Part shown: piece by piece, positions 1 to 64,000 of the stretch
Layout: the number at the start of each line of letters is the position of its first letter
How positions within the stretch are numbered: the first letter of the stretch is position 1
Source of the DNA: Nemertoderma westbladi
Taxonomy: Eukaryota > Animalia > Xenacoelomorpha
Reading direction: 5' to 3'
Assembly (NCBI GenBank): GCA_032718475.1
Contig: JAUCBJ010000412.1
Location: 1-64,000, forward strand
Length of the DNA stretch: 64,000 bases
The notes under the pieces: model-generated
Seen by the model: the letters and a program-made list of their open reading frames with translations, nothing else
What the model was told of the DNA's origin: nothing
Databases searched by the model: none
Made by a program: the position numbers and the translations under genes

Positions 1-3000
1 CACTAACTCCCAAGTACTGGAGCTGCACTACCTCTCAAGTACCGGAGCTGCACTACCTCCCAATTACCAGAGCTGCACTACCTCCCAAGTACCGGAGCTG
101 CACTACCTCCCAAGTACCAGAGCCGTACTTACTCCCAAGTACCAGAGCCGCACTACCTCCCAAGTACAGGAGTTGCACTACCTCCCAAGTACTGGAGCTG
201 CACTACCTCCCAAGTACCAGAGCCGTACTTCCTCCCAAGTACCAGAGCCGCACTACCTCCCAAGTACAGGAGTTGCACTACCTCCCAAGTACTGGAGCTG
301 CACTACCTCCCAAGTACCAGAGCCGCACTAACTCCCAAGTACTGGAGCTGCACTACCTCTCAAGTACCGGAGCTGCACTACCTCCCAATTACCAGAGCTG
401 CACTACCTCCCAAGTACCGGAGCTGCACTACCTCCCAAGTACCAGAGCCGTACTACCTCCCAAGTACAGGAGTCGCACTACCTCCCAAGTACCAGAGCCG
501 TACTTCCTCCTAAGTACCAGAGCCGCACTACCTCCCAAGTACCAGAGCTGCACTACCTACCAAGTACCGGAGCTGCACTACCTCCCAAGTACCAGAGTCG
601 CACTACCTCCCAAGTACCGGAGACATACTTCCTCCCAAGTACCAGAGCCGCACTACCTCCCAAGTACCAGAGCTGCACTACCTACCAAGTACCGGAGCTG
701 CACTACCTCCCAAGTACCAGAGCCGCACTACCTCCCAAGTACAGGAGTTGCACTACCTCCCAAGTACTGGAGCTGCACTACCTCCCAAGTACCAGAGCCG
801 TACTACCTCCCAAGTACCAGAGCCGTACTTCCTCCTAAGTACCAGAGCCGCACTACCTCCCAAGTACCAGAGCTGCACTACCTACCAAGTACCGGAGCTG
901 CACTACCTCCCAAGTACCAGAGCCGCACTACCTCCCAAGTACAGGAGTTGCACTACCTCCCAAGTACTGGAGCTGCACTACCTCCCAAGTACCAGAGCCG
1001 CACTAACTCCCAAGTACTGGAGCTGCACTACCTCTCAAGTACTGGAGCTGCACTACCTCCCAAGTACCAGAGCCGCACTAACTCCCAAGTACTGGAGCTG
1101 CACTACCTCTCAAGTACCGGAGCTGCACTACCTCCCAATTACCAGAGCTGCACTACCTCCCAAGTACCGGAGCTGCACTACCTCCCAAGTACCAGAGCCG
1201 TACTACCTCCCAAGTACAGGAGTCGCACTACCTCCCAAGTACCAGAGCCGTACTTCCTCCTAAGTACCAGAGCCGCACTACCTCCCAAGTACCAGAGCCG
1301 CACTACCTACCAAGTACCGAAGCCGTACTACCTCCCAAGTACAGGAGTCGCACTACCTCCCAAGTACCGGAGCCGCACTACCTCCCAAGTACCGGAGCCG
1401 TACTACCTCCCAAGTACAGGAGTTGCACTACCTCCCAAGTACTGGAGCTGCACTACCTCCCAAGTACCGGAGCCGCACTACCTCCCAAGTACCAGAGTCG
1501 CACTACCTCCCAAGTACCGGAGACATACTTCCTCCCAAGTACCGGAGCCGCACTACCTCCCAAGTACTGGAGACATACTTCCTCCCAAGTACTGGAGCTG
1601 CACTACCTCCCAAGTACCGGAGCCGTACTACCTCCCAAGTACTGGAGCTGCACTACCTCCCAAGTACCGGAGCCGCACTACCTCCCAAGTACCAGAGCCG
1701 CACTACCTCCCAAGTACCGGAGCCGCACTACCTCCCAAGTACCAGAGCCTTACTACCTCCCAAGTACAGGAGTCGCACTACCTCCCAAGTACAGGAGTCG
1801 CACTACCTCCCAAGTACTGGAGTCGCACTACCTCCCAAGTACCGGAGACATACTTCCTCCCAAGTACCGGAGCCGCACTACCTCCCAAGTACTGGAGACA
1901 TACTTCCTCCCAAGTACCGGAGCCGCACTACCTCCCAAGTACTGGAGACATACTTCCTCCCAAGTACTGGAGCTGCACTACCTCCCAAGTACCGGAGCCG
2001 TACTACCTCCCAAGTACTGGAGCTGCACTACCTCCCAAGTACCGGAGCCGTACTACCTCCCAAGTACCAGAGTCGCACTACCTCCCAAGTACCGGAGACA
2101 TACTTCCTCCCAAGTACCGGAGCCGCACTACCTCCCAAGTACTGGAGACATACTTCCTCCCAAGTACCGGAGCCGCACTACCTCCCAAGTACTGGAGACA
2201 TACTTCCTCCCAAGTACTGGAGCTGCACTACCTCCCAAGTACCGGAGCCGTACTACCTCCCAAGTACTGGAGCTGCACTACCTCCCAAGTACCGGAGCCG
2301 TACTACCTCCCAAGTACCAGAGTCGCACTACCTCCCAAGTACCGGAGACATACTTCCTCCCAAGTACCGGAGCCGCACTACCTCCCAAGTACTGGAGACA
2401 TACTTCCTCCCAAGTACTGGAGCTGCACTACCTCCCAAGTACCGGAGCCGTACTACCTCCCAAGTACTGGAGCTGCACTACCTCCCAAGTACCGGAGCCG
2501 CACTACCTCCCAAGTACCAGAGCCGCACTACCTCCCAAGTACCGGAGCCGCACTACCTCCCAAGTACCAGAGCCTTACTACCTCCCAAGTACAGGAGTCG
2601 CACTACCTCCCAAGTACAGGAGTCGCACTACCTCCCAAGTACTGGAGTCGCACTACCTCCCAAGTACCGGAGACATACTTCCTCCCAAGTACCGGAGCCG
2701 CACTACCTCCCAAGTACTGGAGACATACTTCCTCCCAAGTACTGGAGCTGCACTACCTCCCAAGTACCGGAGCCGCACTACCTCCCAAGTACCAGAGCCG
2801 CACTACCTCCCAAGTACTGGAGCTGCACTACCTCCCAAGTACCGGAGCCGCACTACCTCCCAAGTACCAGAGTCGCACTACCTCCCAAGTACCGGAGACA
2901 TACTTCCTCCCAAGTACCGGAGCCGCACTACCTCCCAAGTACTGGAGACATACTTCCTCCCAAGTACTGGAGCTGCACTACCTCCCAAGTACCGGAGCCG

Positions 3001-6000
3001 CACTACCTCCCAAGTACCGGAGCCGTACTACCTCCCAAGTACTGGAGCTGCACTACCTCCCAAGTACCGGAGCCGCACTACCTCCCAAGTACCGGAGTCG
3101 CACTACCTCCCAAGTACCGGAGCCGTACTACCTCCCAAGTACTGGAGCTGCACTACCTCCCAAGTACCGGAGCCGCACTACCTCCCAAGTACCGGAGCCG
3201 TACTACCTCCCAAGTACCGGAGCCGTACTACCTCCCAAGTACTGGAGCTGCACTACCTCCCAAGTACCGGAGCCGCACTACCTCCCAAGTACCGGAGCCG
3301 TACTACCTCCCAAGTACCGGAGCCGTACTACCTCCCAAGTACCGGAGCCGCACTACCTCCCAAGTACCGGAGTCGCACTACCTCCCAAGTACCGGAGCCG
3401 TACTACCTCCCAAGTACTGGAGCTGCACTACCTCCCAAGTACCGGAGCCGCACTACCTCCCAAGTACCGGAGCCGCACTACCTCCCAAGTACCGGAGTCG
3501 CACTACCTCCCAAGTACCGGAGCCGTACTACCTCCCAAGTACAGGAGTCGCACTACCTCCCAAGTACCAGAGTCGCACTACCTCCCAAGTACCGGAGACA
3601 TACTTCCTCCCAAGTACTGGAGCTGCACTACCTCCCAAGTACCGGAGCCGCACTACCTCCCAAGTACCGGAGCCGTACTACCTCCCAAGTACCAGAGCCG
3701 TACTACCTCCCAAGTACAGGAGTCGCACTACCTCCCAAGTACCGGAGACATACTTCCTCCCAAGTACCAGAGCCGCACTAACTCCCAAGTACTGGAGCTG
3801 CACTACCTCCCAAGTACCGAAGCCGCACTACCTCCCAAGTACAGGAGTTGCACTACCTCCCAAGTACCAGAGCTGTACTACCTCCCAAGTACCAGAGCCG
3901 TACTTCCTCCCAAGTACCGGAGCTGCACTACTTACCAAGTACTGGAGCTGCACTACCTCCCAAGTACTGGAGCTGCACTACCTCCCAAGTACCGGAGCTG
4001 CACTACCTCCCAAGTACAGGAGTCGCACTACCTCCCAAGTACTGGAGCTGCACTACCTCCCAAGTACTGGAGCCGTACTTCCTCCCAAGTACCGGAGCTG
4101 CACTACCTCCCAAGTACTGGAGCTGCACTACCTCCCAAGTACTGGAGCTGCACTACCTCCCAAGTACTGGAGCCGTACTTCCTCCCAAGTACCGGAGCCT
4201 CACTACCTCCCAAGTACAGGAGTCGCACTACCTCCCAAGTACCGGAGACATACTTCCTCCCAAGTACTGGAGCTGCACTACCTCCCAAGTACCGGAGCCG
4301 CACTACCTCCCAAGTACCAGAGCCGTACTACCTCCCAAGTACAGGAGTCGCACTACCTCCCAAGTACAGGAGTCGCACTACCTCCCAAGTATTGGAGCCG
4401 CACTACCTCCCAAGTACCAGAGCCGTACTACCCCCCAAGTACCAGAGCCCTACTTCCTCCCAAGTACTGGAGCTGCACTACCTCCCAAGTACCAGAGCCG
4501 CACTACCTCCCAAGTACCGGAGCTGCACTACCTCCCAAGTACAGGAGTTGCACTACCTCCCAAGTACCAGAGCCGCACTACCTCCCAAGTACCGAAGCCG
4601 TACTACCTCCCAAGTACAGGAGTTGCACTACCTCCCAAGTACCGGAGCTGCACTACCTCCCAAGTACAGGAGTTGCACTACCTCCCAAATACAGGAGTTG
4701 CACTACCTCCCAAGTACCGAAGCCGCACTACCTCCCAAGTACAGGAGTTGCACTACCTCCCAAGTACCGGAGCTGCACTACCTCCCAAGTACAGGAGTTG
4801 CACTACCTCCCAAATACAGGAGCTGCACTACCTCCCAAGTACCGAAGCCGCACTACCTCCCAAGTACAGGAGTTGCACTACCTCCCAAGTACCAGAGCTG
4901 TACTACCTCCCAAGTACCAGAGCCGCACTACCTCCCAAGTACCGAAGCCGTACTACTCCCCAAGTACCGGAGCCGCACTACCTCCCAAGTACAGGAGTTG
5001 CACTACCTCCCAAGTACCAGAGCCGCACTACCTCCCAAGTACCGAAGCCGTACTACCTCCCAAGTACAGGAGTTGCACTACCTCCCAAGTACCGGAGCTG
5101 CACTACCTCCCAAGTACAGGAGTTGCACTACCTCCCAAATACAGGAGTTGCACTACCTCCCAAGTACCGAAGCCGCACTACCTCCCAAGTACAGGAGTTG
5201 CACTACCTCCCAAGTACCGGAGCTGCACTACCTCCCAAGTACAGGAGTTGCACTACCTCCCAAATACAGGAGCTGCACTACCTCCCAAGTACCGAAGCCG
5301 CACTACCTCCCAAGTACAGGAGTTGCACTACCTCCCAAGTACCGGAGCTGCACTACCTCCCAAGTACAGGAGTCGCACTACCTCCCAAGTACCGGAGACA
5401 TACTTCCTCCCAAGTACTGGAGCCGCACTAACTCCCAAGTACTGGAGCTGCACTACCTCCCAAGTACCGAAGCCGCACTACCTCCCAAGTACAGGAGTTG
5501 CACTACCTCCCAAGTACCAGAGCTGTACTACCTCCCAAGTACCAGAGCCGTACTTCCTCCCAAGTACCGGAGCTGCACTACTTACCAAGTACTGGAGCTG
5601 CACTACCTCCCAAGTACCGGAGCTGCACTACCTCCCAAGTACAGGAGTCGCACTACCTCCCAAGTACCGGAGACATACTTCCTCCCAAGTACTGGAGCTG
5701 CACTACCTCCCAAGTACCGGAGCCGCACTACCTCCCAAGTACCAGAGCCGTACTACCTCCCAAGTACAGGAGTCGCACTACCTCCCAAGTACAGGAGTCG
5801 CACTACCTCCCAAGTATTGGAGCTGCACTACCTCTCAAGTACCGGAGCTGCACTACCTCCCAAGTACCAGAGCCGCACTACCTCCCAAGTACCGAAGCCG
5901 TACTACCTCCCAATTACCGGAGCTGCACTACCTCCCAAGTACCAGAGCCGTACTACCTCCCAAGTACAGGAGTTGCACTACCTCCCAAGTACTGGAGCTG

Positions 6001-7280
6001 CACTACCTCCCAAGTACAGGAGTTGCACTACCTCCCAAGTACCGGAGCTGCACTACCTCTCAAGTACCGGAGCTGCACTACCTCCCAAGTACCAGAGCCG
6101 CACTACCTCCCAAGTACCGAAGCCGTACTACCTCCCAATTACCGGAGCTGCACTACCTCCCAAGTACCAGAGCCGTACTACCTCCCAAGTACAGGAGTTG
6201 CACTACCTCCCAAGTACCGGAGCTGCACTACCTCCCAAGTACCGGAGCTGCACTACCTCCCAAGTACAGGAGTTGCACTACCTCCCAAGTACCAGAGCCG
6301 CACTACCTCCCAAGTACAGGAGTTGCACTACCTCCCAAGTACCGGAGCTGCACTACCTCTCAAGTACCGGAGCTGCACTACCTCCCAAGTACCAGAGCCG
6401 CACTACCTCCCAAGTACCGAAGCCGTACTACCTCCCAATTACCGGAGCTGCACTACCTCCCAAGTACCAGAGCCGTACTACCTCCCAAGTACAGGAGTTG
6501 CACTACCTCCCAAGTACCGGAGCTGCACTACCTCCCAAGTACAGGAGTTGCACTACCTCCCAAGTACCAGAGCCGCCCTACCTCCCAAGTACCGAAGCCG
6601 TACTACCTCCCAATTACCGGAGCTGCACTACCTCCCAAGTACCAGAGCCGTACTACCTCCCAATTACCGGAGCTGCACTACCTCCCAAGTACAGGAGTTG
6701 CACTACCTCCCAAGTACCGGAGCCGCACTACCTCCCAAGTACAGGAGTTGCACTACCTCCCAAGTACTGGAGCTGCACTACCTCCCAAGTGCCAGAGCCG
6801 TACTTCCTCCCAAGTACCAGAGCCGCACTACCTCCCAAGTACAGGAGTTGCACTACCTCCCAAGTACCGGAGCCGCACTACCTCCCAAGTACAGGAGTTG
6901 CACTACCTCCCAAGTACAGGAGTTGCACTACCTCCCAAGTACCAGAGCTGCACTACCTCCCAAGTACCAGAGCCGTACTTCCTCCCAAGTACCGGAGCCG
7001 CACTACCTCCCAAGTACCAGAGCCGTACTTCCTCCCAAGTACCAGAGCCGCACTACCTCCCAAGTACAGGAGTTGCACTACCTCCCAAGTACCGGAGCCG
7101 TACTACCTACCAAGTACCAGAGCCTTACTACCTCCCAAGTACAGGAGTCGCACTACCTCCCAAGTACAGGAGTCGCACTACCTCCCAAGTACCGGAGCCG
7201 TACTACCTCCCAAGTACCAGAGCCGTACTTCCTCCCAAGTACAGGAGTTGCACTACCTCCCAAGTACCGAAGCCGTACTA
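1..7280. repeat. 25-bp tandem satellite, left arm (consensus approx. CACTACCTCCCAAGTACCGGAGCTG); runs off the left edge
   Basis: Strict 25-nt period over about 290 monomers; variation is concentrated in the ACC/ACT/ACA-GG/AG-AGCCG/AGCTG/AGTTG part. The long + strand ORFs here are artefacts of a stop-free monomer. Confidence 0.98.
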
Positions 7281-7728
7281 TTATTTATTTATTTATTTAT
7301 TTCCTCCAAAATTATAAAATAAAAATAACGCACAATACCCTACAAAATTGATTGCTGGGTTGATTGGTGTGAGCTTCCGCTATAGCATAGCTAGTGTAGT
7401 TTTAGCTCACCCCTGCATCTGGAGAGTTCTAGAATGTTTAAAGTAAATTTAATTATACAGATAGGTGGGTGCGCGCGGTGCGGTTGACTGCTGTCGGAAT
7501 TTTATAAATATTTGTTTTTTCCTGCATGTAAAAAAATAAATTTGTGGTATGTACAAGACTGCATAGCAAACTGATGATAACCAATAGGGGAGAATGTATA
7601 TGTAAAGAAAAAAAGTATGAAACTATATATATGACGCAAAATATGTAAAGGAAAATATATTTATATAACGCAAGTTGTTGATAACCAATTGGGGAGAATG
7701 TATATGAAAAAAGGATAATTAAAAAATC
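7281..7728 (-). mobile_element. ~450-bp AT-rich insertion in the satellite, probably the 3' end of a non-LTR retroelement/SINE in - orientation
   Basis: Starts with (TTAT)n at 7281-7302, i.e. an (ATAA)n tail on the - strand. Inverted repeat GTGAGCT...AGCTCAC near the tail. Internal direct repeat GATAACCAAT(A/T)GGGGAGAATGTATATG. The satellite resumes at 7729. Confidence 0.5.
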
Positions 7729-10167
7729 GTACCAGAGCCGCACTACCTCCCAAGTACAGGAGTTGCACTACCTCCCAAGTACCAGAGCCGTACTTCCTCC
7801 CAAGTACCAGAGCCGCACTACCTCCCAAGTACAGGAGTTGCACTACCTCCCAAGTACCGGAGCCGCACTACCTCCCAAGTACAGGAGTTGCACTACCTCG
7901 CAAGTACTGGAGCTGCACTACCTCCCAAGTACCGAAGCCGTACTACCTCCCAAGTACAGGAGTTGCACTACCTCCCAAGTACCAGAGCCGCACTACCTCC
8001 CAAGTACAGGAGTTGCACTACCTCCCAAGTACCAGAGCTGCACTACCTCCCAAGTACCAGAGCCGCACTAACTCCCAAGTACCAGAGCTGCACTACCTAC
8101 CAAGTACTGGAGCTGCACTACCTCCCAAGTACTGGAGCTGCACTACCTCCCAAGTACCAGAGCCGTACTTCCTCCCAAGTACCGGAGCCGCACTACCTCC
8201 CAAGTACTGGATCTGCACTACCTCCCAAGTACCGGAGCCGCACTACCTCCCAAGTACCAGAGCGGCACTACCTCCCAAGTACCGGAGCTGCACTAACTCC
8301 CAAGTACCAGAGCTGCACTACCTCCCAAGTACTGGAGCTGCACTACCTACCAAGTACTGGAGCTGCACTACCTCCCAAGTACTGGAGCTGCACTACCTCC
8401 CAAGTACCAGAGCCGTACTTCCTCCCAAGTACCGGAGCCGCACTACCTCCCAAGTACTGGATCTGCACTACCTCCCAAGTACCGGAGCCGCACTACCTCC
8501 CAAGTACCAGAGCTGCACTACCTCCCAAGTACCAGAGCCGCACTAACTCCCAAGTACCAGAGCTGCACTACCTACCAAGTACTGGAGCTGCACTACCTCC
8601 CAAGTACTGGAGCTGCACTACCTCCCAAGTACCAGAGCCGTACTTCCTCCCAAGTACCGGAGCCGCACTACCTCCCAAGTACTGGATCTGCACTACCTCC
8701 CAAGTACCGGAGCCGCACTACCTCCCAAGTACCAGAGCGGCACTACCTCCCAAGTACCGGAGCTGCACTACCTCCCAAGTGCTAGAGCCGTACTACCTCC
8801 CAAGTACCGGAGCCGTACTTCCTCCCAAGTACCGGAGCTGTACTACCTCCCAAGTACTGGAGCTGCACTACCTCCCAAGTACCAGAGTCGCACTACCTCC
8901 CAAGTACAGGAGTCGCACTTCCTCCCAAGTACTGGAGCTGCACTACCTCCCAAGTACCAGAGCCGTACTTCCTCCCAAGTACCAGAGCCGCACTACCTCC
9001 CAAGTACAGGAGTTGCACTACCTCCCAAGTACAGGAGTTGCACTACCTCCCAAGTACCAGAGCTGCACTACCTCCCAAGTACCAGAGCCGCACTAACTCC
9101 CAAGTACTGGAGCTGCACTACCTCTCAAGTACCGGAGCTGCACTACCTCCCAAATACCGGAGCCGCACTACCTCCCAAGTACTGGAGCTGCACTACCTCC
9201 CAAGTACCGGAGCTGCACTATCTCCCAAGTACCGAAGCCGTACTACCTCCCAAGTACCGGAGCCGCACTACCTCCCAAGTACCGGAGCTGCACTACCTCC
9301 CAAGTACCGGAGCTGCACTACCTCCCAAGTACTGGAGCTGCACTACCTCCCAAGTACCAGAGCCGCACTACCTCCCAAGTACCGGAGCCGCACTACCTCC
9401 CAAGTACCGGAGCTGCACTACCTCCCAAGTACCGGAGCCGCACTACTTCCCAAGTACCGGAGCTGCACTACCTCCCAAGTACCGGAGCCGTACTACCTCC
9501 CAAGTACCGGAGCCGTACTTCCTCCCAAGTACCGGAGCTGCACTACCTCCCAAGTACTGGAGCTGCACTACCTCCCAAGTACCAGAGCCGCACTACCTCC
9601 CAAGTACCGGAGCCGCACTACCTCCCAAGTACCGGAGCTGCACTACCTCCCAAGTACCAGAGCCGCACTACCTCCCAAGTACCGGAGCTGCACTACCTCC
9701 CAAGTACCGGAGTCGCACTACCTCCCAAGTACCGGAGCCATACTACCTCCCAAGGACCGGAGCCGCACTATCTCCCAAGTACCGGAGCCGCACTACCTCC
9801 CAAGTACCGGAGCTGCACTACCTCCCAAGTACCAGAGCCGCACTACCTCCCAAGTACCGGAGCTGCACTACCTCCCAAGTACCGGAGTCGCACTACCTCC
9901 CAAGTACCGGAGCCATACTACCTCCCAAGGACCGGAGCCGCACTATCTCCCAAGTACCGAAGCCGTACTACCTACCAAGTACAGGAGCCGCACTACCTCC
10001 CAAGTACCGGAGCCGCACTTCCTCCCAAGTACTGAAGCTGCACTACCTCCCAAGTACCGGAGCCGCACTACCTCCCAAGTACCAGAGCCGCACTACCTCC
10101 CAAGTACCGGAGCTGCACTACCTCCCAAGTACCAAAGCCACACTACCTCCCAAGTACCGGAGCTGCA
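7729..10167. repeat. 25-bp tandem satellite, right arm
   Basis: Same monomer and orientation as 1-7280, about 97 monomers, ending abruptly near 10167. Confidence 0.98.
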
Positions 10168-10499
10168 GCCCCCCCTTCCCCAAGTCTCTTGTTTTCTATT
10201 GTCGATTAGTTCTCTTCTGTTGGTAAAGATATTTACGTACGGGGTTTCGGGAAACTTCTTTCCATCCCCCCTTTGCGCTTCCAAACCTTTAGTGCAAACA
10301 CAAAGATGAATTCGCATCGCTACTCTTATTAGCTAAAGACTACGCTAGCGAGTGCAAGAACGAAACATATTTTCTTGAACTCAACGTAATAATAGAAAGG
10401 CGAACGAAGGGAGCTGTAAATTTCTCAAATTGTTGTTGAAATTGCTAATTTTGCTGATTTTTCTGACAAGTGTAATTTTCTTGTGCATAAGTGTTGTTT

Positions 10500-10625
10500 C
10501 TTCGATTGATTGGTATCTTCTGCATCTGCAGTAATAGACCAGCAGGGACTGCATAACAGCATAGGCTCTACTGCTTCCCTGAATAAATTTACCTTCATGA
10601 AAGTGTTACTCCAGCTGATTTCCAT
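10500..10625 (-). pseudogene. Degraded fragment of an RTE-like LINE related to the copy at 11238-13050
   Basis: KVNLFREAVEPMLLCSPCWSITADAEDT aligns by eye with KVRLFRAAVVPVLLYGSPCWALTAEDT of the 11399-13009 ORF. Confidence 0.75.
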
Positions 10626-11237
10626 GGCCCTTTATAATTTATTGAACTCCGGAATAAATTTGGGTTTTGCATGAAAATAAAAATATCCATCTCCTTATAT
10701 GAAATACGTATAATTGACTCCACTCGCTGACTTTTATAAATTATAAATATCTCATCACGGGATTGCCATGTAATAAGTAGTTATTGTTTTGATATACAAG
10801 GCAATTCTCGGAGCGCAGATTCAGGACCTCTTTGTTGGACAGACATTGACTGTGTTTATTAGTTAAACTTACAAGTTTATTAGTATGATGGATATTTATC
10901 GGCATTTCTGCCGTGTGAAAAGACAAAAATATCATTTCGAGTAAAACTAAAATTGCTGTTTGCCTTCAGATTTTGATGATGTTCGTAAATTAGTAATATT
11001 TTATAAACCTACGTAATTTGGGGTTGGGAAATATTTCTACGTTATATACGGAGCCCTAAGAGGACATGAAATCATCGTTTTTTTTACTAATATAAATATA
11101 TATTAAGTTAGAAGACACATGCCGCTAACTCAATATATTGAGTTAGCGAGCACGTGTCTTCTAACTCAATATATTGAGTTAGCGGACATGTGTCTTCTAA
11201 CTTAATATATTGAGTTAGTGGACATGTGTCTTCTAAC

Positions 11238-13050
11238 ACAATCATCCCATACGGCAATCATCCCAGGCATGGAAATCAATCAATCTGCTTACTGGGCGGA
11301 AAAGCCAACCAACCACCAAGGTTAAGGCTGAATCACCAGCCGATCGCCTCAATGGTTGGAAAGCCAACTTTGAAAAGCTCCTCAATAATGACAGGGTATT
11401 GCCTGATAACTTTATAGAAGTAAAAGTGTCTGAGTCTGTACTCCCAGATATTCCCATTGGCGATATCTCCTTTGCAGAAGTGAAGGCTGCTGCAAAGAGC
11501 ATTAAGACCAATCGTGCCAGTGGAGTAGATGGTGTTCCCCCTGAGGTCTTTAAAATACCTGAGTGTTTAAAGCTCATCTATCCCATCATAGTAGACATGT
11601 ACCGAACAACAAGAGTCCCACAAGAAATGAAAACAAATAAGTTGGTGCCAGTTCCCAAGAAGGGCAACCTAACACTCTATGGTTCTTTTCGGGGAATCTC
11701 ATTGATCTCGATTGCTGCAAAGCTATACAATAGGATTCTATTAAATCGCATCAAGGATCCCATTGAGAGACTGCTCCGTGGAAATCAGAATGGGTTCCGT
11801 AAAGGTCGTGGGACCATGGAGCCCATTTTGGCACTTAGAAGGATAATTGAAGAATTATCAAAAAAGAAAGACAGGCATCTGGCTGTTATCTTTGTTGACT
11901 TCTTCAAGGCCTTTGATTCACTCTCTCGCTCACGTATGTTCAGCATACTTTCATTATATGGGATTCCTGATGAAATTATTGCAGCAATCAGATCAGTATA
12001 CGATGGTTCGACAACATTTGTGTCTACTGTTGACGGTGATACAGAACCATTTGAAGTGTTATGGGGCGTCCTCCAAGGAGACACACTTGCACCATTCTTG
12101 TTCATTATTGTGGTTGACTATGTTCTACGCATGTCCTTAGATCATCATAATGATGATGGGGTGATGATAACTCCACCTACTGGCTCCAGAAGTCGCGGAA
12201 ATCCTGCCAAGTACCTAACTGATCTAGACTTTGCTGATGACTTAGGAGTACTCTCAGAATCATTAGAGGGAGCCCAACGGCTCCTCAGCTCATTAGAACA
12301 TGCTGCTTCTAGTGTTGGTCTTTTTATTAACTCCAGAAAGACCAAAATTCTGACCGTTAACTTTGAAAGTCCTCAGCAAGTCTCTGATCGGATGAGCATA
12401 AGCTCAAAGGATGGTATGCTTGAGCATGTGGACGACTTCTGTTACCTGGGATCATGGATCCGGAAGTCAGGTGAGGACCTTCGAATACGCAAGGGAAAGG
12501 CATGGGCAGCCTTGAATAGGCTTTCCAGGATTTGGAAGTCACCGAGAATTAATCGGAAACTTAAGGTCCGATTATTTAGAGCAGCAGTAGTTCCAGTACT
12601 CCTCTACGGGAGTCCATGCTGGGCTCTAACTGCTGAGGACACCAAATCTCTGGATGGCACATTCACAAGAATGCTACGCCGGGTTCATTGTGTCAAGTAC
12701 AATGCACACATCTCCAACCAGACACTATATAACATTGGAGGTGTCTTATTGGTTCCCCCAAGCTTGACACTAGAACAAAATCGCCTCCGCTTTGCAGGAC
12801 ATTTCTTTCGCCGTGAGGACCAGCCAGTGCATAATCTTGTACTTTGGCAGCCTCATGGAGTGAATAAGCATGGTGGACAGCCCATAACTTTCTTGAGACG
12901 CATCTTAAAGGACACTGGCCTTAAAGATGCGGATGATCTAGCAAATGTCATGGGTGATAGGGAGTTGTGGCGGTGCAATTTTGTTGACAAGCCGGCACAG
13001 CATTCTTAAAAATGCAGCTGCAATGCAGCATGCCGATCCTAGTAGTATTA
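11238..13050 (+). mobile_element. 5'-truncated RTE-like non-LTR retrotransposon
   Basis: Flanked by GTCTTCTAAC (11228-11237 and 13051-13060). Short TAG-type tail TAGTAGTATTAG. Reading frame is open from the 5' junction to the stop at 13009. Confidence 0.88.
11240..13009 (+). CDS. Non-LTR reverse transcriptase ORF (RT and C-terminus; endonuclease part missing)
   Basis: Motifs PVPKKGN..FRGISL, QNGFRKGRGT, FVDFFKAFDS, GVLQGDTLAPFLF, LDFADD, FCYLGS. The frame extends upstream of the listed TTG start (11399) as NHPIRQSSQAWKSINLLTG. Confidence 0.93.
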   Translation, partial: NHPIRQSSQAWKSINLLTGRKSQPTTKVKAESPADRLNGWKANFEKLLNNDRVLPDNFIEVKVSESVLPDIPIGDISFAEVKAAAKSIKTNRASGVDGVPPEVFKIPECLKLIYPIIVDMYRTTRVPQEMKTNKLVPVPKKGNLTLYGSFRGISLISIAAKLYNRILLNRIKDPIERLLRGNQNGFRKGRGTMEPILALRRIIEELSKKKDRHLAVIFVDFFKAFDSLSRSRMFSILSLYGIPDEIIAAIRSVYDGSTTFVSTVDGDTEPFEVLWGVLQGDTLAPFLFIIVVDYVLRMSLDHHNDDGVMITPPTGSRSRGNPAKYLTDLDFADDLGVLSESLEGAQRLLSSLEHAASSVGLFINSRKTKILTVNFESPQQVSDRMSISSKDGMLEHVDDFCYLGSWIRKSGEDLRIRKGKAWAALNRLSRIWKSPRINRKLKVRLFRAAVVPVLLYGSPCWALTAEDTKSLDGTFTRMLRRVHCVKYNAHISNQTLYNIGGVLLVPPSLTLEQNRLRFAGHFFRREDQPVHNLVLWQPHGVNKHGGQPITFLRRILKDTGLKDADDLANVMGDRELWRCNFVDKPAQHS

Positions 13051-14097
13051 GTCTTCTAACTCATTGTATTAAGTTAGCGGACATGTGTCTTCTAACTTAA
13101 TATATTGAGTTAGCGGACATGTCTGTGTCTTCTAACTCAATATATTAAGTTAGAAGACACATGCTCGCTAACTCAATATATTAAGTTAGAAGACACATGC
13201 TCGCTAACTTAATATATTGAGTTAGCGAGCATGTGTCTTCTAACTCAATATATTGAGTTAACGAGCACGTGTCTTCTAACTCAATATATTGAGTTAGCGG
13301 ACATGTGTCTTCTAACTTAATATATTGAGTTAGCGGACATGTGTCTTGAACTCAATATATTGAGTTAGCGAGCATGTGTCTTCTAACTCAATATATTGAG
13401 TTTGCGGGCATGTGTCTTCTAACTCAATATATTGAGTTAGCGGACATGTGTCTTGAACTCAATATATTGAGTTAGCGAGCATGTGTCTTCTAACTCAATA
13501 TATTGAGTTTGCGGGCATGTCTTCTAACTCAATATATTGAGTTTGCGGGCATGTCTTCTAACTCAATTATTGAGTTAGCGAGCATGTGTCTTGAACTCAA
13601 TATATTGAGTTAGCGGGCATGTCTTCTAACTCAATATATTGTGTTAGCGGACATGTGTCTTCTAACTTAATATATTGAGTTAGCGAGCATGTGTCTTCTA
13701 ACTCAATATATTGAGTTAGCGGACGTGTCTTCTAACTTAATATATTGAGTTAGCGAGCATGAGTCTTCTAACTTAATATATTGAGTTAGCGAGCATGTGT
13801 CTTCTAACTCAATATATTGAGTTAGCGAGCATGTGTCTTCTAACTCAATATATTGAGTTAGCGGACGTGTCTTCTAACTTAATATATTGAGTTAGCGAGC
13901 ATGAGTCTTCTAACTTAATATATTGAGTTAGCGAGCATGTGTCTTCTAACTCAATATATTGAGTTAGCGGACGTGTCTTCTAACTTAATATATTGAGTTA
14001 GCGGACATGTGTCTTCTAACTCGATATATTGAGTTAGCGGACATCTATAAGAAAAACCGAGGATTTCATGTCCTCTTAGGGGCTCTGTATTATTATT

Positions 14098-15780
14098 TTA
14101 CACTTTCCATAAAATTTCCCGAAAATACCTCTTCTGCATGGCACTGTTGCCCCGCTCTAACCTATTAATCTTTAGTTCCAGTTGGCGAATCTCTTTCACT
14201 CGCTGCATACAATTCTTCCTCCTTCGCAACCTCCCGGTAATAGTATTAATATGAGGTTCCTCTCCTTTATTCTTTTTATTTTGACTGTTGCGTGCTCGGG
14301 CGCGGCACCGTCTTTCCTGACGTTTCATTGAATCAATTTTTCTTTTCTCGGCTCTTTTCTTTGTCTGATCTCTTGTTAACACAGCTTGTAAATCTTTCTC
14401 CCTCTTAAGTCGTTACGTTCTGCGTCTTTAACCCTCAAAGTTTTCCTAACATCTTCATAGTTCTCACTTTGTTTTTGCTTCTCTCTAAACCGCTCAACTC
14501 TCTCACGATTGAGCCGCAGCAGCTTTTCACTCTTCCCAGCTCCATTCTCAGTGTCCTTCATAATTAGTTATACATGTTATAGTGTCATTAAGTGAAGTAA
14601 CTAGTAACTGAAGTAAATAAGTGTAGTTATTACTTAACTATTATAGAGTATATCAATTACTTATATGATAAGACTACAATAAAAAAAAAAGCAAACAGTT
14701 GGCCGAAGCCGGAGGTGACCCTAAGGTTCCTCCTTCCATAGCTGCTACCCGAAGGTTGGGGTTGGCGCTACTCCTATCCCACGATTTGATTCCAGATTTT
14801 TAACTGGTACTACAATAGTATCAGTTACCTAATTATGTAGGGCTACTGCAGCATCTAATATACTTTCAGTCTTGCAGATTCAGTATTAGGTAAAATTATT
14901 CTGCTGTCAGGAGGAATTAGAGTTTTGTAGTCTGGATGATATATTTCCATTACAACCCGGACTGTCCGCCCCTGTAATGATCCCAGAGCCATACATTACC
15001 AGGGGCGGACACCATTACAGTGCTGGACACAGTGATTGATTATTGTCTGTAAATAATTTGCAGTGTGGCTAACCTACATATTTCCACCCCCTGAAAGCGC
15101 TGAGAAATACGAATCTGGCAGTATCTTTACTAACTCTTATCAGTAATTCTATCACTTTCAAATAGGCAAGCAATGTCTGACCATTACAGGGGCCTGACAA
15201 AGTGATTGTCACATATACCTTGGTCTACTTAGAAGACGATTACTTGTACGGAAATTAATCAAATGCGATGAAATTTTAACATGGTCATCCTGAGAAAATT
15301 TGCTTTCAAATGAATATTAACTTTTAGGATTGCTCTTAAAAAGTTAACATGAAATGAGCACCATTACGGGGTCGGGACATAAAAATCAGAAAAGTGTAGG
15401 ACACGATGTTAAATGCAGCTGTACGACACCAACTACATTGTATGTATACAAATACTGCTGAAAACGAATCTCCATTTATCCAGCTTTTTAACTATATGTT
15501 GGTTTACTGGATATGACCTTGGGGTTGGAATTTTATAACAGTTTGTTCTCCTAGCACTTTGGAACTGGGACATGTGAAACTGTCATTTTGACCATGTTTT
15601 TGGCCATATTATGTTCTGCTACGGGAAGACATGATGTCTGTTTGAGCTGAAATTAACTGTACAGAATCTATGCTTCAGCAGCTTCCATTGAAGCCATCAA
15701 CCACTTTCTAGAACCGCCATAAACAGAAGTTATGGCTTCAGGACACCCGTTTGGCCAGCCAATTTTGGTGAGAATGGCCC
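14098..15780 (-). mobile_element. Possible decayed DNA-transposon end with basic coiled-coil ORF fragments
   Basis: Two overlapping K/R/E-rich ORF pieces (14376-14561, 14098-14382; RERVERFREKQK). Repeated CCATTAC..GGGC..GACA motifs at 14948-15380. Terminus-like GGGCCATTCTCACC on the - strand at 15780. No partner end or catalytic domain seen. Confidence 0.3.
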
Positions 15781-16680
15781 AGCAGGATATTTATATTCGA
15801 AATTAAAACATACAATAACAAAGTAAAAAGAAAACTAAAATTGAGGCATGAATTAAAAAGAGACACTAAGTGAACTGGGTCGGAAATAAAAATATTAAAA
15901 GGGGCCTAGAGTTAAGATACGTTGTGGGTCGTATTTATTCGAGTAAATCAAAAAGCCCGTCAGAGTTACTAGAGTCCACAGTTCCCAGGATAGATGCGGC
16001 GTTTACCCATCGGTTTTTAATAAAACCGTATACGTGATTATTAGGTCTTACATCTTATTATCTATGCAAAACCCGTAAGTCTTGTTGACTTTACGTTTTT
16101 TGCATAAATTTAAGTAGATAATTAGATAGAGCGCATTTTTTAGACCCAAAAAAGTGCAAATGTCAATTTTGGAAAAATGCGACTCATTGCACGGCAGAAT
16201 TACTCTTGAGCATTCTTTATAACAGACCTTCGCGCAGCACGCGGTTAACGGTCTCATCTGCGTGAGGCGAATTCAGGCTTGGCGCTGAACCGACAGCCTA
16301 TCCGACATCTTTGTAGATAATTAATAGGAACAAAGTTTACAAGTAAAGTTTAATTCCAAATTACACATTTTTCAATATTAATTTCGCCCCAAACGGGATC
16401 CCAACGGACATCACGGAACGGCACCCAATTAATACTATGATGTGTACCTCAACCAAAGTGTAATATATCAATGTTAACAATTACCGGTACATGGACTTTG
16501 AACATCCAAATCTTTATGGGACATTAAGATAAATTACAATATTTTTTTTGTCTTAAATAAGTTTCCGTTCGAAGTTTATTTTTGTTTGTTTTTGGTATTA
16601 TTACCCTTTATACAGTATTATGTGGAAATTAAATAAGTGACATCAAGTGAGACGTGCCGTTACCGAGAAATAGTTGATCT

Positions 16681-18156
16681 TTATAGTGTAGCTGTCTTAC
16701 TTTTATGGCTAAACCGAAACAGTGGCTTCTGAAATATTTCTTCTATCTCTTCTAGAGTTCGACCTTTAGTTTCAGGTAAAAATAAATAGACGTACAAACA
16801 ACCTGCAGCGCCAAGGGCTGCATATAGGGCAAACGCACCACCAAGGCCAATAGCATTCTTAAGTGTTATAAAGGTGCTTGTTAGTAGCATATTAGTCAAC
16901 CAATGAATACTGGTTGCTATGGAGTTTCCTGCGCTACTCGCCCACATCGGAAATACTTCAGAGTTGATCGCCCACGGTACAGGAGCTAAACCAAATCCAA
17001 AGAATGTGGCGTAGGTTGTGAGACCGGTCAGTAGAATATACGTATAGACGCTAATGGTCGTTTGATTGAAGACCTCATTGAAGCAATCCAAATCGGCGAA
17101 TTGGCATTGGCCTGCCTTGTATTTGGGGTCGCGTTCTAGAAGGTATTGTGAAACAGACATTAACGCAGCGCTTAACCAAACGCCCATGAGACCAATCAGT
17201 AACAGAGGCCGTCTACCAATAGAATCCATTAGTGAAATTCCTATAATTAAGGCAATACCGCTTATAATTAGGATGGGTATTGGCAATCGTATAGACCAAT
17301 CAGATGACATTCCAACTGTTAGCATTATTGGTATCATAAAATGGGTTATAGCGGTAATTCCGATGGAATTGTATATAAATTGTATGGCACAACTCGTGAT
17401 CAGAGCCCGTTGTGCTGGTTTGTATAATATTATATCAAAGAAACCGCCTTGCTGTGACGAGTTAATGTTCTCTAGCATTTTGTCGATGTCATCGTCGACG
17501 TCTTCTTTATTGACATATTTTCTTAGCACAACAGTTGCCTCATCTCTCCTGCCCTTCATTAACAGGAACCGGGGGCTTTCTGCCATGAATATAAATCCCA
17601 CAAACTGAATCGCAGCTGGGACTGCCCCTAGGCCAATCATTATTCGCCAACCATATTCTTTATCCTGCAGTCCTGCTGTAACCAATGCGGACGTAATGAA
17701 TCCCAGTACGACAGTCACCTGTTTGGCCCCTACTAAACGACCTCGCAACAAAGGAGGCGACACTTCTGCGACATAAATATGGATGGTAGCCGAGCCCAGA
17801 CCTAGGCCTACCCCTGATACACAACGACCTATGATAATAATGGCAACACCATTTGCGATAGATATAGTGATTGGGCCTAAGCAGAAAGCCACCGCAGATA
17901 AAAGCATTACAGGACGTCTCCCTAGAATGTTGTTGAGTTTGCCACCAACTAGTGCGGCTACAATTGCCATCACTATAGTTGAACTCACTACGAAGGAGTA
18001 AGCTGCAGTTGACATTGGGTATGTGTTGTTAATGCTGACAGCGCCCCCTGACATGATTCCAGAATTGTATCCCATCATAAAACCAGTTAATGTTGCCAAC
18101 CCAGATATGGCGTAGACTCTAAATGCGATATTAGATTTAGTTTCATCTTCAGCCAT
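16681..18156 (-). CDS. MFS sugar-porter family transporter (SLC2A/HMIT-like), intronless, 491 aa
   Basis: Many hydrophobic segments consistent with the 12-TM MFS fold. Sugar-porter signatures GYNSG, LGRRP, YVAEVSP..RG, WR..G..PA, ESPRFL, DSIGRRPLLL, PW..NSEVFP, LPETKGRTLEEI. Confidence 0.93.
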   Translation of the reverse strand: MAEDETKSNIAFRVYAISGLATLTGFMMGYNSGIMSGGAVSINNTYPMSTAAYSFVVSSTIVMAIVAALVGGKLNNILGRRPVMLLSAVAFCLGPITISIANGVAIIIIGRCVSGVGLGLGSATIHIYVAEVSPPLLRGRLVGAKQVTVVLGFITSALVTAGLQDKEYGWRIMIGLGAVPAAIQFVGFIFMAESPRFLLMKGRRDEATVVLRKYVNKEDVDDDIDKMLENINSSQQGGFFDIILYKPAQRALITSCAIQFIYNSIGITAITHFMIPIMLTVGMSSDWSIRLPIPILIISGIALIIGISLMDSIGRRPLLLIGLMGVWLSAALMSVSQYLLERDPKYKAGQCQFADLDCFNEVFNQTTISVYTYILLTGLTTYATFFGFGLAPVPWAINSEVFPMWASSAGNSIATSIHWLTNMLLTSTFITLKNAIGLGGAFALYAALGAAGCLYVYLFLPETKGRTLEEIEEIFQKPLFRFSHKSKTATL

Positions 18157-18970
18157 TTTTATTTACGAAATTTATTAATATTTTACGGCTGTACACTTAT
18201 AATGAATGTGTTTGTAATCCACTCGTCATAAATTAATTCGCTTTTACATGTATAGTCCAGAAGTTACTGTTGTCTGTACGGGAGGTTTACAGCCACCACC
18301 TCTATTGGCAACATTGAAACATTACGCTGCATCTTCCACTGGAATAGGATAGTATGTAAATAAGTAGTTTATATAACAAATTTTTGACAAAATCGTGACG
18401 TTTACACCACGCTTGTTAGATAATAATAGGTATGATGTTACTTATTTGCTGGGTACTGTATACTAATATCGTCAACATTATGATTTTGCTTGCTTCAATA
18501 GGTGTTTTATGTGGCGGTATTCTACTAATTAGATATGTATTTAATTACGGGTGGTATAACCCATCACATCTCCGTATATCAATATTTCTTGTAGTAAGTA
18601 TTATAGCCAGCATTAACAAACTAAACACACTGTTCAGCAGGGGTTCTCGGTGTTACACTTAGCAATGTTATTAGGTTCGTGTCGGTTAATATAACAACTC
18701 GTATTATTTCCGTGGTAATGTAGGAATTATGGCGGATAAGTAAATTCGTGTTGTCAGGGCCTTCTTTATGACTGCAGATACACCGGTCTACAGTGGACCA
18801 CAAGTTCGCAAAATCTGATATATTTTGTTAGGTTTTGGCTTTTACTTAATTAAAATTAAGTACAAATTCAATAGCTAAATACGGCAGTGCAAATAATGTA
18901 AAAGAAGTGAGAATAATGTAAATGGAGTGATGAATGGGAGATTATTTTAGGCTCATTAAGCCAAGGAATG

Positions 18971-19326
18971 CCGGTGTACAAGGCTGAGATAAGAGTTGTC
19001 TCAGCCTGGGCTGAGAACACTACCCAGTTATCTCAGCCTAGGCTGAGAACACTCACCTTAGGCTGAGATTACTCCCCTTAGGCTGAGATGACTCCCCTAA
19101 TTGAGTTATAATTCATATCCGTACCTGTGGTATTTTCGTATATTGCAAAAATAAGACTGTAACCTATGTTATTGAGATTTCGTTTATTGTTTTGGTTAGA
19201 AAAGCCCGCCACTGTAACCTGCTCCTTTCCGTTAATTAAGAAATCTAGGGAGAAAACTGGGGAGTGTAGGCTGAGAAGACTGGGGAGTCATATTTGACGG
19301 GGAGTTATCTCTACCTGATACACCGG
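18971..19326. mobile_element. Small MITE-like element with CCGGTGTA...TACACCGG ends and internal AGGCTGAGA repeats
   Basis: Short terminal inverted repeats and repeated GGCTGAGA/TCTCAGCC motifs in both orientations. No clear TSD. Confidence 0.55.
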
Positions 19327-19423
19327 TTCACCACCATGGGTGATCTTCCACAGTAAAGGCTTCCACTTTGTTTCCAAAGTTGCTTTGGTAAATGGAGTGA
19401 TAATAATGTAGTTGATTGCTTAA

Positions 19424-20435
19424 TAGGCGAGTCAATCTAGCCGAAAAATGGGGTCAACCCATAACAAATTCGCAATTCATCCAAACCAATTTTTTTGTAT
19501 TCTACATTACCTAGCTAATACCCCCAAAAAAGTCTATAAAAATATATTATGCGGATCACATTCAATTTCCTGTTTCTTTCCTTAGCAACATGGATTTTAC
19601 ATAGCAACAAGGGGTCTATTGGTTGGATTTTCTCCAAATTTGGTAGGCCTGCAGATAAACTTGACTCTAATGACTATCGATTGACTGAAGTATGCACTTC
19701 TAGATAGTTACCAATTTAGTTTCCAGAGCAACGGAAATTTGTGTAATAATGTAACCATTTTAAATACCAATCTTGCTGGTACAATATAGGGAGCTTATTT
19801 ACACAACTTCTCTACTAAACGGGTGGATGTAACCTCGCCCATCGGATTTATCGACCTCAAAAACTCTTATCACCAAAAAATGTATTTGTTATAAGATAAA
19901 CTATTGTGGTTTTCATACTAAAACAAATAAATAAATTACACCCAAAATCAATAGAGCAATCCCAATTTTATTATGTGAAAAATATTCACTAACATTAATG
20001 GAAATTATGAAATTTCCTTGCAGTGGAATTGTATAATTTTTTTTATAACAGTTAGCTTAATATATCGTGAAGTTTTTGATATATTTAAAAATTGGATGCG
20101 ACTTCTAGTTTCCGAGATATAGCAATTACCAATTAATATGTAACACGCCAGTGTAAATATTACTAAATTCCCATTAAATCACAGCTACAGCTTATTGTGA
20201 AATTAATTAAATTATTCTGGAACATCACCAATTTGCTACTTACTTTTCCTACTGTTCCTTTTGTTTGGCGTGTTATGCACATTTACGCAGAATTTCCATG
20301 AATAAACATATGATCCGCAAAATAAAACTTTATAGACTTTTTTTGGTCATTAACTAAGTTAATATAGAACCCAAAATATGTGGTTCGGATTGATTGCGAA
20401 ATACTTATGGGTTTTTTGCTAGATTGACTCGACTA
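19424..20435. mobile_element. Non-autonomous DNA element with ~130-bp imperfect TIRs (TAG...CTA ends, Academ-like, or TA-flanked)
   Basis: Left TAGGCGAGTCAATCTAGC...AAAAAAGTCTATAAA...GCGGATCA mirrors right TGATCCGC...TTTATAGACTTTTTT...GCTAGATTGACTCGACTA. Superfamily assignment is tentative. Confidence 0.75.
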
Positions 20436-21496
20436 CAACTCCTTTCTATGGAAGGAGTTAAAATAATGCTCGACATATCACTTGCATCATTCTATAAAGA
20501 GGGCACTTAAAGCTCATAGTTCAGGCAAACCCTTATGTGAACCTACCTCACCGCGCTCGCTCGGTGCATAAATACATGCTGGCAAGTGTTACTTCATAAT
20601 ATCATAGAGAGGTGATAAGGAGGGGGCGCGGCGCACCAAAGTGTAGTCGTTATGTATGACAGCCATTCAAGTTATTGATATAAATAAGATTCTAGAATAT
20701 AATTTTTATGGTGTTAATAATATCGTGTTGGATCATTACTTATCAGTGTTTCGACTTTACTGTGGCGATACGTTGGCATTATAATGTCATAATAACGATG
20801 TATGAATGACGAGGAACGAAACTAGTTTAACTAAACCAAATTCAAAATAAAACTATAAACAAACAGCACCAATACAAATACCAATACCGATAATAAATAT
20901 AGAATTGGTAACTAAACCATATTATTAACCCTATCGCACAACCGCTTGTTAACTAACACCATTTACAGACTGTTCCAGTAGCACTTTCACTACTTTTTAT
21001 TGAAAAATACAAGTCAACAACAATTTTTACTATTATAATGTACAAACAAAAGCCGATAACAAATACTTGTAATCTAAATTGAAAGTGTTCAATACTTAAT
21101 TGAGACAATTTCCATATGGGCGGGGGTTCGGTAGATGGAGAAACATGTGTCAAACATCATGTATAACAAATTATATCTACTGTAGTGAAACTCCTGTGAA
21201 CTGGTCGTGATTCACAAGACATTATCAATAAATAAAGTATCATGTTCGTTCATAAACACACTTTATAAGTCGTCTATCTATCATATTTCGTGCCACATTT
21301 TGGTTTTCTTTACACGAATTTAAACAGCGAAAATTATAAGCCTTGGCCTATTGGATGATACAATAAATCTAATAGATCTTTGTAAAAGTTTTACACTATT
21401 TGAGAACATTTTTATATTAATTCTAAATTCAATTTCGCTTGAAATTTAACAATCCTAGGGAAGACCCTCTCTATTTGAAACACTTTGTATTAGCGA

Positions 21497-22966
21497 TTAT
21501 TTAGGACCGAGCATGTCTGAAGGCACAACCCATTGATCGAATTGTTCCTCGGTAAGCAGCCCAAGTCTAACAGCGGTCTCCTTCAAGGTGGAGCCTTCTT
21601 TGTGGGCGGTTTTAGCGATGCGAGCAGCGTTATCGTAACCAATGTGCGGGTTCAACGCCGTAACCAACATCAAACTATCGGCTAACAACTTGGCGATACG
21701 AGACTCATTGGCGACGATGCCAACGACGCAGTTATCGGTGAAACTAACCGCGGCGTCCGCAAGTAACCGGATAGAACGCAGAACGTTCGCCACAATCATG
21801 GGTTTATAGACGTTCAACTCGAAATGTCCGTTGGAGCCACCGATGGTGACCGCCACGTGGTTCCCCATCACCTGGGCCGCTACCATGGTGAGCGCCTCGC
21901 ATTGCGTCGGGTTCACCTTCCCGGGCATTATACTGGATCCGGGCTCGTTCTCCGGGAGGGTGAGTTCCCCTAGTCCGGAACGCGGCCCCGAGCCAAGGAA
22001 ACGGATATCGTTGGCGATCTTATTGAGGGACACGGCGAGGACGTTGAGGACTCCATGGACCTCGACCAAGGCGTCGTGAGCCGCCAGGGATTCGAACTTA
22101 TTGGGTGACGTCACGAACGGGAGTCCGGTGTAGCGACTCACCTGTAAGGCGACTTTCTCTGCGAACCCCACGCGGGTGTTCAACCCGGTACCCACAGCCG
22201 TACCCCCGGCCGCCAACTCGTACAGACGGGGCAGCGCACCCTCTACCCTGGCCACCCCGTTGCTGAGCTGTCGGACGTAACCGCTGAACTCCTGGCCCAG
22301 GGTTAACGGAACTGCGTCCTGCGTGTGCGTTCTACCTATCTTAATGACGTCACGGAACTGTTCCGACTTATCCCGGAGCGCGGTCTCGAGCTTCCTCAAA
22401 CTAGGAAGTAATCGTTGGTCTATCTCTATAGCAACGGCTATGTGCATGGCGGTTGGGAAGGTATCGTTGGAACTCTGACTCATATTGACGTGATCATTGG
22501 GATGTACCGGGAATTTGGAACCCAACTCGCCCCCGAGGATCTCGATGGCTCGGTTACTGATCACTTCGTTTACGTTCATATTGCTCTGAGTTCCGGAACC
22601 AGTCTGCCATATAACTAACGGGAAATGTTCCCCGAGTTGTCCCTTCCCCACCTCATCCGCCGCCTGTATTATCGCCTCGGCAACGCGTTTATCCAATCCG
22701 AATTCTATATTTACCTCCGCGGCGGCTTTCTTTAGCAACCCGAAGGCCTGAATCACCGGTTCCGGCATTCGTTCCGAGACGTCGCCGATCTTAAAGTTGA
22801 GTGTCGACCTAACTGTTTGCGCGCCGTAGTATTTGTCGGAAGGCACTCTAAGTTCACCAAAGGTATCCTTTTCCACGCGAAAAGATGCCATTCTATTTGG
22901 AATCTGCCTATAATGTGGAGTAGAAATAAATCGCCTACCCACCACCGAATGCAAGGCTAATGCCAT
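21497..22966 (-). CDS. FH: Fumarate hydratase class II (fumarase), intronless, 489 aa with probable mitochondrial presequence
   Basis: Signature [15 protein letters not shown], plus [44 protein letters not shown]. The first ATG (22966) gives an Arg-rich leader without acidic residues, [25 protein letters not shown]. Confidence 0.97.
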
Positions 22967-24469
22967 TGTGAAATTGAACAGCGGATTAACAGTAATTATA
23001 TTGGTACGATTACTTTCGCAGTAAAAAAAAGTAAAAAATATTACAACCTGACAACAAAAGTAAAAAGCGAACAAAAGATGACAGAAAGTAACTGGCTGAC
23101 TGGTCTGCTGGTATAGGAAGTGCTGTTGAACTAATTGTTGTAGTGACAAATTAACTAAACCCAAATAAATAAATATAAATGACAAGTTAACTAATTATTT
23201 CAACTAATTTTGAGGTGTTTAGTCAAATAATACTTGAAAATTCAACTGCCGGTAAAACTTAACTAACTACAGAAATAGGCCTACCAAATTTTGAATCATT
23301 TCACGTAACCATACTGCCATAGCAACGGTTGTTATTGCGTTTCGCAACATCTCACAAACTACTTAACTATATTGACAATTGAGTAGGCCTATGATTATTA
23401 GCACTATGTTAACTTAACAATGGGTGTTATTACTTGTTATTGTTTAGAGAGCACTCTGTCGAGACTCTCGACGAGATGGTTCAGAACAGTCAAAGGACAA
23501 GGGGACATAGAAAACCCGCCAATCAATCAACTGATCAAACAAACATCAAACGTTGTTAGGTCCACTGGCTCAGAGCCAGAGGGATCCTGCTTTCAGCTTT
23601 CGGAATTTAGTTAGATTTTAGTTGAAAGTCAACTACAGAACTAGGCCCTATCTGCCTATTTAAAAAAAAGACACCGTTAACTAACTAAATTAGCAGTGAC
23701 AAGTTAAATAAAAGCACTTTAACTAAATAAACTCAAATTACAACTTACAGTAACTACTTGAACAGCACGGGGTGCTTGCAGGCTTGGTATCGTATACACA
23801 TAGGTCAGGTTTCAAGGTTTGTGGGTTTAGCTTTATGTAGTTACAGAGTTAACGACAACGACAATCTGACAACGCAACGACGTAGGTCATAGGTACAGAC
23901 GTAAACATTTTACATTGTAAATCAAATCATATTGTACTGTAATACAGTACAGCAGTAATAATTACTGAATTACGTAAAACAGTGGAAGTTACTGTCGTAA
24001 GTTCTATAGAGATGTAGAGGTCTTTAAACACCACGCCGGTTTAAATAAAATAGTTATTGCCGACAGCTTCTTCAGGGCTAAATTATATTAAAAGTTGATA
24101 AAATGAAATTTACAAATACAAATTTACAACCTTAATTAAGAACGGAATGGCACAGTTATGAGGGGTGCCCCCCCCCCCCCCCCCCCCCCCCCCCACCGTA
24201 CCCCCACGCGTAAATGAATGAGGGAAATAAGTAGACGGATTAAGAAAAGTCATTGTGGTTTTGCAATATGGTTCTGAAGTTCGTAGGTACCGGACTGCAT
24301 GGAAATACAGGTAAATGGAAATACTGCTGACTGCACGGCAGTGCACAGTGAAGGCAGTACATATTAAATGGAAATACTGCTACCTGACACGGTACCGGAC
24401 TCAGGGACTGCAGGGCAGTGCAGATAAATGTAACTACCAGCTATAAAACAGGGCACATATACTGTAGCT

Positions 24470-24740
24470 AGTATCTGTTAAGTCAAAATTAAAGTATACT
24501 GTAGAAAGTTAAATGGTTTAATGAACAATGCACATGGTATTACGTTACAGCTAATTTCACTTTAATACAGTATCTGTTGTGCCAAAATTAAAATATACTG
24601 TATGTTAATTTCACTCCAGTATCTGTTATTCCAAAATTAAAATATACTATGGAAGTTAAAAGGTTTAATGAACATTGCACATGGCATTACGTTACAGCTA
24701 ATTTTACTTTAATACCTGTTGTGCCAAAATTAAAATATAT
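24470..24740. repeat. Local imperfect tandem duplication (about 150-bp period)
   Basis: GTATCTGTT...CAAAATTAAA..ATACT...AGTTAAA.GGTTTAATGAACA.TGCACATGG.ATTACGTTACAGCTAATTT occurs twice, with partial extra copies. Confidence 0.75.
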
Positions 24741-24944
24741 GAAGAATGGTTATAAATTTAAAATGTTAGAATCTTTCATCACATTACGATTAAATTATTT
24801 ATTATATTTCGATACAGCGAATAGTATATAACTAAATCCATTCATCGATAGTTCAAATTAAGGTTAAGTTAGGGGAAATAAAAAAAATTGGTGGTATTGG
24901 TGATTGGTCGAATTTGGTGGTATAATTGCATACAATATGTTAAA

Positions 24945-26165
24945 TTTGCGGATGGTGCTTATTGATCGCGGGGTTATAATGGTCAATGTAGAGGGCCTCG
25001 GCGCTGAGACGGTCCCAATCGCACCGAAATCTCCTAAATGCTGTAACATTGTACTTCGCTCATTGGATGAAATGTTCCAGGATGTAGTCCTCCTGACCGG
25101 AATTTGGTGCACCATAGCGGTGTTGGCGTATATTGGACCGGTGGCCATTAAGGCTCTTGTGTAGCCTTTGCTCAGTTTCACCTACATAAAATTGACCAGG
25201 ATGTTTCGTGCAGGCGATCCAGTACCAGTACAGCAAGTTATTTCAAGAAGTTTCGATCTTACAATCGAAACTACCATTTACGGTGTCGCCCCATGGAGTT
25301 ATTTGGGTGTCGGATATTTCTTTGCATGTGCAACACGCCTTGGAGTTGCAGGGTGCGTTGCCGCGGTCGCCTGGTTCCTCACGTTTGATGATAAGCGAAT
25401 TACCGAGTGTTGGCAAATTGCGGGTTGTTAGTTTGAGATCTATGTTGTATATTGCCAAGAACCGTCAGTAACGTATCATGATTTCTTTAATCGCTGGTTG
25501 GAAGTGTAAAGTAATAGGGAGGTAAACTGTATGTATGGGAGCCACGGTACGTACGGTCGGCTGTAACGGTGGATCCCAAAAGTGTAGCGGGAGGAGGAAT
25601 CCGAGGGGATATCCCCGGTCTTGGCACTGGTCCAGATAGCATTTGGCCTGTTGCCTGTAAGCGGTAATGGTTGAACTTAAACGGCGAAACCGTATGAGTT
25701 GGGCTTTCGCAAAAGACTGTAGTGCCCACTTGTGGAAACAATTGTGGAAATAATTAATTGGGAGCTTGTTTGAGGTGGGCTTGGTGTAGACAGATGTCCG
25801 TATGTTATTATGCACTCTTTCGATCTTTAGGTCCAGATAGTTATGGGCCGTGTTGAACGATTCCATAGTAAATTGGATGGCTGGGTCCTTATAAAGTTCC
25901 ATCGAAGCGCGATTGAAACGTTCTTAACAGGGTAGCCAGCTCGCACTGTGGAACAACCCGGTTGTAGAATAGATAGTGATTATCAACATAGAAGGAGAAT
26001 AATGATACAGCTAATATGTGTAACGCTGAGGACATGTAAATGTATGCGAGTAATACTGTACTAAGAATAGAGTATGAGACTCTATAATTGCTCCCCATAG
26101 CATAGCAGATCCTACTCGTTGTACATAGTTGGATCCCTGATACCTGAAGTAATTGTGCGTTAGAG
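24945..26165 (-). pseudogene. Degenerate Penelope-like retroelement (RT plus GIY-YIG endonuclease)
   Basis: The - strand reads LTHNYFRYQGSNYVQRVGSAM/GSN (RT), YLDLKI...TSVYTKPT...AQLIRFRRLSS (thumb), then NNLLYW..IACTKHPGQFYVGETEQRLHKSLNGHRS...EALYIDHYNPAINK (GIY-YIG). Frameshifts and stops are present. Confidence 0.85.
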
Positions 26166-26678
26166 ATATCTGAGTATGATCTCGAAGTGGTTCACGTTAA
26201 ACGGGTTAAACGCAATTGTGCGTCAAACCGCATGTGGAGTGTTGCATCCTCCCTTAGGCATTGCAGGGTTGCCTGTATGCCCAGTTCGTGTGGTATGGAT
26301 TTGTAAATTTCATTTTAATTTCATTGACGTCCGAGTCTCTCTGAAGCTGTCTATTGACAGAGTAAAAATTCAATCCCAAATTTTTAACCTAAAGCAATAT
26401 AAGAAAGGAACCATGGCACTCTATTTTATCATGCGTCGTACTGTACCACTGAGATCCTTAAATTCTACCCGCAACTCCATAAGGTGTTGGTGAAGCGCAC
26501 CTCCCTCGATGCTCTTGGACGGTAAATAACATATCTCGGGACGAACGGCAAATAAAGCATATTTTATTTAACGCACAATAAATAGTTAATATTTTAACCT
26601 GCTGCAGTAATAGACTAACCAAATAATTAGCCACAAAAATATTTCTACATTAGTAGAACTGAAACTGTGTAATAATTT

Positions 26679-28889
26679 TGTTACGGTATATGGCGCTGTA
26701 TCCACATTATTAGTCGTTATACTGTATGCATTATTAGTCCGTTATGCAGTATGCAATATTAGTCCGTTATACTGTACGTAATATTAGTCCATTGTGCAGC
26801 ATGATATTTTAGATAAGGCATAATAACGCAGTGGTATTTAGATAGGGAAATCGAGACACCCATATATTTGAATCCATCCATTTTGTACAGTATGTAGCCC
26901 TACCTACGTAATTTTGTATTAGGATATATGTAGATAGTTCCAGGGTAGCGAGTTTATTCGGACCCTGGATTTTGTGCTTGCTGATATTAGCATCGATAGG
27001 GCTAGCATATAGGGACGCTGTCCTGGCCATTCAGCAGCCAGGGACGTGAACCATTACCATATATGGTAATAATTTGAGGTTTGGGCAAGCGATAGGGCTA
27101 CAATCCGGCCTCCTTATTGGACTAACTGCTTCCAGGTTGGTCTAATGCTAGCACGGACTGGAGAGCCAATAGGAGAGCGATTGAGTCACCCTATTGCATC
27201 ACCCCATCCGGATCACCTATAAATTGGCGGTGTGCCGGTAGAGCCTCACATGACACCTCACATGATCTGCTATCACCTTTGTACTTGTTGAGCTGTCTCT
27301 ATTCAATTTTGACGGATATTTTAGCGTATTTTCTGCAATTTGCTAATTTTGATTAATTTCTTGGAATGATTTGCTAGTGCGATTACTCTCGATTGTGTTT
27401 CTCAATTAATTCCTTCGATTACTGCTAATTACAACTGAACTATGATTTCTACTTTTGATTAATGGTTCTATGTGATTCCTTTCTGCGCAATAATCCTAAG
27501 GGATTTCTGAGACTGTCAGACTTTGTGATTTGCATGCGCCGCTACGGTAGCTATTAGCATAATGGAGGGCTAAGGTGCCAGTGGGCGGTGGGCACATCGG
27601 GGGGTTGAGCGACTAGGAGAGAGCGGAGGATTCAAAGCGGGCAACGCTGGCTAGGGTCACCGTTGCGGGCGGGTATCTTGCACTGTAACACGCAGACCAT
27701 TCGCCGATACAGTAACTAGGGGGCTGATGATCCAGGTTTTGTCTCTATTTAGTATTAGGGGGGCAGGAATCGGGTTAGTTAGGAATCCTAGATGTATCCG
27801 GGAGAGGCCTGCGCGTACTACAACGTTGAGTGTAGAGTACGAGTAGTGAATCGCATAATTGTGGGCTATACAGTAGTTAACTGCATAATTGCGAACTGTG
27901 ATTTCTGACGCTGATTGGTGTGTTATTGAAGTGTGCCTATGATTATGAATGTTTAGGTAGGCGCCCTTTTCTTTTGATTGATTTCTATTTCTTAGTTACA
28001 ATAATTAGTTACTGATTAGGTCAAAGTAATACGGCAATTTAGGCTATTACTAGCGAAACCTGTTGCGTAATAAATTAGAATTACGTATTCTGGAACTCTT
28101 AGTAATTAGTACGCTGTTAAATATTTGTGACTGTAATTGATTAGTAAAAATTAAGAATTAGTACGCAGCATAGCGGAGAGTAGCTAAGGTAATAATTAGA
28201 GTACTGTAAACTATTCACGCTGAGCGGTTATTTGCACTAGCGGGCAATCAGCTAGATCGCACTATTCGGTACGCACGATACGCTAGTAATTTGCTGGCCT
28301 AAAGCCAGCCGCAGGCAAGTTTAGACCCAGAGTGGTACTATCCACGTAAAAACAATTACTGTATCATTTTGATTATTTTAAATATTCTCGCATTCACACA
28401 TTACGTTAGGGAACCTCCAGTATTCGCGATTAGAAAGACGTAGACAATAGCGTGTTTTAATAGTGATAGAATTAGGCGTAAGAATACTCTGAGTGCAAGG
28501 CCTCTCGCACTCGTCTTAAGTAAGCTTAGGGAGCCGACTCGGGTTTATTGTTTTGGTTATTCCCGCGTGGCTCATAGATTCGAACAGTTAGCTCTCTATC
28601 GAGCGATCGGTAGAGAAAGGAACAAGCGATTTTGCAGGAGTTGTGTAAAATTAGTAAAATATATTAGCGGACGGCAGATTAGCGCCATCCAACGGTAAGT
28701 AGCGGTTTTGTATTTAGCCACCTTTACAATTTAGTAATATCACGCTCCTGATCCCCTTTACTTAACAGTAGAGCATTCTTTGTGTCTTATTGGTTAGGCG
28801 AGAGCTCATTAGGTTGACAGAAGGATATTAACGGGTATTGGTCTGTTCAACAGTTCTGCTGTTAGTATAGAGGTCGCGGTTGTTTATCA
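26679..28889 (+). repeat. 5' LTR
   Basis: TGTTACGG...GTTTATCA, repeated at offset 16,783. Contains short TATTAGTCCGTTAT.C.GTA tandem units near its start. Confidence 0.97.
27160..27225 (+). promoter_or_regulatory. Candidate Pol II promoter in the LTR
   Basis: CCAAT at 27166-27170, TGAGTCA (AP-1 consensus) at 27182-27188, TATAAA at 27218-27223. Same motifs occur in the 3' LTR. Confidence 0.5.
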
Positions 28890-30085
28890 GTAATACGCGT
28901 ATTTTATTGGCTGTAGGCTGTAGCGTACAGTAAATAGTGTATTCTTAGGCTGTTAGTTGTATCACAGTATTGAGTAATAAATTAGAGCACGTGATCGTCT
29001 GCTGTAGGCTATAGGCTAGCGTACGGTAGAACATTGAGTATATTCTTTTAGGCTGTTAGTTTAGATTACTGTATTCACTGGCTGCGTACAATAGTACAGT
29101 AGTACATTAGGCTGATTGCTGTTACTGCGTATGGTAGAAGAGACATTTGTTTTGCCGTACCACACACAGTATCATTAGGCTGTTAGGTTGGTGTACTGTT
29201 TTACTTACTGTACTGCATACAGTGAATGTACGGTAGTGCGTTTTGCTAATTGCGAATACAGCAGTTCCTTAGGCCTTAGGGCAAATTGTAATTAGTAAGT
29301 TTTTTGAAAATTATTAGCTAGGTTTGCGAGAATTCAGTTTCGGTCAAAATTATTTTGTAAAATTCTAGAGTTTTGTACCGGTATGTTAGGTAACCGCTTA
29401 GTTATTTTATACCATCTGGAGATACATGGCAAGACGGAACTTCTGAGTTTGGGGTTCGTGTGGGTCTGCGGGTTCGGTTTGCAATCAGCGAAGGGCCTGA
29501 ATCTTTGGACGCGGACGTGGAATCTCACAGCAAACAAGGTTAGTTGTTCTGTTGGCACCATAGTGTTTGTGGAAGCAGTAAAAAATTATCGGTTGTTTAA
29601 CTGCGAAGCTGAACTCAATTTATTAGTTAGGATATTTAGGTTTAGCCGGCCATGGTTTTGAATCGCTCAAGTTAGAGAGAGAGTTAGAGAGAGTCGCAAC
29701 CCGAAGATGTAGCCACGCGCTAGTGGATACATATAATATTTGAAACTAAAATTACGTTAATTAGAGCTATATATATATAAAATTAGAAATATTCGGGCGG
29801 CAAGTATATTTTGAATATTTTGTATTAGATTCAAAGTTATTTTGTGCTATACCGGTATTTAATGCTATATAATAGCTATATAATAATATTTTTGTTTAAA
29901 TATTGTGCTAGTATTTGCTATAACTATATACCCCATTAAATTCACAATATTGCATTGCGAATTTATTTTGACATTTTGGACCAACTGATTATTTGACAAA
30001 TAATTTGACCGTGTTTCGGTTAAATTATAATTATATCTCGAACCTTTGCGAGATATTTTGCCGGAAGGCAAACATTATTTAGACT

Positions 30086-33000
30086 ATGAGTGTCTCAGAC
30101 AAAGAGGCACTAGAGGACAGCTATGAGACGGCGGCTGGACCGCCGACTGACGATAGCGTAAACATTACTGTTGATGACAATGCCGACTATGACGACGCAG
30201 CGAGCGACGCTGACGTAAGTGAACAGGAGGACGAGACAGTGACTAGTGAGGAAGAACAACAACCTCAAGTAATAGTATTAGGATCCCCTACCGCTACTGA
30301 TAGGAAGGACTGTACGGCAGCCCGGACAGAGGTGAGTGATAGGGAGGGTAGTGTAGCAGAAGCGAGAGCCCGGAGCCCGGTTTCCAGACCTGTGGGTATG
30401 GTAAGTGCCGTGGTCCCAACGGCTGTAAGGAGTACCCGTAGTTCCCGAAATAATCCTTCAAGTCCACCGAGTGTGAGTCAGGTAAGCGAGAGAGAACTAG
30501 ACATTGCGATAAAGAAGAAACTTCGCGCGCATGCCGGACATATAACTCGGACGGCGGACAAGGTAAGGAAGATGTTAGCTGACTCAGCGAACATCGGGAG
30601 GGTAGAGTTAGTAGAGATTAGAAGAGGATATAACTCAGCGTTATTCAAGCAGACGGAGGAGCTTGCAGTCCTAGCGAAGAAGGCAGTAGAGTCTCAGTCG
30701 AGCGACGTGGCGACGAGGATTTATGATAGGGTTTTGGCAGCCCTGTTGGAGCATCGCGAGTTATCGGAGCGATTCCGACGAGTTAGGACGGAGAACTGGC
30801 TGCTATGGGCATCACAAACGCAGGCGACTCAGGTGAGTGACGCAGAGTTGAGAGACTTAGTGGAGCGAGAAGAGATCCAAGATAAAGAGGAGCGCCGGTA
30901 TCAAAGGGAAGTTACTAGCTGGCTGATGCAGAATGGAGTGGTGGTACCAGGCCAGGTGCTACCGACGACGGAGAACATTCAACAGAGGACGTTGACTCCA
31001 CCCGACGACGCATCCAGAGACAGTGGCGATTCCCAGGTTAGTCACGCGCGAGGGAAAGTTATATGTGCTAGATCTCTTGTTTCTCACAACTCGGCGGAGG
31101 AGAGAAGACGCCGACTGGACGAACAGCAGGCGGAAGTTTTGCGTGCATCGGAAGCACGGAAGGAAGCCGAGCAGGAACGGGAGCGAACACGTAAGTTAGA
31201 CGCGAAGTTGCGCGAATTGGAAGAGAAAGGTAAGCGTGAGCGAGCGGAACGCGAGCAGAAGGAACGTGAACTTCAACTTGAACGCGAACGCAAGGAACGC
31301 GAACTCGAACTTGAACGCGAGCAGAAAGAATGCGAACTCCAGCTCGAACGCGAACAGAAGAAACGCGAACTCGAACTTGAACGCGAACGCAAGGAACGCG
31401 AACTCGAGATCGAGAAAGAGCGACAAGCGTTGTATGAAGAAAGGGCGCGTGTGGAAGAAGAGGGCGCAGCGAGACGAGCGAGGGAAGAAGAAGAACGTAA
31501 ACTGGCGCAGTTGGAAAGTGCGAGATTAAGTTTAGACAGCGAAGAACGGACTAGGAAGGCGAATGAAATCGCCGAGAAGGGGATGCGAATGATCGAAGAA
31601 TGTGGGGCGAGTGTAGGGACTGAGTTGCGAGAACTGTTCGCACTGCAGAAGGCCGAACAGGAAGCGAGAACTCCGACTATACGCGAGTCGACGCCGACCA
31701 GAATTCCTATACCCGGTCCAGCTATTACGAGTACACGGATCGCTAAACCGTTCTCTACATATCGCACGCCAGTTGGTATTAGTGCTTCACCTATCGCGCA
31801 GAATCTACGTCATCGGAACACCGCACCACTATACACCGAACGCGACAACGGAGAGTTTAGAGAAACTCCGACGGGACGAGTACTTGGCGAACCGAACCCG
31901 CGGGTTTGGAATACGCGGACGGAGCGCCGACCCAGTTCAACGGAGAACTTCCGGGTTAAACCGGAAGAGGGATCATATGAGAGACAGCGGATTACTCAGA
32001 TAGAGCCGACTATACAACAGAACCCTAGCCAGGAATTTATTACGAGAGATGAGTTAAGTGCTAGTTTAGCGCAAGCTATATCGCCGCACATCCAACCTAT
32101 AACGGACATGCTTAGCAACCTACGGTTAAAGGAAGCAGCCCAGGTAAGAAGTAATTCAAATCCCAGCAGGCCTGAATTAGATAAAGTCCAGCCTAGTCAA
32201 CGAGTACGTATATCGGAGGAGACTATACCATATAGACCTCAGGTAAGGACGCCTGTCCCGAATATCCATAATCCCAATTTCGAAAATTCGGCGGAAAGAT
32301 TTATTGAGGAGGCTTGGGTCAGGGCCTCGGCGCGCAAACCATCGCGAGCGCTAAGGACTGACACCGAGTCAAGCGATGAAGAGGAAGACATGAGACGTCA
32401 GAAGTCCCGAAACTATAAGGAAAGAAGGACCGACGCGGAGCAGGTAAGTTGGAACCACCGGGAAAGGAACAGACTTAACAACCCTGCGGAACTAAACCAT
32501 TTGTTAACCCGGAACGACGCAACCCTTAGGGACATAGGTAAGTTTGCTGCTAGGCAAGGACTGCCGACGCAACAACCCCAGAAGTTTATGGGCAACCATA
32601 AGCATTGGAGGACTTTCAAAACCTATGTCGACGAGCAGCTAACCAACAGCACCTTTACTCCCAACGAGAAGTTCAACTATTTGCTTCAGATGCTCCATCG
32701 AGAACCTAGAGCCATTGCTGATAACTTCGTCGGCAATGAAAGGGCATTCGAGTTAGCGATGAAGACGCTTAGCGACATCTACGGGAATAAAACGAAGATG
32801 GCGCAGTCGATAGTAGAAGACTTGGGTAAGGGCGGAAGGATTACAACTCCGTTAGAGCTGTTGAACTTAGCGAACGCTATTTCGAACGCATTGGACATCT
32901 TGAGGACGGTGAATCTACCTCATCATGGTGATCACGCCGAAGTTTTAAAGAGCGTAATAAGACGTTTAAACATGCGTTGTCGACAGAAATGGCGCAAATT

Positions 33001-36000
33001 AGAGAATAAGTTGGAGGGCCAAGGTAAGGTATTGACACTTCAGCATATTCATGACATGATAGCCACAGACGCAGTAGCAGAGATGAAATCAAACTTCTCA
33101 GAGGAGAACATGAGGGAGTCTAAACCTGTTACCGGTAAGTCTATGGTAAGTTTTGACGATGACAGGACCACTGTGACATTTAACTCAGTAGACAGATATA
33201 ATTCGAGTACCCCAGCCTTTAGATCAGACTCGCGAGTATGGTCAGGTGAGCGGTTAGATAGACCTAGGTTAAAGCAACAGGAGTTGCCGGATGGATTTGT
33301 AGGTTGCCAATACTGTTTACTAAAGGAGGTAAGATCTGACGATCATAAGTTAGATAGTTGCAGACGGTTCAAAGAATTAAATTCGGAACAGAGAAGAGTT
33401 CAAGTGCGGACGTTGGACACCTGTTGGGCATGTCTTGCGCCAGGCCATGTACGGCGGCAGTGCCCGAACAGCAAGGACGGATGCATGGAATGCGGCAGAC
33501 TACATCACAAGTTGCTACATGCGGATTTCCATACCCCAACGGACCGTTACTTACAGCGAAATCCTCACAGGAAGGGGAGCAAAGAACCCGTATCGATAAG
33601 AAGGAATACGTACACTGGCATCCAGGACGATGGTTACCAACCAGGTTCGTCGGACGAGGATGGCGAGTCGAGCGCGAGAGAGGTGACCTGCCAAGGTTTC
33701 ACCGCGGATAGTTCATCGACCAGCGCGCGGACGTATTTATCATCGGCCACGTCGGAAATATTTAGCGTGATTCCGGTGAAACTCACTGGAGATAAGGGAT
33801 CAAAGCGGATATATGTGATGTTGGACACTGCGTCCACATTATCTTATATCGACGAGGAAGTGGCGAGAGCTGTTTCTAGCTTCCAGGATGCCGAGGAGAT
33901 CCAAATAGAGTTGAAGTCTATGCATGGAGTAGGAGACCTCAAGGGACACAGAATTTCGGTAGAACTAGATTCCCTACTTCCGAGAGACCAACATACTCGA
34001 CAAGAACGGAAAGCTTTGCCATTGGACAGATTTAAGTGTCTAGCTATGAAGGGATTCGGCAGGCAGTTAGGTAAGGTGCCGCCGATGAGTCCCATAGCAC
34101 AGGAGTATTTTGACAAGCTCAGGATACCCAGACACCAGGTAGGTTATAGGAATGTTTCTATGTTGATTGGTGCAGAACAGCTGATCGCACACCAAATATG
34201 GGAAACGAGACCAGCTGAGCCGCATGTCAATGGACCACATGCCCATAGGACCATACTAGGTTGGTATACACGAGTACCCATGTCTTATGAGTTTACAGGT
34301 GGCGACAAGCCAATAAACAGATACGACGAATTACAGCCTATAATTCAACCACCGTTAGTAGAACCACCAGACATAGACGAGTTTAGGAGAACCTGTATTG
34401 ACCACTATAGTGACTTTAGCGAGTCGGACGAGGAGTTGATTCCCGATAATGTTAGGTTGTCGGAACCACTTCACAATAACCGGACAGATAGTGAACCCGA
34501 GGACTACTGTTATCAGACCCGTGGGTCTGGTTCAGCAGCCCACGCTACCTATTTGACTAACGTTTTGACTTATACAGACATAGTGGAGGGTCAAGTGGCT
34601 AAATATCGAGACCTAGACATTTTCCAATACAGTGAGGAGGAATTACAGAAGGAATTGATACGCCAGGACCTCGAGACAGGAGCCAGAACCGTCGAATGGC
34701 TGGATAGGGACGCAATGGAACCCGGTGGATATGACCTAGCCATGTCTACTGATGAGAAACGGTCGCTGGAGATGATGGAAGATACCATACGTCTGCTACC
34801 GACTGGACATTTTGAAGTTGGAATGTTGTGGCGTCGACAACCACCTAAGTTGGAGAACAACTACAACTTAGCCTTGAAAAGATTAAACGGAGTAAGGGCT
34901 CGGTTGTTGAAGAATCCGGATATTAGGGAGAAGTATTGCGCCCAGATCAACAACTATTTCGCCAAGGGATTTGCTGGGAAGGTAGAGGACCCTGACTTAG
35001 TGACAGACCAGACTTATTACCTTCCACACCACTATGTGACTCACCCTGACAAGCCAGACAAAGTCCGAGTAGTCAACGACTGCGCAGCAGTCTATAGAGG
35101 TATGTCCCTGAATTCAGAGTTGATGGATGGTCCCAACCTGAACAACTATTTGATTGGAATACTGTTGTGTTTTAGACAGCGGCGATTCGCATTTACTTGT
35201 GACATCGAGGCGATGTTCCACCAGGTAAGAGCCTGTAAGGCAGACCAGGATAGCCTTCGCTTTCTCTGGTACGAGAATGAAGACTTATCCGGCCCAGTGG
35301 TTACATACCAGATGTACGTAAGGATATTTGGCGCCCGCGATAGTCCAAACGGCACGCTGTTTGTTCTAAAGAAAACGGCAACAGCCCAGATTGGTAAGTA
35401 CCCAGTAGAGGTTATCGAGTCCATCTTGAGAAACTTCTATATGGACGACGGATTGGTGTCTAAGGAGACAGCGGAACAAGCCATAGAAGTGGCTAACGGC
35501 CTACAGAAGTGCTTGGCTACAGGGGGTTTTCCTCTGACCAAGTTCACTACCAATTCGGAGGCCCTATTAGAATCGTTCCCGGTTAAAGATCGCGGGAGCG
35601 GAGACATTGAATTGGGGGTGGAACCCATTCCCATGGCGCGAGTACTGGGACTCGCTTGGAATCCGAACACAGACAAGTTCCAGGTAAGAGTTAGATTTGA
35701 GCCCAGTAGCCCAGACAAGATTTTGACAAAGAGAATTTGCTTATCGATGTTAAGTAGACTATTTGACCCGATGAACTTTATCAGTCCGGTAATATTACAG
35801 GCACGAGCGTGCATGAGGAAAATTTGGTTGTCCGACCTGGAGTGGGACGAACCAATATCTCCTATACATGCAAAGCAGTGGAGGGAGTGGGAAGCCGAGT
35901 TGCATCTATTGAAAAATATAGATGTACCCCGATCCTACTTTCCGAATCAGCTGGTATTTCCAACTGATCTCGAACTCCACCTATTTAGTGACGCAAGTGA

Positions 36001-38497
36001 CACCGGCTTTGGTATGATAGCCTACCTTCTCCGAGAGGTAAGTCAGGACAAGTTTGAGACGGCCTTTGTAACTTCTAGATCAAAGACAATGCCGGTCAAA
36101 TACATGACTGTCCCTCGTGCAGAGTTACAGGCGGCAGTAGTTTCAGTCGAGGTGAGTAAGCAGATAATAGAGGAGTTAGACACGACATTGACTTTATTCT
36201 ATTGGACGGACGCATCCTTAGTGTTAGTATACATTGCAGCCAACAATATTGCACTAAAGACATTTGTGGCCAACAGACGCGCTCAGATCGTCGACTTTTC
36301 GACGAAGGAACAATGGAGACATTGTCCGGGAGTGTTGAACCCGGCCGACATAACTTCGAGAGGTGCAATGCCGGCGGAATTCTGTCAGGAAGAGTCGCAG
36401 GAGTTTTGGTTGCATGGACCTGATTTTCTAACAAGGACACAGGAACATTGGCCAGAGCGACTAAAGATTGTGACCAATCCGATTCCTGAAGATGCAGAAG
36501 TCAAGGTGGAGAAAGTCTCTAAGTCGAAGTCTAAAGCCAAACTCAAGTCATTGGAGCGGCCTGAAGAGTCATTGGAGCGGCCTGAAGAGTCATTGGAGCG
36601 GCCTGAAGAGTCATTGGAGCGGCCTGAAGAGTCATTGGAGCGGCCTGAAGAGTCATTGGAGCGGCCTGAAGAGTCATTGGAGCGGCCCGGAGACCTGTCA
36701 GACCAACAGACTTACGTGACTACTAGATCCGGAAGGGTAAGTTACGACGTAAAACCACCCTTACAGACTAAACCGGAGTCACAATTGGTAAGTGACGGAC
36801 AGAAAATGACCGACACAATGGAGTCTTTGGTTTCCAAACCTGCGGGTTTGGATTCGAAACTTCCATTAATTAGCGGACAACCGTCGCTGGCATTAGAGCC
36901 ATGTAGTATTTATGACAAATTACTAAATTCGTCTGCCTCTTGGCTGACAATTTGTAAAAGAACTGCGTGGTTAAGCCGATACATTTTGTACCTTTGTATA
37001 AAACATTCGAAACATTTGAGAGAACCATTGAGCACCAATAGTGAGCGAATTCGGAAATTGAAACAACCTCTGACAGAGGATGAGATTGATCAAGCGGAAT
37101 TAAAGCATTTGAAACATTATCAAATGTGTGCCTTCCCGAAAGAATTCCATCTATTATCGGCTCAACGACCAGTTCTCTATAAACCCCTGAGAAAATGGAG
37201 TCCATTAATCCATAAGGGTTTGATTTGTCATAGATCGAGAATCCAGACTGTCGACATAAACTCACAGTTTCGGTTCCCAGTGATAATCCCTAGTTACCCG
37301 ATAGAATTGCAAAGAGCGATTCTATGGGATATACACAAGAGGTTGCATCACGCGGGAAAGTTACACTGTCTGTCGGCAGCGAGACAGCGATTCATTCTAT
37401 TGCAGCCAAGCAGGGCAGTCGGCACTATGTATGACGCCTGTCTGGTTTGCAAGAGGGTGAACGCCAGAGTATTGGAACAGGAGATGGCTGAACTCCCGGA
37501 AGCGAGAGTGCAGGCATATGACCCACCCTTTACGAACACAGGGGTGGATTGTTTTGGTCCGATTGAAGCAAAGAGTGGACGGCTGACCCACAAGCGATGG
37601 GGTCTGCTACTGACATGCATGGCTAGTAGAGCCATACACATTGAGCGTGTGGCAGACATGTCGACCAAATCTCTGCTCCTGGCCTTGAAGAGATTTATGG
37701 CCAGGAGAGGACTAGTAAAGGCGTTCTACTCCGATAAGGGTACAAACTTTGTCGGAGGGAATAGCGAGTTGAACGCGGCTCATAAAGCGGCACAGAATAA
37801 GGAAATTTCTGCAGCACTTTTGCCGCAAAGAGTAGAGTGGAGATTTAATACTCCAGAAAGTCCTTGGAGAGGAGGAAATTGGGAGCGTTTAGTTCGCTCT
37901 GTGAAGCAGGCCATTGCTAAGACGTTGCCTGTAAACAAACAACTTACCGACGACGAACTGGTCACAGCTTTCATTGAAATCGAGCATACCCTAAACTCGA
38001 GGCCGATAGCTATGTTGCCAGACGGTGTTGCATTAACGCCGAATCATTTGCTAATGCAGAGTCCAGCATTTCTTGTGCCGGCATCAGAACCCGTTAGTGC
38101 CGACCTATATAGTCGTAAGAGCTGGAAAATGACTCAATTAGTCGCGTACACATTCTGGGAATATTGGCGGGAATACTATCTTCCCACCATATCCACCAGA
38201 ACAAAGTGGTACAAAACGGTTCGGAGTCTCCAAAGGGGAGACTACGTACTGATAACCGAGCCGATTGTCAAGAGAAAGTATTGGGAGACAGGAGTGATCT
38301 TGCATATACACCCAGACGTGCAAAACATAGTGCGCACAGTCACTGTGAAAATTAGGTGCAAGTGTCCGCACCCAAAAAAGTGTAAAACTAATGGTTTGCA
38401 CACCTTGGACCGACCGGTCCAAGATATTGTGTTATTAGAGGAGACACGTATCGAGACGGGAGATTATAATTTGTCTCCTGCCTCTAAACTGAATTAG
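30086..38497 (+). CDS. BEL/Pao Gag-Pol polyprotein, 2803 aa
   Basis: Gag Cys/His boxes CQYC..H..C, CWACLAPGHVRRQC, CMECGRLHHKLLH. Protease MLDTAS. RT YLPHH..KVRVVND, DIEAMFHQV, FYMDD. RNase H LFSDAS, FYWTD, NPADITSRG. Integrase HKRLHHAG..CLVC, DCFGP, SDKGTNF, WERLV. Confidence 0.97.
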   Translation: MSVSDKEALEDSYETAAGPPTDDSVNITVDDNADYDDAASDADVSEQEDETVTSEEEQQPQVIVLGSPTATDRKDCTAARTEVSDREGSVAEARARSPVSRPVGMVSAVVPTAVRSTRSSRNNPSSPPSVSQVSERELDIAIKKKLRAHAGHITRTADKVRKMLADSANIGRVELVEIRRGYNSALFKQTEELAVLAKKAVESQSSDVATRIYDRVLAALLEHRELSERFRRVRTENWLLWASQTQATQVSDAELRDLVEREEIQDKEERRYQREVTSWLMQNGVVVPGQVLPTTENIQQRTLTPPDDASRDSGDSQVSHARGKVICARSLVSHNSAEERRRRLDEQQAEVLRASEARKEAEQERERTRKLDAKLRELEEKGKRERAEREQKERELQLERERKERELELEREQKECELQLEREQKKRELELERERKERELEIEKERQALYEERARVEEEGAARRAREEEERKLAQLESARLSLDSEERTRKANEIAEKGMRMIEECGASVGTELRELFALQKAEQEARTPTIRESTPTRIPIPGPAITSTRIAKPFSTYRTPVGISASPIAQNLRHRNTAPLYTERDNGEFRETPTGRVLGEPNPRVWNTRTERRPSSTENFRVKPEEGSYERQRITQIEPTIQQNPSQEFITRDELSASLAQAISPHIQPITDMLSNLRLKEAAQVRSNSNPSRPELDKVQPSQRVRISEETIPYRPQVRTPVPNIHNPNFENSAERFIEEAWVRASARKPSRALRTDTESSDEEEDMRRQKSRNYKERRTDAEQVSWNHRERNRLNNPAELNHLLTRNDATLRDIGKFAARQGLPTQQPQKFMGNHKHWRTFKTYVDEQLTNSTFTPNEKFNYLLQMLHREPRAIADNFVGNERAFELAMKTLSDIYGNKTKMAQSIVEDLGKGGRITTPLELLNLANAISNALDILRTVNLPHHGDHAEVLKSVIRRLNMRCRQKWRKLENKLEGQGKVLTLQHIHDMIATDAVAEMKSNFSEENMRESKPVTGKSMVSFDDDRTTVTFNSVDRYNSSTPAFRSDSRVWSGERLDRPRLKQQELPDGFVGCQYCLLKEVRSDDHKLDSCRRFKELNSEQRRVQVRTLDTCWACLAPGHVRRQCPNSKDGCMECGRLHHKLLHADFHTPTDRYLQRNPHRKGSKEPVSIRRNTYTGIQDDGYQPGSSDEDGESSAREVTCQGFTADSSSTSARTYLSSATSEIFSVIPVKLTGDKGSKRIYVMLDTASTLSYIDEEVARAVSSFQDAEEIQIELKSMHGVGDLKGHRISVELDSLLPRDQHTRQERKALPLDRFKCLAMKGFGRQLGKVPPMSPIAQEYFDKLRIPRHQVGYRNVSMLIGAEQLIAHQIWETRPAEPHVNGPHAHRTILGWYTRVPMSYEFTGGDKPINRYDELQPIIQPPLVEPPDIDEFRRTCIDHYSDFSESDEELIPDNVRLSEPLHNNRTDSEPEDYCYQTRGSGSAAHATYLTNVLTYTDIVEGQVAKYRDLDIFQYSEEELQKELIRQDLETGARTVEWLDRDAMEPGGYDLAMSTDEKRSLEMMEDTIRLLPTGHFEVGMLWRRQPPKLENNYNLALKRLNGVRARLLKNPDIREKYCAQINNYFAKGFAGKVEDPDLVTDQTYYLPHHYVTHPDKPDKVRVVNDCAAVYRGMSLNSELMDGPNLNNYLIGILLCFRQRRFAFTCDIEAMFHQVRACKADQDSLRFLWYENEDLSGPVVTYQMYVRIFGARDSPNGTLFVLKKTATAQIGKYPVEVIESILRNFYMDDGLVSKETAEQAIEVANGLQKCLATGGFPLTKFTTNSEALLESFPVKDRGSGDIELGVEPIPMARVLGLAWNPNTDKFQVRVRFEPSSPDKILTKRICLSMLSRLFDPMNFISPVILQARACMRKIWLSDLEWDEPISPIHAKQWREWEAELHLLKNIDVPRSYFPNQLVFPTDLELHLFSDASDTGFGMIAYLLREVSQDKFETAFVTSRSKTMPVKYMTVPRAELQAAVVSVEVSKQIIEELDTTLTLFYWTDASLVLVYIAANNIALKTFVANRRAQIVDFSTKEQWRHCPGVLNPADITSRGAMPAEFCQEESQEFWLHGPDFLTRTQEHWPERLKIVTNPIPEDAEVKVEKVSKSKSKAKLKSLERPEESLERPEESLERPEESLERPEESLERPEESLERPEESLERPGDLSDQQTYVTTRSGRVSYDVKPPLQTKPESQLVSDGQKMTDTMESLVSKPAGLDSKLPLISGQPSLALEPCSIYDKLLNSSASWLTICKRTAWLSRYILYLCIKHSKHLREPLSTNSERIRKLKQPLTEDEIDQAELKHLKHYQMCAFPKEFHLLSAQRPVLYKPLRKWSPLIHKGLICHRSRIQTVDINSQFRFPVIIPSYPIELQRAILWDIHKRLHHAGKLHCLSAARQRFILLQPSRAVGTMYDACLVCKRVNARVLEQEMAELPEARVQAYDPPFTNTGVDCFGPIEAKSGRLTHKRWGLLLTCMASRAIHIERVADMSTKSLLLALKRFMARRGLVKAFYSDKGTNFVGGNSELNAAHKAAQNKEISAALLPQRVEWRFNTPESPWRGGNWERLVRSVKQAIAKTLPVNKQLTDDELVTAFIEIEHTLNSRPIAMLPDGVALTPNHLLMQSPAFLVPASEPVSADLYSRKSWKMTQLVAYTFWEYWREYYLPTISTRTKWYKTVRSLQRGDYVLITEPIVKRKYWETGVILHIHPDVQNIVRTVTVKIRCKCPHPKKCKTNGLHTLDRPVQDIVLLEETRIETGDYNLSPASKLN
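31236..31420 (+). repeat. Coding tandem repeat (about 33 nt, ERELELERERK-type) encoding a predicted Gag coiled coil
   Basis: Repeated GAACGCGAAC..AAGGAACGCGAACTCGAACTT units. Confidence 0.85.
36548..36688 (+). repeat. Perfect 21-bp coding tandem repeat, (SLERPEE)x6 + SLERP, between RNase H and integrase
   Basis: TCATTGGAGCGGCCTGAAGAG repeated without mismatch. Confidence 0.97.
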
Positions 38498-39259
38498 TGT
38501 TGGACGCAACTCACTTCGTATGCATTCCTCGTATGCAAATACAAGGAAATGCATAGGAGCGGGGTTGTGGTGATTTGCGTTGAGTTTTGTCTAGTGGGTA
38601 TCAAAACAAAATTTTATTTTCAAAAATTTTGAAAAATTTAAAATTTTAAAAAATTAGAAGTGAACCCAAGACAATTCCAGACGCTGTGTATAGACGCGTT
38701 TTAGAATTCGTCTATAGATAAACAGTAATTTGAAAAGTCGTGAAGCCTGGAAAATAGCATTTAGAAACCATGGTGACGGCTATATTACGTAGGAGTGTAA
38801 ATTGAGTTTAGCAACTTCCACAGATTGGTGCCAACAGTGCAACTAAGGTGCTAAAGGTTAGTAGCACCAGAGGCGTACATGGACCCCACTCAGTAGTTTG
38901 CAGGATGTGTGATGTTCGATTATCAAACCTGTGGGTTTGGTATAGTCGAGTATTGTGGCTATAGTCCTTTCTAACTACTGTAGTTTAGTACGAGTAATGG
39001 GAGTAGTTTGGGCATCAAAAAGTGAGTTGGTCACGGCCAGTTTATCTCCAAAGTTTTTGCGCTATGCATGGGAATAGGTTAGAGGATAGTTAGTTAGGAA
39101 GAGACGGGATCTAGAGAGTCGAACCTGAACTGCTGGAAGGCGGGGGGGGGGGTTCGGGAGGTCTGTCCTTCGGCGACATCTAACTGATTTACCCATAGTG
39201 TAATTGGTTACGTAACGGCACTTATTGGGATATATATATATGTATATACGCGAGGCATA

Positions 39260-42200
39260 ATGGAGAGGGATATTAGAGCGCAACCGCGCAGAGGATTTAC
39301 TGCCAGAGAGGAGGCGGAGCTACCATTCGCGCGACCAGGATGTAAAGACTCTAACGTTTACTACCATGGGCGGTCCGTGATGGAGCTAAACGGGAAATAC
39401 AAGCCGAGTTATGATAAAGAATTACGGAGGGAAAGAATGAGAGCGTTGGGGGACCGGATGGAAGTTTTGCGGAGAGAGTATCGCACGCGGTATCCCTACG
39501 ACTTCGCTTTGGACGTGTGTGACATCAGCGCAGATCCGGACGAGGAAATCGCATGACTATACCATATGAATATGTATTTACGACATGAGGAGCCTCTACC
39601 TGCAGTCTGAGACCAGTTCGACGGAATGCATCTATACCGGAGGACTCGAGGTGAGGATCAGGAGACGCCGAAAGTCTTCAGCGTATACAAGCTCTTCTAC
39701 AAGTGTGGTGAATGCATGAATAAACAAGATGTGGCGATTCCCGACCGATTAGACGAGCAACATCCGGAACCGATATTAACGCGATGTCCAGCTCACCAAT
39801 TCCTTAGATACAACGAGGGAGGTTACCCGATGAGCAACCCGATGATCAGTATCGACTTCAGCGGAAAGCGACCTCCGAGACCCATTACGCCGACCGTTAC
39901 GACATTGGATCCGTATACGGAGATTAAACCCTGTTCGACACCCAGTTTGATAGAGACGGCAGCGGCCATTTCGCTGTACCGAGCCTACAAGGATCTAGAG
40001 GCGCGGCGCGAAGCGGCGCGGGACTCGGGTACCAAACCCGCGGGTTTGGAGCTCTCGAGTCCCTGGACTGCGTTTACTTCACCTCACCGAGTGAGAAGCC
40101 TCACGCCTGAGCATCAGGACGACATAGACGCGTTGCGGCAGGAGGAGCGAGCGGCGAAGGCGAAAGAGTTATTTGAGAACAGGATAGCGGAGTATAATAA
40201 GACCGCGGATAGACATCAAGAGGAGACGAGGAGAGTGACCGGATTTGTTCCACAGGTCGCATCTCAACCCGGACCGGTGTATTATTCCGACGGCACCGAA
40301 CCTGCGATATTAGTAGATCATCCGGAGTTGCGAGAAGCGATACGATTCTTGCCGATGGTAAGAATGGCGGACCATTGGAACGTTGACTGTCTACGGGAAG
40401 TTTTATGCGCGAAGTTCTTGCGTGATGTCCCAATGCAGATCACAGATTACGACACGTTGGATAAGATTGGAGCTCCGGGGAAGGAGAGTAAGCTATTCGG
40501 ATGGTTGGATAAGTACATCAAGGTATGGGTCGCGGTGGCTACATTCCCAGATGACGAGGAGGTAGACCAGACGTGGCTGAGGAGGAAGGGTTCTTATACC
40601 CGATATGATGACCACAAGGCTATCGAGCGCATGTGGACCCCATCAGACGAGATTCAGCGTCAGTGGAGGAAAACGGAGGAATCACTGCAGGATTGGAGGG
40701 TGATGTTCTACGACAATGAAGGAGGGTCCCATCAGGAATGTTTGACCAGCAAGTGTATTCAAATTCGTGCGGCCGATGGTGTGACTCATGTGTTTATGCG
40801 TGTGAGGGCGGATCGAGAGAGACCGGAGCCCATCATAACGACACAATATCGGAAGGGGAAGGATCCTAGGGAACAGATTTTGGAGGTATGCAGGCGAGGA
40901 GGTATGCACGGAGCGGAGCGTATCGACGCCAGGATGCTACCCAAGAAAGTTAGAGAGGCTATTCTCAACCAAGATTACGTCAAGGTGGGATCGGGAGTCC
41001 AGAGTGATTTGGAGAGCGACTTCAACGCCATGACTGATCTGGAAGATAGATTGCCGAGACCGTTTGTCGACACCAAGCTATTGTTGCTATGGGCACAGGA
41101 TATTGGAATTTATAGGGAGTATCCCAACTCTGCCAAGACTGGTATTGGCTTTATAGTACACTTGTTGTATAATTGGGACTTTAAGTTAAAGACGCAGAAG
41201 AAGTACGAGGAGGCGTATGGTGAATACAACACGCCACCGGGAGCGGAGTTCAAATCCCACTTCAAGCGGCAAGCGTTAGTGTATTGGAACATTTGCGCGC
41301 CACCCCGTGCGTCACTACAATATTATTTGGTGCTTGAGTCGAACACGGTGACTTGTTTATGAGCGGATATCGTTGCGCGAGTTTTGAAGCGTCATCCATT
41401 GGTATTCGGAGGAGATCAATACGTTCGCTCGAAAGGGGGAATCCAATCCGACGTGATGAAGCGTTTCTTAACCCCGTTCTTCAAGCAATCGTTAGAGAAT
41501 ACGTCGATGGTTAGGAGAGGATTAGCGATATTCGAAGGAGTATATCGACAGAACATCGGAGATTTGGGAGACCGACCGTCGATGGAATATCCGACGCCAG
41601 AAGCTTTGGAGAAGTGGTTCGGGCATCAAACCCGCGGGTTTGGTACTCCCTTCCACTCGGAGGCTGATAGACCTGTTAAGGAGGGCTGGCCGGAGACGTT
41701 AGTAGAGGTGTTCGGAGTAGATCTTCCGGTGGAGAAGACATATCCGAAACGAACGCAGGAGGAAATATTGGAGATAGAGGACAAGGGCGAGGATGTTTAC
41801 TTTGTTCCGGATCGACAACCGTTGACCGGAGAGGACGACATCGTATTAGACATTGGGAAGGAAGGAAGTGCGAAACCGATTGGAGACCTCATATACGAGA
41901 GGGCCTGGTTTCCACAAGCGCGTAGGTGCAAATTGTGCGGCAGCACAAGGCACAATCTAAAGTCGTGCGACGCGGTAGTAGAGGCGGCGCATAAGGTCTG
42001 TCGTTGGTGTAATGAGACCGACCATTCGTTTCACACGTGCACCGTCTTCATTTCTCAATGTGGATATTGTGGGGTAAAGGGACATCGTAGCGCGAGATGT
42101 CAGCTGCGAGATGATTCCTTTCAAAACCATAGCGCTAACCTACTTCGGGAGATGTTAGATAAGTGGGAGGGTGTGGCCGATTACCATATTCAAGTGCAGA

Positions 42201-42904
42201 TGCGTTGGTTACCATTTAAAGCGGGATATGGGTTTTGGGCGGTAGACCCATCGCATGTTGCGTACGAGCCATATCTACAATCGCTACCACAATATCAGGA
42301 GCTCATCCTAACTGCTCAAGACCTTCCACAGAACACTGGAGTTATCGTAGTCCGAGAATACTTCAGACAATTGAACATGGACAATAAGTACACATGGAAC
42401 TTCGTTGCTATTTGCGATCGCATCACGAAGGGTGTATTTACGGAGACTAGAAAAGTGGTACGCGCGCGAGGTGATTGGAGGATGGCGGCTATACAATACC
42501 GCAACGAATTCTTGTTGACTCATGTGCCAGTGGGTTCATTGACCGCTGAGAGGATACAGGAGCAAAGGATCGCAGCGACCACAGCGACGACCGCTGGAGC
42601 TCAAGGCTTGCGGAAAGAACCAGGAGGAGGGGTCCAAGACAAGCGTCAAGTCAAGGACGACCACTACCACTCTATTATAGAAGCACAGAGGTTGCAGCGC
42701 AAGGCGCAGGGGGCGTCGGAGAAGGCGCGAGTGCAACTGCATAAGGAAGAGTTGGCGGAAGCGACCACGGGAGCGCGACAATTGGGACGAGGCCGAGGAA
42801 GAAGCACAAGCCGGGAGTCTGTCGGGGCTCAGGGAACGTCGTCGCCGGTTCCGGGAGTGACGCCTCACGGACGCCGTCAACGGAGTCGACTGGAGGTAGA
42901 TTAG
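39260..42904 (+). CDS. Accessory ORF of the BEL element: DEDDy/WRN-like 3'-5' exonuclease plus three CCHC zinc knuckles; one frame with three internal TGA codons (disrupted or recoded)
   Basis: ORF-track pieces 39260-39556, 39626-41362 and 41384-42904 share one frame, separated only by TGA at 39554, 39608 and 41360. ExoI VMFYDNE, ExoII REAILNQDYVKVGSGVQSD, FVDTKLL, ExoIII-like W..LQYYLVLE. Knuckles CKLCGSTRHNLKSC, CRWCNETDHSFHTC, CGYCGVKGHRSARC. Confidence 0.72.
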
Positions 42905-43461
42905 TGTATCTGGGAAGAGGGCGAAAGAGAGGAGCGAGCCCAAAGAACCCAGGAGCGGGTCGATAATACATTATAGCACAGGGCGACAGACTCTAGATAT
43001 ATACATCATCGTCGCTCTGATGTATATTGTAGCATTTGGAAATCTTCGACTAGACTCATATACACTAGTTGAGTTATTTTGGAATTTATATTATGAGAGA
43101 GGCGAAGGAAGTGATTGGGGAGACAAACCTGCGGGTTTGGCTTACTCCTTTCACTTGCCCTAGCCAATTTTATATTTGATTTTGTATGTAGTAATCATTA
43201 TGTAGTAAGAATGAACGAGAAACAATATTTTGTAAATTTAATTTGTATGTAATAATCGTTAAACAATGAGAGAGATAATATTTTTGTAAATTTAATTTGT
43301 ATGTAATTCATTATGCAATATCTATAGCAATATTTGTAAATAGTAGGATTTGTAGTATCAAGTGTTTAGATTGGTTGGAAGAAATTTATTTTGTTTTGTA
43401 TACATCACCTTATACTCTTCTACAATTGGAGGGAAACATTGTATGATTTCCCTTGGAGCGG

Positions 43462-45672
43462 TGTTACGGTATATGGCGCTGTATCCACATTATTAGTCGT
43501 TATACTGTATGCATTATTAGTCCGTTATGCAGTATGCAATATTAGTCCGTTATACTGTACGTAATATTAGTCCATTGTGCAGCATGATATTTTAGATAAG
43601 GCATAATAACGCAGTGGTATTTAGATAGGGAAATCGAAACACCCATATATTTGAATCCATCCATTTTGTATAGTATGTAGCCCTACCTACGTAATTTTGT
43701 ATTAGGATATATGTAGATAGTTCCAGGGTAGCGAGTTTATTCGGACCCTGGATTTTGTGCTTGCTGATATTAGCATCGATAGGGCTAGCATATAGGGACG
43801 CTGTCCTGGCCATTCAGCAGCCAGGGACGTGAACCATTACCATATATGGTAATAATTTGAGGTTTGGGCAAGCGATAGGGCTACAATCCGGCCTCCTTAT
43901 TGGACTAACTGCTTCCAGGTTGGTCTAATGCTAGCACGGACTGGAGAGCCAATAGGAGAGCGATTGAGTCACCCTATTGCATCACCCCATCCGGATCACC
44001 TATAAATTGGCGGTGTGCCGGTAGAGCCTCACATGACACCTCACATGATCTGCTATCACCTTTGTACTTGTTGAGCTGTCTCTATTCAATTTTGACGGAT
44101 ATTTTAGCGTATTTTCTGCAATTTGCTAATTTTGATTAATTTCTTGGAATGATTTGCTAGTGCGATTACTCTCGATTGTGTTTCTCAATTAATTCCTTCG
44201 ATTACTGCTAATTACAACTGAACTATGATTTCTACTTTTGATTAATGGTTCTATGTGATTCCTTTCTGCGCAATAATCCTAAGGGATTTCTGAGACTGTC
44301 AGACTTTGTGATTTGCATGCGCCGCTACGGTAGCTATTAGCATAATGGAGGGCTAAGGTGCCAGTGGGCGGTGGGCACATCGGGGGGTTGAGCGACTAGG
44401 AGAGAGCGGAGGATTCAAAGCGGGCAACGCTGGCTAGGGTCACCGTTGCGGGCGGGTATCTTGCACTGTAACACGCAGACCATTCGCCGATACAGTAACT
44501 AGGGGGCTGATGATCCAGGTTTTGTCTCTATTTAGTATTAGGGGGGCAGGAATCGGGTTAGTTAGGAATCCTAGATGTATCCGGGAGAGGCCTGCGCGTA
44601 CTACAACGTTGAGTGTAGAGTACGAGTAGTGAATCGCATAATTGTGGGCTATACAGTAGTTAACTGCATAATTGCGAACTGTGATTTCTGACGCTGATTG
44701 GTGTGTTATTGAAGTGTGCCTATGATTATGAATGTTTAGGTAGGCGCCCTTTTCTTTTGATTGATTTCTATTTCTTAGTTACAATAATTAGTTACTGATT
44801 AGGTCAAAGTAATACGGCAATTTAGGCTATTACTAGCGAAACCTGTTGCGTAATAAATTAGAATTACGTATTCTGGAACTCTTAGTAATTAGTACGCTGT
44901 TAAATATTTGTGACTGTAATTGATTAGTAAAAATTAAGAATTAGTACGCAGCATAGCGGAGAGTAGCTAAGGTAATAATTAGAGTACTGTAAACTATTCA
45001 CGCTGAGCGGTTATTTGCACTAGCGGGCAATCAGCTAGATCGCACTATTCGGTACGCACGATACGCTAGTAATTTGCTGGCCTAAAGCCAGCCGCAGGCA
45101 AGTTTAGACCCAGAGTGGTACTATCCACGTAAAAACAATTACTGTATCATTTTGATTATTTTAAATATTCTCGCATTCACACATTACGTTAGGGAACCTC
45201 CAGTATTCGCGATTAGAAAGACGTAGACAATAGCGTGTTTTAATAGTGATAGAATTAGGCGTAAGAATACTCTGAGTGCAAGGCCTCTCGCACTCGTCTT
45301 AAGTAAGCTTAGGGAGCCGACTCGGGTTTATTGTTTTGGTTATTCCCGCGTGGCTCATAGATTCGAACAGTTAGCTCTCTATCGAGCGATCGGTAGAGAA
45401 AGGAACAAGCGATTTTGCAGGAGTTGTGTAAAATTAGTAAAATATATTAGCGGACGGCAGATTAGCGCCATCCAACGGTAAGTAGCGGTTTTGTATTTAG
45501 CCACCTTTACAATTTAGTAATATCACGCTCCTGATCCCCTTTACTTAACAGTAGAGCATTCTTTGTGTCTTATTGGTTAGGCGAGAGCTCATTAGGTTGA
45601 CAGAAGGATATTAACGGGTATTGGTCTGTTCAACAGTTCTGCTGTTAGTATAGAGGTCGCGGTTGTTTATCA
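43462..45672 (+). repeat. 3' LTR
   Basis: Copy of 26679-28889. Differences noticed at 26855/43638 (G/A) and 26888/43671 (C/T). Confidence 0.97.
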
Positions 45673-46244
45673 AATTTAGTAAAAAATACGATACGAAAAA
45701 TAGAAAGGCAATAAAGAATATAACCATTTATGTAACGCTTCATAAAGTACCACTTTATAGGAAAACAGTTGTTACTTGATTATTAATACGTAATTTAATT
45801 CAAAAATTGAAATGTTTATTTTTGACGGAAAAATGTTCATGTTGATCTCATCACTTCGGCACATCGCCCGAAACACAGGAGATGACAACTACAACTGGAA
45901 TTCCAAACCAACCAACAGTCTACTGGGTCTCAGATTGCTTCTACCCATCGTTTGAACTTCTTCTATAGGCTAAACCATAAGTAAACACGGACGCCGACTT
46001 CCGCTCATAGGAATCGTTGACTCGGTGATTCGTGGACACTTTTGGAGACGCTATCCGAACTTTTACCAGATGGACGGAGTTCCGGTTTACTGTGTTGTCA
46101 ACATCCATGACGCTTGCCAGAAATTGATCACTCTTCTCCGCCTGGAGGTTGGACTTTGGAAAATTAATCTGAAAAATAATATAGATAAATACACTAAAGA
46201 TACAATAAATGAAGCATAATAAAGACGTAATAAAGAATACAGTC

Positions 46245-48730
46245 AACCTTACCCAAACTCCACTCAAACGTCATTCTAACATACCCAAACGCCACTCAAA
46301 CGGCATTCTAACATAACCAAACGCCACCCAAACGTCATTCTAACATAACAAAACTCTATCCAAACGACAGTCTAACATACCCAAACGGCAGTCTATATTG
46401 CACAAGCGCCACCCAAACCTGCAAACGGCAGTCTAACTTACCAAAACGCCACTCAAACAGCATTCTAAGATACACAAGCGCCACCCAAAGGACAGTCTAC
46501 CTTACCCAAATGCCACCCAAACGGCAGTGCTACCTTACCTAAACGCCACACAAACGTCAGTCCACCTTACCCAAACGCCACCCAAACGGCAGTCTACCTT
46601 ACTCAAACGCCACACAAATGGCATTCTAACATACCCAAACGCCACCCAAACGGCATTCTAACATAGACAAACGCCACTCAAACGGCATTATAACATACCC
46701 AACGCCACCCAAACGGCATTCTAACATACCCAACGTCAAACAAACGGCATTCTAACATACCCAAACGCCACGCAAACGGCACTCTAACATACCCAAACGC
46801 CACCCAAACGGCATTCTACCTTACCCAAACGGCATTCAAACATACCCAAACGCCACCCGAACGGCATTCTAACATACCCAAACGGCATTCTAACATAACC
46901 AAACGTCACTCAAACGGCATTACAACATAACCAAACGCCACACGAACGGCAGTCCACCTTACCCAAACGCCACCCAAACGGCAGTCTACCTTACTTAAAC
47001 ATAACTCAAGCGGCATTCTAACATACCCAAACGCCACCCAAACGGCATTCTAACATACACAACGCCACACAAACGGCAATCTAACATACCCAAACGCCAC
47101 CCAAACGGCATTCTAACATACCCAAACGGCATTCTAACACAACCAAACGCCACTCAAATGGCATTCCAACATAACCAAACGCCACACTAACGGCAGTCCA
47201 CCTTACCCAAACTCCACCCAAACGGCAGTCTACCTTACTTAAACATCACTTAAACGGCATTCTAACATACCCAAACGCCACCCAAACGGCAGTCTACCTT
47301 ACCCAAACTCCACCCAAACGGCATTCTAGAATACCCAAACGCCACCCAAACGGCATTCTATCATACACAAACGCCACCCAAACGGCATTCCACCTTACCC
47401 AAACACCACCCAAACGGCAGTCTACCTTACCCAAACGGCATTCTAACATACCCAAACGCCACCCAAACGGCATTCTAGCATACCCAAACTCCACCCAAAC
47501 GGCATTCTAACATACCCAAATGCCACCCAAACGGCATTCTAACATACACAAACGCCACCCAAACGGCATTCAACCTTACCCAAACACCACCCAAACGGCA
47601 GTCTACCTTACCCAAACGGCATTCTAACATACCAAAAATCACCCAAACGGCATTCTAACATACCCAAACCCCACTCAAACGGCATTCTAACATAGGGGCC
47701 GTCCAAGTATGACGTCAGCACTTTAGGGGGGGGAGGGGGGTTGGGAAAATCTGATGACGTGCTGATGAGGGGAGGGGAGGGGGTCAGCCAAAATCTGACG
47801 TCAGCATGTTCATTTATAGGTGCTAGAAGAGATATAGCAGAAGAGTAAATAGCTTGCCTATTTTAATTGTTCGAAGCCCCCGAAGGCCCGTAGCACGACC
47901 TTCTGTTTCAGTTACCAGTCACCATGTTTCAGTGATTAGGACGCGTTCTACTGGGGTACTGCGGTACTGGGGTTCGCCTGAAAATGAAACATTAATCGCT
48001 AAGCTAATGATTGTTAGAGACTGCAGTACCGGTACCTCTACCGGTTCATATAGGCCTATTATTAGCTTATGTTTGTTTATTATCATTCATAAACTGCTGT
48101 CGCATCAGGTACAAGTACAGTATGTAAACGATAGGCTATCCTACTACAACTCTATACCTTCCTATATACAGTAGATAAGCTATGTAACTACAGCCAGCCC
48201 CCGTGCCCGCCCCCTCCAATGCAATATAATACCTCCTTTATCCTGCTGAAAAGTTTTATTATTCTTTTGCAATATTTGATAATTTATTCTTTCTTGGCAT
48301 ACACTTAACTAATTTAATTCGTGATTCGACAAGTGATTATAAATAATCTTCATAATATAATAGTTTATTACAAATTTTTTTTTAATCTGATTTAGGGGGG
48401 GGGGGGGGGGGGGGGGTCAACGCCTATCTGATGACATCTGATTTAGGGGAGGGAGGGGGTCAACATTTTGGGGAAAAGTGCAGACGTCATACTTGGACGG
48501 CCCCATACCCAAACGCCACCCAAACGACATTCTACTGTACCTGACCCAAACGCCACTCAAACGGCATTCTAACATAGGCCTACCCAAACGCCAAATCAAA
48601 CGGCATTCTAACATACTGACATACCCCTACGCCACCCTAACGGCATTCTAACATAGGCCTACCCAAACAGCCAAACGCCACCCAAACGGCATTCTAACAT
48701 AGGCCCACCCAAACGGCAGTCTAACATACA
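46245..48730. repeat. 32-bp tandem array (ACCCAAACGCCACCCAAACGGCATTCTAACAT), split by a MITE
   Basis: Unit built from two 11-bp ACCCAAACG.C subunits plus ATTCTAACAT or AGTCTACCTT. Inverted copies of the subunit at 49310-49445. Confidence 0.93.
47695..48504. mobile_element. 810-bp MITE, PIF/Harbinger-like
   Basis: 30-bp TIRs GGGGCCGTCCAAGTATGACGTC(A/T)GCACTTT. 3-bp TSD ATA (47692-47694 and 48505-48507). The host array resumes in phase. Confidence 0.9.
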
Positions 48731-50389
48731 GACATATACCCGCATAAAACACATACGCACTTTTATTGTTTATTTTTGCCTTTTCCAAAACAATACCTAA
48801 ACGTTATAACGTTTATTGTTGTGGTTAGAAAGGCCGGCCCATGTAACCTGATCGTTTACATTATTATAAGAATCGGTAATAGGCTTGTCGGTAGTCGCTA
48901 GTCGGTCAGTCGGTGTAACATTTACAAACGCAGTTGTGTTAACATTTCAGTGGCCGACAGTTTACAGTCAGACAGTACTGCAGTAGGCGGTCAGGCGGTA
49001 GGCCTAAGCTATTCAGCTATTCTACAAACAGACATACCGCAGTACCGGCATACCGCTGTACCGGCTGACCGGTTGCCGGTACCTGGGTACTGGTACTGCA
49101 GTCAGGCAGTACTGTAGGCTATTTCAGTATTTGGTAGGTAAGGTTGTACGGTACCGGTTAATTTCACCGTTTATCTACTGACTCACTGATTTAGGATGAT
49201 ACAGTGATAGGGAGTAGGCCTACCCTATTCTATCAGTCTACAGGTCTATAGCTGTATACTGGTATAGGGAGGTAATTTTTATCCGCCAGTTCATTTATTT
49301 GTAGTGCTGTTTGGGTAGTATTGGGCGCCGATTGGGTGCCGTTTGCTGGCTTGCAGTTTGGGTGCGTTTACGTGTCGTTTGGGTGCCGTTTGGGTGCCGT
49401 TTGGGCATTGGGTGCGTTTCAGTCTGTGCGTTTGGCTGTTTGGGTAATTCAGTAATTAGTCACACGCACACCCATTTCACCATTTCCAGATTTCAGAACA
49501 TGATTATCAGATTATACAATTTCTGAATTTTATTTCAGTCCAACGGTTCTATCACTTTTGCGTAGGCCTACTGATCAGCTGATGGATGTTAGTGTATCAT
49601 CCATCACAAGAGACGTAACTTGAGAATTGTAGCCTATTATATCTTAATTTCATTTGTGCTATTTGTAAATACTGAAATATGTATTTATGTATGACAGTCT
49701 GACAGTTAGGGTAGGCAGTCGGGGAGAAGTTCAAATTTAGTTGAAATTTAAAAGTTTTTTTTTAAAATTCAACTTTAAAGTTGTAAATTCAACTCTAAAA
49801 TGGCAGGCTGGCAGGAGGCCCAGAAGGCCCCCAAGTGCCAAGACGTGACAGATTTTAGGCCTATTGTTTTTATGGACAGATGACAGATGGATGTAAAACT
49901 ATCTGCGCGTTCGCTTTCTACAGCCATTTTAAAAATGTTACTTTTTCCGAAAATTTCTTAAATAGGAAATATTTTTTGGACTTCCTATTTAGAGGTTTAA
50001 CTTATTTCTTATTTAAAATATTTTATGTCTTGATTTTTCTTAATTAAGGAAAATGATGACTTGCCAGTTCAATTTAAGACGATGTTAAATGTAGTAAATA
50101 AAATACTAACAAATTGCAAAATGATAGAGCAATATAGTAAATACTGAAATAAGTTAGTGTTATTGCTGTAGTCCTACTCGTGTTCGTGTAGGGCCTACCA
50201 GCCTACTTTCTGACTGTACTGTAGGGTGTGTGATAAAAGCCTACAAGATACTAATGATATATAGCAGTAGAGCTGTATAGCATATAGGACTATCAGACTA
50301 TGATATATGTCAAGGGGGAAATATATTTGCAGATTGCAGTCATTGTTGCTATTATCTGATTCTGATTATATACTACCGGCTGACCGGTA

Positions 50390-50835
50390 TATATATTATT
50401 GTAAAAATATTTTTCCATCAATAATGATTAATTATTGTAAAAATATTATTGCATAAATAATTATTAATTATTAAAAAAAATATTATTGCATAAATAATTA
50501 TTAATTATTGTAAAAATAATATAGCATCACATCAATCTGTCAATAGTTAATAATTATTTTAAAATATTATTACAAAGCAGCAAAGAAATTATTAATTAAG
50601 CCTACTGGTATTGTAAAAATAATATTGCATGAATAATTATTAATCTGTTAATTATTACAAAAATATTATTGCTTGATGCATAATTAATCATTAGGCCTAA
50701 TTCTGTAATTATTATAAAATAACATTGCATTAATTATTATAAAAAGAATATTGCAGTATTGCATTAATAATTATTAAATATTTTAAAATATTATTAATCA
50801 ATAATTATTACTGTAATAATTATTGTAAAAATATC
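50390..50835. repeat. Degenerate AT-rich minisatellite (AATAATTATTAATTATTGTAAAAATATTATTGCAT-like)
   Basis: Roughly 35-bp recurring unit, more than 10 degenerate copies. Confidence 0.75.
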
Positions 50836-50949
50836 CCTCTGTGTTGGAGGGATGTAGTTTTATATTCTGTATTATCTAAAAATGCAAACCATATAGCCTA
50901 GACAGGACAGGATAAGTACGGGCAAGTAAGAGGTAAGGTAAGGACAAGA

Positions 50950-51010
50950 ACTGTTGCGGTGCAGAACTCCTTTACAAATCGTGTTGTGCCTGTTTGGAAC
51001 AATCGGTACG
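50950..51010 (+). pseudogene. Tiny relic of a CR1/L2-type LINE C-terminus
   Basis: Reads NSFTNRVVPVWNN, resembling the F.NRVV..WN.L terminal motif of CR1-group ORF2. Confidence 0.45.
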
Positions 51011-51628
51011 CTATTGTGACTGGTGACTTCCCCATAATTTGTGCTTGTGATAATATCTCAAAGATTTATGTAAACCGCATTAAAAATTTAATACTGGAAA
51101 ATATACGTAGTAGGCCTAGGCCTACTTAAAGCCGTAAGCAATATGCAGATATGACCATAACTACAGAACAGACTGACAGAACTAACTAAATGGCAATTAA
51201 ATATCAATTATTGCCCGGCACATAATAAAATACTGAATTGAAAATTTATAATCCGGTTCCGATCAAAATGTTAGTTCCGCTCGTTCCTTACCCCCCCCCC
51301 CCCCCCTTATACCTTATTACCTATATACTTTTATACGTGTCATACAGTCATTCATCTACCTCATACATACATCAACATCATACACATGCATTGCAGCATT
51401 ACATACCGCATACGGATACATTACCGAACGTAATCAGGATCGAATGTAACATAGTTATTACGTATCGAACGTAACCGCAATTATGTTACATTGGATCCTA
51501 TAACTATGTTACATTCGATCTACAAAAAAAAGAACTAAGCTCGAATGTAACATTGCCATTTACAGATTTAAAGGAGCAGGTTACAGAGGCGTGTTGGGGG
51601 AACCAAAACAATAAACGAAAGTTAACAC

Positions 51629-53122
51629 ATGTTACAATATTATGCAGGTTACGTTTATTTAAAGGCTGAATATAATTCAGAAACCAATAAGCAGATACTG
51701 AGACTCCTGCAATGCTATGAGGATTCCGATAAGTATTTCCTGTTGTTGAGAAATCCACAGATGCGCTTAAGGGATCGTTTCTCTAGCACAATGATAGATG
51801 GGTTAATACGCGTTGGAGGAAGACTAACTAATGCTCCATTATCCTTTGACACTAAGTTTCCCATACTCATTAGAAATCTTGAAATACAAATCAAGATGAT
51901 TGTAGATGTTCACAGTAAGCTTTACCATGCTGGTAGAGAACGAGTTCTTAGCGAAATTCGAACTCGCTATTATTTTCATAAACCCCGTAGAGCTCTGAAC
52001 CAAGTTCTTAGGAACTGTATACCCTGTAGGAAAGCATTCAGTAGGCCTTTAACACAGCGAGAGGCAGAATTACCTAGGGAACGAGTAAGCTTCTACGAAC
52101 CACCCTTCACAAATACCGGTGTTGATTTATTTGGCCCTATTGAAGTATATCGTGCTAGGACTATAGTCAAGAGATGGTGTGTCATCTTTGTCTGTATGAC
52201 TTGTAGAGCTATCCATCTCGATATGGTGAACGATCTATCTACCAACAGCTTCATACTGAGCTTACGCCGACAGATCGCTCGCTTTGGAACTAGTAACACG
52301 ATGAGATCTGATAAGAGAACGAACTTCATTGGTGCCAACAATGAAATCAAGGCTTACGTCAAAGATTGGAACCAAAGACAGGTGGACGATCAGCTAAGGG
52401 TAACAGCTTCTAGCTGGACCTTCAACGCCGCCGACGCCCCTTGGTGGGGAGGAAGTTGGGAGAGATTAATCAGGAGCGTGAAGACCGCATTTCACTTTAT
52501 AGTGCCGTGCCGCGCATATCTCACCGACGAACTTTTGCGGACGTTAATGGAGGAAATCGCCGCCTATCTCAACGAGAGACCGCTTATGCCAGTCTCATCG
52601 AGTCCCGACTCCCTAGAAGCGCTAACACCCGCGCATTTCCTACTGAAGAAACCTGTAGCCATGCTCCCACGATCGGAAATCACGGACGGAGACGAATACT
52701 GCCGACAAACTTGGCAACTTATGCAGTTGTTATCCCGTCGATTCGCTGACCATTTCGAAAAACATTATCTGCCTACGCTACAACTTCGAACAAAGTGGTT
52801 TGCGCAGCAAGAAAACGTCAGTGCCGGAGACATGGTCCTTATTGTGGAATCAGATCTTCCACGTAAGCGGTGGCAGACAGGTCGTATCATCGAGACTCAC
52901 ATCTCAGATGATGGTTTGGTGCGATCGGTAGAACTCGTCGTCATGCGACGTAACTTTAAGAAACCGGGAATTGTCTTTGAGACGCAGCAGCTCAATCGCC
53001 CAGTTGGTCGTTTATGTTTACTGGAAAGAGACAGTGAACTCTCCGGAAACTATGGAAGGCAAGATACTCTTCCTACGACCACTTCCCTAATCCGACAAAT
53101 ATCTAGGGACTCCATAACGTAA
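51629..53122 (+). CDS. BEL/Pao integrase region ORF, 497 aa, from a second family, 5'-truncated
   Basis: DGLIRVGGRL, HSKLYHAG..CIPC zinc finger, PFTNTGVDLFGP, SDKRTNF, WERLIRSVK, LTPAHFL, RPVGRLCLLE. Clearly diverged from the 30086-38497 integrase. Confidence 0.92.
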   Translation: MLQYYAGYVYLKAEYNSETNKQILRLLQCYEDSDKYFLLLRNPQMRLRDRFSSTMIDGLIRVGGRLTNAPLSFDTKFPILIRNLEIQIKMIVDVHSKLYHAGRERVLSEIRTRYYFHKPRRALNQVLRNCIPCRKAFSRPLTQREAELPRERVSFYEPPFTNTGVDLFGPIEVYRARTIVKRWCVIFVCMTCRAIHLDMVNDLSTNSFILSLRRQIARFGTSNTMRSDKRTNFIGANNEIKAYVKDWNQRQVDDQLRVTASSWTFNAADAPWWGGSWERLIRSVKTAFHFIVPCRAYLTDELLRTLMEEIAAYLNERPLMPVSSSPDSLEALTPAHFLLKKPVAMLPRSEITDGDEYCRQTWQLMQLLSRRFADHFEKHYLPTLQLRTKWFAQQENVSAGDMVLIVESDLPRKRWQTGRIIETHISDDGLVRSVELVVMRRNFKKPGIVFETQQLNRPVGRLCLLERDSELSGNYGRQDTLPTTTSLIRQISRDSIT

Positions 53123-53140
53123 TAACATATGGAGTGGGCG

Positions 53141-53548
53141 TGTGACTATATCATTTTATATTTGTTTTTATTTTTATATTTATGTATGTATTATTATGTA
53201 CTTTTATTATAATCGTTTTCTTTAATTTTATTTAGTAGAATGTTATTTTAGCGATTATCTAGTAGATTAGTGCAATATATATTAGTCTTATTACTTAATT
53301 ACTTATATTATATATATTTAGTGCGACGGCGAGAAATAATCCTTTTTCTCTTTCCTTACTGTTCGTATTACATTATAAATACGTGACTACAGTAAGATGA
53401 AATATCCGTACTTATTAAAGTACAATAAAGCTCCTACTATACTCAAGTATTATTGGTAAGTAGAGTATTAGGAATGCAAAGTTCAGATCCTCGTGTCTCA
53501 GCTAAACCAAGCTCTGGGTAGACCTTGGAAACGACTTGCCTCTTCACA
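53141..53548 (+). repeat. Probable 3' LTR of the second BEL/Pao family
   Basis: Preceded by purine-rich GGAGTGGGCG (53131-53140). TGTGA...TCACA inverted ends and an internal AATAAA near 53424. No second copy in the window, so the right end is inferred. Confidence 0.6.
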
Positions 53549-54326
53549 CTGACATTGCTTCGTGCGATATTGCTCCTCTACCTTATATTAAATAATACAT
53601 ATAGTAGCGTGATGTCCCCTTAACAGTAGCGTAAAACGCAAAATAAATCTGTTGAACCCTTTGACCATCTGCAATTCTAGTCGATTAAGATATCGCGGCA
53701 CCCACCGATATACTTGAAAGACAAAATTCTAGAATCAATGGTTAACGTCCCCAGACAAGTTCTGGAATAAACCGGTGCCCATCTTAAATATTAACTATTA
53801 ATATTTATAAAATATGTCAAACAAATACAATAGAGTAAATACTTACAACTGAAACAACTGAAATAAATGTATGTTACATTCGGGCTTAGTAGCCTAATTT
53901 GTAGATCGAATGTAACATAGTTAGTTATAGGATCCAATACATAATTGAGGTTACGTTCAATTCGTAAAAACTATGTTACATTCGATCCTGATTACGTTCG
54001 GTCTGTCACCCACCGCATACTGGTATAGGCCTACAATATTACATACCGTATTACAAATAGACAGTACATTTTACAATACCATTCGGATGTCTTGTCTATT
54101 TCCGTGAATAGGGTATAGGGCCTTCGCCGTCACTTTGATAAACATAACATAAGTATTGAAGTTAGTCAGTGTATTCCTCTGTTAGCTACTACTGCCAGAC
54201 TGCTACGTGGTGCTACGTACGTCCTCAGTTATTTCCAGGTTAGTTTGTGTATATGCGAATTCGCCATCAGTGCGTCACTTAATATTAAAGTTACATTGGA
54301 CAAGGACTCGATATAAAACAAATAAT

Positions 54327-55142
54327 ATGCTTAGGTATATGAACAAAAAAGATGGGAAAGAGGCGAAGGTATTTAATAATGTAACAGAGGGGTTGAAGCA
54401 TTTATATGACACCAGAATTTATCCTCTAGAAGAGCACTATAAGTTCAATGAGTTCCATTCTCCCTTTCTTTCCGACTCAGACTTCACGGCTAAACCGATG
54501 GTACTCGTCGTAGGTCAATATTCAACCGGGAAGACCACATTCCTCCATTACCTATTGGAGGAAAAGATCCCACACTCTAAAATCGGTCCGGAGATGACGA
54601 CGGATAAATTCCACGCGATTCAATTCGGTGAACACGAAGGCCACATCCCAGGGAACGCGTTGGTACACGATAAGAAACGACCGTTCGCGAGTTTATCTCT
54701 GTACGGGAACTCCTTCCTTAACCGGTTCCACTGCACTGTCATGCCTAACCAGGTGCTCGAGTCTATCAGTCTGGTAGATTCGCCCGGGATCCTATCGGGA
54801 GAGGAGCAGCGTCTCGATCGCGGATACGATTTCACCGCGGTCCTCACCTGGTTCGCACACCGCGTCGACCGCATTATTCTACTGTTCGACGCTCACAAAC
54901 TCGATATCTCCGACGAGTTCAGGCGGGCGATCCAGGCCTTGAAGGGCAACGACGATAAGATCAGGATCGTGCTTAACAAAGCTGATCGCGTCGACGATCA
55001 GGAGCTCATGCGGGTTTACGGGGCGTTGATGTGGTCGTTAGGGAAGGTAATAAACACGCCGGAGGTTGCTAGGGTATACATCGGTTCCTACTGGGACCAT
55101 CCTTTGCACATAGACACCAACAGGAAGCTGTTTGAGAAGGAG
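54327..55142 (+). CDS. EH-domain-containing dynamin-like ATPase (EHD/RME-1/Past1 family), exon 1
   Basis: PLEEHYKFNEFHSP, P-loop GQYSTGKTTF, DSPGILSGE, FDAHKLDISDEF, NKAD, PEVARVYIGSYW. Donor GAG/GTCAGT at 55143, phase 0. Confidence 0.94.
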
Positions 55143-55920
55143 GTCAGTCTAATAACTAACATTAAACGTTTATCCTGGAGCCTATTTTAGTTGTTTATTT
55201 ATGTAGCTGGCTGACTGTTAAACTATTAATGGTTTACTAATAGTAACAACAACTACAAATATTTTTTCACGTACCGGTACCGGTAGCTTTTGAGAGTAGA
55301 TATGATAGGCCTATTAATTTCTCCTACACTAGACCAAGCGCAAGCGGCAGCTTTGTCTAGGGGTCAGGAGGAAATGGGAACTAGAGCAAATTGGGAAGCA
55401 GAGGAAGCAAAGACACCCTGGGACCCTGGTTATATTGGATGGGAATACCGTATAGTACATATTTATTCGGTGGAAGATCTCCCATAGTGGTGAGCAGACA
55501 TTCCTTAATGAGCCTACAATATTCCTCCATTTATTTATTAATCAGTGTTAAATACCTCTTATTTATTGCTACCTTTTTATTAGGTATATAATCAAATCAT
55601 TGATTAAACTGGGACCAGTAAGTAAGAGTTAACTAGTTACTAGGAAATAGTGCCATTACTACCCCGGTAACACTCAGACCGAGTATGAGTGTTTCCGTTG
55701 ATTTTTATCTAGTCGCTCTGCAGTTCGTTTTTCCGATTGAAAGATGAAAGATGACGTTGTGACTTGTAAGGATCCCAAATATATACTAAAATTTAAATTT
55801 TAGCTGTAAATGTTACAAGCTTGGTGGGACTACTGAGACACCACTAATGCTGTACCTATAGTGTCTGGAGCTGGTTCATTGTATTTGACTCAATGGACTA
55901 GGCAGTTTTATTCTACATCC

Positions 55921-56085
55921 CTAATGTGACTTCCAAACCCTGAACACTTCCAATGGTGCCCATGTCTCCCCCTTACGTTTACGAAGGTCTTCACTTGACT
56001 TCATCATCCATGATGCCAAGTGGCAGAAGTCATCCACGTGCTCAAGCACACCACCCGTAGATCTTATGCTCATACGATCAAAGTT
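55921..56085 (-). pseudogene. Degraded RTE-like LINE fragment in the EHD intron
   Basis: DRMSIRSTGGVLEHVDDFCHLASWMMKSSEDLRKRKGETW matches DRMSISSKDGMLEHVDDFCYLGSWIRKSGEDLRIRKGKAW of the 11399-13009 ORF. Confidence 0.88.
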
Positions 56086-56710
56086 GAAGAAGAAGAACAT
56101 CACAACCCCCTGTTAGTCAGTATGTCGGTACATTCAATTATCACGAAGAAGAAGAAGACTGGCTAAATAATGAAAGCAATAAATACAATTCAGACGCACC
56201 CACTGTGGAGGAGGGAGGTGAAACTATGTCTGTTTCTAATTTCATGCAATCTAATCTTATTGCGATTTTTTTTACAAGATCCTGTCACTACCCCCAATCA
56301 CCTTTTGCGATTTTATCTATAATTAATTATAAATTTTTGATTTTCCGATATGGGATGTATCTTAAAAGCACTTACCGTCTCTAATTCAATAAATAGTCAG
56401 TGCACCCTGGGATGAGGCTTAAGGCAGGGATTTTATTTAGACCTAAATTTGTGCTTGTTAGAGAATGATTGAAGAGATTATGTGTCTAACTTCCCTCTCA
56501 ATGTAATATGATTTTTAGGTACATTAAACTCCATATCACCTTTACTGTCTACAGTATGAGTGTCGGCAGTATGAATGTTTGTGTTTAGATATACTTGGTG
56601 TTGGTGTGGGTTGCCTGTAGTTAAATTACGGTGAGGATTAGCCTAGATAATCTTGTCTGAGATGTGGTGTATTTAATTATCACTAATGTATATATGCACA
56701 CGAAAAAAAA

Positions 56711-56960
56711 GGGGGGGGGGGGGGGGGGGCACAATTCACATCTTGGCGAATTCATATCTCGCATCAATGTTATTCTCTCAATTTAGGGAAAGGAGTAGTT
56801 AGCAGTTTACCGTAATTCTAACCAAAACAATAAAGGAATCCCAACAGATAAGGTTTTATTTTTGGGAGTAATCAACTGTTATTTGCATAGAATTTCCCTT
56901 GGAGTGTGGTGAATTTATATTGTGTCGAAATCCCCCCCCCCCCCCCCCCCCCCCCTTATC
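56711..56960 (+). repeat. Dispersed ~250-bp repeat; second copy at about 61869-62130
   Basis: Both copies read poly-G, CTTGGCGAATT.ATATC.CGC.TCAATGTTA...CAATTTAGGGAAAGGAG...AACCAAAACAATAAA...GAGTAATCA.CTGTTA.TTGC...AATTTCCC.TGGAG. Confidence 0.8.
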
Positions 56961-57042
56961 TGATGTACACAATGTCTGTGTGTCAATCTATCCTAGTTTA
57001 CAGTTTCACAGAGTTTTAAATGGATTATTATTATTATTTTAG

Positions 57043-57843
57043 AGAACTGATCTGTTTGACGATCTTAAAAGCCTCCCTAAGAACGCGGCGGTTCGGAAAC
57101 TAAACGATCTTATTAAACGCTCTCGTCTCGCCATCGTCCACGCGCACATCATCAGCAGCCTCAGGAACGATATGCCGTCGATGTGGGGCAAAGAGAAAGC
57201 CAAACAGAACCTCATTGATAAATTACACGAGACCTTCTTTCGGATCCAGAAAGAAACCAACGTTTCTGCCGGTGACTTTCCCGACATCCATCAGATGCGC
57301 GAGAAACTAAAGGACTACGACTTCAGCAAGTTCCACCACATGAACCAGAAGCTCGTCAACCGAGTTCACGACATGTTGAGCTCGGAGATCTCTCAGCTGA
57401 TGGCGTTGATACAGTCGGAAGAGCAGCAGTCGACACCGCAGGAGCGCCGGGTGCGGGGTGGGGCGTTCGAGGGCGAGGAGGACTCGCCCTTTGCCGCGGG
57501 CTACGGGGAGGGTACGGGAGCGGGTCTGGGGGAACAGCGGTGGATCGTTGAGGACAATATGAACAACTACGAGCGGTTGTTCGACAGTCTGGGCCCGATA
57601 GACGGACGGGTCAGTGGCGCCGCCGCCAAGAAGGAGATGTTGAAGTCGAAACTCCCCAACACTCTCCTCGGGAGGATCTGGAAACTCTCGGATATCGACC
57701 GGGATGGTATGCTCGATCTGGAGGAGTTTGGATTGGCTATGCATCTCATTAACGTAAAGTTGGAAGGACATGATCTCCCTTCTTATGATAAACTACCGGG
57801 CCATTTAATTCCGCCAAGTAAACGAGGTTTCATAAATGATTGA
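57043..57843 (+). CDS. EHD family ATPase, exon 2 (helical domain and EH domain); spliced product 538 aa
   Basis: Acceptor TTATTTTAG/AGA at 57042 gives FEKE|RTDLFDDLKSLPKNAAVRKLNDLIKR, matching the family consensus. EH domain SKLPNTLLGRIWKLSDIDRDGMLDLEEF..LIPPSKR. Confidence 0.94.
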   Translation, partial: RTDLFDDLKSLPKNAAVRKLNDLIKRSRLAIVHAHIISSLRNDMPSMWGKEKAKQNLIDKLHETFFRIQKETNVSAGDFPDIHQMREKLKDYDFSKFHHMNQKLVNRVHDMLSSEISQLMALIQSEEQQSTPQERRVRGGAFEGEEDSPFAAGYGEGTGAGLGEQRWIVEDNMNNYERLFDSLGPIDGRVSGAAAKKEMLKSKLPNTLLGRIWKLSDIDRDGMLDLEEFGLAMHLINVKLEGHDLPSYDKLPGHLIPPSKRGFIND

Positions 57844-60800
57844 TTTAGTGTAGCCCCTATAATTTTATCACCAGCATTTTATTTCCTTTAAAGAAGAAGC
57901 GATGTGTTTATATATATATATTGTGACACACCAAGTTTCGTGGAGAGGGAAAGGCGGGTGTCCCATAACATTGTTTGCTTCAGTTTTTTCAAAAATCGAT
58001 TACCATACTTTTCTCGCTAGCTCAAATGATAACTATTATTATTTTTTCTAGTGACAATCAAAATTGTATCGCTCCGCTTATCTTTAAAAATATTCACGAC
58101 ATGGAATATATATATTGCTTTCAGTGTTAGTGATAGTGGGTAACAGTGGTGTTTGGGACACCCTGTGACCCTGGTTATATTGGATGGGAATACCGTATAG
58201 TACATATTTATTCGGTTTCAGCTTTGTATTTGCTTTGCTTTGAGTTAGAAAATTAAAAGCAATATTTATCAATTATTTAAAAAAAATATTACATTTTGCA
58301 TGTTTCCACGTTTAATTCAACTTTATTTCCAAATTCGAATTCGAACCTTATTATTGTGTAAGTTAAGTTTCCAGTGACTTCTATACTGAAGATTCGCAGT
58401 ATTTATTGTCATTTATTTCCCGATATCTTCCCTTCATAATATACTAATTTTTTCCCTTTGTAAAATGTGTCACCTTTGAATCCTATCGTTATCCGATCGG
58501 CCCGCTATGTCGCCGTCGGATTAAACTGTTTTCTGGAATGTTGGCCTATATCCATTCAATGTACCTTAGATTCCATACCGGATACATCTCTAGACGTTTG
58601 TCTAATTCCTCGAATTTAATATCGTTTCATATATCCTTAGGATTCTAATGATATAATATTAAGTGACTCGAATATTTTTATTGATTTGTTTTCCTCGACT
58701 ACTATTGATTGATGTAGAACGTTTTGTACCGATCGTCTTTGTAAAAGTCCAAATAAGTTAAAACTTTTATAAGAAAGATTTTATTATTATCACCTGACTA
58801 GAAGAGGCTATAACAACATTTTCAAATAATAATATAGTTAATAATAGTTTAATATTGTATTAGGCTTATAATTTTGTTTCATCATTAGTGGCATCTATTT
58901 AGTCTAATTTTAATGATTGATATTTGGAAATAAATTTCTACTTGAAGCCGAATTAATCTTGACAATGAAGATTCATTAATCATAATTCATCATTATCATC
59001 ATAAGTTAATCATTTTTCTACATAAAACAACGGCATGTCGTTAGTAGTAACGTTTGTCTACTCAGCTATAACTTATGATTTCATTATCTGAGCTATTATT
59101 ACAATTAATTACGTATTCGAGCCGCCGTAGAATGGAAACATTTAATCCATTATTACTGCGATTCTATTACGTTTTATTGATATCTTGCTGTGACTCACCG
59201 TCATATTGTATGGAGTTGATTACTCGAGAGGAAGTATTTCAGTTAATTTTAATCGGACATTGAACTTTTCTCTCCTACTCACGCTGATATTATCAGGCAG
59301 ACAATACAATACATTGGCATTGTGGCTATGGGTAGACTACACTTCAGTTGCATTGTGTGTGCAATGAGTGGTCTGTTGTCATTGGTTTCTCTATATGCAT
59401 GAAAATGTCAGGTGTCTGTCTATTATGTAATATAATGTTATAAGGTGCGTTAATAATAATCGGGAACCACAGTGATAGATTTCGTATAATGTATCAAAAT
59501 CTCGAATATTTTTAGATGATTACTTATTGGGAAGCCGCGTATCGTATACAATGGAAGTTGTTCGTTATCGGTACCCCGCGGGAGTTTCTTGATAATAATG
59601 TTTGGTTTCTTACTTCCTGTAATGCTGTTCTCCTTTAAGAAATTAGAGAAATATTTTCGTAAAATAGTTTGAATTTTTTAAAAACTTTTCTTTACTAAAC
59701 TTTAGTACTTTTGCCAGATTTCATACAAATATATTTCGATCCTCTAATCCTAAAGGAACAAGACAGAGGTCTTAGTTCTCAATATTTTTCATACATTGTG
59801 TAGAAGGCCAGCTCAATATTTATTGCCTAGCTGATAATTATTAATTAACTCACATTCTAAATATCCCTAATAGACTAATTTAAACTGCGATTTCTCGATA
59901 TAAATTTTATCTTTATGTAGTAATCACTTACACAAGTTCGAACTTACCTTGAGTTGTACCATCCCGAACCTGTTGTGCAATATGTCAATGATGGATCACC
60001 CACTCTTGTTTTGAACTTGTCTATAATCCCAAACTAATGGTCTCAACATCGAATGAGCTAATGATCCAAACCCACATATCACAATTTCATTTTTGTTCTA
60101 TTAGTGACAAAATAATACCAACTGATATTAAGTTTAAGTTTTAAACCACTTTCAACGGCATAAATATTTATCAGAATAACAAAGGGACATTTTTTATGAT
60201 TTTGACACTTTTCTAAAGTACACTGCTATTTATTGGAGGTTCTCATTTTCGATAAATTGCTACAACCTACTAAAAATACTGAGAGCAATTATGCAAATTT
60301 CAGGTTATATGTATTTGAGCAGGGTTAATTCGTTAGTCGCTTTGCTTCAATTTATTGAATTATTTTTGGTTACTTTTGCTGTTTTGGCATGGTGTTAATA
60401 AATTTGTTGGGAATTCAGTTTTTGCTGAATGCGTTTTTCTGGTAAATTTTTTGTAAATGGTAGCCTAGCAACCCCTACGTATAGGTGCTGGTTATAAATC
60501 AATCAACTCATCTATTTAAATATAATTATTCCATTAGTTTATCCATTGTTATCATCTCTAGCTTGTCTTTCCATGCCATTATTATATACTTAATCCTTAA
60601 ATTATTTTAATTATTTTACCATTACCATAATAATTGCCTATTAATATTTAGTCATGTGATGAATACGGGTGCTTCGATTTATCCCCATGTGCTTTTCGTT
60701 TGTTTTTTTTGTTTGCGTCTACCTATAGAATACGGTATATTGTTGTTATTTATCTTGTATTTGTAAACAATTAATGTTTAGTTGTATTTTTAATTGTGTC

Positions 60801-62320
60801 AATCTGCATTAAATGCATTAAACACTGGGGCGTAGTGCTGTATAAATAATTTGTTAATTGTCGCATGGGTTACGTAACGTAGCACGTTGCACTATTGCAT
60901 CGTTTTAGTTCTGTAACTATATTTACAACATTGTCTGAAAAGTAGCACTTTTCATCGTTATGACCCGAATGTATATTTTAGTTTTACATAAATAAACAAG
61001 GTTCATATAGGCTGAATAGTGCAGTGCCCTTTTCATGTACGTAATTTGTTACATTGTATCAACTTATCGCGGTTCTGAATGCCTAAACTTATTAAACTCT
61101 CTAATATTGAGATGTTAAGGAATATTGACTAAGTTCTTATTCAGTTATTCAACCAATTGTAGTTACTACTACAGCAACTGTTCGCTAAACGATCTATCTT
61201 ACACTTTTCATACAATTGCCTATCATCCTCTTTGAGCAATGGAGAATACTCAAGACATGTTCTAGTCGTTTCTAAGTTATGGGTGGTTAATGTACAGCCT
61301 TCCCTTCCGACATATGCTGTAACGCTGCGAAAAGGTACTTTGCGGCGTTACGAGGGTATCACAGCGCTGATAAGGTGATATAATGTAACAAACGTTATGT
61401 ATTGGTTAAACTTGATCGTGTTAAACTTCGAACTAATTCTAATTAATATTATTAAAATTATAATAATATAGTATTAGTTTGCTTTATAAAAATATATTAA
61501 TTATACTTGGGGGGGGGGGGGGGGGGGGGGTCGTAAGTTAATTGGCGAAATTAATCTAATAAATAAGGAATTAAATTCATCTATAATTAGACATTGTTTT
61601 TAATTTGAAACAACAATATCATTATTTTATTCAAAAATTGAAACATTTATTTTCTCAGTCAGTTTCAACAGCGTCAAAATAAGTTTTACTTTTATATCCG
61701 CTCACACTTTTTTACGCTCACCCTGACACTATTACTTTAAGTGAACCAAGGTACCGGTACAACTGCTATTGTCAAATTTTATTTTCACATTCCTATATAA
61801 TATACTGTGCTGTTGTCGGTAGCAATCAGCATATCAAACATCAGTATACCTACCCCCAGTATTGGAGACGGGGGGGGGGGGGGGGGGGGGGGTTGGACCG
61901 AAAACCCGCCTTGGCGAATTAATATCCCGCCTCAATGTTAAATTTTCAATTTAGGGAAAGGAGCAGGTTACAGTGCCACGTTATTTTAACCAAAACAATA
62001 AACTAAGTACAATAGAAGAGGAAACAGTTTTATTTTTGAGAGTAATCAGCTGTTACTTGCGTCAAATTTCCCCTGGAGAGGGATGAATTTTTATTGCGTC
62101 CAGTTTCTATCCCCTATCTTCAGCCCCTATCTTCAGTATTGATGCATATATTCTTTCATTTGCACGGCATACGCCCCGGCAGGCTATAATTAAAACGGTC
62201 AATAATCAAAAAAATAAATCAATAAATCAGTAAATCAATAAAACAATAAATCAATAAAAGTCAGGTCACTCAAAGACACCATGGTGATAGTTAGCTCTGT
62301 GTGTACCTAGTCATGAGTTA

Positions 62321-63010
62321 TTATTGTGTGGTTGATTTTTCGATTCCATAAAAATCAAGGATACATTCATGCCTTACGTGGTTTTCTGAGTTGATGTTGT
62401 TTAGGATACTATTTAAAAACAGCGCATTGAAAATGTCCTTATATTTGGCTGTTGGCTTGTTGCGTTCTTTCGCATTCCTTATGGTATGTTTGGTGCTGTA
62501 GGATGCCGTTACTAGGCTGGTTATGCATGGTAGTCCGTAAATCCACGACGCAGCGTTGTAGTCATCAAATAGGGGGTCTTTATATATATTAAGGCTATGC
62601 TGCGCTAGAAGCCAGGCGAAGAGGTATATTATTTTTGGATTGCGAGAGTTGAAAGCACTGTATATGATCCTACATTTGTTGTATGCCACTAGGGATGATA
62701 GGGTTTCTTGTCCTAGGAGAAGGTACAGGGTATTGTTGGATACGTAATTTTTGACACCTAATATTGATCTCATAGCCTTTCGAAAAAGGACTTCAAAATC
62801 GTTGGTGATAGCATCCGTGTAGTTTGCTGTTCCATATAGGATTGATGGGGTGCAAATGGTTTTCCATATGGTCTTTGTAACTATCAGGGGCACATCAGAA
62901 GTTGATAACCCCCGGTTCTTTAATCGCGCCACATTCCACCAGCACCTTTTGACGAAGTTGTCTTTTAGGCTGTCTTGAGTTAAGGGGAAGGGCAGTCCTA
63001 GGTATCGACA
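62321..63010 (-). pseudogene. 3' fragment of a non-LTR retrotransposon ORF
   Basis: The - strand starts RYLGLP (YLG motif at the end of RT) and continues TIWKTICTPSILYG..FRKAMRSILGV, typical of the region after RT in LINE ORF2. Confidence 0.7.
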
Positions 63011-64000
63011 ACTATAGTGTTAATATTAGTATTATAGTAGTATTCATAGTATTAATGTGGTAGTATTAATATATATATGTATGATATATCTATATTTATA
63101 TTAATTTTTTAATTTATATTATATTAAACAATGCCATCGGAAAGTCTTTGAATAAAATTAAATATATATATATCACGTTGGTCATGTTGATACGTTTATA
63201 GGAAAACAGTACTCGTTTACTTTAGTTACATCGCTGCGCTCGGCAGGTATTCCGACTCGTACTGTTTTCATATAAAGTGCTACTTTTATCAACGTGATAA
63301 AATTAGTTATTTTCGAAACCTCTGCCTTGAGATGAGATGAGAGTGTTGCCTTGATTCCGTAGGCGGCTATCATATATTTTATTTTATGTTTAAAACAGAC
63401 AAGTTATGCCTGTGAAACAAATCAATATGAATATCAACAAAATATATCCATATAGGTAGGTACCGGTACTATACTATACGTAAGTTAAATGGGATATTAA
63501 AGTCGTGTTGGGCTAAGAAAAACACAATTATTGAATATAACATATAAATATAGTTACAATATAAATTTATATCCCCAGTAGACAATTTGCACAGATTGCA
63601 ACCTTGAACCGACAACTGTATTATGAATGAACATCTAATAAATTATCTGTACTTGGAATTATTAAAAATAAACCTAGCGCATTAGCTTTTATATGTACGA
63701 AACAAGGTAACCAAGTAATATTGACACGCGTTTATAAGCTACCGTTAGCCGCCTGTTATAAACCAATTAGAATAATTAATTCATACGTGACCAAAGGACA
63801 TTACAGTAAGAGTAAAGTGAAGTTATAAGTTATGAAAGCACGAAATAATATACATTTTACACTACTGAACAATGTGAAAATTTTATGAATTTCCCCGAGC
63901 ATAAACACTAATAGTGTCATTACAGTGCACTGGCAAAATAGTACTTTTGTTTTCTTGAGGTTAAAAATTATACCTTGTCTGTAAACGTAGTAAACCTATT

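Follow-up and report, generated by a model that had tools for sequence, protein, structure and literature searches.

A probable exonuclease and zinc-knuckle gene in the env position of a BEL/Pao retrotransposon family

What does a BEL/Pao retrotransposon carry between its gag-pol gene and its 3' LTR if the gene in that position is not an envelope? The third genes known from BEL/Pao elements are envelopes, whereas a 64,000-nucleotide stretch of the Nemertoderma westbladi genome (the window) contains an element with a non-env third gene, ORF3. An earlier note, made from the sequence alone, had read this gene as a DEDDy-type 3'-5' exonuclease followed by three zinc knuckles. We here examine whether ORF3 belongs to the element family, how well the exonuclease reading holds, and what the encoded protein might do.

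The element and its surroundings

Self-comparison of the window delimited an element of 18,994 bp (Table 1). Its gag-pol matches the Pfam families Peptidase_A17 (E = 1e-37), DUF5641 and DUF1759, which assigns the element to BEL/Pao; DUF1759, Peptidase_A17, integrase and DUF5641 all lie within the single gag-pol ORF, and the paired LTRs have the TG..CA termini and 5-bp target duplication of BEL/Pao-type elements. The single gag-pol with Peptidase_A17, DUF1759 and DUF5641, the LTR termini and the target duplication are shared with the BEL/Pao elements (Belpaoviridae) described in the accessible text of de la Chaux and Wagner 2011 (PMC3118150), but the 19 kb found here exceed the 15-kb upper bound given there. 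Exonucleases are mentioned nowhere in that accessible text. The element is very young, with only 2 differences between its 2,211-bp LTRs. A canonical TGG primer-binding site was not found directly 3' of the 5' LTR (28890-28920), and therefore priming may be unusual.

Table 1. Features of the BEL/Pao element and of ORF3 (window positions)
Feature	Coordinates	Strand	Basis or remark
5' target-site duplication AATTT	26674..26678	+	identical 5 bases directly 3' of 3' LTR
5' LTR, 2,211 bp, TG...CA	26679..28889	+	self-comparison
TATAAA 27218; AATAAA 28069	within 5' LTR	+	
Splice-donor-like site in leader, candidate donor for ORF3 message	29537..29544	+	pattern scan
Open BEL/Pao gag-pol, 2,804 codons	30083..38497	+	ORF and domain matches
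Branch-point and YAG acceptor-like site (candidate)	39180..39198	+	pattern scan; 62 nt upstream of ORF3 ATG
ORF3, 1,214 codons if read through; ATG in strong context	39260..42904	+	
In-frame TGA no. 1, then CTA	39554..39559	+	probably common to most copies
In-frame TGA no. 2	39608..39610	+	this copy's lineage only
Probable DEDDy-type 3'-5' exonuclease domain	40700..41390	+	profile match, ordered-block test
Domain landmarks: Exo I D485/E487, strands 499-513, Exo II D583, DT 604, candidate Exo III Y689/E693			
In-frame TGA no. 3, directly behind candidate Exo III	41360..41362	+	this copy's lineage only
Three CX2CX4HX4C zinc knuckles	41927..42100	+	motif scan; starts 41927, 41999, 42059
Low-complexity basic tail with RGRGR	42500..42904	+	
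3' LTR, 2,211 bp, TG...CA	43462..45672	+	differs from 5' LTR at 2 sites
3' target-site duplication AATTT	45673..45677	+	

The leader downstream of the 5' LTR spans about 1.2 kb. Within gag-pol, a 21-nt unit is repeated in frame in 6.8 perfect copies between RNase H and integrase (36546-36687), and the splice-donor core GGTAAG is the top over-represented hexamer (30086-38494; rank 1 of 3,205), with 20 occurrences where synonymous-codon shuffles predict 4.9 (z = 7.4). The wider pattern GGTRAG occurs 24 times on the sense strand of gag-pol and 2 times on the opposite strand, and 2 times in ORF3. The GGTAAG excess possibly reflects decoy sites that bind U1 and protect the long RNA in its unspliced form. 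No relative of gag-pol was found among viral contigs.

The window also contains satellites with units of 25 bp (1-10167), 36 bp (self-complementary; 13051-14044) and 32 bp (46250-47694), a reverse-transcriptase ORF (11237-13009), and a second, unrelated BEL/Pao fragment carrying integrase and DUF5641 (51629-53122). Host-type genes include a single-exon sugar transporter (16681-18156), a single-exon animal-type fumarase (21497-22966; best PDB matches human) and an EHD gene in two exons (54186-57843). CpG observed/expected ratios of 0.8-1.2 in the five stretches measured give little sign of methylation decay.

A broken copy of a selected family gene

ORF3 lies between gag-pol and the 3' LTR, as the earlier note had claimed, but the single 1,214-codon frame described there is broken by TGA codons at 39554, 39608 and 41360, leaving open pieces of 98, 17, 583 and 513 codons. 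In this copy ORF3 is a pseudogene, which the note had overlooked. A reassigned TGA codon was ruled out: none of the 2,804 gag-pol codons is an internal TGA, and a pair of the ORF3 stops is restricted to the lineage of this copy. Also rejected were selenocysteine and structured read-through at TGA 39554, no stable RNA structure having been found 3' of this first TGA (downstream fold z = -0.42).

The window stretch, in whole or in part, was matched in 6 of 7 listed sequencing runs. We placed the contigs of four runs on positions 38400-43500 and followed the coverage of ORF3 by summed depth in 30 bins. Thousands of contigs, among them 6,593 from run X1 and 3,181 from run X3, covered all 30 bins; these contigs are short, none spans the element, and their depth gives no copy number. 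From the pol end across ORF3 to the LTR, the summed depths had a similar order of magnitude. Among the contigs are also diverged ORF3s, at 80-90% identity. The contigs of the DNA runs cover the whole gene in sister copies, and ORF3 clearly exists in many copies within this BEL/Pao family rather than as a one-off insertion.

Which of the stops are shared was read from a list of every difference with at least a 35% share on positions 39500-41420 (23 rows from runs X1, X2 and X3, representing two samples). A sense codon stands at the 39608 and 41360 positions in 97-100% of the listed depth, and at 39608 in all of it in each of the three runs; these two TGAs are restricted to this copy's lineage. 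At 39554 no alternative letter reached a 35% share in the three DNA runs, which leaves room for a minority of copies without this stop, and the first TGA is probably common to most copies.

For selection we used 52 listed ORF3 sites, 37 of them from 40 of 418 variants and the rest from the 39500-41420 list, with the two stop rows excluded; the lists are biased to common variants, so that the ratios are crude. Among the variants listed, 40 sites segregate, of which 34 are synonymous and 6 non-synonymous (22-30% synonymous expected) and 30 fall in third codon positions, giving a crude omega of about 0.05-0.08. All 12 listed segregating sites within 40301-41500 are synonymous. The synonymous excess indicates purifying selection; of the three findings that the earlier note had named as refuting its reading, absence from sister copies and neutral evolution are both contradicted by the data. 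Since sister contigs cover the gene and its listed variants show this 34:6 ratio, ORF3 is a family-wide cargo that is selectively maintained.

Of the listed sites, 12 are found in this copy only, and they differ from this pattern (6 synonymous and 6 non-synonymous, plus the 2 stops; Fisher p = 0.02). On 39500-41420, 11 of 1,921 positions are private, where about 1 is predicted from LTR divergence. On both grounds, ORF3 most likely decayed before this insertion, in an ancestral lineage that went on transposing; homogenised LTRs, or sequencing runs from other populations, could mimic such a pattern.

The gene appears to begin at the ATG at 39260. A naturally occurring variant, seen in 3 of 4 runs, lacks about 330 nt of the N-terminal part (39260-39735) but leaves the first 48 codons in frame with the rest of ORF3, and 3 of 4 variant sites in the first 98 codons are synonymous, which together suggests that this ATG and the first 98 codons are part of the gene. 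Genes in the env position, such as those of retroviruses and gypsy, are usually expressed from a spliced message. Two branch-point and YAG acceptor-like sites occur within 38500-39700, and ORF3 may be expressed from a message spliced at the one ending at 39198. The long form of the protein would then arise at a low level by read-through of the common UGA-CUA; alternatively, translation may start at 39566 or 39572. According to the accessible text of PMC4132726, UGA-CUA on its own gives 1.5% read-through in human cells, and alphaviruses employ this leaky context.

None of 19 distant BEL/Pao loci (RT identity 32-42%), about 6 of which reach at least 1.5 kb past the integrase and hence far enough to tell, contains a relative of ORF3. 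Judged from these loci, the gene is therefore lineage-specific and outside the BEL/Pao core machinery. Low-depth contigs about 98-99% identical to ORF3 (39774-41977) were also present in run X4, tentatively an RNA run and assigned to a different organism (B), and may represent a close relative, contamination or diet.

Zinc knuckles and the probable exonuclease domain

The three canonical CCHC knuckles of the earlier note are present where it had placed them, as is the basic tail with its RGRGR. Shuffling the 513-aa piece 20,000 times produced at least one CX2CX4HX4C in only 3 cases; the Pfam zf-CCHC profile gave E = 0.12 on ORF3, under the cut-off. A one-base length difference near 42852, found in about half or more of the sister depth, alters the last codons. 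The highest 19-residue hydropathy mean in ORF3 is 1.14, and thus the protein has no membrane helix, in line with the note's view that it is not an env; an env identity, for which we looked for a signal peptide with a transmembrane anchor, was rejected. The knuckle module makes RNA a likely substrate of the protein.

The middle region is harder to assign. A profile check for an exonuclease, which the earlier note had proposed, gave no match to PF01612 at E up to 10. Searches of Pfam, NCBIfam and PHROGs with ORF3 gave no match, apart from two chance matches in PHROGs (E = 0.27 and 0.52), and a PDB sequence search with 40601-41359 returned only rotavirus VP4 (E = 0.016), taken as chance. Homologs were found neither in two word-based searches (667-2,125 aa and 192-613 aa), nor in a HMMER search of 1.84 billion representative proteins, nor in metagenome loci; exact look-up of 9 window proteins found none, and tblastn against phages and plasmids gave nothing better than E = 0.08. 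Two AlphaFold models, computed from the single sequence without an alignment, had pLDDT values of 31 and 37; with these low-pLDDT models Foldseek returned nothing at E < 0.001, and VIA-align reached at best Z = 5.0, on helices only, results that at such pLDDT values speak neither for nor against the fold.

The residues named in the earlier note stand where it had put them: D485 (40712), E487 (40718), D583 (41006) and Y689/E693 (41324/41336). For a DEDDy-specific search we made profiles from bacterial members of PF01612, the main one from 160 sequences, and ran it with filters off. The best match of the main profile in the 1,214 residues was 561-608, which comprises Exo II and DT (E = 0.0027), and was equalled in 1 of 1,000 shuffles, a p of about 0.001 that applies to one family chosen after the motifs had been seen, is optimistic and would not stand against all families. 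The same profile did not match gag-pol. Sub-profiles for RNase D and WRN-like proteins scored ORF3 (2 and 6 of 1,000 shuffles), and those for NrnC and PolA left it unscored (314 and 52 of 1,000 shuffles). With hhalign, the probability against the DEDDy profile was 3.6% (E = 0.012).

In an ordered-block test (seven blocks, none placed by hand; a single run with fixed settings and 1,500 shuffles), the blocks recovered were Exo I (481), the strands (499), Exo II (564), DT (602) and W676. No shuffle of 1,500 did as well (z = 4.5 for seven blocks, 5.4 for the first four). A D-x-E after a hydrophobic strand and then the Exo II Asp are thus recovered in order, with the 0 of 1,500 shuffles again referring to one chosen family. 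The score was 22 for ORF3 and at most 8.2 for six control proteins, against 122 and 72 for E. coli RNase D, which sits close within the family used for training. The Exo I block contributes only 1.6 bits, and the Exo III block scored -5.1 and was placed away from the candidate Y689-x3-E693, which lies 13 residues past W676. Taken by themselves, the three catalytic blocks are not significant, since 108 of 1,500 shuffles did as well.

These results divide the earlier claim of motifs in the right order and spacing: the order, and the stretch from Exo I to DT, beat chance, but Exo III does not, and the spacing is long. D485 to D583 spans 98 residues and D583 to E693 spans 110, compared with 59 and 69 in a WRN-like alignment (A1) and 65 and 85 in TbRND, so that a DEDDy alignment of ORF3 needs two inserts of about 40 residues each. 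With the WRN exonuclease, EXD2 and Nibbler/Mut-7 (PF01612), ORF3 shares the motif order and the Exo II block (helix, K-x-G-x-G, Asp), which in alignments reads like that of WRN and EXD2. The DEDDy assignment of the earlier note accordingly has statistical backing for Exo I, the strands, Exo II and DT, but ORF3 differs from these proteins by its long inserts, its unmatched Exo III and its lack of a family-level score. In the candidate Exo III the last catalytic Asp would be replaced by Glu (E693); in TbRND, loss of the last acidic residue nearly abolishes cleavage (PMC7797062, accessible text).

Two precedents raise the prior for this assignment, DEDDy cargo in the env position and DEDDy domains joined to CCHC knuckles. 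The first, mentioned in the earlier note, is published: DEDDy ORF3s occur in the rotifer LTR elements Juno and Vesta and in Athena/Terminons (Rodriguez, Kenefick, Arkhipova 2017, PMC5408684; rotifer DEDDy cargo is also covered in PMC5718144, PMC6431247 and PMC6338049; all in their accessible text). Like ORF3 here, those of Juno and Vesta are non-env third ORFs between pol and the 3' LTR, with putative DEDDy motifs including a D-to-E change and with no membrane helix. Unlike them, the gene described here resides in a BEL/Pao element rather than in the rotifer clades, would have its Glu at the last position where the rotifer ORF3s read DEED, and encodes three CCHC knuckles in about 1,200 codons; neither 'CCHC' nor 'zinc knuckle' is mentioned in the accessible text of PMC5408684. 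Selection is strongly purifying here, whereas the rotifer env-like and GDSL ORF3s sequenced in that work varied neutrally.

The second precedent, missed in the earlier note, is cellular. Small guide RNAs are a target of TbRND, the RNase D of Trypanosoma brucei (PDB 7C42/7C45); its knuckles grip the guide RNA and increase RNA binding and cleavage (PMC7797062, accessible text). TbRND has a DEDD exonuclease domain and, C-terminal to it, four tandem CCHC knuckles; ORF3 shows the same order, with a probable exonuclease part and three evident knuckles. TbRND is a mitochondrial protein of about 375 residues with an intact DEDD and a 28-residue linker, whereas in ORF3 about 190 residues separate domain and knuckles and long N- and C-terminal parts are added; no PDB match to TbRND was found with 40601-41359 at E up to 10. 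Taken together, it is quite likely that the middle region of ORF3 adopts a DEDDy fold, and its identity as an exonuclease is probable.

What ORF3 may do for the element

We tentatively propose that ORF3 encodes a trans-acting, knuckle-assisted, divergent DEDDy 3'-5' exoribonuclease directed against host small silencing RNAs, a reading based on the TbRND-like architecture, the selection across the family, the absence from other BEL/Pao elements and the dispensability in cis. The three zinc knuckles would hold single-stranded RNA, and the exonuclease would over-trim or destroy the host small RNAs. The protein would act in trans, because the lineage of this copy, with ORF3 broken, still yielded a very recent insertion. 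A fuller version is doubtful as a whole: a TbRND-like, knuckle-guided DEDE exoribonuclease of a highly amplified BEL/Pao family, its dose set by splicing and by leaky UGA-CUA read-through, would destroy piRNA/siRNA guides in trans, with ORF3-null copies freeloading.

It is possible, if somewhat unlikely, that the exonuclease instead serves the element's own cycle by trimming 3' ends of element RNA, primer or cDNA in the particle, with the knuckles binding genomic RNA as a nucleocapsid does. The knuckles belong to the type found in retroviral nucleocapsids, priming may be unusual given the missing canonical TGG site, and the accessible text of PMC5408684 lists processing of the 3' ends of element RNA as an option and WRN-type relatives as working on DNA. 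Other BEL/Pao elements nevertheless replicate without ORF3, and this lineage moved after its ORF3 broke, although supply in trans could cover for that.

A real, selected knuckle protein whose middle domain has another fold, resembling an exonuclease by chance, is an unlikely explanation; it would fit the blank outcome of all unbiased searches, the long spacing and a significance that holds for a single family picked afterwards, but not the recovery of four to six blocks in the right order without hand placement, nor the two precedents for such cargo and such a fusion. More unlikely still is a domain with the DEDDy fold but little or no activity, used to bind RNA in the manner of EXD1 or Maelstrom (inactive DEDD derivatives according to the accessible text of PMC5408684), which would shield element RNA or sequester small RNAs. 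The weak Exo I and the poor, Glu-ended Exo III point that way, but acidic residues occupy all four candidate positions, and D485, E487 and D583 are untouched among the variants listed. That ORF3 is a decaying one-off capture without function for the family, as the three stops in this copy and the low-depth deletion forms that lose much of ORF3 might suggest, is very improbable and largely refuted by the thousands of contigs over all bins at a depth similar to the pol end, the strong synonymous excess and the privacy of two of the stops.

In the freely accessible papers covered, we found no exonuclease ORF in a BEL/Pao element and no exonuclease-CCHC fusion in a transposon. As an exonuclease gene, ORF3 would be a type of cargo hitherto reported only from other retrotransposon groups; both the DEDDy ORF3 and the TbRND fusion were already known. 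In animal LTR elements, enzyme cargo in the env position has come from rotifers, without evidence of selection or activity; ORF3 extends it to BEL/Pao and adds a knuckle module. Purifying selection acts on it throughout a family that is large, recently active and includes natural null copies, and the case so raises a testable question: do enzymes of animal retrotransposons act on host small-RNA defence, or on the element's own RNA? If the proposed small-RNA reading is true, ORF3 would be a transposon-encoded enzyme against small-RNA silencing.
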